Made by a program: the position numbers and the translations under genes | Part shown: positions 1 to 32,000 of the stretch, piece after piece | How positions within the stretch are numbered: the stretch's first letter is position 1 | How the letters are laid out: each line of letters starts with the position of its first letter | Assembly: GCA_943789275.1 (NCBI GenBank) | Contig: CALSTM010000001.1 | Location: 1 to 32,000 of the forward strand | DNA length: 32,000 nt | Direction: 5' to 3' | From: Candidatus Poseidoniaceae archaeon | Lineage (GTDB): Archaea; Thermoplasmatota; Poseidoniia; Poseidoniales; Poseidoniaceae | The notes under the pieces: model-generated | Database searches by the model: none | Told to the model about the DNA's origin: nothing | The model's input: the letters and a program-made list of their open reading frames with translations, nothing else

Positions 1-627
1 GTGCTCTTGCTCGCAGTCATTCTGCTGCCTTTCGCCAGTGCTGAGACCTATCGAATCTCTGGCCGGGCAACCTATGCAGACGGTTCAGCCGTCCAACTTG
101 ACTACGTCTCCGTTCAGTGTGAACAAGCGCAATTCGACTGTTACCAATACCGAGGAACCAATGTCTTAACCGATGCATATGGCGACTTTACCATCGTCAT
201 TGATGCTGACGCTGAAGAAGACGAACTGGATATTCTGCTTGCTCTGCGTGGTGAAACATTCCTCCATACCATCGATATCTCTGCGCATGAGGCATCTTCA
301 GAAGGCAAACTCTACCAAGACATTCAATTGGCACAAAATCCACCTCCATCTGGCGTATTCATGGGCTTTGGCTGTTTTCTTGTCCTCTTTGTTTTGGTTT
401 TCGTCTCCGTCTTGCTGCGAACCGGTCGTCGCCTTTCAACCGCCCAAGGTCGTAGGGAGTTTGCAGGTTTTCGACCAGCTCGAATGTTGGAATGTCCGAA
501 ATGCAAGGAGCCAGTCGTCCAACATGAACTAATCAAACATTTCATCATTGAGCACGATCTTGACCCTGTGGATGCTGGTCAACTGACGGGTAAGGTCATG
601 CGTCGCTTGTGGTCCGAAGAAGAGTGA
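1..627 (+). CDS. membrane-anchored protein: signal-peptide end, carboxypeptidase-regulatory-like ectodomain, one TM helix, cytoplasmic C2H2-like zinc finger (5' end probably outside window)
   Basis: The ORF is open to the window start. LLLAVILLPFASA/ETY looks like the end of a signal peptide. ETYRISGRATYADGS...TDAYGDFTI resembles a CarboxypepD_reg-type beta-sandwich. A hydrophobic stretch GVFMGFGCFLVLFVLVFVSVLL is followed by RTGRR. The C-terminal ECPKCKEPVVQHELIKHFIIEH gives C-x2-C-x11-H-x4-H. Stop TGA at 625-627. Confidence 0.6.
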   Translation: MLLLAVILLPFASAETYRISGRATYADGSAVQLDYVSVQCEQAQFDCYQYRGTNVLTDAYGDFTIVIDADAEEDELDILLALRGETFLHTIDISAHEASSEGKLYQDIQLAQNPPPSGVFMGFGCFLVLFVLVFVSVLLRTGRRLSTAQGRREFAGFRPARMLECPKCKEPVVQHELIKHFIIEHDLDPVDAGQLTGKVMRRLWSEEE

Positions 628-631
628 GCAA

Positions 632-719
632 TCACATGTTACGTCGGTATTGGCCACCAACGTTGAACAGCGCATCGGTAATTTGTCCGAGTGAGGCGAC
701 TTTGACGGTCTCCATCAAT
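632..719. repeat. left copy of 88-bp direct repeat: orphan duplicate of the icmF 3' end (last 27 aa + stop)
   Basis: 632-719 matches 3865-3952 at 85/88 positions (constant offset 3233 nt). On the minus strand it reads METVKVASLGQITDALFNVGGQYRRNM*, identical to the IcmF C-terminus. The 3 mismatches (633, 653, 659) are TGA/TAA stop, GGC/GGG Gly and GTT/GTC Val, all silent. Confidence 0.9.
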
Positions 720-797
720 CTCAAATAGAGTCATTACTGCAAAATGAATCACTGTAATTTTGACAATGCGTTCAAATACTGTGGTCAGATGAATTGA

Positions 798-1091
798 TTG
801 TGTCCCTCTTACATTACGTCTGTGTCTGTGGAAAATGCCTGGTCCGGAAAAGTCACACAAAGTGTAGACCTTCTTTCGGTTGAAGATGCTAGAAAAGCCC
901 TCTTCATTGCGGATCTTACTTCCAAGAATCTTGTCGATCACAATGTGCCAAACATTCCATTTCCCTCAAAATTATTCGACTTCAATTCCGAAAAACTTGT
1001 TTCAGTATTCTATGGTGCTAACGGCTCAGGAAAAACTACTGTAATGCAGTTAGTTAACGGTTTTTCCTCAATATTAAAGCCTCTTCTTTGA
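798..1091 (+). pseudogene. ATPase segment 1 (Walker A / P-loop)
   Basis: The sequence ...NVPNIPFPSKLFDFNSEKLVSVFYGANGSGKTTVMQLVNG... has the typical N-terminus of AAA_21/ABC-type ATPases. The track start is a TTG. GTG at 945 would give the usual ~25 residues before the P-loop. The segment ends CTT CTT TGA (1089-1091). Confidence 0.6.
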
Positions 1092-1155
1092 CCAACATAG
1101 CAATCAAATTACGAGAGGGGCATCTCTTGCAGACCTCAGCGATTGGAGTAACGGC

Positions 1156-1923
1156 GTGATACCAAAGGGTTTCCAAGATGAAAAGAATCCTCGTTGCATT
1201 AAGTTTCTTCAATTTGGAAATAATCCACTAATTGCAAACATCACTTCAAGTATGGTTCGTAGGCGTAACCCACCTTTTTCCTCTCCATTGGAATCCATAG
1301 ACTGGAGAAGTAAGTTTCGTTTTTCAATGGAGGGAGTATGCGTTACTCCTGAACTATGGGATTTGACCGAGGATGAAAGTAAAAAAGTAACTATTGACTC
1401 AAGGTATAAGATTGAATTACTACCAACAAATGGTGGAATTTGCCTTGATTCTAATGGTCTCATAAAGGATAATAAGAAGGTAATCGAGAATTTGGAAGGT
1501 ACTTTCTATGCTCTTCGAATTGAATCAACCTCGTTTGAGAACCACATTCAATCTAGCATTGGAAAAGAGCATGATGGCCCAATGATGGAAATCAAGAAAA
1601 CAGATGACGAAACTCTTCAACACTCAATGAAATACGAGATTCCTCTCATGATACATCCGGATGGAGGTGTTCTTGTAATGAGTAGAACAGTAATGGATTT
1701 CTCAGAACTTTGGAATCCCGAGAATTCGGAAAGAACTGAACGATTCTCTGGTATAGAGGAGGAGGATATCGTGGTGATGAACGAGGAAAAGAAGTCGCAT
1801 CTTCCACTACTACATTACATGCTTGAAAGACCTTATTTAGCCGACGCAATTGGTTTCAGTGACTTTTTCAACTCTTTATGCGTAGGTCCAGCTTCTGCCG
1901 AAGAAAGAAAATTGTCAATTTAG
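1156..1923 (+). CDS. hypothetical 255-aa ORF; most likely segment 2 of the interrupted ATPase (insertion domain)
   Basis: No motif was recognised. The frame is already open from 1078, overlapping the stop of segment 1, and the track start is a GTG. AT-rich codon usage matches the rest of the islet. Confidence 0.4.
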   Translation: MIPKGFQDEKNPRCIKFLQFGNNPLIANITSSMVRRRNPPFSSPLESIDWRSKFRFSMEGVCVTPELWDLTEDESKKVTIDSRYKIELLPTNGGICLDSNGLIKDNKKVIENLEGTFYALRIESTSFENHIQSSIGKEHDGPMMEIKKTDDETLQHSMKYEIPLMIHPDGGVLVMSRTVMDFSELWNPENSERTERFSGIEEEDIVVMNEEKKSHLPLLHYMLERPYLADAIGFSDFFNSLCVGPASAEERKLSI

Positions 1924-2596
1924 CCGACAAATGATGTACGAACTCTTTTCAGAAGGCACACGCAGTGATTTCTTTCTTTCGTTCGATATGAAACCCCACA
2001 TATCGAGGTGGAAAAGGCAATATGGCCCTTCCTTCACTTCTTGATAAATCACATTTTGAGCGTTGGGAAGAGACTTTGGAGAGCAGGGACGAAGCCTCTT
2101 TCGAGTGGAGTGTAGATCGCTGTCAAGGCATTGATTTTTACGACTTGGCCATTTCACTTCAGTCGGAGTATATTTGGCCATCGAATTACACCCCGAAGAA
2201 ACTGAAAATGCCTCCTAAGAAAGTGGGTCGATTTACCTAATTTAGACGTTCTCGACAATCGTGCAGTGTTCAACCATGCAAGATTGATTTTGAACACACC
2301 TGATACCGCCTATGATGCAATTACAGAATTTCTCTCAATGACTTTTGATAGCAACAATATCGAGGGCTTGTACGATGCCTTTGTCGAACTCAAATCACTT
2401 ATACCCAAATATCGTCAAGATTCCAAGAGATATGGGAACACTATTGACAGTTTCCTTTTTGGTGAAATTGTCTGGAATAAACCCAACAATTGCCATCCTT
2501 TCGACTGGTTGATGGAAAAAATACTCTGAATCCTTTACCGCTAAAGGCTTTGATGAAGAACATGCTAAGATTGCTGCACAATCTGAAATCAGACAT

Positions 2597-3076
2597 TTGA
2601 TTAAGAACGGTCTTGAACAGATTTGGTTCCAAGAACTTGAACAACATGTTGTTTCAAATCGATTTGAACTCATGAACCAATTGCTGGAGAAGTATCTTAA
2701 TATCTGCGTTCTTGAACCGAATCAAGGCTTCAACCCTAACCGCTTGTTGATTAGAAAAAATACGGATAAAACTCTTCCTCGTCATGGTAGGTTGAAACCA
2801 AATATAGCAATCAATCAATTCTCAAGCGGTATGAAGAATTTGTTTAATCTCATTATGGCACTTGGTAATACCGAAATAAAAGGGCCACTACTCATTGATG
2901 AACCTGAAATTTCACTTCACATTGATTGGGAATACGCATTGAAGGATATTGCCACAAGTTTAGCAGATTCGACGAAGCGTCAGATCATTTTCTCGACCCA
3001 CTCACCGGATTTAATCATGAACTTTGGTGACCGGTCGAAAGTGTTTTTATCGGAGTATGAGCATGATGGCGAATGA
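2597..3076 (+). pseudogene. ATPase C-terminal segment (signature motif, Walker B, D-loop, H-loop); frame open from 2513
   Basis: INQFSSGMKNLFNLIMALGNTEIKGPLLIDEPEISLHIDWEYALKDIATSLADSTKRQIIFSTHSPDLI is a canonical C-terminal half of an AAA_21/ABC ATPase. It lacks its own P-loop, so it cannot be a stand-alone ATPase. The track start at 2597 is a TTG. Confidence 0.7.
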
Positions 3077-3860
3077 TATCCTTCTCCCTTCTTCAAAACC
3101 TTCTTTGAAGAATCGCGTTCTTTTGAGAGCTAAAAACAATGAATCCATTATTTTAGTTGAAGGATGGGAAGACCGTCAGTTTGTTAAAAAGGTGATTGGA
3201 ACGAAGGAAGAACATTTTATTCAGGTTTGTGACGGAAAAGAAAATGTCGTCAGCTTTCTTAATACTGTGAACGATACTACGGAATCAACTGCTTTTGCTC
3301 TCGTAGACATTGATTATGATTGGGCAAGAGATGAACCTCCAAATTATCTTGAAAACGAACACATCTTCCACTATCCAGCGCATTCACTTGAATCTTTCAA
3401 ATTCTTTTTCGAAAATGACGAATTCATCTCAAACCATGTTCAAACTGGAAATATTTCATTTGCGATAAAATGTGCAGTGATTATAGGACGGTTACGGGCA
3501 TGGAACTCTTGGAGAGACTTGGGGAAAAATTTTGACAATAATCTAGACAATGTTAAGTTTGCATTCAATACCTCATTTCCTTCCCGCGATCATAATATTT
3601 TTCTCACACAACTTTTAGAAATTTTTGAACTTGGACCAAACTTCTATTCCAACACACTTGATCAACATCTCAATGCAGCACAAATGAATGATTCGTTCAT
3701 AATTCATGGAAAGGACTTGCACAAGTTTTTCACTTACATGCAAGATGGTAAAAGTTTCAGACTCATTAGTAACCATGAACTCTCGTTAAGAGTGAGAAAT
3801 AGCACAATGCACAGACAATTCTTGGAAGCCAACCTCATCAGTGCCGAGAATGGAAATTAA
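3057..3860 (+). CDS. Toprim-like (DUF4435 / PARIS AriB-like) putative nuclease
   Basis: The ORF is intact. ATG at 3057 (or ATG at 3063 with GGAG 7 nt upstream) overlaps the ATPase stop at 3074-3076, suggesting translational coupling. The N-terminal ESIILVEGWEDRQFV carries a Toprim-type Glu, and FALVDIDYDW carries the DxD motif, both as in DUF4435/OLD Toprim domains. Assignment is by motif only. Confidence 0.6.
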   Translation: MSMMANDILLPSSKPSLKNRVLLRAKNNESIILVEGWEDRQFVKKVIGTKEEHFIQVCDGKENVVSFLNTVNDTTESTAFALVDIDYDWARDEPPNYLENEHIFHYPAHSLESFKFFFENDEFISNHVQTGNISFAIKCAVIIGRLRAWNSWRDLGKNFDNNLDNVKFAFNTSFPSRDHNIFLTQLLEIFELGPNFYSNTLDQHLNAAQMNDSFIIHGKDLHKFFTYMQDGKSFRLISNHELSLRVRNSTMHRQFLEANLISAENGN

Positions 3861-3864
3861 CCGT

Positions 3865-3952
3865 TTACATGTTACGTCGGTATTGCCCACCGACGTTGAA
3901 CAGCGCATCGGTAATTTGTCCGAGTGAGGCGACTTTGACGGTCTCCATCAAT
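3865..3952. repeat. right copy of 88-bp direct repeat (functional 3' end of icmF)
   Basis: See 632-719. This copy is contiguous with the intact 1112-codon icmF ORF. Confidence 0.9.
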
Positions 3953-6900
3953 TCTTCAAACACGTTTCCTCCGAGCCTTGCAACTTCTTGCAATTGCTTG
4001 AGTGCGGCTTGGGTCACTTCACCCTCAACGGTTTGACGCTCAGTCACTCGCTCTAAGCACGCTTCTTTTTCTTCAGGCGTTGCACGTGCCAATTCCATTT
4101 CGAAATCATCGGCACTCGATTCATCGAACACCTGAGCATTCGGATTCTGGAAGGTATTGACACCAATAATTGGCAGTGTTCCATCGTGCTTGAGGTGTTC
4201 GTAATACATCGATTCATCCTGAATCTTACCACGCTGATACATGGTTTCCATTGCACCAAGAACGCCACCTCGTCGGCTGATGGCTTCGAACTCTTTGAGC
4301 ACAGCCTCTTCGACCAAATCGGTCAACTCGTCAACAATGAACGAGCCTTGCATTGGATTTTCAGTCTTGGTCCAGCCGCTTTCCTTGTTGACAATCAACT
4401 GGATGGCAAGGGCTCTACGAACACTTTCCTCGGTTGGCGTTGTGATGGCCTCATCGTAGGCGTTGGTGTGCAGAGAGTTTGCATTGTCTTGAATGGCAAG
4501 CAGGGCTTGGAGTGTCGTTCGAATATCGTTGAAGTCGATTTCTTGCGCGTGGAGGCTGCGTCCACTGGTTTGGATGTGATACTTGAGCTTCTGACTTCGC
4601 TCATCTGCATCATACAAGTCTCGCATGGTGATGGCCCAAATACGTCGAGCAACTCGGCCAATAACCGTGTATTCAGGGTCAAGTCCGTTACTGAAGAAGA
4701 ACGACAAGTTCGGTGCGAATTTGTTGATGTCCATACCTCGACTTCGATAGTATTCAACATAGGTAAAACCGTTGGCAAGTGTCAGTGCCAATTGCGTAAT
4801 TGGATTGGCTCCAGCCTCGGCAATATGGTAACCTGAAATCGAGACCGAGTAGTGGTTTCGCACACCTTGGTCAATGTAGTATTGCTGAACGTCGCCCATC
4901 ATCTTGAGTGCGAAAGGCGTTGAGAAGATACAGGTATTCTGTGCCTGGTCTTCTTTGAGAATGTCGGCTTGAACGGTTCCACGAACTGTCTGTAAGGTCC
5001 GTGCTTTGATTTCGCCGTAGGTGGCAGCATCGACCATTTCATCGCCTCGACGTCCAACGGTAGCAAGTCCAAACGCATTGTGACCTTCAGGCAAATCGCC
5101 TCTGTATGCTGCCTCTTTCAATTCGATACTCTTTCCTTCTTTGACAAGGTGTGCCTCAACCTGTTGGTCGATAGCAGCATTGAGGAAGAACGCGAGGATG
5201 ATTGGTGCAGGTCCGTTAATGGTCATGCTGACCGAAGTGTTCGGATCGCACAAATCAAATCCAGAATACAGACGCTTTGCATCATCGCATGTAGCAATAC
5301 TGACACCAGAGTTTCCAACCTTGCCCCAAATATCAGGGCGTCGAGCAGGGTCACGGCCATACAGAGTCACCGAGTCAAACGCTGTTGATAATCGAACGTA
5401 GTCTTGGCCTTTACTCAAGTAGTGGAATCGGCGATTGGTTCGCTCGGCCTCGCCTTCTCCTGCAAACATTCGAGCCGATAACTCGTCGGTTCGCTTGAAC
5501 GGGAACACGCCTGCTGTGAACGGGAAATGACCCGGAGCGTTCTCTCTCTTGATGAACGAAAACAATTCGCCGTCATCAGCAAAGGTCGGAAGAGCAACAC
5601 GAGGAATGTCGGAATGCGCTAAAGATTCGGTTGTGGTTTGGACCGTGAACGGCTTGCCCCGAACGTGATAGGTGAACTCGCCGCTTGAGTACTGTTCGGC
5701 AAGTGCTCGGAATGCAGACAATTCCTCTCGGGCCGTTTCAATCGATTCAAGAATCTCATCAATTTGTGCTTGCAGGTCAGCAGCGATGGTATTCGCACCA
5801 CGCTCAGTCGCATGGTTTGCAGCAGTCTCAAGGTGTTGGCACAAGCGCAATTGCTGTGCAACCGCTTCGTGTCCTGCATGGTATTCGCGCACCGTTGCCG
5901 CAATTTCGGACAGGTAGTAGATGCGTTCTGGAGGAATAACGCCCTTGGTCGTCCCCATCTCACCAACCGGTTCGCTCGCTTCAAAACCAACGATTTCAGA
6001 GAGTTTGCACCACAGCCGGTCAACACCACCGTCAGCAAATTGGCTGGCAATGGTCGCTACGACTGGAAGTTCTTCATCCGCAACGTCAAACATGTTTCTG
6101 TTGCGTCGAACTTGCTTTCGAATGGCCCGGAAGGCGTCTTCACTGCCACGCTTTTCGTACTTGTTGAGCACGACGATATCAGCGACATCGAGCATCTCGA
6201 TCTTTTCGAGTTGGGTATGTGCACCGAACTCAGCGGTCATGACGTAGAGCGAATGGTCGGCCACAGATGTGATGGCATCACTGCCTTGACCTATGCCGCT
6301 GGTCTCGCAGAAAATCATGTCAAATCCAACCGCTTTGGCCACCTCAATGGCTCGGTCGAGGTTGGCACTGATTTCAGAACCAGAGCCTCGGCTGGCGAGG
6401 CTTCGCATGAACAAGTCATTGTTCGAAAGTGAGTTCATCCGGATACGGTCGCCAAGCAACGCTCCTCCAGTTCGCTTTCGTGTCGGGTCAACGCACAGCA
6501 AGCAGACTTTCTTACCCGGATTGTCGCGTTGAATACGCAGCATCAATTCATCGAGCAGACTTGACTTTCCTGCTCCACCGGTTCCGGTGAAACCAATCAC
6601 GGGTATATCCTTGTCAGAAGACCGTGCAGTGGCGATGGCAGCCTTGAACGTCGCATCATCGGCGCTTTCTGACAGCGTCATCAACAAGCCAACTTTAGCC
6701 ATGTCTTCAGCAGTCACCGGTCCATCGATGGAAGCAAGTCTCGTTTCGCCAATCAAATCGACTTCGGATGCTTGGCCCATCAAGTGATGAATCATACCCA
6801 TGAGGCCCATGGTTCGCCCGTCGTCCGGTGAGTAAATCTTGGAGATCCCCGATTGATGCAGTGTTCGAATTTCTGGTGGCGTAATGGTTCCTCCACCGCC

Positions 6901-7203
6901 GCCAAAGATACGAACATGGTCGCATCCTGCTTCATCGAGCAGTTGACGAATGTAGGTGAAGTACTCAATGTGCCCACCTTGGTAGGAGGTTAGAGCCACA
7001 GCGTGAGCGTCTTCTTGGACAGCGCAATCAACCACAGCCTTGGCCGATTGGTCGTGACCCAAATGGATGACTTCAGCGCCCGAGGATTGAATCAATCTTC
7101 GCATGACGTTGATGGCTGCGTCGTGACCGTCGAACAGCGATGCTGCAGTGATGACACGGACCGGTCCGGTCGTCGTCTCGAATACGGGCTCTTCATCGGC
7201 CAT
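3865..7203 (-). CDS. icmF: fused isobutyryl-CoA mutase (B12-binding domain + MeaB-like G-protein + mutase substrate domain)
   Basis: 1112 aa. The N-terminal VITAASLFDGHDAAINVMRR carries the DxHxxG B12 motif. GFTGTGGAGKSSLLDEL is the MeaB-type P-loop. The large C-terminal domain is of the methylmalonyl/isobutyryl-CoA mutase type. Domain order and length match IcmF. Confidence 0.9.
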   Translation of the reverse strand: MADEEPVFETTTGPVRVITAASLFDGHDAAINVMRRLIQSSGAEVIHLGHDQSAKAVVDCAVQEDAHAVALTSYQGGHIEYFTYIRQLLDEAGCDHVRIFGGGGGTITPPEIRTLHQSGISKIYSPDDGRTMGLMGMIHHLMGQASEVDLIGETRLASIDGPVTAEDMAKVGLLMTLSESADDATFKAAIATARSSDKDIPVIGFTGTGGAGKSSLLDELMLRIQRDNPGKKVCLLCVDPTRKRTGGALLGDRIRMNSLSNNDLFMRSLASRGSGSEISANLDRAIEVAKAVGFDMIFCETSGIGQGSDAITSVADHSLYVMTAEFGAHTQLEKIEMLDVADIVVLNKYEKRGSEDAFRAIRKQVRRNRNMFDVADEELPVVATIASQFADGGVDRLWCKLSEIVGFEASEPVGEMGTTKGVIPPERIYYLSEIAATVREYHAGHEAVAQQLRLCQHLETAANHATERGANTIAADLQAQIDEILESIETAREELSAFRALAEQYSSGEFTYHVRGKPFTVQTTTESLAHSDIPRVALPTFADDGELFSFIKRENAPGHFPFTAGVFPFKRTDELSARMFAGEGEAERTNRRFHYLSKGQDYVRLSTAFDSVTLYGRDPARRPDIWGKVGNSGVSIATCDDAKRLYSGFDLCDPNTSVSMTINGPAPIILAFFLNAAIDQQVEAHLVKEGKSIELKEAAYRGDLPEGHNAFGLATVGRRGDEMVDAATYGEIKARTLQTVRGTVQADILKEDQAQNTCIFSTPFALKMMGDVQQYYIDQGVRNHYSVSISGYHIAEAGANPITQLALTLANGFTYVEYYRSRGMDINKFAPNLSFFFSNGLDPEYTVIGRVARRIWAITMRDLYDADERSQKLKYHIQTSGRSLHAQEIDFNDIRTTLQALLAIQDNANSLHTNAYDEAITTPTEESVRRALAIQLIVNKESGWTKTENPMQGSFIVDELTDLVEEAVLKEFEAISRRGGVLGAMETMYQRGKIQDESMYYEHLKHDGTLPIIGVNTFQNPNAQVFDESSADDFEMELARATPEEKEACLERVTERQTVEGEVTQAALKQLQEVARLGGNVFEELMETVKVASLGQITDALFNVGGQYRRNM

Positions 7204-7254
7204 GCCGATGCCACAGGCTGTTGGTTCATCAACTCAGCCCTTCCAAGTTGAGGC

Positions 7255-8931
7255 TCAAATTTGAGACACTTCGCCCTCTGCCAGTGGCGGAAGACCCTTT
7301 TTAGCACGGATATAATCGGTGTAATTACCATAGTATACGGTGACTACGCCATCTTGTAATTCCCAGATGCGGTTGACCACTTGGTCGAGGAACCATCGGT
7401 CGTGAGAGACGGTGATGAGCGATCCTTCGTAACCCTTCAACGCCTCTTCCAAGGTATCTTTTGAATCCATGTCCAAGTGATTGGTAGGCTCGTCCATCAG
7501 CAACAAGTTGTTCTCTTCAAGCAACAGTTTGAGCAGTGCAACACGAGCTCGCTCACCACCCGATAACTGTGAGAGTTTGGTGGTGACTTGGTTTCCAGAA
7601 AATTGGAAACGCCCCAAAGCAGCACGAATATCGCCGTACTGGAAGTCAGGTCGAAGTTTCTGAATCTGTTCAACCGGTGAGAGATTGAAATCAAGGGTAG
7701 CGTGGTCTTGGTGGAAGTATCCAATCTCACACCCCGGGGCTAAATCACGGATGCCACTGGTGAGTTTCTCATCACCGTTGATGAGTTTCAGAAGCGTGGT
7801 TTTTCCTTGGCCGTTACCGCCAACAATACCAATTCGGTCGCCTTTTCGAACTTCTAAATCTTGGTTCTTCAATATAGGACGTTCCAGGCCTTCATAGATT
7901 TTGGTTGCACCGTCGAGTTGTAAAACATCCATGCTTGCCTTGTCGGTGGCTTCCAGTGTGAGGATGAGCGGCTTTCGCTTCTTCGGGACGCGAGCACGCA
8001 GTGCCTTCAGTTCCTGTTGCATGCGCTCAATCATCTTCTGTTTTGCAGAAATGGACTTGTCGTACTTGTTGGCACGTTTCATCTGTTTGAGAGCGCCGGT
8101 GGTTGCAGCGATTTTCTTTTCAACCGTGTGAATCATATCACCAAGAGCAGCCTCAGTCGCAATCTTTTGGCGTAAGAATTGACTGTAATTGCCCTTCCAT
8201 GGCCAAGCCCGAAGGTTGTCGACTTCGACGATTCGTGTGCACACTTGGTCGAGGAAATATCGGTCGTGAGAGACAATCAGTTGAGCACCTTTGAAATCTT
8301 TCAAGAACCCTTCAAGCCATTCAGTCGTCTCGATGTCCAAGTGGTTGGTTGGCTCGTCAAGGAACATGACATCGACACCAGCAAGTCCAACCAGTTGCCG
8401 AGCAAGGGCGAGTTTTGCCTTTTCTCCGCCAGAGAGTTTGTTGACTTCCATGTCCATTGGGTGCTTGTCCAGGCCGAGCCGTGCAAGGGTTGCTTTGGCG
8501 ATGCTTGCGACGTTACCGCCACCGCTTGCTCCAAGCGTTTGCTGAAGTTCAGAATAGCGTTCCATGACCGATTCCCAATCGCCTTCATAGAACGCTGGGT
8601 CGGCCATTTGTGATTCAATGGAAGCAATCTCCTCTTCAAGTTCTTGGAATTGTCGACCTTTACGTCCGAGTTCCTCTTCGATGGTGGAATCCGATTCAAT
8701 ATCACGAATCTGGGTCAAGTAAGCAATACGGATTCCGGGGGCATATTCGATTTCACCAACATCTTGCGATTGTTCGCTGATGGTGTTGAGGAGCGTGGTC
8801 TTTCCAGCACCGTTGTGCCCGACAATTCCGATTCGGTCGCCGTCTTGAACCAGGAGATTGATGTCAAGCAAGACATCAACAGGGCCGAAACTTCGGTCGA
8901 CGCCTTCGATGTTGATGAGTTGGCGTGGCAT
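7255..8931 (-). CDS. ABC-F family ATPase (two ABC cassettes, no membrane domain)
   Basis: Walker A motifs GHNGAGKTTLL and GGNGQGKTTLL. Signature motifs LSGGEKAKLALARQL and LSGGERARVALLKLL. Walker B motifs MFLDEPTNHLD and LLMDEPTNHLD. A charged inter-cassette linker is present and there are no TM segments. Confidence 0.9.
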   Translation of the reverse strand: MPRQLINIEGVDRSFGPVDVLLDINLLVQDGDRIGIVGHNGAGKTTLLNTISEQSQDVGEIEYAPGIRIAYLTQIRDIESDSTIEEELGRKGRQFQELEEEIASIESQMADPAFYEGDWESVMERYSELQQTLGASGGGNVASIAKATLARLGLDKHPMDMEVNKLSGGEKAKLALARQLVGLAGVDVMFLDEPTNHLDIETTEWLEGFLKDFKGAQLIVSHDRYFLDQVCTRIVEVDNLRAWPWKGNYSQFLRQKIATEAALGDMIHTVEKKIAATTGALKQMKRANKYDKSISAKQKMIERMQQELKALRARVPKKRKPLILTLEATDKASMDVLQLDGATKIYEGLERPILKNQDLEVRKGDRIGIVGGNGQGKTTLLKLINGDEKLTSGIRDLAPGCEIGYFHQDHATLDFNLSPVEQIQKLRPDFQYGDIRAALGRFQFSGNQVTTKLSQLSGGERARVALLKLLLEENNLLLMDEPTNHLDMDSKDTLEEALKGYEGSLITVSHDRWFLDQVVNRIWELQDGVVTVYYGNYTDYIRAKKGLPPLAEGEVSQI

Positions 8932-9014
8932 GTTCTCCCCAGTTCACGGCCCTCGTCAACCCCTCATAAACTGCATGGCCTGTTTTACGGCACTCAAGGT
9001 GTCTCATGGTATGA

Positions 9015-9347
9015 TTAATCGTACATCGTGAACGCATTCTTACGCCCACTGCGTGCCATCAGTTTTTGTTGAGATTCTGTTTTGATGGCTTTATGTTCTG
9101 CAAGTTCATTTCGCATACCTGGGCAAGCAACGATGCAAACTGCGACGCCTATGAGGACCCCGGCAGGTACCGAATACAGCAGTGGAATCGAGAGAATGAT
9201 GGTGTTGGCAATGCCGACCAGGAATCCGACAAAACTTCCGACACCGATTGGTTTCTGAACGATTTTTGGGATCAATCTCGAACCGTAGAGTGAGCCAAGA
9301 CGTTCGGTGGTGGCGAACTCTCCAACGTTTGTGGATTGTTTTGCCAT
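9015..9347 (-). CDS. small hypothetical membrane protein
   Basis: 110-aa ORF with two hydrophobic stretches (IGVGSFVGFLVGIANTIILSIPLL, AGVLIGVAVCIVACPG). No motif was recognised. Confidence 0.45.
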   Translation of the reverse strand: MAKQSTNVGEFATTERLGSLYGSRLIPKIVQKPIGVGSFVGFLVGIANTIILSIPLLYSVPAGVLIGVAVCIVACPGMRNELAEHKAIKTESQQKLMARSGRKNAFTMYD

Positions 9348-9437
9348 GAATTCAGTTACTCTTGACGGGTTATAACCTCTTTCCCGTCAATTTAGCCCAA
9401 AACACGGCTTTTTGCCGATTTGTTCTTCGCGAAGTGC

Positions 9438-11366
9438 TCAGAATGCCTTGATTTCTTCATCGTGAAGCTTCAGTAGGTTTCGCAACTTGACCTTCATTGA
9501 AGGTGTCAACATGTCGTTATCCGTTGTCCACTCGACAGGGTCGAGAATCAGGTTTGCAGCACGCTCATAGCCTTTCCAAGTTGGAGCTTGCATGTTCTTT
9601 TCTCTCAATTCAGCAAGAAGCCACTCACGGGTTGAAGCACGAGCACAAATGTCGGCATTGCTGCCAGATGCATCGACGCCAGCACTGGTAAGGGCCGGCT
9701 TGAGGGCATCCATATTCGGGTGAACGATGAGGTAGGTCTTCAACATGTTTCGACCATCGAGAACGGCTTGTTCAACGAGCGGTGAAAGTTTGAGGTTTTC
9801 TTCAAGAGGAGCAGGAGACACGTACTTTCCGTTTTCCAACTTGAATTGGCTCTTGACACGGCCGGTAATCGAAAGGTAGCCATCGGATGATAGTTTACCC
9901 AAGTCTCCAGTTCTGAAGACACCCGGTTCCATAATCACTTCTTTGGTAGCAGCCTCGTTGTTCCAGTATCCTTGCATAACGTTTGGACCATGAACAATGA
10001 TTTCTCCTTCGTCAGGGCGTTCAGGGTCGTCCCATGCATCGGTATCGATGGTCACTTTGACGCCGTTAGCAACTCGGCCTACACAGCGCAGTTTCGAGGT
10101 GCCTGGTCCAGCCCATCCGTTGGCAGAAACCAGCGGTGAAGTTTCGGTTAGGCCGTAACCTTCGTAGCAACTGAATCCAACTTGCTGGATGAATGCCGCT
10201 ACATCGGGGGAAAGTGCGGCTGCACCGGACATACAGAATCGGATGTTACCACCAAATCGAGCACGAACCTTTGACCAAACGAGTTTGTCGTAGAACTTGT
10301 CGAAGAAACCAGATGCAGGAACAGCGTCACATTCGACACCAGCCTTTTCAATTCGCTTTGCAGCGGATTTCTTTGCTTTACCAATCAAGAACTTCTTGAC
10401 ACCTGTTGCTTCATTGAATTGACTGTTGACTCGGTCGTAGAACTTGTTCCACACACGAGGTACTGCCAGAAGAACTGCAGGCTTGATTTCGATGCACTCA
10501 TCTGCAATACGAGTGAGTTCTGAAATGAGGTTAATGTGGACACCGCAGCGAATCATCCAGTGCAAGTCAAAGGTGCTACCAAAGGAGTGAGCCCAAGGAA
10601 GGAAAGCAGCGTTCTTATCGCCGACATAGACCTTGAATGCGGATTGAACGCACAGTACGTTGGACAGCGTGTTCCAGTTGGTGAGCATGACACCCTTTGG
10701 GTTGCCAGTGGTACCGGAAGTGTAGATGAGCGTGTTGAGTGCAAACGGATCGTCTGCAACTTCAAACGTGTTCTCGCTTGCTCGTCCTGCGGCAACGAAA
10801 TCAGCCCATGCGTGTACTTCGATTCCTTCAGGAGGTATTTCATTTGCCGGTTCGTCACCGAGCAAAACCACACCGCATCGAGGCCATGCTGCAGCATCGC
10901 TTGGAAGGTGCTTGACCAGTTTGTCAAGGATTTCTGTGTTTGCTACTGCGAGCATCGAAGGTGTAGAATCGTTGAGGATGTACGCCCATTCATCGCCGTG
11001 TTGGTGCGTGTACATAGCGGTGTATGCTGCACCGATTCCGTTTGCGCCGTAAGCCATAGCAGCCCACTCGACACTGTTGTCAAGAATCAAAGCAATTCGT
11101 TCACCGGCTGCGACTCCTGCATCTGCCAGTTGCTGGCCAACAGCGGTGGCGAGTTCTCCGAATTCGTTGTATGTAATGTGGACACGTGGTGCGCCCTTAG
11201 CAGGAATATATCCGAAGCAATCGTTTGGTCCAAATCGTCCGACGCTGGTCATCAACATCTGGTAAACAGTACGTGGGTCATCGCCCTCGGGTTTCTCCCA
11301 TTGTCGGTCGTCCGGTTGTCGCTCCCATGCCATCTGCAGTTCTGCCATGAACACTAAGTGTAGCAT
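9438..11366 (-). CDS. long-chain fatty-acid--CoA ligase (AMP-forming, ANL superfamily)
   Basis: LIYTSGTTGNPKGVMLT AMP-binding motif, plus GYGLTETS, FRTGDLG and KLENGKYV. About 640 aa, as in ACSL-type enzymes. An alternative start ATG lies at 11348. Confidence 0.9.
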   Translation of the reverse strand: MLHLVFMAELQMAWERQPDDRQWEKPEGDDPRTVYQMLMTSVGRFGPNDCFGYIPAKGAPRVHITYNEFGELATAVGQQLADAGVAAGERIALILDNSVEWAAMAYGANGIGAAYTAMYTHQHGDEWAYILNDSTPSMLAVANTEILDKLVKHLPSDAAAWPRCGVVLLGDEPANEIPPEGIEVHAWADFVAAGRASENTFEVADDPFALNTLIYTSGTTGNPKGVMLTNWNTLSNVLCVQSAFKVYVGDKNAAFLPWAHSFGSTFDLHWMIRCGVHINLISELTRIADECIEIKPAVLLAVPRVWNKFYDRVNSQFNEATGVKKFLIGKAKKSAAKRIEKAGVECDAVPASGFFDKFYDKLVWSKVRARFGGNIRFCMSGAAALSPDVAAFIQQVGFSCYEGYGLTETSPLVSANGWAGPGTSKLRCVGRVANGVKVTIDTDAWDDPERPDEGEIIVHGPNVMQGYWNNEAATKEVIMEPGVFRTGDLGKLSSDGYLSITGRVKSQFKLENGKYVSPAPLEENLKLSPLVEQAVLDGRNMLKTYLIVHPNMDALKPALTSAGVDASGSNADICARASTREWLLAELREKNMQAPTWKGYERAANLILDPVEWTTDNDMLTPSMKVKLRNLLKLHDEEIKAF

Positions 11367-11404
11367 TAAGCACTTGAATGGTTCGCCGGTTTTTCAATGG
11401 GATT

Positions 11405-12172
11405 TTACCCGTTCAATACTGAAATGACGTTTTCCCGCCAGTCTGCTCCTTCGTTGCGGTTGGCCAAAGGACTTGCAGGACTGGGGTGCCAACAGGTGTC
11501 AATACGCACACTGCGGCCGTCTCTGCTCGTGCCATCACCCGATTTTCCGGCCTCCAATGCCATTCGAGCTCGTTGTTCGGCATACTTCCCAACACCGATG
11601 ATTCGTGTAATACCCATAATGTCGACCACGTCAAGGAGGTGCTCATCGCATGCTTTCAGAATCGGGTTCATAACGGATGCTGGAAGGTTATTCGGTGTGA
11701 TGTTTTTCCCCGTTTCGCCAAGGAGTAACAGTGGGCAATGATTGACAACGAAGATGTTGCTGAAGGTCGATTCAGCCGAACCATAGTGCTGTTCCATGAG
11801 ATTCCATAATCGCGTTCCTGAGATTTCTTGCCGTTCGAGAGCCATTCCTTCAATTGGACGTTTTGGATGTGCGTTTTCTGGGGTCTTCAGTTCACGGGCT
11901 TCAATTTCCAGAAACGATTGTGCAACGGCAGTTGCACCGAACGGCACGCCGGTTTGCGCCATGCCCCAAGGGCCAGGATTCATTCCAAGCAGCAGCGTGT
12001 GGCTGCCGAGGTTTCCCCATTTGAGCAAGAATTGTTCATGGTGGGGCCAAGCATAGTCGAGTGGGTTTGTGGCATGGGCAACAATGGTTTTTTTCTCAAG
12101 AGTCGCAATTGCGGCATCGCATATCTTGGACAAGCGCTGCGCTGCTTGTGCAAGTTGTTCGCCGATGTCCAT
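11405..12172 (-). CDS. SMUG1-type uracil-DNA glycosylase (UDG family 3)
   Basis: LGMNPGPWGMAQTGVPFG and WHPSPASPLANR closely match the two SMUG1 signature motifs (GMNPGPxGMAQTGVPFG; HPSPRNPxAN). Confidence 0.85.
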   Translation of the reverse strand: MDIGEQLAQAAQRLSKICDAAIATLEKKTIVAHATNPLDYAWPHHEQFLLKWGNLGSHTLLLGMNPGPWGMAQTGVPFGATAVAQSFLEIEARELKTPENAHPKRPIEGMALERQEISGTRLWNLMEQHYGSAESTFSNIFVVNHCPLLLLGETGKNITPNNLPASVMNPILKACDEHLLDVVDIMGITRIIGVGKYAEQRARMALEAGKSGDGTSRDGRSVRIDTCWHPSPASPLANRNEGADWRENVISVLNG

Positions 12173-12661
12173 GCTTACGGGAAGTAAAGACGCTACATGA
12201 GTCTATTCTTCGTCTTCACGTCGAATCGAGATGAGGAATCCTGCACTGATTGCTACTGCCGTTCCAACCATGCCGAGTGCTGGTAATGAATCGCCGTCTA
12301 CGGCAATTGTTCCGTTGTCATCAATGGTAACCTCAAGGCCATCGCATGCTGTCCCTACCCCATTGCCATCCAAATCAGCTTGGTCAGAATTGGCGATAAG
12401 CGGACAATTGTCATTCGCATCGGCCACTCCATCGCCGTCATCATCAGCATCGGTATTGTCGCCAACACCATCGCCGTCAAGATCAGATTGTTCAGTTGGG
12501 TCATTCGGGAATGCGTCATCAGCATCGGCCAATCCATCACCGTCAGTGTCTCCATCGCACACATCGCCTAAGCCATCTTGGTCAAGATCAGATTGATCAG
12601 AGTTGTTTGTGGTAGGGCAATTATCCAATGTGTCGATGATTCCGTCGCCATCGGTATCTGT

Positions 12662-12863
12662 GGTGTTGTTACCGCCGGTGTTGTTGCCGGTGTTGTTACC
12701 GCCAGTGTTGTTACCGCCGGTGTTGTTTCCGCCGGTGTTGTTCCGCCGGTGTTGTTACCGCCAGTGTTGTTACCGCCGGTGTTGTTACCGCCGGTGTTGT
12801 TTCCGCCGGTGTTGTTACCGCCGTGTTGTTACCGCCGCCCGTGTTGTTACCGCCAGTGTTGTT
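12662..12863. repeat. 15-nt microsatellite, ~13.5 units of GGTGTTGTTACCGCC (minus strand GGC GGT AAC AAC ACC = GGNNT)
   Basis: Read directly from the sequence. There is one 12-nt unit (12677-12688), two 14-nt units (12734-12747, 12823-12836) and one extra GCC (12837-12839). Confidence 0.9.
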
Positions 12864-13181
12864 GCAATCAACTTCGATGTTGTAGTAAAACGGGCTGTTT
12901 GAAAACAAATTGCTCAATCCAGAATCCGCTGGATTAAGCATTATTGTGTAAACACCAGCAGAGAGTACAGATGTATTGAAGGTCCAATCATAAGATACAA
13001 TGCCCGACGAATTTATGTTGATCAACGGACTTCCGGAAGCAACAATCGCTGAGCCACTCGTGATTTCCCACTCAAGATAGAATTCAGTTGCATTAAGTCC
13101 GCTGATTGTCATGAATATTTCAATGTCTTCTGCAGTACTGAAGCAATATTGTGGTAAATAAGCATTGTAAGTTAATTGAGT

Positions 13182-14718
13182 GGTGTTGTTTCCGCCGTTG
13201 TTTCCTCCACCGCTTGTTTGATTCAAGACCGAGAAGTAATCGTAATCGGAATCCAATTGTATCCAGGTTTGGTTGGCATCATAATAGCCAAGAACAGCAT
13301 AGAAATCATACGTTCCTGATTGGGTGAGCGTGGTGTTCCAAATTTCATTGGTATAGGTTGAGTTGCTTGCGATCCACGACATGTTTCCTGAATCAACGGT
13401 AGAGTTCGATGCGTCAAGAATCGAGTAATCAAGGGTCATGGTCATGTTCACAAGTCCACAATAGACGCTCATGCTTCCGGTGAAGGTGTCGTTCACGTAG
13501 TAGTACGATGAATACGAATAGGCATAGAGGGAAGTGTATGACGCATCATCACCGCATCCACCGGTGTTGTTTCCGCCGTTGTTTCCTCCACCGCTTGTTT
13601 GATTCAAGACCGTGAATGTATCATAGCCCGTATCCAGTTGTATCCAGGTTTGGTTGGCATCGATAATAGCCAAGAACAGCATAGAAACCATACGTTCCAG
13701 ATTGAGTGAGCGTGGTGTTCCAAATTTCATTGGTATAGGTTGAGTTGCTTGCGATCCACGACATGTTTCCTGAATCAACGGTAGAGTTCGATGCGTCAAG
13801 AATCGAGTAATCAAGGGTCATGGTCATGTTCACAAGTCCACAATAGACGCTCATGCTTCCAGTAAAGGTGTCGTTCACGTAGTAATACGATGAATACGAA
13901 TAGGCATAGAGGGAAGTGTATGACGCATCATCACCGCATCCACCGGTGTTGTTTCCGCCGTTGTTTCCTCCACCGCTTGTTTGATTCAAGACCGTGAATG
14001 TATCATAGCCCGTATCCAGTTGTAGTCCAGGTTTGGTTGGCATCGATAATAGCCAAGAACAGCATAGAAACCATACGTTCCTGATTGAGTGAGGGTGGTG
14101 TTCCAAATTTCATTGGTATAGTTTGAGGTGCTTGCGATCCACGACATGTTTCCTGAATCAACGGTAGAGTTCGATGCGTCAAGAATCGAGTAATCAAGGG
14201 TCATGGTCATGTTCACAAGTCCGCAATTGACGCTCATGACACCGGTGAAGGTGTCGTTCACGTAGTAGTACGATGAATACGAATAGGCATAGAGGGAAGT
14301 GTATGACGCATCATCACCGCATCCCCGGTGTTGTTTCCACCGGTGTTGTTTCCGCCGTTGTTTCCTCCACCGCTTGTTTGATTCAAGACCGTGAATGTAT
14401 CATAGCCCGTATCCAGTTGAGTCCAGGTTTGGTTGGCATCATAATAGCCAAGAACTGCATAGAAACCATACGTTCCTGCTTGCGTGAGGGTCGTGTTCCA
14501 AAATTCGTAGGTATAGTTTGAGGTGATTGGGACCCACGACATGTTTCCTGAATCAACGGTAGAGTTGGATGCGTCAAGAATCGAGTAATCAAGGGTCATG
14601 GTCATGTTCACAAGTCCGCAATTGACGCTCATGACACCGGTGAAGGTGTCGTTCACGTAATAATACGATGAAAACGAATAGGCGTAGAGGGAGGTGTAAG
14701 ACGCATCGTTGCCACAAC
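13182..14718. repeat. tandem ~381-bp repeat, 4 near-identical copies (127-aa domain plus GGGNNGGNNTGG linker)
   Basis: The landmark cgcttgtttgattcaagacc recurs at 13211, 13592, 13974 and 14371, giving periods of 381, 382 and 397 nt. The encoded unit is CGDDASYTSLYAYSYSSYYYVNDTFTG...LGYYDANQTWIQLDTGYDTFTVLNQTSGGGNN. Confidence 0.9.
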
Positions 14719-14800
14719 CTGTAGAGCTGTTTCCACCACCGGTGCCGCCATCTGTGTCTTCGGTTGCATCGCGGCATCCGTCTCCATCAGCATCGGTCGT

Positions 14801-15046
14801 GTTTGAAGAAATCCAACCAAGGTCACCAGTCATACATGAGTCATCGGCATCCAATACTCCGTCGTTGTCATCATCCAAATCTTCAGATGAGTCTTGGCAA
14901 CCATCAGAATCGTAATCGGTCGTGTTTGAAGAAATCCAACCAAGGTTACCCACCATACATGAGTCGTAGGCATCGACAAGTCCGTCGTTGTCATCATCCA
15001 TATCTTCAGACGAGTTGTCTTTACAACCGTCACCGTCATGGTCAGT
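14801..15046. repeat. 123-bp (41-aa) tandem repeat x2 (+ partial third) encoding TSP3-type modules
   Basis: gtttgaagaaatccaaccaagg recurs at 14801 and 14924. The encoded units are D(H/Y)DGDGC(K/Q)D(N/S)SED(M/L)DDDNDG(L/V)(V/L)DA(Y/D)DSCM(V/T)G(N/D)LGWISSNTT. Confidence 0.8.
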
Positions 15047-15297
15047 AATGTACGAAGAGGTCCAGTTTGTTTCTCCGTTTGGACAGTCGTCATTGGTATC
15101 GTATATTCCATCTCCATCCGTATCGGTGGTGTTGTTCGAGGACATGACTACGGTTGGTGAATCAAGTTCTGTGGCACGTTCTTCGCCCGGAATTTGGTTC
15201 AAGTGGCCAGTGAAAGCTTGTCCCAGTAAAAGCAGCATGAAGAGGATGGATACTGAGGTCGCAGGCTTGAGTTGCATGGACGCGCTACAGCATCTCA

Positions 15298-15357
15298 ACT
15301 TAAATGGTAGGGGATGTGTTTTGCTTTCGACAAGTATATTCATAATAAATATATATC
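15298..15357 (-). promoter_or_regulatory. AT-rich upstream region of the surface-protein gene with TATA-like elements
   Basis: On the minus strand, ATTTAAGT (15305-15298) lies ~27 nt upstream of ATG 15277. That spacing fits an archaeal TATA box driving a leaderless mRNA. A longer ATATATATTTATTATGAATATA tract sits at ~15336-15357. No experimental support. Confidence 0.25.
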
Positions 15358-15376
15358 CACCCACTCTGGGTAAAAA

Positions 15377-17188
15377 CTATTCCTGTTCAAAATAAAGGGA
15401 ATATTCATCGTTCCAATCGATGGACGTCGCCTTGAACCACTCTTCAGCGGAATCAAACGCTTCTTGCCCGGGATTCTTTCGTTTACGCTTGGCACGCTGT
15501 GAAATGAGTTTCCAAGCAGTCTTTTCGCCGATGCCTGGAATGGCCTCTAATTGCTTTTGAGACACTTTTTCTGCCTGAAGTCCGGTTTCAACCCCTGTGA
15601 TCGAACGAGCTCCGTGTCCAGTAACAACGACGGTCGATTGAGTTTCGAGCGGAATATGGTATTCGACGCCAATGAGTATTGGATAAGCACCGATTTGCCT
15701 TCCAAAGGTGATGCCGGCTTTACCTCGGCATGACTCCGCAGTATGCGCTTCATTGAGGTGCGCAGTAAGTCTCGTTCGACCATCATGCGTCTCCCAATGC
15801 ACACCGGATAATTTTTCACCCAAAGGGAATAATTCTTCAAGGAGTGGGCCATCAATGGTGTCGCGAACGTTAGTTTTGAACGTGTTAAACGCTTTTTGAG
15901 GAATGTCTTGAAATCCTTCTCCTTCGACTTGCCGGATGTTAATACGGCGCAATAACAAACCCTCTCGGCGAATTTCATGCAGTAAGTCAAGGTTCATCTG
16001 GTAACTCGCCTCTGTTTCACCGTTTAACCCAGCAATAAAATTGAGTCCAGGTAGCAACTTTGGCAAACCTCTTTCTCCACGAACTGAACCGTATGTATTG
16101 ATCAGTCGTATTGCTGACTTGAGTTGAGCAGGGTCGCAATTGAGCCAATTCGCTTCGTGGACACTTGGGTCAGCTGATTCAAGACCAAATGAAAGTACGG
16201 CGCCATCAGATAATGTCTCAACGAGCGTTTTTGTGATTGCTTCGGATTCTTCGAGGTTTTCAGCAATGATTGAGGGGTTGCCGTTGTCGGTGTGAAGGAT
16301 TCCTAAACGCTCATCATCGCGTAAACCATGAAGCAGTTTGGCAATCGGCTCTGGATTTGGAACTGGATATTCAAGTTCCTTTACGCCTTCTGCCATGTAG
16401 GTGTAGGTGTCGGTCATGCCTCCAAGCCGAACATGCTGCACTCCTCCATCGTGAGCTCGACGAACTTCTTCGATAATGTCTTCCGGAGTTCGCCAAATCG
16501 GGACACCCTTCTTTGGTTCAATACAGAATTTGCATCCACGCTTGTAACGTACACATCCTTGGTAGACTTCGACTTCGTAGGTGAGGGGGCCTTTCTTTTC
16601 GTCAGTGCCAAGGTCAGGATGGGTTGTTACTGCCTTACTTAACGCCCCAGCCTGAGCCCATCGCGTCCATTGTTCTGCGCTCCGACGAGTGTGCTTCCAC
16701 GCCCCAGTTTCAAGATAGGTGTTCAGCGTTGCATCCGTGTCTTGAACGGCCAAAAAGAGATTCTTCCGCAGTGGTGTCCATCCTTGTTGCCTCCAACCAC
16801 GAATCGCCCATCCACCAAACAAAGCCGGAATTGAATGCGGTAGGTCTCGTATAAGGCTACGAGTTTCCTTTAGAGACAGTGGAGTTCCACGCAGATAGCG
16901 CCCTGGTACAACGGCTCCAGCAATACAAGCAAACCCTTCAAGTGTGGAAAGTCGTTTTTTTGCCCACTCATCACCGTTGCTGCGAATCAAGTCTCTCCAC
17001 TGATCGATGGTGAGATAATCGTAGTCGACATTCGCTTCTTCAAGCACTCCACAAAGATAGCGGATATGAAATCCAACATAAGGTGGGACACCAAACGCAG
17101 CTGGCTCATCTTCATAGCCGTCAAGAATCAACCATTTGGGTGAATGCTGTTCGACCATGTTGGCTAACCTCAGGTCGGTTGGCTTCAA
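15377..17188 (-). CDS. radical-SAM-type Fe-S enzyme with C-terminal helix-hairpin-helix (COG1031-like, function unknown)
   Basis: The Cys cluster GCVRYKRGCKFCIEP (C-x6-C-x2-C) is a variant of CX3CX2C. About 600 aa. The C-terminal LEAIPGIGEKTAWKLISQR is an HhH motif. The TTG start at 17188 overlaps the csl4 stop (TTGA). An alternative ATG lies at 17158. Confidence 0.6.
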   Translation of the reverse strand: MKPTDLRLANMVEQHSPKWLILDGYEDEPAAFGVPPYVGFHIRYLCGVLEEANVDYDYLTIDQWRDLIRSNGDEWAKKRLSTLEGFACIAGAVVPGRYLRGTPLSLKETRSLIRDLPHSIPALFGGWAIRGWRQQGWTPLRKNLFLAVQDTDATLNTYLETGAWKHTRRSAEQWTRWAQAGALSKAVTTHPDLGTDEKKGPLTYEVEVYQGCVRYKRGCKFCIEPKKGVPIWRTPEDIIEEVRRAHDGGVQHVRLGGMTDTYTYMAEGVKELEYPVPNPEPIAKLLHGLRDDERLGILHTDNGNPSIIAENLEESEAITKTLVETLSDGAVLSFGLESADPSVHEANWLNCDPAQLKSAIRLINTYGSVRGERGLPKLLPGLNFIAGLNGETEASYQMNLDLLHEIRREGLLLRRINIRQVEGEGFQDIPQKAFNTFKTNVRDTIDGPLLEELFPLGEKLSGVHWETHDGRTRLTAHLNEAHTAESCRGKAGITFGRQIGAYPILIGVEYHIPLETQSTVVVTGHGARSITGVETGLQAEKVSQKQLEAIPGIGEKTAWKLISQRAKRKRKNPGQEAFDSAEEWFKATSIDWNDEYSLYFEQE

Positions 17189-18678
17189 TCCTTCTTCTCG
17201 CGTCGACGTCGAGGACGCTTCTTTGAATCCTCTTCCTCTTCACGAAGTGCTTGAAGTTCACGGGATGATTTACCACCGGAGTTGTCAGAACCACGCTTTT
17301 CACGGTTGTTACCGCCTTTCTTTCCGCCTTGAGATACATCGACTTTGATGCGTCGTCCGAGCAATTCAGAACCGTTGAGTTTAGAGACAATTTCTTCACC
17401 CTTATCCATTTCCTTGATGAAGGCAAAAGCGAATCCCTTTGGTTTTCCATCACCACTGGTGGCGATAACAAGGCCGTTGACGGTTGCCATACCATCGAAC
17501 ATGGCTCGGATGTTTTCTTCAGTTGCCTTGAACGGAAGATTTCCGATGTAAAGTTTGAGTCCTTCAGGGTCCTTACGCTTTTCTCGCTTGCCCTTCTTGT
17601 CATCGCTGTCAGCATCTCGCACACCGATTTTACGGCCGTTGATTTTGTGGCCGTTGAGTTTTTCAGCTGCCGCATCCGCTTGAGACTTTTCAGAGTAAGT
17701 GACGAAACCGAATCCTCGGTTGACACCATTATCATCGGTCAACACAATACAATCGGTCATGTCGCCGTGTTCAGCAAACAGTGCACGAAGTTCTTCAGTT
17801 CCAACTTCACGCGGTAGGCCACCAACAAACAATCGGCAACCTGGTGCGTTTCGTGGACGGCGTCCTTTACCACCGCTCTCGCCTTCGAATCGGAAGTAGG
17901 TACGTTCACGGCCGTCTTCACGGACATCTGCTGCGATGAAGGTTGCTCGTCCTGCTGGTCCCTTGCCAAACATGGCCTCTGCAGCAGCACCCCAGCGCTT
18001 ACCGGAGTTGTTGAGCGCACTTGCACCTTGGTCGAGTTCAGCCCAACCAGCGCCGTAGTTGTCAGCGAGTGCTCGGTACGATTGGTAGTTGCATGTTGGA
18101 CATCGGACGTTCCAATCTCCATCGAGGTCAGCGCCCAACACATCGCCACACGATGGGCATATGGCATGGAGTACACCGCAGTCGTCACGGTCACGGAAAC
18201 TGATGCGTAAAACGGGGGATGTTTCTTTGACTTCTGCTCGACAGACATCTCGTCGTCGAACTGCGTCAGCGGTTTGGTGCATGTAGCGGTCGACTATTCC
18301 AGTGACGTGAAACTGACCGTAGAGGTGTTCAGGCAGAACGCTACCGGGCTTGCCTTCGATGCAAAGAACCTGAGCCTCTCCGTTCTTTTCGTTGAGTTTG
18401 ACAATTTCACAAAGCACGGTATCGCCGACTTCTGGTGTGACAATTTCCTTTTGAGCGGCAACGATGGCGATGCCGTCTTGAATTGAAAACATGCCTGTTG
18501 CGGTTGCTAAAATCGATCCATTGACTTCAATGGTTCCATCTCCAGCCTCGCATTCTGCTGAGGTTGATACTTGTGTTCCGGGGGTGACGAGGCTCGGCGT
18601 CATATTTTTCATTCCTGTAGCAAACATGGCCTGAGGTAGGTCGCATGCTGTTTCGCTTGATTGAACCGGTGTGTTCAC
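17185..18678 (-). CDS. csl4: exosome cap subunit Csl4 (N-domain + S1 + Zn-ribbon) fused to two C-terminal RRM domains and a basic tail
   Basis: Residues ~30-205 carry VTPGTQV..., GDTVLCEIVKL...AQVLCI (S1) and CPSCG...x...CPTCN (Zn-ribbon), as in archaeal Csl4. RRM1 spans aa 282-355 (RNP2 LFVGGL, RNP1 RGFGFVTY). RRM2 spans aa 374-448 (LYIGNL, KGFAFAFI). The Lys/Arg-rich tail is KKRPRRRREKKD. Confidence 0.85.
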   Translation of the reverse strand: MNTPVQSSETACDLPQAMFATGMKNMTPSLVTPGTQVSTSAECEAGDGTIEVNGSILATATGMFSIQDGIAIVAAQKEIVTPEVGDTVLCEIVKLNEKNGEAQVLCIEGKPGSVLPEHLYGQFHVTGIVDRYMHQTADAVRRRDVCRAEVKETSPVLRISFRDRDDCGVLHAICPSCGDVLGADLDGDWNVRCPTCNYQSYRALADNYGAGWAELDQGASALNNSGKRWGAAAEAMFGKGPAGRATFIAADVREDGRERTYFRFEGESGGKGRRPRNAPGCRLFVGGLPREVGTEELRALFAEHGDMTDCIVLTDDNGVNRGFGFVTYSEKSQADAAAEKLNGHKINGRKIGVRDADSDDKKGKREKRKDPEGLKLYIGNLPFKATEENIRAMFDGMATVNGLVIATSGDGKPKGFAFAFIKEMDKGEEIVSKLNGSELLGRRIKVDVSQGGKKGGNNREKRGSDNSGGKSSRELQALREEEEDSKKRPRRRREKKD

Positions 18679-18713
18679 CCCTTTTCAACCCCTCATATGG
18701 AGCGGTCGTGACC

Positions 18714-19367
18714 TCAATCCTCTTCCTCGAGCAACTTGGCGTCTCCGGGAAGATGAAAGCGCCAACACAACACAGTGGTAGCAGCCTTGCGCTTTGTGTG
18801 GTGCTGGTAGGTTGGAGGGAGGCGGAAATTAGTTTCCAGCATTGCTTCAGATTCGTAGCCGTATTCTTCTCCAAGTGCCTGCAGATGTTTGGATTTTGAA
18901 CTGTGAAGCACGTGGACAACCGGTGCTCCCAGCGAAAAGGCGTATTCAAGCAAAGGTCGGTCCGCCTTTGGAGTTTGCACACCCCATGGAGGATTCATCA
19001 CGACGAGATCAGGAGTTTGAGCGGGATGTACAGTCTCTTTTGTCACGTGTTCGTGCACAACTTCGCCTCGACCGCTGCAACGCAGGTTCACTTTCTCGGT
19101 ATTTGCCCTTGCAACTTCAACGACTTCGAGGTCCGCTTCCATCATCGTGACGTGTTCTGCACCGAGGAGTAGGCAACCGCATCCAAGGACTCCATTGCCG
19201 GCTCCGAGGTCGAGTACACTTTTCCCTTCAAGGCCATCGACTTGGTCGATTCCAAGAAGCCAATACGAAGCAAGGTCACCTTCAGTTGCGTATTGTTCAA
19301 GTTCCACAGATGTACAGGGGTGCGGTGATAATTTGGACAATTCAATGGCCAAATGTTTGGGACGCAT
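18714..19367 (-). CDS. class I SAM-dependent methyltransferase, METTL5/COG2263-like predicted RNA N6-adenine methylase
   Basis: Motif I is VLDLGAGNGVLGCG and motif IV is VVMNPPWG (NPPW, an amino-methyltransferase signature). About 215 aa. It lies immediately upstream of csl4. Confidence 0.8.
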   Translation of the reverse strand: MRPKHLAIELSKLSPHPCTSVELEQYATEGDLASYWLLGIDQVDGLEGKSVLDLGAGNGVLGCGCLLLGAEHVTMMEADLEVVEVARANTEKVNLRCSGRGEVVHEHVTKETVHPAQTPDLVVMNPPWGVQTPKADRPLLEYAFSLGAPVVHVLHSSKSKHLQALGEEYGYESEAMLETNFRLPPTYQHHTKRKAATTVLCWRFHLPGDAKLLEEED

Positions 19368-19371
19368 TCAA

Positions 19372-19581
19372 TCACCAGCGGGGCTGTTGATTGTACTGGT
19401 TTTGTTGATACTGCTGCTGTTGTTGAGCAAGAGCTTGTGCTTGAAGGCGCATGTAGTGAATTTGTTCAGCCTCATGGCGAAGTCGGGCAAGCAATTGTTC
19501 TCCAGGTTGTTGATTTCCACAAAATCTGCAGAATCGAATGCCATCTTGGTGTTGTTGTCCGCAACTGATACAGAATCCCAT
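19372..19581 (-). CDS. small zinc-ribbon protein with Gln-rich tail
   Basis: MGFCISCGQQHQDGIRFCRFCG gives CxxC-x11-CxxC. GGAGG lies ~8 nt upstream of ATG 19581. The C-terminus is QAQALAQQQQQYQQNQYNQQ. The stop is 4 nt before the methylase start. The longer track ORF (to 19719) overlaps the upstream gene. Confidence 0.5.
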   Translation of the reverse strand: MGFCISCGQQHQDGIRFCRFCGNQQPGEQLLARLRHEAEQIHYMRLQAQALAQQQQQYQQNQYNQQPRW

Positions 19582-19627
19582 GCGCTTGCCTCCATACCGT
19601 CCTTGAGTCGAATCAACTTGAACCTTC

Positions 19628-20764
19628 TCATTGCATCGATGCCAATTGCAAGAACACCGGCCAAGTTTCGAATCCTTCAGCAGTCGCTCTTTCGTTGAGG
19701 TTTTCCCATCGCGGGTCATCCATGATGTCGGATGCCGCTACACCTGCGGCTAAGAGCCCAGTCACGAGCTCTCGGAATTCACGCTCAACCTCAGACATTT
19801 CAGGTTCAGGCTCGGGTTCGACCTCAGGGATGGGGATGCTTGCTGGAGCTTCTGTGGCAACTGCCTCAACATGCGTGTGTTGTTCAGGTGGCACAGGTGC
19901 AGCCCTCTTGGATTCAGCGCCAGGCGGCAGTGGTACAAACGCGTGTTCTACTGCTGCAGGAGTTGCCTCTGGTTCAGGTTCTGCGTTTGGCAACTCCACA
20001 TGTGCGGTCTCATCGAGTTCTGCACTTTCCGTCATTTCAGCCAGCATGTTGGTGGAAAAATCATCCATCATTTCGTTCATGTTTGCTTCAGAGGCTTGGG
20101 CCACTGCGGGTGCAGCAACGGGCATGTCTTCTGGAGCAACTTCTGTAATTTTCGCCTTCTTTTGGAGTCGGCCAACACCCAACACTTCTGCTTGCTGCCG
20201 AGCGAGTTCAGCGGCTTGACGTCGTGGGAGGCTAACAAAACATTTGCCAGGGACTGAGCTGACAGGGAAGGGGAGGAAGTAACGCTCAAGCGGGGGTAGG
20301 GACGGGTGACGGAAGCACAAGATCCGTTGCGATTCAAACGCCCGCTGACTGGGTAAATTCATCGAGAAGGGAACGGGGGAGATTTCGATTGAACTTCGTA
20401 ACCATTGTTCGTTACTGATGAGATGCTGCATCCAAGGTCCCAAATCTGGGCTTGCTATATCGACGAATTGGAAGGAGGCATCCCGTGGATTGAACTGTTG
20501 TTTTTCAAGCAAGGGGGCCTCTTCACGAGGTCGATGGAATACGGTGAGTACCGGTTGACCATGTTCGACCATATCACCATGCAATTCCATCAGCTTTCGT
20601 TCTTTACGAGGGCAAATGAGAAGAATGAGCATTCGTGCAGCATTTTCATCCCAGATTTCTCCCCATCGAGCCTCAGCCTCGTTGGCGAGTTGTCCGAGGG
20701 TCATGTCGGGAATCATTGCTGTAATACCCATGTCCGCACCAAACCGAGGGTGTGGTCGAGGCAT
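19628..20764 (-). CDS. hypothetical protein, globular N-half and acidic Pro/Glu/Ala-rich C-half
   Basis: 378-aa ORF in the same directon. No motif was recognised. Low-complexity EPEPEATPAAVE.../PEVEPEPEPE segments are present. Confidence 0.55.
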   Translation of the reverse strand: MPRPHPRFGADMGITAMIPDMTLGQLANEAEARWGEIWDENAARMLILLICPRKERKLMELHGDMVEHGQPVLTVFHRPREEAPLLEKQQFNPRDASFQFVDIASPDLGPWMQHLISNEQWLRSSIEISPVPFSMNLPSQRAFESQRILCFRHPSLPPLERYFLPFPVSSVPGKCFVSLPRRQAAELARQQAEVLGVGRLQKKAKITEVAPEDMPVAAPAVAQASEANMNEMMDDFSTNMLAEMTESAELDETAHVELPNAEPEPEATPAAVEHAFVPLPPGAESKRAAPVPPEQHTHVEAVATEAPASIPIPEVEPEPEPEMSEVEREFRELVTGLLAAGVAASDIMDDPRWENLNERATAEGFETWPVFLQLASMQ

Positions 20765-20784
20765 TTATGCCTGCTGATGATTCG

Positions 20785-21876
20785 TTAAGCCTGTGAGAAT
20801 CGTCCCTCGATTAGTGCCAGTTCTGCCAGGAAAAGAGTGCCACCTGCAGCACCTCGAATCGTGTTGTGTGAATATCCGGCGAATGAAATTGAATGTGGAG
20901 ACTTGATTTCAATGTTACCGACGACGACCGCCATCCCGGTTTTCAAATTGATGCTCGGGTCGGGGTTGGTGGTGAATTGAATGCCATCGGACCATAGATG
21001 CTCGGAGACATCGATGCGTTCGACCAGATGCAAGGGTCGATGAGGCGCACTTGGGCACGATTTAGCCACCGTTTCCCAATCATGCGAACGTAATGCTTCG
21101 GTGACCAACTCTCTTGTGACCGGGTCAGAGAATTCCACTTCAACATAGACTTGATGGCCATCAGGGCGAGCGACACGTTGACAGTGAACTTCAACATCAA
21201 ATTCAGCAGGAGTGACGTGCACATGTTCGATTTCACCAAAGACGTGAAGCAACTCTTCACACACCTTCTCTGCTTCCCCAGGAATGTCTGGGCTGAGGTG
21301 ACCTGCATGTGCGTCTTGGTCGTAAAGGAGCCTCCATCCAGCGCCCGAAAGCGCCTGTTCACTCCGCATGCTTACCCTTTCAATCCCAAAACCACGAAGT
21401 GCAGCAAGAGGGGATGCCAAAGGCACGAGGGTACAATTTGTTCCACAAGCATGGGCTCCTTTGGATGATGCAAACGCCATCATGTGGTCAGGATTAACAT
21501 CAGGAATCACCAGTGGAATTCCTTCTTCTCTGCGATGGTGGCTGGCGTTTGAAAATACGGCAATTCCAGCTTTTGTCAGTGCTGATTCGATACGTTCTGC
21601 AGCTTCACTTGGAAGACACGAAAAAGCAACTTCAATCTCTAAATCGAGCATATCTTGAACAAAAGAGGTGCCCAGAACATCATGAACAACCAGTGAGGGG
21701 ATGTCCGGTCGGTTTTCCTGCAGTCGCCAAGGTACATCGTTCAGCAGAGTGCCAGCAGTTGAAGCACTCCCGCCCACGGCTTTCATCTCAAACCAGGGGT
21801 GATGATGCAAACGTTGTTGCATTCTCTGGCCGACCAATCCAGATGCTCCGAGGACGACGGAAGGTCTTCGGCGCAT
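20785..21876 (-). CDS. asd: aspartate-semialdehyde dehydrogenase (archaeal type)
   Basis: VVLGASGLVGQRMQQRLHHHPWFE matches the N-terminus typical of archaeal ASADH. The active-site Cys lies in GTNCTLVPL. The C-terminal motif is HNTIRGAAGG. Confidence 0.8.
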   Translation of the reverse strand: MRRRPSVVLGASGLVGQRMQQRLHHHPWFEMKAVGGSASTAGTLLNDVPWRLQENRPDIPSLVVHDVLGTSFVQDMLDLEIEVAFSCLPSEAAERIESALTKAGIAVFSNASHHRREEGIPLVIPDVNPDHMMAFASSKGAHACGTNCTLVPLASPLAALRGFGIERVSMRSEQALSGAGWRLLYDQDAHAGHLSPDIPGEAEKVCEELLHVFGEIEHVHVTPAEFDVEVHCQRVARPDGHQVYVEVEFSDPVTRELVTEALRSHDWETVAKSCPSAPHRPLHLVERIDVSEHLWSDGIQFTTNPDPSINLKTGMAVVVGNIEIKSPHSISFAGYSHNTIRGAAGGTLFLAELALIEGRFSQA

Positions 21877-21914
21877 GGTGTCTGCTCCACTGTGGATGTT
21901 TTGAGCCTTGTCGT

Positions 21915-22649
21915 TTATCGAATGTTGAGGTTTCCTTCACCAACTTGATTTTGGTGGGGCGATGTGAAAATCCGGCGGACCAAGAGTTTTCTAAAAATAT
22001 TCCATCCGTCTTTGACCGAACCAAGTTTAGCCTCACCAAGCCGTTTACTGTATCGGATAGCAATATGGCTCATGTCGAGGTCTTCTGCAGCACAAGAGGT
22101 GTACATTTCGGCTTCGATTTCGAATCGCATAGAATTCAATTTAAGCATTGAAACAGCCTGTTTTGAAAACCCCCAGTATCCGGAACATAGGTCGTTCATC
22201 GGAACGCCGTAAAGCGCAACAGCGATCCACGTCAGTACATGGTTTCCAAAGTAATTGGTCCGCGTCATTGCGTCAGGGTCCATGGCTCCACGTAATCGGT
22301 CTCCGATGACGACATCCGCATGTTCTAATTTTTTCAAAAACTTTGGAATCTCTTCAGGGTGATAGGTTCCATCTGGGTCAAGCATGACCAGAGCATCATA
22401 ATCGGCTTGTAGAAAGTGAAGAAACCCGAGGCGCATGGCTGCGCCTTTTCCTTTTCCTTGCTGCTGAAGTAATTCACAACCGCTTTCTTGAGCCACTTGT
22501 GTCGTTAAATCTTTACTCCCTCCATCGATGATGAGGACTTTCGACTCCCATCCCAGTTCAGACATTTCTCGTACTGGTAAGCGAGGTAACACATCAGCCA
22601 ACCCTTCCTCCTCGTCCAAGGTAGGAAGCAGTATCATGACTCGCTTCAT
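21915..22649 (-). CDS. family 2 glycosyltransferase (dolichyl-phosphate sugar synthase-like)
   Basis: MKRVMILLPTLDEEEGL, IIDGGSKDLT and the DxD motif in MLDPDGTY. Start ATG at 22649 (or 22655). The longer track ORF would overlap the upstream gene. Confidence 0.8.
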   Translation of the reverse strand: MKRVMILLPTLDEEEGLADVLPRLPVREMSELGWESKVLIIDGGSKDLTTQVAQESGCELLQQQGKGKGAAMRLGFLHFLQADYDALVMLDPDGTYHPEEIPKFLKKLEHADVVIGDRLRGAMDPDAMTRTNYFGNHVLTWIAVALYGVPMNDLCSGYWGFSKQAVSMLKLNSMRFEIEAEMYTSCAAEDLDMSHIAIRYSKRLGEAKLGSVKDGWNIFRKLLVRRIFTSPHQNQVGEGNLNIR

Positions 22650-22689
22650 GCACATAGCAGACACAGTTTGCCTTTGATGACTTCGCTCA

Positions 22690-25026
22690 TTAGGCAGCAG
22701 AAGTCTTGATTTCAAGCCAATGTAGGCGTATTCCAGTTGAATCCAGCAGTACATCACTCCTTCCCGATAATCCCAGCGGATTCAACCAACGGTGTGCAGT
22801 TGTACCAGTTGGCCATTCCAATTCGAGCGTACCCGTTGAAGCGTTTATGTTCTCTTCAAAGCATACACTGTGCCATCCGGCGTTCAATTGTACGGTCGAC
22901 GACGTTGCATTGAATGAACCGCCTAACGACAGCGTAACTTCACTGAGGTCTCCAATCGCTTCGAGGGCCAAGCACGCTTGACCGGACGACAAATCCGGTG
23001 AAGTAAACGACAGCATGGCATTGTTACCTTCGGCAATAAACGCTCGAGAAGTGCCCAGTTGCAGTGGGTCACGGAATCGGTGTCCAGACCAGGGGTCCGG
23101 GCGTAATTCACACCCGTCTGCACACGTTGATTCAGTCAACGTCGCAAAAGTCGATGAATCCGCTTTCCCCATCGGGTCAAGAACCCAGAGAACGCTACCT
23201 CGAACTTCGACCAATGGACTCCAATACGCAGACTGCGCCAAGAACCAGCCTACAGTGCCCAGAGGAGAGGACAGGGCATGCGTAACATCGAGACCTTGCA
23301 GGGTCTCAATGGAATCTGAGTACACGGCAGTCGTCGCGTTGGATTGGATGCTTGTCTCAATTTGAATGAGGCCAAGCGTGGGTATACTGGTTGTAGCAAC
23401 GTTCGCAGGTGCAGCGCTGACATACCCCCAATGGGCGTTTTCCGTGTAGACCACACTTCCGTCCGGCAATTGTGCTAATTCGTCATACAGAACGGTATCA
23501 CCGGCTGCATAGGCTTGAAGCTCTTGATGCTCAGCGACTTGCAGGAGTATCATGTTCCCAAACAGGACTCCCAAGAGAAGCGTCACAGAAAGCGCAGCCG
23601 TGAGGTAACGGTGCATATGCGGGTCCCATCCCACGGTAAGCAGGTTTTGTTTCTCATCAATCGAGGTGAGGCAGGTTGTCTGACTCCACCACAACGCTAC
23701 CAAAGCGGCCAATGGAATGTGGAAGGCGTGAAGACCCATCGAATACAAGGTGTAGGAAAGCAAAGAAAGCACAGGTATTTGTTCGAGTCCTTCGATAATG
23801 TGGATTGAGGTCAACAGCCACAAACCAGTGAACCATACGGCTAACAAGCGCCCTTCAATGGTATGGCGCAGTTTCCATGCACTGGACAAACCGAGCAACA
23901 GTAGAATCCCGTTGTACATCAGCATCGGGCGTCCACCTTGCCATCCATATTCAGCAAACACAGCAGCATCCAGCATTCTTGGAGCAAGAATCACAAGTGC
24001 TATTGCCGCTGCCATGGTGAGAAGAATTGAACTGGTGAGCAGGAGTTTCTTGATGTTCTCCCCATGGGTCTCACTCAAACTCAATCCGATTAACAAGTGT
24101 GCAAGCATGAGCATCCCAAGGTATGTGGCACCGGTCGGATGAATCATCAACACGCAGAAAAAGGCAACGACAAAACCAGTGGTGTGATGCTTACCGCGCG
24201 TCGAACTTGGCCTGAGCAACACCAACAGTCCAACGACCAATCCAAGTTGACTTGCGACTGTTGGATAGCCTGAGTCGAATGTTTTTGCAAACAAACCGGC
24301 TCCAAACGCCATCGATAACACCCCATAGGCTCCCGCACCGTGACGGTCCATGGCCCCGCCAATACCAAGAAGAAGTACCGCCAAACTGTAGTGTCCAAGT
24401 GTGAAAACCGCTTCACTCGCCTGAAGGTTCAGAGATTCCTGTACCCATGCTGCAAGAGATGGGAATCCGGGAGGATAGGTCCAAAAACCCGTATTTGTTC
24501 CTGAAAGTGAAAGGTCGCCAACCGATGAAATTTGATGGGTTAGGGTTGAAAACCCAATCCAGTCGACGCCAAAGGGAGAATCCATGAGAAGCGGTAAGGT
24601 GAAGCAACTGAGGATCACCGTGGATGCCAGAGCCAGTCGCCATGGATTTCTCTGATTTTGCAGCCACCGTTGTGCAGCGACTTCGTCACTGATGGCTTCT
24701 TCTGGAGTGCCGTAGACTTCACCGTGCATTGCTCGTTCCAGTTTTTGCCAAGACGTGAGCGTTTGAGCCATTTTCTTTCTCGTACGAAGTTGGGAGACTG
24801 CAAGGGTGTTAATCAGCAAAAGAAGGGCACACATCAGCCCCCATGTCCACAGCCCCGACAGCAGAACGAGGCCCGACAATCCGTAGACCAGCAGCAGGCC
24901 GAGTGCAGGGGCGAGCGCGAATTTTCGCAACTTGTCCGCACTCGCATCAAGCACTCGGCAGAGTGCATATCCTGGCAGGAAGGTCACCGACAGCAGAAGG
25001 GCCGCTGTCATCAACATAGCATTCAC
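22690..25026 (-). CDS. polytopic membrane protein with large C-terminal extracytoplasmic domain; possible GT-C-type glycosyltransferase
   Basis: 778 aa. There are many hydrophobic segments across aa 1-~480, then a soluble ~300-aa tail. It lies directly upstream of the GT2 gene on the same strand. No AglB WWDYG motif was seen, so the function is inferred from architecture and context only. Confidence 0.5.
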   Translation of the reverse strand: MNAMLMTAALLLSVTFLPGYALCRVLDASADKLRKFALAPALGLLLVYGLSGLVLLSGLWTWGLMCALLLLINTLAVSQLRTRKKMAQTLTSWQKLERAMHGEVYGTPEEAISDEVAAQRWLQNQRNPWRLALASTVILSCFTLPLLMDSPFGVDWIGFSTLTHQISSVGDLSLSGTNTGFWTYPPGFPSLAAWVQESLNLQASEAVFTLGHYSLAVLLLGIGGAMDRHGAGAYGVLSMAFGAGLFAKTFDSGYPTVASQLGLVVGLLVLLRPSSTRGKHHTTGFVVAFFCVLMIHPTGATYLGMLMLAHLLIGLSLSETHGENIKKLLLTSSILLTMAAAIALVILAPRMLDAAVFAEYGWQGGRPMLMYNGILLLLGLSSAWKLRHTIEGRLLAVWFTGLWLLTSIHIIEGLEQIPVLSLLSYTLYSMGLHAFHIPLAALVALWWSQTTCLTSIDEKQNLLTVGWDPHMHRYLTAALSVTLLLGVLFGNMILLQVAEHQELQAYAAGDTVLYDELAQLPDGSVVYTENAHWGYVSAAPANVATTSIPTLGLIQIETSIQSNATTAVYSDSIETLQGLDVTHALSSPLGTVGWFLAQSAYWSPLVEVRGSVLWVLDPMGKADSSTFATLTESTCADGCELRPDPWSGHRFRDPLQLGTSRAFIAEGNNAMLSFTSPDLSSGQACLALEAIGDLSEVTLSLGGSFNATSSTVQLNAGWHSVCFEENINASTGTLELEWPTGTTAHRWLNPLGLSGRSDVLLDSTGIRLHWLEIKTSAA

Positions 25027-25064
25027 TTCCAGCCTTAGGTTTTCATTGTTCGGCTAACAATCAA

Positions 25065-25709
25065 ATGAAAGTGGCCGGTCACAGTGGTATGGTCAACCCA
25101 CCGATGGGCTTTCACCAAGTCATTGAACTTCCTGAAGAATATTGGGTGTTTGACTTTTCCAAAGGACCGCAAAGCGACTTTGAGAACCCGTTTCCGTTTT
25201 CGATTGGAAAATACGATGAAAAGCGGCCCGGTATGTATACCACGCCGCTCTTTGGAGGCGTTCGTAACCATCACGTTGGATTGGATATCGGTGCGCCAGA
25301 GAAAACACCAGTTTTTGCTTTCAGTGACGGGGTCATCCATTCTTTTGGTGATAATTCGGAAGACGGTTCATACGGTCCTACCATCATCACGGAGCACACC
25401 GTCTCCTTACCGGTAGATGTTGGCGCAAAAGACAAGGCAGCACCGGTGAAGATTTGGGTTCTTCACGGTCATCTTTCAAGAGAGAGCCTCATCGGTTTGG
25501 AGGTTGGTCGAACCATCAAAGCTGGTGACCGAATTGCGTCCCTTGGTGGTCAACATGAAAACGGTGGTTGGGCGCCTCATCTCCATCTGCAACTGTCCAT
25601 CAATGAACCTGCTCACCACGATTTGCCCGGTGTTGTTGATGAAGACGAACGGGTTCAGGCACTGATTGATTACCCCGACCCAAGACTGATTGTTGGGCCT
25701 GTCTATTGA
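25065..25709 (+). CDS. M23 family metallopeptidase domain protein (no signal peptide)
   Basis: HHVGLDIGAPEKTPVFAFSDGVI carries the HxxxD motif and GGWAPHLHLQL carries the HxH motif of M23/LytM. The N-terminus is not hydrophobic. Confidence 0.75.
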   Translation: MKVAGHSGMVNPPMGFHQVIELPEEYWVFDFSKGPQSDFENPFPFSIGKYDEKRPGMYTTPLFGGVRNHHVGLDIGAPEKTPVFAFSDGVIHSFGDNSEDGSYGPTIITEHTVSLPVDVGAKDKAAPVKIWVLHGHLSRESLIGLEVGRTIKAGDRIASLGGQHENGGWAPHLHLQLSINEPAHHDLPGVVDEDERVQALIDYPDPRLIVGPVY

Positions 25710-26836
25710 ACCGATTCCAAATGGGCTTTGAGCGCCATGATTGGGCCTATGGCTGCGGGATCTTTCCCGTGAAGCAGGGCCAGAGCAATCGAAATCCAAT
25801 CCATCAGAATACAGAGGTGGAGCATTGATTCAAGCAATGTGTTCCCTTCTCCTGCAATCTTCCAAGCCAAGTCGGTGGTTGCGTGGGCGACCATCCAGTC
25901 CATGCGCTTGGAGACTTGGCGGTGCATGCCCTGCCACGTAAGCAAAAGCAACACATGGTCGCTCGCTGAAGCATCTTGGTCGGTTCCAACTCCACCCCAT
26001 GCCACGCTTTCGTTGTGGTTCATTTCAGGGATGACGCCAATACGAGCGAACCTCGCAGCATTCTCGTTCAGTTGGTTTTTGAAGCGATTGAGAGCCGGTC
26101 GTAATTCGGTTGGACCGAGTAAAGCGATGGGCCGTTCGAGCATGCAGAGTGCGAGTTGAGCGACATCTCCCTCGGGGTCGTTGAGGATGTCAAAGCCTTC
26201 AGTTGCCAATTGAAGTCGGTCAAACATTGCCTCGTCAGCTCCTTCTCTGGGCTGAGGTAAAACGCCAATATTTCTCAGTAAACCGAGTTGACGACTGAAA
26301 ATGTGTCCAAATGCTGTGCGAGGGGGTTGTCCTCCCACAGAAGGGAGCAAGAAGCATTTCGGGTAGATTTCTGGAAGTCCAGAAAGAACGCCACCGGTGG
26401 AAATCACAACGGTCGTGGCTCCAATTTTGAGTGCAGTTTCGGTCGCTTCCAGCACTTCCTCAGTGTTGCCGCTGTGAGATGTAGAAAGAACCAACCAGTT
26501 AGTATTCCACCACGAAGGCAAGACGTAATCACGTTGAATGATGATGGGAACGGTGCCATGAAAACTGGAGAGGGCTGAAATGAAATCTCCACCTGCTGCT
26601 GAACCTCCCATTCCGAGGCAAAGAATACCGCTCCACTTCGTTTGTCCAATCTCCTTCATCCATGGGAAATGTTCTGTTGTTGCGTGGGCGACTCCACCGC
26701 GTAAATCATGGACAAACGCTCGAGTGTAGTTGACCATGCCTTCATTGTCAAGCGCCCCAGCAAGGTCGACTAAACTCAATTCCTGCTGAGCGTTAACGTC
26801 CCCGGACATGGATTGTGAACCGGTGTTGTCCTTCAT
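25703..26836 (-). CDS. bifunctional phosphoglucose/phosphomannose isomerase (two SIS domains)
   Basis: The SIS motifs GMGGSAAGGDF and LSTSHSGNTEE are present. About 375 aa, typical of the archaeal PGI/PMI family. The start overlaps the NMD3 stop by 4 nt. Confidence 0.8.
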   Translation of the reverse strand: MKDNTGSQSMSGDVNAQQELSLVDLAGALDNEGMVNYTRAFVHDLRGGVAHATTEHFPWMKEIGQTKWSGILCLGMGGSAAGGDFISALSSFHGTVPIIIQRDYVLPSWWNTNWLVLSTSHSGNTEEVLEATETALKIGATTVVISTGGVLSGLPEIYPKCFLLPSVGGQPPRTAFGHIFSRQLGLLRNIGVLPQPREGADEAMFDRLQLATEGFDILNDPEGDVAQLALCMLERPIALLGPTELRPALNRFKNQLNENAARFARIGVIPEMNHNESVAWGGVGTDQDASASDHVLLLLTWQGMHRQVSKRMDWMVAHATTDLAWKIAGEGNTLLESMLHLCILMDWISIALALLHGKDPAAIGPIMALKAHLESVQ

Positions 26837-27882
26837 ATCGACTTCCCCTCATCGTGTTCATCGCAACCGAGTTTGTGCAATGCAAGCCATTCACCATCGA
26901 TGCGAACCAGTCGAAGTTTTTGCCTTGGAACGTGGTCCCAAGCGACCCTGACTTCCGACATGTTCCAGTTGGATGGGTCGAGGAATTCAGCGACCGAGGC
27001 GTCCTCATTGATGATGTCCACGACCACGTGATCTTTCATTTGGGCGATGACATTTGAAGATTCTAAATCCCTCCACGTTGCACCTGTTCTTTCTTGTCGG
27101 TCAATACGTGACATAATCGCCCCGTCTTTCGTCCACGTTGCGGGACGCCAGTAATGGTCTCTCCATCGCAATACGTCTCCGATGTCGTAACCTGGTTTAC
27201 GGTAAAGCAGCGTCAGTCGAGTGACGTCAATACCGTCTTTTCGCCCGACAGTAGAATTTGATTCAGCAACGTGGCCTCCGTACTCGTTGACCAAATGACG
27301 CCCCCATGTCCGGGCAAGACCCTTGCTGCCCAGAACCACATCATAGCCTCCAGTAACCGGCCCTTCTGAGGTAATGAAAAACATCGGGTCATCGGATAAA
27401 TCTTCAATGACTTTATCCAGCGTTTGACGAAGCGTTGTGAACTCGTCTTCGGAGAGACGACGTCCGGTTGAACGCAATTGCACAGTCGCTTCGAAGTAAT
27501 TCCCTGCACGGCGCGTACAGGTAAGGCAAACCCCGTTTGCCATTCGAGCCCGCATGGTGTGTTCTTCTTGGAACAGGAGATCTTCAATGACGCCTTCAAC
27601 CTGCACATGTAGTAAAGTGTGACGATCAGAAACCGTTCGTGTCTCTAAGGCTAAAGCAATGTCTTCCGCATTCTTGTGAAATTCCACATGACGTTGAATC
27701 AATTCGTCCCAAATTTCTTCTTCTGAAATATGAACCCACTTTCCTTGGATTTCAACAATTCCACACCGGGCGCAACGCACCCAAGGAATGTTTTCTGGCA
27801 CTTGTACCAGCTTGATTCGCTTTCGTACGCACGGTTCACACATCCGGTCTCCGTAAAGCGGTGGGTCTGCTCCACAGACCAA
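26833..27882 (-). CDS. NMD3 family protein (archaeal homologue of the 60S export adaptor)
   Basis: The N-terminal Cys pairs (C)LVC-x11-CEPC and CARCG form the NMD3 Zn-binding N-domain. About 350 aa. The track start TTG at 27882 cuts off the first Cys (TGT 27883-27885); see findings. Confidence 0.8.
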   Translation of the reverse strand: MVCGADPPLYGDRMCEPCVRKRIKLVQVPENIPWVRCARCGIVEIQGKWVHISEEEIWDELIQRHVEFHKNAEDIALALETRTVSDRHTLLHVQVEGVIEDLLFQEEHTMRARMANGVCLTCTRRAGNYFEATVQLRSTGRRLSEDEFTTLRQTLDKVIEDLSDDPMFFITSEGPVTGGYDVVLGSKGLARTWGRHLVNEYGGHVAESNSTVGRKDGIDVTRLTLLYRKPGYDIGDVLRWRDHYWRPATWTKDGAIMSRIDRQERTGATWRDLESSNVIAQMKDHVVVDIINEDASVAEFLDPSNWNMSEVRVAWDHVPRQKLRLVRIDGEWLALHKLGCDEHDEGKSI

Positions 27883-27946
27883 ACAAAACTCACGTCCAAG
27901 TCCTTCGATAGCAATCCCTCAAGTCGTTGGGTGAATCCATCCGCTT

Positions 27947-28165
27947 TCAATCTGTAGCATCATCCGTCGACTTAGCAACGGATTGCTCGGCTACGTCATC
28001 TGCTTGGGTTGCATCCAATCCAATACTTGCTTCAACCGCTACAAGACGTTGCTCAATCGAGCGGCTACGAACGACAACCGTCCACGTCCAAATGGCAAGT
28101 CCGGCAATCATGCCAAGGTAAGCGACGGTGAGGTATACAGTTCCTTCCAAATTAATTTCCTCCAT
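27947..28165 (-). CDS. small single-TM protein, CcmD-like by position
   Basis: MEEINLEGTVYLTVAYLGMIAGLAIWTWTVVVRSR has one TM helix followed by basic residues. It lies immediately downstream of ccmC and overlaps it by 14 nt. The assignment is contextual. Confidence 0.4.
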   Translation of the reverse strand: MEEINLEGTVYLTVAYLGMIAGLAIWTWTVVVRSRSIEQRLVAVEASIGLDATQADDVAEQSVAKSTDDATD

Positions 28166-28856
28166 CAAGTGATTTTTGAGCGCTCTCAAGGCGTTGCTCG
28201 AGATGCGTGATTCTCATTGAGATGAGCATGTGTCCGATGATGAAGAGGGTAAATGAAAGTGCTCCAATCAGCAGAACGAGGGACATATCCGATTGGAGTG
28301 AACCACTGTCATCGCCTGCGGCAATGACAGGACCTGGGTGGCGAATTTGCCAGATTCGGGTTGCAATGTAGGTTAAAGGCACCAGAACAAAACCAAACAA
28401 TCCGAACGTCGAAAACGTGTCTCGAGTTTCAACTCCATCGGGCTGACTTTGCCGTCCAAGCACCAGAAACAAGGCGAGCAGGGTGAGCAGTCCAAAGGTG
28501 TTGAGTCTTACATCGGTCCAATCCCAAGGCGTTCCCCACTCAGCAGCCCCCCATACGCATCCAGACCAGACGGTCATCAAGCCACACGCTAAGCCTGCTT
28601 CTGTTCCCGCTACATGCAGACGCCAGCCCACGGGGCTGCGTTTGAAAAACCACAGTGCAGAGCCGACAAAAAGAACACCAAAGGCAATGAAAGCAGCCCA
28701 TGCTGATGGAACATGCCAGTAGAATATTCGTTGGGCTGCTGGAGATTCAAAGGCGTTGATAGATACGCTTGGAGCCCAATTTAGTCCGAGATAAAGCGTG
28801 GTCATGATTCCAAGAAAGCCCACGCCGAGCAACATTTCTGGAACTCGACCTCGCAT
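28152..28856 (-). CDS. ccmC: heme exporter protein CcmC
   Basis: The WWD-type motif WGTPWDWTDVRLNT is present, as is the conserved FYWHVPSAW. There are six hydrophobic segments. ATG at 28856 (MRGRVPEMLL...) avoids overlap with the upstream gene. Confidence 0.85.
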   Translation of the reverse strand: MRGRVPEMLLGVGFLGIMTTLYLGLNWAPSVSINAFESPAAQRIFYWHVPSAWAAFIAFGVLFVGSALWFFKRSPVGWRLHVAGTEAGLACGLMTVWSGCVWGAAEWGTPWDWTDVRLNTFGLLTLLALFLVLGRQSQPDGVETRDTFSTFGLFGFVLVPLTYIATRIWQIRHPGPVIAAGDDSGSLQSDMSLVLLIGALSFTLFIIGHMLISMRITHLEQRLESAQKSLDGGN

Positions 28857-28894
28857 GGTATTCTCTCCGTGCTCTCCTTCTTGAACTTGGGCGT

Positions 28895-30109
28895 TCAAAG
28901 CGTTGCTGTATACTCGGCTACCAAGGCCCATGGAAGGATAAGTATTGGCAAGAGGAGACGAAGAAATACGGCGTTTGGTCGGGCAAGACGCAGGGTGTTT
29001 ATTTCGATAAACCGAACGGCCGCCATTGTGAACCAGAGCACGAGAGCCCCGATGATGGTCACTTTCCAATCAAAACCTCCAAGGAAAACAACCGTTCCTA
29101 TGGCGGTAAAAGCAACACCAGTAAGTGGAGCAAACAGGTCTGCGGAAGGCAATCGTTGAACGTTCGCTCTCCACCAATCTACCGCTCTTTGTTCCTTAAG
29201 CAAGTAGAGCACAGGGTCTCCGGCCAGTCCAGCGGCAAAGGGTGCTGAAAGTACAAAACCAACCAGCAGCGTTTGGTTCTCGATGTTGGTTGGGTCGACA
29301 AAGGCCATGAGCGTGCCAAGAACAAGAAGTGCTGTGAGCCCGTTTCGAGCCAATCCTGCACGTGTTGAACGAAGATAGCGATTTCCGGCTCTGGCGGCGA
29401 CCAACGTTCGTGGTTCTGGCTGACCGATTGCAGTCCAAACATCATCATCGGACGGCTTGTGTTCGACCTCCTCCTTGAGGTCGTGAAGTCGTGTTGCACA
29501 TTCAAGCATCGACGGGTGGTGAGATGCAATCAAGAAACCGTGACCCGCTGAACGAAGTTGACCGATGGCGGAAACGAGTGTTTGCACCGCTGATTGGTCG
29601 AGGCCCGTTGCAGGTTCATCGAGCAGAATCAACCGCGGCTTGCTTGACAGCATGGCGGGCAGCAGTCCTGCAATAACGGCAACTTTTCTTGCTTGGCCGC
29701 CCGATAATTGTCCGATTCGGTCATGCTTCCGATGAGCAAGTCCGAACGATTCGAGAATTGGCGTTATATCGGCCTTCATGTGTGAAAGTGCGCAAACCGT
29801 CAAAAGATGGTTTTCGACCGTTTCATCACCAATTAATCCGTTGCTCTGCAAGGTGAGGCCGAACGGTTTTTTCGGCAAGTTTCGTCGCCCTTCAGCATCA
29901 AGAACCAGCGCATCGTGGTGGAAAACTGAACCCTTTTCCAAGGGCAGAAGCCGAGCGCTGCTTTCGATGACTGTCGACTTCCCTGCGCCGTTTTCACTGT
30001 GAAGTACCACGACATCACCCGACTTGATCTCAAGGTGGAAAGAGGACAAAACGTTGTTCATGCCACGAGAGACTTCCAAGTCCTCGAGGCGAAGCAATGT
30101 TTCTGCCAT
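28895..30109 (-). CDS. CcmA-like ABC ATPase fused to a C-terminal polytopic membrane domain (CcmB-like by context)
   Basis: The ATPase motifs are SENGAGKSTVIES, LSGGQARKVAVIAGLL and LILLDEPATGLD. They are followed by ~180 aa with 4-5 hydrophobic segments. ATG at 30109 is preferred; the TTG at 30157 would overlap the divergent rhomboid gene. Confidence 0.7.
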   Translation of the reverse strand: MAETLLRLEDLEVSRGMNNVLSSFHLEIKSGDVVVLHSENGAGKSTVIESSARLLPLEKGSVFHHDALVLDAEGRRNLPKKPFGLTLQSNGLIGDETVENHLLTVCALSHMKADITPILESFGLAHRKHDRIGQLSGGQARKVAVIAGLLPAMLSSKPRLILLDEPATGLDQSAVQTLVSAIGQLRSAGHGFLIASHHPSMLECATRLHDLKEEVEHKPSDDDVWTAIGQPEPRTLVAARAGNRYLRSTRAGLARNGLTALLVLGTLMAFVDPTNIENQTLLVGFVLSAPFAAGLAGDPVLYLLKEQRAVDWWRANVQRLPSADLFAPLTGVAFTAIGTVVFLGGFDWKVTIIGALVLWFTMAAVRFIEINTLRLARPNAVFLRLLLPILILPWALVAEYTATL

Positions 30110-30174
30110 GGATGTCCGAGATTGCAGACCGACATCAAACCTCCCATTCATCCTCAAATTCCCAATGGACTCAA

Positions 30175-31236
30175 ATGAGTGGCCTGTCTAGCACTTCCAT
30201 GACCACCACGATGTCCTTGTTCGGCACATCCGAATGGTTCTTGCTCAGCGTTTGGTTCATCGTCCTGGTTTGGCCAATTTTTTACGCTCTTCGACACAAA
30301 ACCTCTCTTGCTCTTTCCATCACCGTGAGTTTGCTTCTTGGATACCTCATTCAATATTTCTCAACCTTCGCCTTCACGAGGGGCTGGGTCGGAGGATGGC
30401 TGTGGTGGGATTTTGTGCTTATTCCAAATCGTGCCCTTGACGTTGCCTGGTTTCACACGTTCTTTTCAGCAGGATTCCTTCACGGCGATGCATTGCACGT
30501 CTTAGGAAATATTCTGGTCATCGCATTGGTTGGTGTACCGCTTGAACAACGGTTGGGTTTACGGCGGTTTGCTGCGGTGTATGCCATCGGTTTATTCGGA
30601 GGTTCATTCGCTTGGTATGCGTTTAATTCAGCATCAGGAACACCTTCTTTGGGTGCATCAGGTGCGGCGTTTGGACTGTTTGGGGCTTATCTTGCTGGTT
30701 GGCCCAAAGACGAAATACCGTTCCCACTCATTTTGATTCGCAAATGGCCAGTGCTTTACATCGCCATGTTTTATTTTGGGATGGAGATTTATCGTGCTTA
30801 TGCTACAATGGGACTGAACCAAGCAAGCGATGTTGCGCACATGGCGCATCTTGGAGGCTTTTTAGCAGCCTACATCTTGCTTCCAATCATTGCCAAAAAC
30901 GGTCCGTATGCACTTGGAGTGGAAGACGGAGGCCCATCCTCGACAGGCAGCGAACGTTCTCGGCTCAATCAAATCAAAAGTTCAATGGTCGATATGTCGA
31001 GTCTCGTAGACCCTTGGACTTCACGTGGAATTGACATCCCTCGAAATATTCGAGACCCGCTTCGAAGCCTGATGGCATCCTCGGACGAACCGGAAACTCG
31101 TATGGCATGGATGGAGCACCTTGCGGATGCAGCAGAATGCCCAACCTGTGGAGCGAGTCTCGGCATGGTTGAGCGGAAGAACGGTCCACAAATACAGTGT
31201 TCAAAGGAACCTGCGCATTTCCTTTGGCCAGAATAA
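30175..31236 (+). CDS. rhomboid family intramembrane serine protease with C-terminal zinc-ribbon
   Basis: The catalytic Ser lies in GASGAAFGLFGAYL and the catalytic His in HMAHLGGFLAAYI. There are multiple TM segments. The C-terminal tail ECPTCG...QCSKEPAH resembles a zinc ribbon. ATG at 30175 is preferred over 30097. Confidence 0.85.
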   Translation: MSGLSSTSMTTTMSLFGTSEWFLLSVWFIVLVWPIFYALRHKTSLALSITVSLLLGYLIQYFSTFAFTRGWVGGWLWWDFVLIPNRALDVAWFHTFFSAGFLHGDALHVLGNILVIALVGVPLEQRLGLRRFAAVYAIGLFGGSFAWYAFNSASGTPSLGASGAAFGLFGAYLAGWPKDEIPFPLILIRKWPVLYIAMFYFGMEIYRAYATMGLNQASDVAHMAHLGGFLAAYILLPIIAKNGPYALGVEDGGPSSTGSERSRLNQIKSSMVDMSSLVDPWTSRGIDIPRNIRDPLRSLMASSDEPETRMAWMEHLADAAECPTCGASLGMVERKNGPQIQCSKEPAHFLWPE

Positions 31237-31243
31237 CGGCACT

Positions 31244-31273
31244 CTCCCCAAGCCCCCTTAGGGGGCTGGGGAG
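31244..31273 (+). other. GC-rich hairpin between the rhomboid stop and the next start codon
   Basis: CTCCCCAAGCCCCC-TTA-GGGGGCTGGGGAG forms a 13-bp stem with one bulged A. It starts 8 nt after TAA 31234-31236. The right arm contains GGAG 7 nt upstream of ATG 31281. No T-tract follows. Confidence 0.4.
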
Positions 31274-31346
31274 TGGACAGATGAAGGATAGGCTCAAAGG
31301 CGTGATGTTTGTGCATAAGTCGGAAGTGAGCAATTTGCAACAGTCA

Positions 31347-32000
31347 ATGTCATGGAAATCGCGCCGCATTTCTTTCTTATTGGTTCTGATTTTTTTGGTT
31401 GCTGACCTCGGCGTTTTAGCCAATGAATCAGAACCAACCGTATTCCTTGAAGAGGCTTCTGCGTATTCAGAGCCTATTCTGGTCGACGGTTTACCGCCAT
31501 TGATGTGCGGTGAAGAGTTGTGCCTGCGACCGATTCGAGACATTGACCGCGACGGTCGTTTCTCAGCTGAAGCAGACCAGTGGTGGCAATCCTACGGCCC
31601 CGATTTGGATTGGAACGGGATGGACGACCGCCTTCAACGGGTGCTTGCCGGCTCCGAATCCGTATCGCCAACCGCAGTTATTGGGCCTGATGGTCGTAAA
31701 ACCGTAGCCATTGTTGTCGATTATGCATGGCGGGCAAACGATGCTGAAATAGAGACGTTACGTTCTGTTCTCGATGCCCATGGATGGGTCGGTGAAGACG
31801 GTGGAGCTTGGTTCCAACAACTCGAGGACATTGATTCAGTTGCCATTGACAAGGTGCCAGTATCGGCCCTCATGGACCTTTATTCTCTTCACGGTGTCGT
31901 GGTTATCGAAATGCAAAACGTCATGATTCCATCCAATGATGTTGCCTCCAAGGCGGCCCGTGCACGCCCTTCAGACGTCTATTCAGCAACCGCTTATGAG
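31347..32000 (+). CDS. secreted/anchored protein, 3' end outside window (possibly a protease pro-region)
   Basis: The frame is open from ATG 31281 to the window end; it is absent from the ORF track because it has no stop. ATG 31347 gives MSWKSRRISFLLVLIFLVADLGVLANE, a signal or anchor sequence. The downstream function was not recognised. Confidence 0.55.
   Translation, partial: MSWKSRRISFLLVLIFLVADLGVLANESEPTVFLEEASAYSEPILVDGLPPLMCGEELCLRPIRDIDRDGRFSAEADQWWQSYGPDLDWNGMDDRLQRVLAGSESVSPTAVIGPDGRKTVAIVVDYAWRANDAEIETLRSVLDAHGWVGEDGGAWFQQLEDIDSVAIDKVPVSALMDLYSLHGVVVIEMQNVMIPSNDVASKAARARPSDVYSATAYE

Follow-up and report, generated by a model that had tools for sequence, protein, structure and literature searches.

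CIMEs are cis-mobilisable elements of Streptococcus that derive from ICESt1/ICESt3 and are integrated in the 3' end of fda. Campbell-type insertion, whereby circular DNA is inserted via a single homologous crossover, is exemplified by suicide-vector integration. Islander-type tDNA islands and the tycheposons of Prochlorococcus rebuild the gene they target, leaving a displaced fragment behind (PMC4383910; 10.1101/2020.12.28.424599). Here, we analysed a window of 32,000 nt from a Poseidoniaceae (Marine Group IIa) genome of approximately 50% GC, in which an islet of 38% GC separates two copies of the 3' end of icmF. Marine Group II archaea rank with the most abundant archaea of the plankton and are uncultured; to our knowledge, little is known about their mobile elements and antiviral defences. 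On balance, we lean towards a reading of positions 720-3864 as a horizontally mobile two-gene PARIS-like cassette that carries its own copy of the junction, enters and exits in Campbell fashion and relies on a catalyst acting in trans.

The locus shares many features with Islander islands and tycheposons. In each, the repeats correspond to the 3' end of the target, the new end being provided by the island and the old end orphaned, and the inserted DNA is AT-rich, has defence cargo, is present in some relatives and absent from others, and occupies a hotspot for different cargo. However, the target here is the protein-coding icmF as opposed to a gene for tRNA or tmRNA, the host belongs to the Marine Group II archaea, the islet is only 3.2 kb with mosaic repeats, and an integrase, excisionase and replication module are absent from every copy. 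CIMEs resemble the islet in being located between attL and attR at the 3' end of a protein-coding gene; like CIMEs, the islet lacks its own integrase and would need one supplied in trans. CIME repeats are about 27 bp, in contrast to the 88-102 nt found here, and the islet differs further in having no known helper or integrase, an archaeal host and a single defence operon as cargo. With Campbell-type insertion the islet has in common the direct repeats on both sides and, under the mechanism proposed below, would also share a variable crossover, reversibility and an insert that needs no recombinase. Campbell-type insertion is nevertheless a laboratory and plasmid phenomenon and is not a recognised natural lifestyle of a defence cassette.

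The left flank of the islet is formed by gene1 (1-627, + strand), the 3' part (208 of 214 codons) of a gene for a conserved hypothetical membrane protein that is truncated by the window edge; relatives have 214 codons, and the 439 homologues are nearly all 214 aa long with a Pfam domain in none. It is convergent on icmF (3865-7203, - strand), the product of which scores 1652 bits against the NCBIfam equivalog NF045497 (cut-off 1500), while an exact look-up of the protein returned no identical record. As NF045497 is the fused isobutyryl-CoA mutase/GTPase, the secretion-system IcmF was excluded as the identity of this gene. The ORF is intact over 1112 codons, confirming the proposal of an earlier sequence-only reading of this DNA that the right repeat copy is the true gene end.

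The 88-nt direct repeats (632-719 and 3865-3952) are identical at 85 of 88 positions with an offset of 3233. Exactly two copies are present in the window, and 100 shuffles gave no match. Mismatches occur at 633, 653 and 658 (TGA/TAA, GGC/GGG and GTT/GTC on the minus strand) and all three are silent, reproducing what the sequence-only reading had described. The left copy (632-719, - strand) comprises 28 codons and a TGA stop, and starts 4 nt (GCAA) past the stop of gene1. We take it to be the displaced native icmF end, since the single copy of an empty site (L095) matches it at 88/88 positions, GCAA spacer included. It follows that the right copy (3865-3952, - strand), with its TAA stop, GGG and GTC, came in with all three differences. 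Indeed, the TAA stop accompanies the islet: L087, L092, L093 and L094 have it in their right copies, in contrast to the TGA of the empty sites examined. The right copies of L092 and L093, strains 98% identical to the window, differ from that of the window at 10/88 positions; all 10 differences are synonymous, including a TCA/AGT switch of a serine codon, leaving the peptide unchanged. Together, the L095 match, the linkage of TAA to the islet and these silent differences bear out, on firmer grounds than before, the suggestion that the element brought its own copy of the gene end; the silent differences indicate that this carried copy evolved as coding sequence. The insertion keeps the IcmF amino-acid sequence unchanged and leaves the native gene end as an orphan. 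In relatives this orphan is decayed: L088, L090 and L093 all show amino-acid changes, and the L093 copy is frameshifted as well. The L090 repeat is 14 nt longer, running through the spacer and stop codon of gene1; the spacer and the preceding GAAGAGTGA duplicate the gene1 end at 13/14 positions.

A GC profile (0.37-0.42 for the islet compared with 0.49-0.54 for the flanks) and the ORFs, all on the + strand, agree with the description of the islet as AT-richer with + strand coding. The cassette opens with a 5' non-coding leader (720-797, + strand) that places the ATPase start 78 nt from the left repeat; its boundary, where CCATCAAT meets CTCAAATAGAGTC, is sharply conserved in an alignment of five filled loci. 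At the other end, a 4-nt CCGT spacer (3861-3864) separates the ariB stop from the icmF stop and hence from the right repeat; in junction alignments it takes the position of the gene1-icmF spacer, which at empty sites measures 3-5 nt from stop to stop. No integrase or recombinase domain was detected in the islet, its relatives or the whole window, as had been claimed. Scans of the window for tRNA genes and Rfam families found nothing, and no inverted repeats pair the two islet ends. A transposon, casposon or insertion sequence was rejected given the lack of terminal inverted repeats, a duplication (88-102 nt) that is too long, and the lack of a transposase or Cas1 domain. An integron cassette was likewise rejected, as the repeat is an icmF coding fragment and not a palindromic attC, IntI is missing and the islet has its own 78-nt leader.

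The cargo consists of two overlapping genes. The first (798-3076, + strand, 756 codons) is predicted to encode an AriA-like ABC/AAA_21 ATPase, with Pfam matches to AAA_21 (74.9 bits) and AAA_15 (54.8 bits) and AriA as the top PADLOC match (8e-21). AriA is also the best PDB sequence match (8v45, 8ux9; E 3e-8), over the C-terminal ~75 residues only. The translations contain Walker A (GANGSGKT), signature (SSGM), Walker B (LLIDEPE) and H-loop (STHS) motifs. The ATPase is 745-756 aa long (~87 kDa) and contains a long unmatched insert. The second gene (3057-3860, + strand, 265-267 codons) is intact, overlaps the ATPase gene end and encodes an AriB-like DUF4435/Toprim protein (DUF4435 31.6 bits, cut-off 27). 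AriB is its top PADLOC match (E 1e-10), next to one weak match to mad4 (0.006), and is the sole PADLOC match of the L088 orthologue. Residues E35, D84, D86 and D88, a Glu and a DxD motif, are invariant in 7 homologues, and dN/dS of the gene is 0.28-0.47. A comparison with the PDB gave no sequence-level match for this protein, and an AlphaFold model based on the 7-sequence alignment was unusable (pLDDT 44).

PARIS was described in E. coli, at phage P2/P4 hotspots, as an AriA ABC ATPase paired with an AriB DUF4435/Toprim nuclease (PMC9122126, PMC11464382). AriA (~464 aa, about 53-55 kDa) forms a hexameric scaffold for AriB, and the anti-viral response is triggered by an anti-restriction protein and proceeds through tRNA cleavage. 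The islet pair resembles PARIS in being an overlapping two-gene operon with the ATPase ahead of the DUF4435 protein, in the conserved Toprim acidic residues and in its location in a variable hotspot of mobile DNA. In contrast to E. coli, the host is an archaeon. At 756 aa, the ATPase is also longer than the ~464 aa of AriA because ~550 aa separate Walker A from the signature motif, and its similarity to AriA models is limited to the region of Walker A and the last ~75 aa at the C terminus. The domain and motif matches thus identify the cargo as a predicted PARIS-like defence pair, filed as such and not as bona fide PARIS because the size and architecture of AriA are not those of the islet ATPase. 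The sequence-only reading had mentioned neither this cargo identity, nor the splitting of the ATPase gene in the window, nor the longer repeat of L090. Judging by family membership, the ATPase would act as the infection sensor that sets the Toprim nuclease free, in the manner of PARIS.

The empty site that had been predicted, with gene1 running straight into icmF and a single 88-nt copy, was found in L081-L083, L085, L086, L095 and L097-L105. Beyond the window, no fewer than four further lineages have a cassette with these boundaries at the site, and L087, L088/L089, L090, L092 and L093 all carry it. One species presents both states, L087 being filled and L081 empty, with flanks that are 98.7% (icmF) and 99.9% (ABC-F gene) identical. 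More divergent modules, with 48% and 40% AriB identity, also border icmF, at distances of 32 nt and 3 nt from its stop; a relative with 40% AriB identity lies in an island with Z1, DUF4420, HATPase_c_3 and DNA-methylase genes. Larger defence islands are located here in other lineages (L091, L097 and L098). Upstream of the L091 module, the search for a decayed orphan copy gave scores at shuffle level, and the large uncharacterised proteins of the L001 and L091 islands share no mutual homology and contain no Pfam domains. In species-representative genomes, synteny upstream of icmF is kept and is broken exactly at the stop codon. In these 11 Poseidoniales loci, gene1 and the islet are both lacking and the gene end is present only once; they therefore cannot be used as empty sites, but they still illustrate the variability of the locus. 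Searches of GenBank phages and PLSDB plasmids with the intact ATPase returned nothing relevant, the only match being a Pseudoalteromonas AAA ATPase at 31% identity.

A comparison of the window with L093 reveals that the islet differs at 2/3139 positions (0.06%), whereas icmF differs by 2.2% and gene1 by 9.0% (Fisher p 1e-10 to 1e-26). The between-species dS is 0.18 for AriB and 0.76 for icmF. Divergence on both scales shows the islet to be much younger than its flanks. The near-identity of window and L093 breaks off no more than 18 nt and 9 nt from the islet edges, and where islets are nearly identical, divergence is greatest in the repeats (15% and 11%). In L087, the middle of either copy is host-like, with islet-linked variants only at the two ends adjoining the islet. 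A crossover within 702-719 fits L087 and L093, yet right-copy alleles differ even where the islets are almost the same, and mosaicism affects both copies, for which gene conversion may be responsible; one fixed crossover position does not readily explain the window and L093 jointly. All of these sequences are metagenome contigs, in which strain-chimeric assembly within the 88-nt repeats could inflate such mosaicism.

In the mechanism we propose, the cassette would enter and leave by Campbell-type recombination between the carried and the chromosomal copy, with crossovers at variable positions inside the shared segment. From this variability we infer that exchange is homology-dependent. The catalyst would act in trans, with the host homologous-recombination machinery as the simplest candidate, and through the same repeats the cassette could be lost precisely. 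A pattern for an excised circle or tandem junction had no match in JGI metagenome contigs, and the circular intermediate is therefore hypothetical. Of the site-specific integration put forward in the sequence-only reading, the specificity for one site is shown, and as a mechanism homology-driven recombination fits the mosaic repeats equally well or better. Variable crossovers are also compatible with an integrase, because later gene conversion between the repeats yields the same mosaics, and these data do not discriminate between the recombination machinery of the host and an integrase that escaped notice.

An integrase-driven origin is possible, if rather doubtful. The islet would then be a satellite or a cis-mobilisable element between attL and attR, whose site-specific integrase, of the tyrosine or serine type, would come from another place in the genome or from a helper element; the 88 nt would be the attP/attB identity block, and the mosaics would have arisen later by gene conversion and allelic recombination in icmF. 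This accounts for the architecture of an integrative island, with a regenerated target gene and a displaced fragment at the other end (PMC4383910; 10.1101/2020.12.28.424599), and for boundaries that are sharp and identical in every filled locus. A crossover fixed in the innermost ~18 nt (702-719) suits L087, L093 and, provided the carried copy was host-matched, the window. With islets 2/3139 apart and right copies 10/88 apart, however, a fixed crossover needs extra events, and no integrase is seen in the window, the six cassette versions or the adjoining islands. Viral contigs gave no match for the AriB-like protein or for a degenerate icmF-end pattern representing a viral attP, leaving both the cassette and a mimic of the gene end absent from those searched.

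Mobility itself could be dispensed with if one ancient insertion had been inherited vertically and the presence/absence pattern reflected repeated precise deletion. Precise deletion is possible between direct repeats that share 61 nt or more without a mismatch, and modules with 48% and 40% AriB identity at the same site suggest long residence. This scenario is nonetheless improbable, given an islet that is 4-fold less diverged than the adjacent icmF at synonymous sites between species and ~35-fold less diverged than the flanks in conspecific strains. The orphan of the window is moreover undecayed and identical to a living allele, whereas that of L093 is decayed beside a near-identical islet. 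The sequence-only reading had viewed the islet as a stranded remnant or an element mobilised in trans; in the remnant scenario, the integrase of a larger integrative element was deleted here, or once in an ancestor, with subsequent spread by flank recombination. The lack of an integrase and the larger defence islands at this locus in L091, L097 and L098 are in line with it. We consider a remnant quite improbable, since five lineages carry this same minimal unit, whose age is far below that of the flanks; the 78-nt and 4-nt gaps leave neither room for nor trace of other genes, and identity between window and L093 that stops 18 nt and 9 nt from the islet edges is unexpected for random flank crossovers. 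Assembly duplication or a chimeric join, for which only the general risk of metagenome assemblies speaks, has next to no chance of explaining the repeat. Both junctions are spanned by L093 (JGI, 4401 nt) and by L087 (a 643-kb contig), and one junction by L090 and L092, in contigs from other samples and other assemblers (JGI, ENA and Logan). On the junctions, for which the sequence-only reading had called for reads, these independent contigs favour a real insertion and refute assembly duplication; the two copies, furthermore, differ from each other at positions that match alleles found elsewhere.

The preferred reading, a mobile PARIS-like cassette, makes the locus a clean natural case of a defence operon on the move, inside a species as well as from one to another, at a single precisely defined site in a metabolic gene. 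Empty and filled alleles are both in hand, with a measurable difference in age between cassette and flanks, and PARIS-like ATPase/Toprim pairs, here with a much enlarged ATPase, are extended to archaea. Should no dedicated recombinase be involved, this would be a simple and general route for the turnover of flexible genes in streamlined ocean microbes, and the icmF-end junction would serve as a marker for defence-gene flux in metagenome time series. A bolder and quite tentative generalisation is that streamlined marine archaea have a class of integrase-free, "address-tagged" defence cassettes, each comprising one operon and a copy of ~100 nt of a convergent junction, moved by host homologous recombination. 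If so, the address tag would steer the cassette to its site and rebuild both flanking gene ends scarlessly, which would explain how defence genes move in populations seemingly devoid of plasmids, integrases and prophages.

In the window, the ATPase gene is broken by six private 1-nt insertions near 804, 1087, 1908, 1994, 2236 and 2516, splitting it over ORFs at 798-1091, 1156-1923, 2022-2240, 2266-2529 and 2597-3076. Programmed frameshifting was rejected, as the insertions are absent from every relative. Removal of all six restores a stop-free ATPase ORF with 2 substitutions relative to L093. The insertions are probably sequence errors, or otherwise reflect very recent decay. As a separate observation, 1-nt indels also occur in a tandem-repeat gene elsewhere on the same contig.

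The 88-nt direct repeat at 632-719 and 3865-3952 carries three mismatches, all silent when read on the minus strand (633 TGA/TAA, 653 GGC/GGG and 658 GTT/GTC). It has no further copy in the window, and no such repeat was seen in 100 shuffles. On the minus strand, the final 28 codons and the stop codon of an intact ORF of 1112 codons (3865-7203) lie in the right copy, while the enclosed 3145 nt (720-3864) have a GC content of 0.37-0.42 compared with 0.49-0.54 outside. The sequence-only reading had described an AT-rich islet bounded by repeats with silent differences alone, the right copy being the true end of icmF, and both points were borne out. NCBIfam equivalog NF045497 (1652 bits) identifies the ORF product as IcmF, a fusion of isobutyryl-CoA mutase and GTPase in which B12-binding, MeaB and mutase domains are present; an identity as the secretion-system IcmF was rejected. 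The host belongs to the Poseidoniaceae (Marine Group IIa), the closest genome match being 95% identical over the IcmF C-terminus.

The convergent gene, gene1 (1-627, plus strand), has 439 homologues of ~214 aa without a known domain. On contigs with close homologues, 3-5 nt separate the end of gene1 from the stop of icmF, and the 88 nt are single-copy. Such an empty site, with gene1 running straight into icmF, had been predicted, and was found in L081 (a 1.4-Mb contig), L082, L083, L085, L086 and L095, as well as in nine of ten contigs from a more distant lineage (L097-L105). The islet is an insertion: the repeat-bounded islet is confirmed, and its original interpretation as an insertion is supported. 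The single copy of L095 is identical to the window left copy at 88/88 positions, and the two loci also share the GCAA spacer and identical adjoining sequence on either side. It follows that the left copy is the native end of icmF, now displaced, and that all three differences belong to the right copy. The latter's TAA stop recurs in the right copies of the filled loci L087, L092, L093 and L094, as opposed to TGA in all empty sites examined, which indicates that TAA moves along with the islet.

The minimal cassette is also present in L087 (a 643-kb contig), in the Logan assemblies L088 and L089, in the ENA assembly L090, and in L092 and L093, both conspecific with the window. These filled loci have an equal left boundary (CCATCAAT directly followed by CTCAAATAGAGTC), and the ariB stop lies 4-5 nt from that of icmF. 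A single species holds both states (L087 filled, L081 empty), with icmF 98.7% and the next gene 99.9% identical. Between the window and L093, the islet differs at 2/3139 positions (0.06%), compared with 2.2% for the icmF flank, 9.0% for the gene1 flank, 11% for the right repeat and 15% for the left repeat. Silent-site divergence between the window species and the L081/L087 species is 0.18 for ariB and 0.76 for icmF. This low islet divergence between both strains and species indicates that the cassette is much younger than the host genomes and has crossed species boundaries. The six clusters of AriB-like homologues found among 5.8 billion proteins all adjoin the icmF stop, on every one of their contigs; the modules at this position include AriB identities of only 48% (L094) and 40% (L091). 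A search for the segment elsewhere had been suggested; it occurs at the icmF stops of other contigs, and is absent from the viral, phage and plasmid collections searched. Within gene1, the window and L093 differ at ~25/63 positions across 499-561, compared with a few percent in neighbouring sequence, a patch resembling a tract recombined in from a divergent allele.

Following a conserved 78-nt leader, the islet contains two overlapping plus-strand genes. The first encodes an ATPase of the ABC/AAA_21 type bearing Walker A, signature, Walker B and H-loop motifs, for which AriA is the top PADLOC match and AriA of PARIS the top PDB sequence match. The second (3057-3860) is an intact AriB-like DUF4435 gene, scoring over the Pfam cut-off and with AriB as the top PADLOC match; the Toprim-type Glu and DxDxD motif are invariant in 7/7 homologues. 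The cargo resembles the AriA/AriB pair of PARIS (PMC9122126, PMC11464382), yet with an enlarged ATPase (756 aa compared with 464 aa for AriA), and the gene pair is classed as PARIS-like rather than PARIS. Both genes are under purifying selection, with dN/dS at 0.25-0.30 in the ATPase and 0.28-0.47 in the Toprim protein. The start of the ATPase gene at 808-826 (TTACATTACGTCTGTGT) is similar to the part of the icmF repeat nearest the stop (TTACATGTTACGTCGGTAT) if a gap of 2 nt is allowed; the likeness goes no further and is probably chance.

In the window, the ATPase gene is spread over five ORFs. Comparison with L088, L090, L087 and L093 reveals six private 1-nt insertions (near 804, 1087, 1908, 1994, 2236 and 2516), every one extending a same-base run by one, and removing them yields a stop-free 756-codon ORF. 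The insertion at 804 may represent a mere shift of start codon from GTG-800 to TTG-798. Set against L093, the gene has six insertions, two substitutions and no deletions, a tally unlike neutral decay. The contig also contains 1-nt indels in a tandem repeat with a 382-nt unit (13182-14707), where they distinguish one unit from another. On the basis of both the skewed tally and these indels, the six frameshifts are probably sequence errors, or else very recent; as a family, the cassette is intact and predicted to be functional. The repeat region (13182-14707, also 12662-12863) comprises four tandem 382-nt units with 94% matches, lies within a large lower-GC surface-protein region beside a TSP_3 repeat ORF, and is preceded just upstream by 13.6 copies of the 15-nt repeat GGTGTTGTTACCGCC. 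Single-base indels between its units place ORFs 12711-13814, 13621-14106 and 14258-15364 in different frames, whereas the counterpart in L085 is one ORF of >779 aa.

It had been proposed that both copies evolved as coding sequence, the element carrying a gene end from a related host. This is supported more strongly by L092/L093 than by the three window mismatches: there, the islet and the icmF flank show 98-99.9% identity with the window, while the right copy differs at 10/88 positions, all silent and with the peptide kept (among them Ser TCA to AGT, Leu CTC to CTA/CTT and Gly GGA to GGT). Such alleles must have evolved in other lineages while serving as functional coding sequence, and icmF ends of the AGT type occur in L001-L004, L009 and L079. 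The orphan left copies are decayed, as expected, in L093 (a 1-nt deletion and amino-acid changes), L088 (Ser-to-Cys, Gly-to-Asp) and L090 (Val-to-Ala). The repeat of L090 extends 14 nt further (GAAGAGTGAACT[G/C]C), covering the spacer and last gene1 codons, so that its ariB terminates on gene1's own stop codon. The ariB stop occupies the would-be gene1 stop position in 5/6 lineages. The carried segment is thus a copy of the complete convergent junction.

The geometry matches a Campbell-type recombination between the carried and chromosomal copies. A single fixed crossover point would not by itself seem to explain the repeats of L087, the window and L093. In L087, the middle of both copies is host-like and islet-linked variants are found solely at the islet-proximal ends; the near-identical islets of the window and L093 are flanked by repeats that agree only across 18 nt and 9 nt beside the islet. 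Exchange repeated at variable positions would erode the carried copy towards host sequence, exactly the pattern seen, and we therefore lean, by a modest degree, towards recombination that depends on homology and acts in trans. A serious but less likely alternative is an integrase acting in trans, with gene conversion afterwards. All arguments from mosaic repeats are subject to possible strain-chimeric assembly inside the repeats. The absence of an integrase noted from sequence holds for the islet and the entire 32-kb window, where transposase, tRNA and Rfam families were likewise not found. A circular intermediate would have the junction ariB end-CCGT-88 nt-CTCAAATAGAG, a pattern not found in JGI metagenome contigs. 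L088 (Logan SRR20403663, 3235 nt) is exactly one repeat-to-repeat unit, running from the equivalent of window position 656 (left copy) to 3894 (right copy) with ends overlapping by 6 nt; this shape is expected of a repeat-bounded unitig, and a circular form would appear alike. In architecture, the icmF-end islet matches integrative islands by which the target gene is rebuilt (PMC4383910; 10.1101/2020.12.28.424599), from which it differs in its protein-coding target and archaeal host, its length of just one operon, the lack of a recombinase in every copy and its mosaic repeats.

Beyond gene1, other lineages contain assorted defence-like genes, and species-representative genomes differ again, so everything downstream of icmF forms a flexible island; it behaves as a defence island hotspot. 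The relative with 40% AriB identity adjoins HATPase_c_3, Z1, DUF4420 and DNA methylase genes (L091, 1-7700), a typical defence island. Other contigs have, at the icmF locus, a SACS-domain protein, SNF2/ResIII helicase and DNA methylase (L097, 1-7918) or DUF6996/DUF6997 and a D12 methyltransferase (L098, 80-3880). The closest species-representative genome (L001) has a different low-GC stretch of ~3.4 kb after icmF (11054-14450, GC 0.35-0.44), with ORFs of 198 and 676 aa lacking a Pfam match and no second icmF-end copy, followed by GC-normal DNA to the contig end without long ORFs or an Rfam match. In the 48% AriB module (L094), the spacer between the ariB and icmF stops (1674-1705) measures 32 nt compared with the usual 3-5 nt, and opens with GTCACAT, similar to TCACATG of the icmF stop region; an earlier insertion may have left it as a scar. 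Elsewhere in the window, a 497-aa ORF on the minus strand (17185-18678) combines a match to ECR1_N, an exosome Rrp4-like N-terminal domain, with two strong RRM_1 RNA-recognition motifs (E 2e-31), an unusual combination in an archaeal protein.

What the first reader, a model, noticed from the sequence alone, without database searches (positions are those of the whole stretch)
798..3860. Cargo is an OLD/PARIS-like ATPase + Toprim(DUF4435-like) pair with an unusually long ATPase, in an archaeal genome
Seen: an ABC-type ATPase (P-loop GANGSGKTT; QFSSGMKNLF; LLIDEPEISLH; STHSPD) is followed by an overlapping ORF with Toprim-type motifs (ILVEGWEDRQF, LVDIDYD). Established: the two-gene combination of an ABC ATPase plus a separate DUF4435 Toprim nuclease defines the bacterial PARIS (AriA/AriB) abortive-infection system and is related to OLD/Gabija nucleases. 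Inference: this is a divergent member. About 600 codons separate Walker A from the signature motif, much longer than I expect for AriA and closer to an SMC/Rad50-like spacing. The host looks archaeal, and the pair rides on a small inserted islet. It is a candidate variant defence module not matching a described architecture.
Basis: partly seen in the sequence, partly recalled or inferred. Interest (0 to 1): 0.8.

Follow-up and report, generated by a model that had tools for sequence, protein, structure and literature searches.

The report
Frameshifted PARIS-like defence pair, marine archaeon
A 3.2-kb insert in a marine Group II archaeon (Poseidoniaceae) carries a divergent relative of the bacterial PARIS anti-virus system, an unusually long sensor ATPase plus a Toprim nuclease, but in this sequence the ATPase gene is broken by six single-base insertions.

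Summary
The motifs, the roughly 600-codon spacing, the overlapping downstream ORF, the archaeal host and the small inserted islet are all real. The 267-aa ORF (3057-3860) passes Pfam DUF4435 and PADLOC AriB. All five acidic Toprim residues of E. coli AriB align with invariant residues in it. The ATPase belongs to AAA_15/AAA_21, and its closest solved relative is AriA.

Intact relatives are 747-777 aa against 464 aa for AriA. Walker A and the signature motif lie 595 residues apart, against about 326 in an AriA homologue. The region between has no detectable homologue and is proline-rich, so it is not an SMC/Rad50-type coiled coil.

The family is tiny. It always pairs the same two genes, and wherever downstream sequence exists it abuts the 3' end of the icmF-like mutase gene of Poseidoniales.

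It meets the published Pfam score rule for PARIS, which was already reported in bacteria and archaea. I therefore rate it a new variant of a known kind.

In this window the ATPase gene carries six unique +1 homopolymer insertions. They are absent from two contigs that are otherwise 99.9% identical. Whether they are real or an artefact is unresolved.

The parts
634..719 (.). Left copy of the 86-nt direct repeat. It is a partial duplicate of the 3' end of the mutase gene and marks the left edge of the insert.
   Evidence: the repeat finder gives 634-719 against 3867-3952, 98% identical, spacing 3233. In the empty sites L025 and L064 a single copy abuts the left-flank gene.
798..3076 (+). AriA-like ABC ATPase gene (AAA_15/AAA_21), interrupted by six +1 single-base insertions. 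The intact form is 756 aa.
   Evidence: Six tiled frames. Pfam and PADLOC hits on the N- and C-terminal pieces. Intact orthologues P0008/L013 and L095 at 99.9% nucleotide identity. AriA is the best PDB sequence hit at 2.9e-12.
1014..1040 (+). Walker A / P-loop, GANGSGKTT.
   Evidence: Translation of 798-1088. The motif is invariant in the family.
1078..2815 (+). Inter-motif region of about 555-595 aa, specific to this family, with no detectable homologue. It is the putative enlarged sensor/assembly module.
   Evidence: No Pfam or PADLOC hit for 1156-1920, 2022-2237 or 2266-2526. A profile of this region finds nothing in the PDB. It is conserved across the family. The AF2 model has low confidence here.
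804..2516 (+). Span holding the six window-specific 1-nt insertions, at about 804, 1087, 1908, 1994, 2236 and 2516. Each lengthens an existing run of the same base.
   Evidence: Alignments with L001/L003/L005, L013 and L095.
2816..3010 (+). ABC signature (QFSSGM), Walker B/D-loop (LLIDEPEISLH) and H-loop (STHSPD).
   Evidence: Translation of 2513-3073. 43% identity over 72 aa to an AriA homologue, hhalign probability 98%. AriA 8ux9_B alignment.
3057..3860 (+). AriB-like Toprim (DUF4435) nuclease gene, intact, 267 aa. Putative catalytic residues are E35 (3159-3161), D39 (3171-3173), D84 (3306-3308), D86 (3312-3314) and E112 (3390-3392).
   Evidence: Pfam DUF4435 at 31.6 bits and PADLOC AriB at 8.4e-11. 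Alignment with AriB 8ux9_A. AF2 model pLDDT 85.5 with a beta-alpha Toprim core. No window-specific change in this gene compared with L013 and L095.
3867..3952 (.). Right copy of the direct repeat. It is the functional 3' end of the icmF-like mutase gene (3865-7203, minus strand).

Best explanation
The islet cargo is a two-gene, translationally coupled anti-virus module of the PARIS type. A long ABC ATPase (AriA-like, 756 aa when intact) is followed by a DUF4435-type Toprim nuclease (AriB-like, 267 aa).

By analogy with E. coli PARIS, I infer this mechanism. The ATPase forms an oligomeric scaffold that holds the nuclease inactive. It senses a viral protein through its variable inter-motif region. 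On ATP-dependent triggering it releases the nuclease. The nuclease then cuts a host nucleic acid, tRNA in PARIS, and stops translation and growth of the infected cell.

What differs here is the ATPase. The stretch between Walker A and the signature motif is about 270 aa longer than in an AriA homologue. It is proline-rich, probably globular and family-specific. I read it as an enlarged or different sensor/assembly module.

The module belongs to a very small clade. Every member with sequence downstream of the Toprim gene lies beside the 3' end of the icmF-like mutase gene of Poseidoniales archaea.

In this particular sequence the ATPase frame is broken six times by +1 homopolymer insertions, while the nuclease gene is untouched. 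As written, the module cannot make the ATPase. Whether that is biology or a sequence artefact cannot be decided without reads.

Shown: homology, motifs, gene linkage, purifying selection, insertion and the frameshifts. Inferred: sequestration and release, the trigger, and the substrate.
For: - Toprim gene: DUF4435 at 31.6 bits (above the gathering score of 27) and PADLOC AriB at 8.4e-11.
- MAFFT alignment with AriB 8ux9_A puts family-invariant E35, D39, D84, D86 and E112 on AriB E26, D30, D88, E90 and E122. These are the residues named as the two-metal Toprim site, and E26A abolishes defence (PMC11464382).
- The AF2 model of the nuclease has pLDDT 85.5 and pTM 0.83, with four beta strands alternating with helices.
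- Intact ATPase P0008: AAA_21 at 70.9 bits, AAA_15 at 55.3 bits; best PADLOC model is AriA at 3.9e-20.
- Best PDB sequence hit is AriA at 2.9e-12. hhalign to an AriA homologue gives 98% probability and 43% identity over the signature-to-H-loop block, including the shared IDEPEISLHIDW.
- Even the poor ATPase model ranks AriA chains first (not significant).
- The two genes are adjacent and overlapping in every relative, down to 26-28% ATPase identity.
- Among intact relatives, dN/dS is 0.25-0.30 for the ATPase and 0.25-0.47 for the nuclease.
- The islet is an insertion with empty sites in related genomes.
Against: - Only about 90 N-terminal residues of the nuclease match DUF4435/AriB models (profile positions 4-88 of 238).
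- Neither the protein nor its family profile finds AriB in the PDB by sequence. hhalign to AriB alone gives 3.5% probability. Foldseek of the good model finds no significant match, AriB included.
- Only Walker A and the last 72-85 residues of the ATPase align with AriA. The rest is unmatched and could not be modelled (pLDDT 46.7). The oligomeric architecture and the nuclease-binding surface are therefore unknown.
- In this window the ATPase gene is frameshifted six times.
- No function has been tested in any member.
Confidence: 0.65

Rival explanations
1. The copy in this window is a genuine dead remnant. The ATPase gene was inactivated in this lineage by slippage mutations, leaving an orphan nuclease gene and no working defence system.
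For: - There are six frame-breaking +1 insertions, confined to the ATPase gene.
- The other roughly 28 kb of the window shows no broken gene, so a platform-wide error rate cannot explain them.
- One of the two window-specific substitutions (1494) replaces the family-invariant Phe231 with Leu.
- A second genome, L001, also has its ATPase N-terminus disrupted.
- By analogy, AriB without AriA is only mildly toxic, so an orphan nuclease is tolerable (PMC11464382).
Against: - Six indels against two substitutions, no deletions, and no change at all in the adjacent nuclease gene is not what neutral decay produces. Tens of substitutions would be expected (my inference from usual indel-to-substitution ratios).
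- Two independent contigs (L013 from ENA, L095 from JGI) carry the same island at 99.9% identity without any of the insertions.
- L001 also has single-base insertions that break its mutase gene, so it is an error-prone assembly.
Confidence: 0.4
2. The six insertions are artefacts of sequencing, consensus building or data handling in a strain-variable, low-GC islet. The organism carries an intact, working module identical to that of L013/L095.
For: - All six are +1 extensions of an existing run of the same base. None is a deletion.
- The indel-to-substitution ratio is 6:2.
- Two independent contigs that are near-identical elsewhere lack them all.
- The family is under purifying selection.
Against: - The errors would have to be confined to about 1.7 kb of a 32-kb window that is otherwise clean.
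- Several affected runs are only 1-3 bases long, which is not typical of homopolymer miscalls (my knowledge).
- There is no read evidence either way.
Confidence: 0.5
3. The pair is an ATPase + Toprim system of another OLD-like kind (AbiL, RloAB, or class-1 OLD/Gabija-like) that degrades DNA rather than tRNA, or it acts mainly as an addiction module that keeps the islet in place.
For: - The PADLOC AbiLi model also hits the ATPase (1.7e-16; it is the best model for the N-terminal fragment at 2.4e-6).
- mad3/mad4 models hit weakly.
- OLD-like_TOPRIM and DUF3226 give sub-threshold hits.
- The C-terminal helical half of the nuclease, which would carry substrate specificity, has no detectable similarity to AriB.
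Against: - DUF4435 is the only Toprim family above its curated threshold. OLD-like_TOPRIM scores 15.8 bits against a gathering score of 23.2.
- AriA and AriB are the best PADLOC models for both genes, and AriA is the best PDB hit.
- No AbiLii or RloB model hits the nuclease.
- ATPase and Toprim are separate genes, and no UvrD-type helicase lies beside them in the window.
Confidence: 0.2

Closest known systems
PARIS (AriA/AriB) of E. coli B185 and its homologues (PDB 8ux9, 8v45-8v49)
   Same: - Two co-oriented, overlapping genes: an ABC ATPase of AAA_15/AAA_21 type followed by a DUF4435 Toprim protein.
- The shared ATPase block LIDEPEISLHIDW.
- All five acidic Toprim residues conserved in register, plus the HSLE motif.
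- Carried on an inserted, low-GC islet and found among other defence genes.
   Different: - The ATPase is 747-777 aa against 464 aa. Walker A to signature is 595 aa, against about 326 in an AriA homologue. The extra sequence has no homologue.
- Only the first 90 or so residues of the nuclease match DUF4435. Its C-terminal helical half is not detectably AriB-like.
- The host is an uncultured marine archaeon.
- The locus is fixed next to the icmF-like mutase rather than in a P4-like satellite hotspot.
- Function is untested.
AbiL (AbiLi/AbiLii) of Lactococcus and RloAB-type ATPase + Toprim pairs
   Same: They have the same general two-gene layout of an ABC ATPase plus a separate Toprim nuclease. 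The AbiLi model hits the ATPase.
   Different: No AbiLii or RloB model hits the nuclease, whereas DUF4435/AriB models do. AbiLi is much shorter (model length 326).
OLD nucleases (class 1 P2 Old, Ts OLD 6p74) and Gabija GajA
   Same: They share the AAA_15/21-type ABC ATPase and a two-metal Toprim nuclease. Ts OLD is a weak PDB hit at 3.3e-4.
   Different: There the ATPase and Toprim are fused in one polypeptide, and Gabija adds a UvrD-like helicase. Here they are separate genes with no helicase partner. OLD-like_TOPRIM scores below its threshold.
Rad50/SMC ATPases
   Same: They share the split ABC head with a long insertion between Walker A and the signature motif. Rad50 heads appear among the weak fold matches.
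   Different: No long coiled coil is plausible. The insert has 29 prolines, a longest Pro-free stretch of 72 aa, and many conserved Trp/Cys/Gly. There is no hinge or zinc-hook motif.

Membership tests
PARIS (AriA/AriB) | Adjacent genes scoring AAA_15 >= 32 or AAA_21 >= 27 bits, together with DUF4435 >= 27 bits. This is the detection rule of Rousset et al. 2022 (PMC9122126). | tested here: met
   The window's C-terminal ATPase ORF scores AAA_21 53.4 and AAA_15 52.3. Intact P0008 scores 70.9 and 55.3. The nuclease scores DUF4435 31.6. Profile coverage is low, about 23-36%, so coverage filters in DefenseFinder or PADLOC might reject it. Those tools were not run.
PARIS (AriA/AriB) | AriB Toprim metal-binding residues E26, D30, D88, E90 and E122. 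| tested here: met
   E35, D39, D84, D86 and E112 are invariant in the family and align with these positions of 8ux9_A. The residue list comes from PMC11464382.
PARIS (AriA/AriB) | Full-length DUF4435/AriB similarity, including the C-terminal region used for dimerisation. | tested here: not met
   The Pfam match covers profile positions 4-88 of 238. There is no PDB sequence hit. hhalign to AriB gives 3.5% probability. Foldseek against the PDB finds nothing significant.
PARIS (AriA/AriB) | AriA ATPase catalytic motifs: Walker A Lys, signature, Walker B Glu and H-loop. | tested here: met
   K78, SSGM at 673, LLIDEPE at 695 and STHSP at 730 in P0008. All are invariant in the family. In the window they lie in different frames.
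PARIS (AriA/AriB) | AriA size and architecture: about 464 aa, helical IS1/IS2 and a coiled-coil that build the hexameric propeller. | tested here: not met
   The family is 747-777 aa. Only Walker A and the last 72-85 aa align with AriA. The inter-motif profile has no PDB homologue. The structure could not be predicted (pLDDT 46.7).
PARIS (AriA/AriB) | Both genes intact in the locus under study. | tested here: not met
   The ATPase gene has six +1 insertions. The nuclease gene is intact.
PARIS (AriA/AriB) | Triggered by viral anti-restriction proteins, with released AriB cleaving tRNA. | not testable with these tools
   This needs expression and biochemistry.
OLD family / Gabija GajA | ATPase and Toprim fused in one protein, OLD-like_TOPRIM domain above threshold, and for Gabija a UvrD-like GajB partner. 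| tested here: not met
   They are two genes. OLD-like_TOPRIM scores 15.8 bits against a gathering score of 23.2. No helicase lies in the islet.
AbiL | AbiLi ATPase together with an AbiLii-type Toprim partner. | tested here: inconclusive
   The AbiLi model hits at 1.7e-16, but only over the common ATPase block. No AbiLii model hits the nuclease at E <= 1.
SMC/Rad50-like ATPase | A long antiparallel coiled coil between the two halves of the ABC head. | tested here: not met
   There are 29 Pro in residues 91-660, and the longest Pro-free stretch is 72 aa. SMC_N scores below threshold.

The most novel reading that the evidence does not exclude
The long-ATPase pairs form a distinct, archaeon-specific subtype of PARIS-like immunity. 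In this reading, a new module of about 270-290 aa in the ATPase senses viruses of Marine Group II archaea and builds an assembly different from the AriA hexamer. The 3.2-kb cassette, which has no integrase of its own, would be exchanged among Poseidoniaceae by recombination at an 86-nt copy of the mutase gene's 3' end.
Probability: 0.3. Interest if true: 0.65.

Novelty: new variant of a known kind. Interest (0 to 1): 0.45.

Why it matters
Marine Group II archaea are abundant in the surface ocean, are uncultured, and have little described antiviral machinery. This family gives a concrete, compact two-gene candidate for study.

It keeps the catalytic core of PARIS but replaces and enlarges the part of the ATPase thought to recognise viral triggers. 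It is therefore a natural test of how sensor modules are swapped in ABC-ATPase immune systems.

Its fixed position beside the mutase gene, with present, absent and alternative cargo states, marks a defence hotspot. That hotspot could be mined in Poseidoniales metagenomes.

For this particular window the practical message is more modest. The ATPase gene as given is not translatable, so any annotation or expression work should start from the intact version (L013/L095).

Tried and rejected
- Foldseek of the good nuclease model against the PDB and BFVD found nothing significant. The best Toprim-like hit was 2fcj at probability 0.3-0.4.
- AF2 of the ATPase with 8 sequences gave pLDDT 46.7, which is unusable for the insert. 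Foldseek on that model ranked AriA and Rad50 heads first, but not significantly.
- Sequence and profile searches of the nuclease against the PDB found nothing. hhalign of the family profile against the single AriB sequence found only the HSLE motif.
- A profile of the inter-motif region against the PDB found nothing. Pfam, PADLOC and NCBIfam gave nothing for that region.
- Pattern-based locus searches with the ATPase alignment found no relative in GTDB genomes or JGI metagenomes. The nuclease alignment and a DNA pattern found nothing in IMG/VR. I saw no evidence that the module is virus-borne.
- I first read the AMP-binding and UDG ORFs (9438-11366, 11405-12172) as a frameshifted single gene, because L001 has a 911-aa call there. 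Pfam shows two different proteins, so the fusion is L001's error.
- I first took the 83% flank identity to L013 as a sign of transfer between distant hosts. L095 shows that the flanks are about 97-99% identical except for a divergent patch at 499-701.
- I considered programmed frameshifting or phase variation. I rejected it because intact relatives need no shift and six sites would all have to slip.
Full report
**What is in the window**

Between 798 and 3076 the plus strand has no single long ORF. Instead there are six open frames that tile the region: 798-1088, 1078-1920, 1886-2041, 1992-2237, 2206-2526 and 2513-3073. Each is shifted by +1 relative to the one before. The first frame carries the P-loop GANGSGKTT. 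The last carries QFSSGM, LLIDEPEISLH and STHSPD. An intact ORF of 267 codons (3057-3860) overlaps the last frame by 20 nt and carries ILVEGWEDRQF and LVDIDYD.

Pfam gives AAA_21 (5.5e-14) and AAA_15 (9.2e-14) for the C-terminal ATPase piece. The N-terminal piece gives weak P-loop hits. The three middle pieces give nothing. The downstream ORF scores 31.6 bits on DUF4435, above the gathering score of 27. PADLOC gives AriA (3.3e-15) and AriB (8.4e-11) as the best models.

**The ATPase is genuinely long, and it is broken here**

Database searches found a very small family. The nuclease query found 6 protein clusters, and its family profile found 10, among 5.8 billion sequences. For the ATPase there are 9 full-length clusters of 747-777 aa. 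An HMM search of 1.84 billion representatives gave only 17 hits at E <= 1e-30. The next hits are ordinary AAA_15 proteins, mostly of about 340-510 aa, that match only the ATPase head.

Intact genes occur on contigs L003 (756 aa), L005 (749 aa), L002 (745 aa), L008 (748 aa), L009-L012 (749 aa) and L013 (756 aa). In P0008, Walker A K78 and signature S673 are 595 residues apart. The corresponding distance is about 326 in an AriA homologue.

L013 (ENA) and L095 (JGI) are identical to window 720-3866 except for 2-3 substitutions. They lack six single-base insertions that the window has at about 804, 1087, 1908, 1994, 2236 and 2516. Each insertion lengthens an existing run of the same base. The first merely moves the start codon from GTG (800) to TTG (798). 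The other five break the frame.

The nuclease gene and the rest of the islet show no window-specific change. The other roughly 28 kb of the window shows no disrupted gene.

A ratio of six indels to two substitutions, with all indels being +1, fits neither neutral decay nor uniform sequencing error. One substitution (1494) replaces the invariant Phe231.

**Is the nuclease a Toprim of the AriB kind?**

The family alignment has invariant E35, D39, K61, N63, D84, D86 and E112. I recovered the AriB sequence of PDB 8ux9 through a Pseudoalteromonas PARIS locus. Aligned with the family, AriB E26, D30, D88, E90 and E122 fall on E35, D39, D84, D86 and E112. The motifs LVEG..D and HSLE are shared. Burman et al. 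name those five residues as the two-metal Toprim site and show that E26A abolishes defence (PMC11464382).

The AF2 model is confident (pLDDT 85.5, pTM 0.83). It has a beta-alpha-beta core followed by a helical C-terminal half.

The limits are as follows:
- The Pfam and PADLOC matches cover only the first 90 or so residues.
- Neither the protein nor its profile finds AriB in the PDB by sequence.
- hhalign to AriB alone is weak.
- Foldseek finds nothing significant.

**The ATPase compared with AriA**

The family profile's best PDB hit is AriA (8ux9_B, 8v45_A; 2.9e-12). It aligns over the last 85 residues plus a weak Walker A match. hhalign to an AriA homologue gives 98% probability and 43% identity over 72 residues, including IDEPEISLHIDW.

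Nothing matches the inter-motif region. Pfam, PADLOC, NCBIfam and a dedicated profile search against the PDB all gave nothing. That region is well conserved within the family, with many invariant Trp, Cys, Gly and Pro. It holds 29 prolines, and its longest Pro-free stretch is 72 aa, just before the signature motif. An SMC/Rad50-type coiled coil is therefore not supported.

In AriA this part of the protein holds IS1, IS2 and the helical blades that build the hexamer and are thought to sense triggers. It is the least conserved part among PARIS clades (PMC11464382). Reading the enlarged region as a different sensor/assembly module is an inference.

**Linkage, selection and context**

In every relative the ATPase gene is followed by an overlapping gene of the same nuclease family. 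This holds even for ATPases only 26-28% identical to P0008: L096 (hhalign probability 100%) and L097 (99%). Among intact relatives, dN/dS is 0.25-0.30 for the ATPase and 0.25-0.47 for the nuclease.

Two longer contigs place the pair in defence-type neighbourhoods:
- L008 has GmrSD, an N6_N4 methyltransferase, a second AAA_15 ATPase and a ResIII helicase.

**Host and islet**

The flanking icmF-like mutase is 94-96% identical to those of Ca. Poseidoniaceae MAGs, so the host is a Marine Group IIa archaeon.

The islet has low GC. It is bounded by an 86-nt direct repeat (634-719 and 3867-3952, 98% identical) that duplicates the mutase 3' end. In L025 and L064 the mutase stop directly abuts the left-flank gene, which is an empty site. 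L015 has a different 171-aa ORF at the same spot. No integrase lies in the islet.

Every family member with sequence downstream of the nuclease gene abuts the same mutase C-terminus, including the most divergent ones. The second repeat copy is seen only in the window's own clade. None of the 80 GTDB loci fetched around the mutase carries the islet. Nothing related was found in IMG/VR.

**Comparison with what is known, and verdict**

The original PARIS detection rule is AAA_15 >= 32 or AAA_21 >= 27 bits together with DUF4435 >= 27 bits in adjacent genes. [quoted passage not shown] This pair meets those scores, so it is not a new architecture at the level of gene content.

It fails two membership features: AriA-like size and architecture, and full-length AriB similarity. 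Its low profile coverage may make automated tools miss it. I therefore file it as a new variant of a known kind: a PARIS-like pair with a long, family-specific ATPase insert, confined so far to Poseidoniales and tied to one chromosomal hotspot.

Interest is moderate. It is lowered by the broken state of this copy and by the lack of any structural handle on the insert.

Noticed in passing
window 634-719 and 3867-3952; L002, L006, L007, L008, L009, L013, L095, L096: The region just downstream of the icmF-like mutase stop codon behaves as a defence hotspot in Poseidoniales. The ATPase/Toprim pair abuts the mutase 3' end in all relatives with downstream sequence, even at 28% ATPase identity. In L008 it is the last unit of an island of more than 10 kb carrying GmrSD, a methyltransferase, an AAA_15 ATPase and a helicase. 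The 86-nt duplication of the mutase end occurs only in the window's clade, and no integrase is present.
   Followed up: partly
L015:4748-5263: The closest GTDB relative has a different cargo at the same spot: a 171-aa ORF with no Pfam match lying between the mutase and the left-flank gene. Its mutase C-terminus also appears frameshifted.
   Followed up: partly
window 499-701: This patch covers the end of the left-flank gene and most of the left repeat copy. It is about 79% identical to L013/L095, while the sequence on either side is 97-99.9% identical. In the window the two repeat copies are 98% alike, against about 85% in L013/L095. This suggests gene conversion or a recombination endpoint.
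   Followed up: partly
window 12662-12863 and 13182-14707: There is a 15-nt tandem repeat (13.6 copies) and a 382-nt tandem repeat (4 copies, 94% matches). Both lie inside minus-strand ORFs with no Pfam match, probably a repetitive surface protein. This stretch aligns poorly and with many gaps with L001.
   Followed up: no
window 17185-18678 (minus strand): A 497-aa ORF carries two RRM_1 RNA-recognition motifs (2.2e-31). To my knowledge this domain is uncommon in archaea.
   Followed up: no
L001 (JGI Ga0494229_00107), for example 4956, 6261, 11821: This syntenic 643-kb contig carries scattered single-base insertions. They split its mutase gene into three calls and fuse the AMP-binding and UDG genes. 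It also has 8 indels in the islet's first 450 bp. It looks like an error-prone long-read assembly and should not be used as a reference for gene integrity.
   Followed up: partly
window 720-3866 compared with flanks 272-498 and 3874-4679: The islet is 99.9% identical to L013/L095, while the adjacent core flanks differ by about 1-3%. This is compatible with a recent spread of the cassette among closely related strains.
   Followed up: partly

Follow-up and report, generated by a model that had tools for sequence, protein, structure and literature searches.

A gene on the reverse strand of the analysed DNA probably encodes the Marine Group II (Poseidoniales) ortholog of Csl4, a cap subunit of the exosome, with a permanent, selected extension for RNA capture. 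The DNA is a 32,000-nucleotide stretch from a Candidatus Poseidoniaceae archaeon, called the window in the following. In the 497-aa open reading frame at 17185..18678(-), a complete Csl4 precedes a pair of canonical RRMs and a charged tail. Canonical Csl4 proteins end after the zinc ribbon at about 180 aa, whereas the Poseidoniales protein adds 286 residues beyond this end, which corresponds to residue ~211. The order of the extension is a constrained module, a Gly/Arg linker, two RRMs, a Gly/Lys spacer and a conserved helix with a basic tail (Table 1). An earlier note on this DNA had claimed a complete Csl4 with a basic tail behind two canonical RRMs. Profile searches confirmed this architecture, and the proposed coordinates for Csl4 (18064-18591) and the RRMs (17335-17835) were accurate. 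The Marine Group II Csl4-RRM fusion is a real, order-wide gene variant.

Table 1. Features of the Csl4-RRM locus in the window; residues refer to the 497-aa open reading frame
Feature	Position	Strand	Residues	Remarks
MTS-type methyltransferase	18714..19367	-		immediately upstream of the Csl4 gene; Pfam MTS, PrmA, Cons_hypoth95
Csl4-2xRRM gene	17185..18627	-		likely start ATG 18627 (M18) or ATG 18603 (M26)
Canonical Csl4 body	18046..18603	-	26-211	ECR1_N, S1-like beta-barrel, 4-Cys zinc ribbon
ECR1_N domain (N-terminal)	about 18490-18603	-		within Csl4 body
S1-like beta-barrel	about 18199-18420	-		within Csl4 body
4-Cys zinc ribbon	about 18046-18177	-		C174, C177, C193, C196
Post-ribbon module	17881..18045	-	212-266	lineage-specific
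Gly/Arg-rich flexible linker	17836..17880	-	267-281	variable length, low pLDDT
RRM1	17611..17835	-	282-356	RNP2 LFVGGL, RNP1 RGFGFVTY; Pfam RRM_1 at 283-351
Charged inter-RRM spacer	17560..17610	-	357-373	DADSDDKKGKREKRKD; conserved
RRM2	17335..17559	-	374-448	RNP2 LYIGNL, RNP1 KGFAFAFI; second Pfam RRM_1 stretch
Gly/Lys-rich low-complexity spacer	17272..17334	-	449-469	length varies
Conserved C-terminal tail	17188..17271	-	470-497	predicted helix SRELQALREEEED, then basic end KKRPRRRREKKD
Radical SAM + helix-hairpin-helix protein	15377..17188	-		immediately downstream; Pfam Radical_SAM, HHH; weak MiaB/RimO-like match

A canonical Csl4 body

The mechanical open reading frame begins with GTG 18678, upstream of both likely ATG starts, and ends with the stop codon TGA (17185-17187). 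The GTG start is probably too far upstream, because relatives begin at the equivalents of M18 or M26. Homologs of 465-485 aa use one of these two positions, and M26 was invariant in the alignment.

No part of the canonical Csl4 body is missing. It shares the three-domain organisation of N-terminal domain, S1 domain and 4-Cys zinc ribbon with characterised archaeal Csl4 (AF_0206, 2BA1/3M7N, NF034126). The NCBIfam equivalog model NF034126 scored 100.9 bits (cut-off 90), with model positions 2-179 of 180 aligned to aa 30-209. In a phmmer comparison with the A. fulgidus Csl4 (AF_0206, 2ba1_A), residues 3-177 of the 179-residue target were aligned. All four zinc-ribbon cysteines of AF_0206 aligned with those of the window protein, and the C-terminus of AF_0206 defined the end of the canonical body. 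The lengths of NF034126 (180 positions) and AF_0206 (179 aa) bear out the earlier statement that archaeal Csl4 normally ends at the zinc ribbon. The four cysteines are invariant among relatives with at least 65% identity; one of them is substituted in the distant member P0123. The Pfam model for the ECR1_N domain (PF14382) matched aa 30-63 of the window protein below the threshold, with 21.8 bits versus a cut-off of 27; the match in P0123 was above the threshold (39.4 bits). The ECR1_N fold aligned to 2ba1_A in Foldseek. The Pfam search of the window protein gave no separate S1 match; this region is covered by the NF034126 and AF_0206 alignments. In the AF2 model, the S1 barrel had a pLDDT of ~90, and its Foldseek matches were Csl4, Rrp4 and Rrp40. 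The body as a whole was modelled with pLDDT values of 85-93. The top Foldseek match of the models was 2ba1_A (E 1e-15 to 3e-16, target TM 0.62-0.64), and the matches of the body were exclusively exosome cap subunits, Csl4 followed by Rrp4/Rrp40, from archaea and eukaryotes. The match to eukaryotic Csl4 (EXOSC1) was limited to the canonical-length body, and EXOSC1 is not known to have RRMs.

Alternatively, the Csl4 body may have been co-opted into an exosome-independent RNA-binding protein, an hnRNP- or nucleolin-like factor which might serve rRNA maturation, RNA chaperoning or cold response, for example. The RRMs together with Gly/Arg-rich and basic tails resemble nucleolin (PDB match 9cb5), JGI annotations of the family include 'nucleolin' and 'cold-inducible RNA-binding protein', and the neighbouring methyltransferase and radical SAM/HhH genes hint at a context of RNA modification. 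Such a co-option is nevertheless unlikely. The nucleolin-type names stem from automatic RRM matches, and the entire body is canonical and above the equivalog cut-off. In solved exosomes (2BA1 and related structures), cap subunits are attached to the ring by their ECR1_N domain; the protein retains this domain, and its VTPG motif is invariant in the family alignments. Indirectly and by elimination, the literature also speaks for an exosome ring: 46 of 49 archaeal lineage clusters, a set that includes Poseidoniales, are reported to have Rrp41 and Rrp42. Three archaeal lineages are reported without exosome, which would account for the three clusters missing Rrp41 and Rrp42. In scans of genome and metagenome collections for Rrp41, none of the best-ranked 80 loci came from Poseidoniales.

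The extension beyond the zinc ribbon

The two RRMs were recognised by Pfam RRM_1 (PF00076) with two matches and 108 bits in total (cut-off 20.7). Both have a predicted beta-alpha-beta-beta-alpha-beta fold (AF2 model residues 257-330 and 349-423, pLDDT 75-81). The RNP aromatic residues of both RRMs are invariant or nearly so among 33 family members: F259, G297, F298, G299, F300 and V301 of RRM1 (model numbering) were found in all sequences, and the RRM2 equivalents are nearly invariant. Tandem RRM proteins, namely PABP (RRM1-2), hnRNP A1 (UP1), HuR/HuD and Sxl, provided the best sequence and fold matches to residues 282-448, with Sxl, HuD, hnRNP A1 and PABP retrieved by Foldseek. The likeness includes the canonical RNP motifs and a short charged spacer between the RRMs. 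Unlike the Csl4 fusion, none of these proteins is fused to an exosome subunit. The named top matches of the archaeal RRMs are eukaryotic, but this ranking is biased by multi-domain scores; a bacterial, a eukaryotic and an old archaeal origin are all conceivable.

The residues between zinc ribbon and RRM1 are more than a plain linker; they contain the most conserved segment of the protein. In its first half, the post-ribbon module has three short helices around an invariant LNxxGxRW. The second half includes GRATFIAADVREDGRERTYFRFEG, which is nearly invariant among relatives with at least 65% identity, and only R/AD-x-R-x-DG remains of it in distant members. The helical half was modelled with a pLDDT of ~80, the other half with less than 50, and the latter is predicted to be disordered. 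The module is nearly invariant in the alignment of close relatives and common to all cassette variants described below. Searches for Pfam or PDB relatives of aa 212-266 found none, and Foldseek alignments never exceeded the length of the Csl4 targets.

Substitution rates support purifying selection on every added segment. The post-ribbon module had the lowest dN of any segment (0.016-0.033); dN was higher in the RRMs (RRM1 0.045-0.086; RRM2 0.038-0.082) and higher again in the Csl4 body. The inter-RRM spacer is predicted to be disordered and had a dN of 0.024-0.038. Residues G352-K362 (GVRDADSDDKK), which bridge the last part of RRM1 and this spacer, are mostly invariant among relatives with at least 65% identity. 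The Gly/Lys-rich spacer after RRM2 is the fastest-evolving segment (dN 0.11-0.49). The C-terminal helix comprises model residues 447-460 in AF2. The tail motif [SK]RE-x-x-A-x-x-EE is kept down to 35% identity, also in the RRM-less relative P0158. A SHOCT-like nature of the tail (PF09851/PF20612) was considered and rejected: the window tail had no match, and the tails of distant lineages stayed below the cut-offs of 24-27 bits (P0134, 21-22 bits; P0130, 14 bits), a weak resemblance only.

The invariant module and the C-terminal helix may be docking elements for the ring, neighbouring cap subunits, DnaG or aRNase J. This role is a guess, because module and tail are partly predicted to be disordered. 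Protein contacts could also be the main function of the RRMs: in the cap subunit, they would then serve protein interaction or autoregulation rather than RNA substrate choice, for instance by attracting a helicase or nuclease or by folding back to gate the S1 pore. RRM-mediated protein-protein contacts are known (PMC9887622). Partner proteins are known to dock on the C-terminal domain of Csl4; aRNase J requires this domain (PMC7144898), and DnaG binds the exosome via Csl4 (PMC3672285). The most constrained parts of the extension are the non-RRM module and the spacers, which are predicted to be disordered and resemble docking motifs. However, the full set of base-stacking aromatic residues of RNP1 and RNP2 is present in both RRMs and invariant across the family, and the exchange of RRM1 for Zn-finger or RGG-type elements in sister lineages fits a selection for RNA binding. 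RRMs devoted mainly to protein contacts are thus quite improbable.

One locus with exchangeable cassettes

The database search yielded 301 matches, and the best 120 were all full length. Full-length relatives number in the hundreds, with 36-97% identity and on contigs of up to about 2 Mb; full-length representatives reach down to 36-39% identity. The earlier note had named a common and annotated occurrence across archaea as an argument against novelty. The fusion is indeed common and present in databases, but it is confined to Poseidoniales and their close relatives instead of being spread across archaea. Single-contig genomes of 2.0-2.2 Mb exist for Poseidoniales; the host organisms of the fusion are uncultured.

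Across the clade, the fusion occupies one conserved and vertically inherited locus. The gene order methyltransferase, Csl4 fusion, radical SAM protein was found in the window and at the loci L001, L085, L086, L168 and L169. The methyltransferase adjoins the Csl4 gene in L001-L004, L085, L168 and L169; in L086, a 225-aa open reading frame without recorded Pfam match is in its position. A location next to a methyltransferase gene is also typical of archaeal Csl4, as comparative genomics (Koonin et al. 2001) reportedly showed. On the other side, the radical SAM/HHH gene adjoins the fusion in L001, L085, L086, L168 and L169. It either touches or overlaps the stop codon of the Csl4 gene, and the two genes are probably transcribed together.

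Named Poseidoniaceae members have an RRM-RRM cassette and named Thalassarchaeaceae members a Zn finger-RRM cassette. A rare lineage, seen in two assemblies, has two Zn fingers. In sister lineages, treble-clef Zn fingers and RGG-type repeats replace RRM1; they presumably bind nucleic acids as well. At least 120 clusters, which carry the names Thalassarchaeum or Poseidoniia, have the form with Csl4, Zn finger and RRM. The Thalassarchaeaceae (MGIIb) variant, represented by the P0141 family, carries a CxxC-x17-CxxC treble-clef Zn finger and one RRM behind Csl4. It shares with the window gene the locus after the methyltransferase (directly after it in L002 and L004), the Csl4 body and the post-ribbon LNxxGxRW module. 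It differs by the Zn finger in the place of RRM1 and by the absence of the SRELxAxxEE tail motif. Its Csl4 identity is largely unrecognised, because most annotations read 'hypothetical' or 'CxxC-x17-CxxC domain-containing protein'. The modularity of the cassette suggests that selection favoured an RNA-binding appendage in general. The swapping of cassettes, the conserved post-ribbon module and the C-terminal helix motif go beyond the earlier note.

The databases also contain short entries, among them an 'RNA-binding protein' with 115 aa and Csl4-like proteins with 163-277 aa. Wherever this could be checked, short or split relatives were broken fusions or fragments; the checks covered P0300, P0302, L087 and L171, whereas the L170 contig was too short to tell. 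P0300 and P0302 begin at an internal Met of RRM2, and L087 and L171 contain the whole fusion split over two to three frames in error-prone assemblies. An artefact in which a frameshift, an overlooked stop or a chimeric assembly joins adjacent Csl4 and RRM genes, as the short entries might suggest, is refuted to near certainty by these broken forms, by the continuous frame of the fusion in hundreds of independent assemblies and by a junction region that is the most conserved part of the protein. A frameshift or gene join near 17840-18060, envisaged in the earlier note, does not exist, because hundreds of proteins keep the fusion at the same syntenic position. The gene is an intact fusion, neither frameshifted nor joined by assembly.

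A proposed role at the exosome

As a Csl4 cap subunit with an RNA-capture extension, the protein would place its Csl4 body on the Rrp41/Rrp42 ring in the manner of the archaeal exosomes whose structures are solved. The S1 domain would be located at the entry pore and the zinc ribbon at the rim, and the extension would therefore leave from the rim. Up to three tandem-RRM units per complex, tethered on flexible linkers, would catch single-stranded RNA and raise the local concentration of 3'-ends at the S1 pore. This would bias the choice of RNAs that are degraded or A-tailed. It is reasonable to expect that additional modules for single-stranded RNA on the cap would alter substrate recruitment. 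A more far-reaching version is doubtful, although conceivable: a substrate-selection adaptor hard-wired throughout the order, with cassettes swapped between families to retune the choice of RNA and with the module and the helix as new docking elements.

The extension would provide in cis a function that DnaG, Rrp4 or RRM-bearing adaptors of eukaryotes exert in trans. DnaG of S. solfataricus likewise adds RNA-binding capacity at Csl4 and shifts the substrate preference (PMC3672285, PMC4227792). It is a separate polypeptide with unrelated folds, whereas the Poseidoniales RRMs are covalently fused to Csl4. Eukaryotic exosome adaptors with RRMs in trans are RBM7 in NEXT and Nrd1-Nab3. Their RRMs catch single-stranded RNA and pass it to the exosome channel, a logic that the Csl4 fusion would share. 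They are separate complexes that act via the helicase Mtr4, whereas the Poseidoniales RRMs are within a core cap subunit. In bacterial PNPase, the chain of the RNase PH-like core continues into C-terminal KH and S1 domains. These RNA-binding modules are covalent parts of a phosphorolytic 3'-5' machine whose channel they feed, and the Csl4 fusion would follow the same principle. The PNPase modules are KH and S1 domains on the catalytic chain; those of the Csl4 fusion are RRMs on a non-catalytic cap subunit.

Substrate choice of the archaeal exosome is poorly understood. Rrp4, DnaG and a small number of partners are the known specificity factors, and all of them have been investigated in thermophiles. 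Marine Group II, among the most abundant archaea of the surface ocean, shows a different solution with lineage-specific RNA-binding cassettes fused to the cap. Csl4 with or without module, RRMs and tail, combined with the cognate Rrp41/Rrp42, is a defined and clonable construct for studying recruitment in cis. The fusion is also a well-sampled archaeal case for the debate on the origin of RRM proteins. If the RRMs are old in this lineage, they would challenge the view that eukaryotes obtained RRM proteins only from bacteria.

Literature searches found no paper describing a Csl4-RRM fusion. The earlier note's view of an undescribed architecture holds in this respect, but the fusion already has database names: NCBI calls the proteins Csl4, and JGI uses 'RNA recognition motif-containing protein/exosome complex RNA-binding protein Csl4' or 'nucleolin'. 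Hundreds of entries named 'hypothetical', 'nucleolin', 'CxxC-x17-CxxC protein' or 'cold-inducible RNA-binding protein' are now flagged as probable Csl4 orthologs.

Identity and integrity of the Csl4-RRM fusion

On the best reading, the fusion is the exosome subunit Csl4 of Poseidoniales, an ortholog with built-in RNA-binding modules. Its residues 30-209 match the NCBIfam Csl4 equivalog NF034126 with 100.9 bits (curated cut-off, 90 bits) over model positions 2-179 of 180. In a search against solved structures, residues 3-177 of A. fulgidus Csl4 (2ba1_A, 179 aa) aligned with the N-terminal 190 residues of the fusion. The four cysteines of the zinc ribbon all line up (CPSC...CPTC in the fusion, CSNC...CPEC in 2ba1_A), and the canonical Csl4 end '...STDYGKG' of 2ba1_A pairs with '...LADNYGAG' at ORF residues 204-211. 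The equivalog match and the alignment with this structure bear out the complete Csl4 proposed in the earlier note. Relatives start at residues corresponding to M18 or M26, of which M26 is invariant, so the true start is probably ATG 18627 or ATG 18603 rather than GTG 18678.

Two canonical RRMs, also proposed from the sequence, were recovered as two Pfam RRM_1 matches (108 bits summed). The RNP2/RNP1 pairs are LFVGGL/RGFGFVTY and LYIGNL/KGFAFAFI, and all RNA-stacking aromatic residues are kept in both domains. An AlphaFold2 model from 33 family members predicts the Csl4 body with confidence, together with two RRMs of beta-alpha-beta-beta-alpha-beta fold. Foldseek ranked 2ba1_A first for this model, followed by the tandem-RRM proteins Sxl, HuD, hnRNP A1, HuR and PABP. 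A second model, of Csl4 and the next 70 residues with an alignment of 66 sequences, retrieved exosome cap subunits only: archaeal, yeast, human and C. thermophilum Csl4, then Rrp4/Rrp40. The coordinates first assigned to Csl4 and the RRMs were accurate. The top named non-fusion matches to the RRMs were eukaryotic multi-RRM proteins, a ranking biased towards such proteins because scores are additive. According to a recent analysis, RRM proteins probably entered eukaryotes from bacteria (PMC9887622), so that RRMs in general do not count as archaeal heritage.

A frameshift or an assembly join, named in the earlier note as the alternative to a fused gene, is ruled out by full-length relatives, a conserved junction at one conserved locus and low, purifying-type dN. 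A homolog search yielded 301 proteins; the best 120 were all full length (450-504 aa, 66-97% identity), on contigs of up to 1.08 Mb. Relatives P0276, P0278 and P0365 lie on single contigs of ~2.0-2.2 Mb. When 1.84 billion cluster representatives were searched exhaustively, further full-length two-RRM members came up at 52, 45, 43, 46, 41 and 39% identity. Nonsynonymous divergence (dN) between the window gene and two relatives had its lowest values, 0.016-0.033, in the stretch that follows the zinc ribbon; the RRMs (0.04-0.09) came next, then the Csl4 body (0.065-0.11), and a G/K-rich spacer diverged most (0.11-0.49). Omega was ~0.01-0.1 for the structured parts, rough values because synonymous sites are saturated. 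The fusion is a genuine and old gene under strong selection.

Short Csl4-like relatives were broken fusions in every case that could be checked. The cluster representative P0136 (277 aa) was dropped as an RRM-less variant because its locus L087 comes from a long-read assembly full of frameshifts and has RRM fragments directly downstream. P0164 (245 aa), considered as a short Csl4, is a broken fusion in three reading frames. In the assemblies of both, the parts of the complete fusion are distributed across two or three frames. The contig of P0159 (1.6 kb) is too short for a judgement; P0157 and P0159 are probably similar frameshift-type artefacts. Records of a 115-aa 'RNA-binding protein' were rejected as separate genes, as they begin at an internal methionine of RRM2. 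Dense frameshifts break nearly every gene in several public marine assemblies (loci L087, L171 and L001; ENA long-read 'pilon' assemblies and others). At least two spurious short 'Csl4' cluster representatives, P0136 and P0164, come from assemblies of this kind.

Post-ribbon module, tail and variants of the cassette

Residues 212-266 connect the zinc ribbon to RRM1. This stretch is no plain spacer: nowhere is the protein more conserved. All architectural variants share the core motif of the stretch, LNxxGxRW...AD-x-R-x-DG. In the AlphaFold2 model with the deeper alignment, the first half forms three short helices (pLDDT ~80); the second half, GRATFIAADVREDGRERTYFRFEG, stays below pLDDT 50 even with this alignment. 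Because the second half is so conserved yet predicted to be disordered, it may be a docking segment, which would be expected to fold on a partner. No relative of the module was detected in Pfam or PDB.

The tail is basic, as first described; its conserved helix had gone unnoticed. The motif [SK]RE-x-x-A-x-x-EE is a predicted helix, conserved in relatives of as little as 35% identity and also in one that lacks RRMs. A SHOCT assignment of the tail was discarded, with a weak likeness in two distant lineages and scores below cut-offs. In the last 28 codons (window 17188-17271), dS was markedly lower (0.40-0.88) than in the other codons (1.0-2.8). An overlapping constraint may lie behind this, for example, from the start of the downstream radical SAM gene or from an RNA element.

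The RNA-binding cassette of Poseidoniales Csl4 is modular and family-specific. Family members carry source names of Marine Group II (Poseidoniales) or 'Candidatus Thermoplasmatota/Poseidoniia'. Members with the RRM-RRM form are named Candidatus Poseidonia or Poseidoniaceae, and by similarity the window belongs to this group, whose named members are Poseidoniaceae. In the sister family, a CxxC-x17-CxxC treble-clef zinc finger replaces RRM1, a family-specific swap. This form, with one RRM, had 244 matches and fills at least 120 clusters (59-100% identity), named Candidatus Thalassarchaeum, Thalassarchaeaceae, Poseidoniales or Poseidoniia. A rare lineage in two assemblies has two CxxC-x17-CxxC zinc fingers and RGG-type repeats without an RRM. 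Both zinc-finger variants directly follow the same methyltransferase gene and share the wider neighbours, and are thus positional orthologs of the fusion. A putative one-RRM form (P0134) is known from short contigs only.

In NCBI, the two-RRM proteins bear the label 'exosome complex RNA-binding protein Csl4', which leaves the RRMs unmentioned. In JGI they are called 'RNA recognition motif-containing protein/exosome complex RNA-binding protein Csl4' or 'nucleolin'. The zinc-finger family is mostly labelled 'hypothetical' or 'CxxC-x17-CxxC domain-containing protein', also 'cold-inducible RNA-binding protein'. Hundreds of Thalassarchaeaceae/Poseidoniia proteins (P0141 family; loci L002/L003, 10001-11314) are Csl4 orthologs with the treble-clef zinc finger and one RRM, an identity largely missed in annotation. 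Full-text literature searches found no description of the Csl4-RRM architecture; the fusion is visible in databases and, as far as found, undescribed in the literature. Further Csl4 relatives (P0523-P0528) exceed canonical length (257-360 aa) and have no RRMs; the sole named one, of 360 aa, is from Methanolapillus millepedarum. Csl4 extension may be more widespread than the Poseidoniales clade.

Gene context, exosome core and proposed function

The fusion lies in a string of genes (NMD3-PGI-M23 peptidase)-~760-aa protein-GT2-...-small Zn-ribbon protein-MTS methyltransferase-Csl4 fusion-radical SAM/HhH-UDG-AMP-binding enzyme. The order is the same in the window and in loci L001 (65% identity), L085 (45%), L086 (36-39%), L168 and L169 of other assemblies, with no exception seen. 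The inner part, from the ~378-aa protein to radical SAM/HhH, recurs in all five. Its genes are separated by tiny gaps, and the stop codon of Csl4 overlaps a candidate TTG start codon of the radical SAM gene. That the neighbouring methyltransferase and radical SAM/HhH genes share the strand of Csl4, with such small gaps, suggests one RNA-metabolism operon. Comparative-genomics work on the exosome superoperon (Koonin et al. 2001) reportedly found a neighbouring methyltransferase gene to be typical of archaeal Csl4. Locus L022 was rejected as a parallel context: a methyltransferase homolog lies near Rrp42, but Csl4 does not come next.

Features of the window with their positions, strands and database matches
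Feature	Position	Strand	Remark
AAA_15/AAA_21 ATPase fragment, 159 aa	2597..3076	+	Best PADLOC match AriA, PtuA nearly equal
DUF4435 protein, adjoining the ATPase fragment	3024..3860	+	Sole PADLOC match AriB
IcmF-like fusion, 1112 aa	3865-7203	-	B12-binding domain, MeaB GTPase, methylmalonyl-CoA-mutase
Same-strand string around the fusion	15377-20764	-	ORFs in order in the next five rows
Acidic protein, ~378 aa	in 15377-20764	-	No Pfam match
115-aa protein	in 15377-20764	-	Zn_Ribbon_1
Methyltransferase	in 15377-20764	-	MTS
Csl4-2xRRM, 497-aa ORF	17185..18678, in 15377-20764	-	
Radical SAM + HhH protein, 603 aa	in 15377-20764	-	Weakly MiaB/RimO-like

The ring subunit Rrp41 was searched with the S. 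solfataricus sequence (100% identical to 2br2_B), and alignments were scanned against species-genome and metagenome contigs. The best 80 loci of each scan belonged to other Thermoplasmatota (Thermoplasmatales, Methanomassiliicoccales), Thermococcus and methanogens, none to Poseidoniales. Locus L136, a candidate, was Methanomassiliicoccales-like. Poseidoniales loci totalling ~130 kb contained no exosome genes. Rrp41 loci of other archaea had the usual psmA-SBDS-Rrp4-Rrp41-Rrp42 layout; Rrp42 followed Rrp41 in the best 80 species-genome loci, except two without a detected second RNase PH ORF. The Rrp41-Rrp42 fusion construct of PDB 8xfx (8xfx_A) is 99% identical to a Thermoplasma MAG (L005) and therefore an unexpectedly good Thermoplasmatota probe. 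A published marker table has Rrp41 and Rrp42 each in 46 of 49 archaeal lineage clusters, Poseidoniales among the 49, which indirectly supports an exosome core in these genomes. The exosome is reported absent in three lineages: Halobacteria, Methanomicrobiales and Methanococci.

In archaea, the exosome cap is a trimer composed of Rrp4 and/or Csl4 that sits on the Rrp41/Rrp42 ring. In the proposed arrangement, the extension would depart from the rim-located zinc ribbon and tether the tandem RRMs above the entry pore, with up to three RRM pairs per complex. The RRMs could capture single-stranded RNA, feed 3' ends to the S1 pore and bias decay or A-tailing. The post-ribbon module and the C-terminal helix might dock on the ring, neighbouring subunits or a partner. 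Such an RNA-capture function is plausible. DnaG docks via Csl4 and adds a poly(A) preference (PMC3672285), and aRNase J requires the Csl4 C-terminal domain (PMC7144898).

Other features of the window

Positions 1000-4000 form a low-GC island (0.39-0.40 versus ~0.50 elsewhere). Judged by their matches, its ATPase and the DUF4435 protein together resemble an anti-phage pair of PARIS-like type, here in a genome of Marine Group II; the ATPase looks truncated. The 255-aa ORF upstream of it (1156..1923) had no match. The apparently split B12-binding/MeaB/mutase genes in L001 are probably a frameshift artefact. The fused IcmF-like form also occurs in L086 and is thus probably the normal state in the clade.
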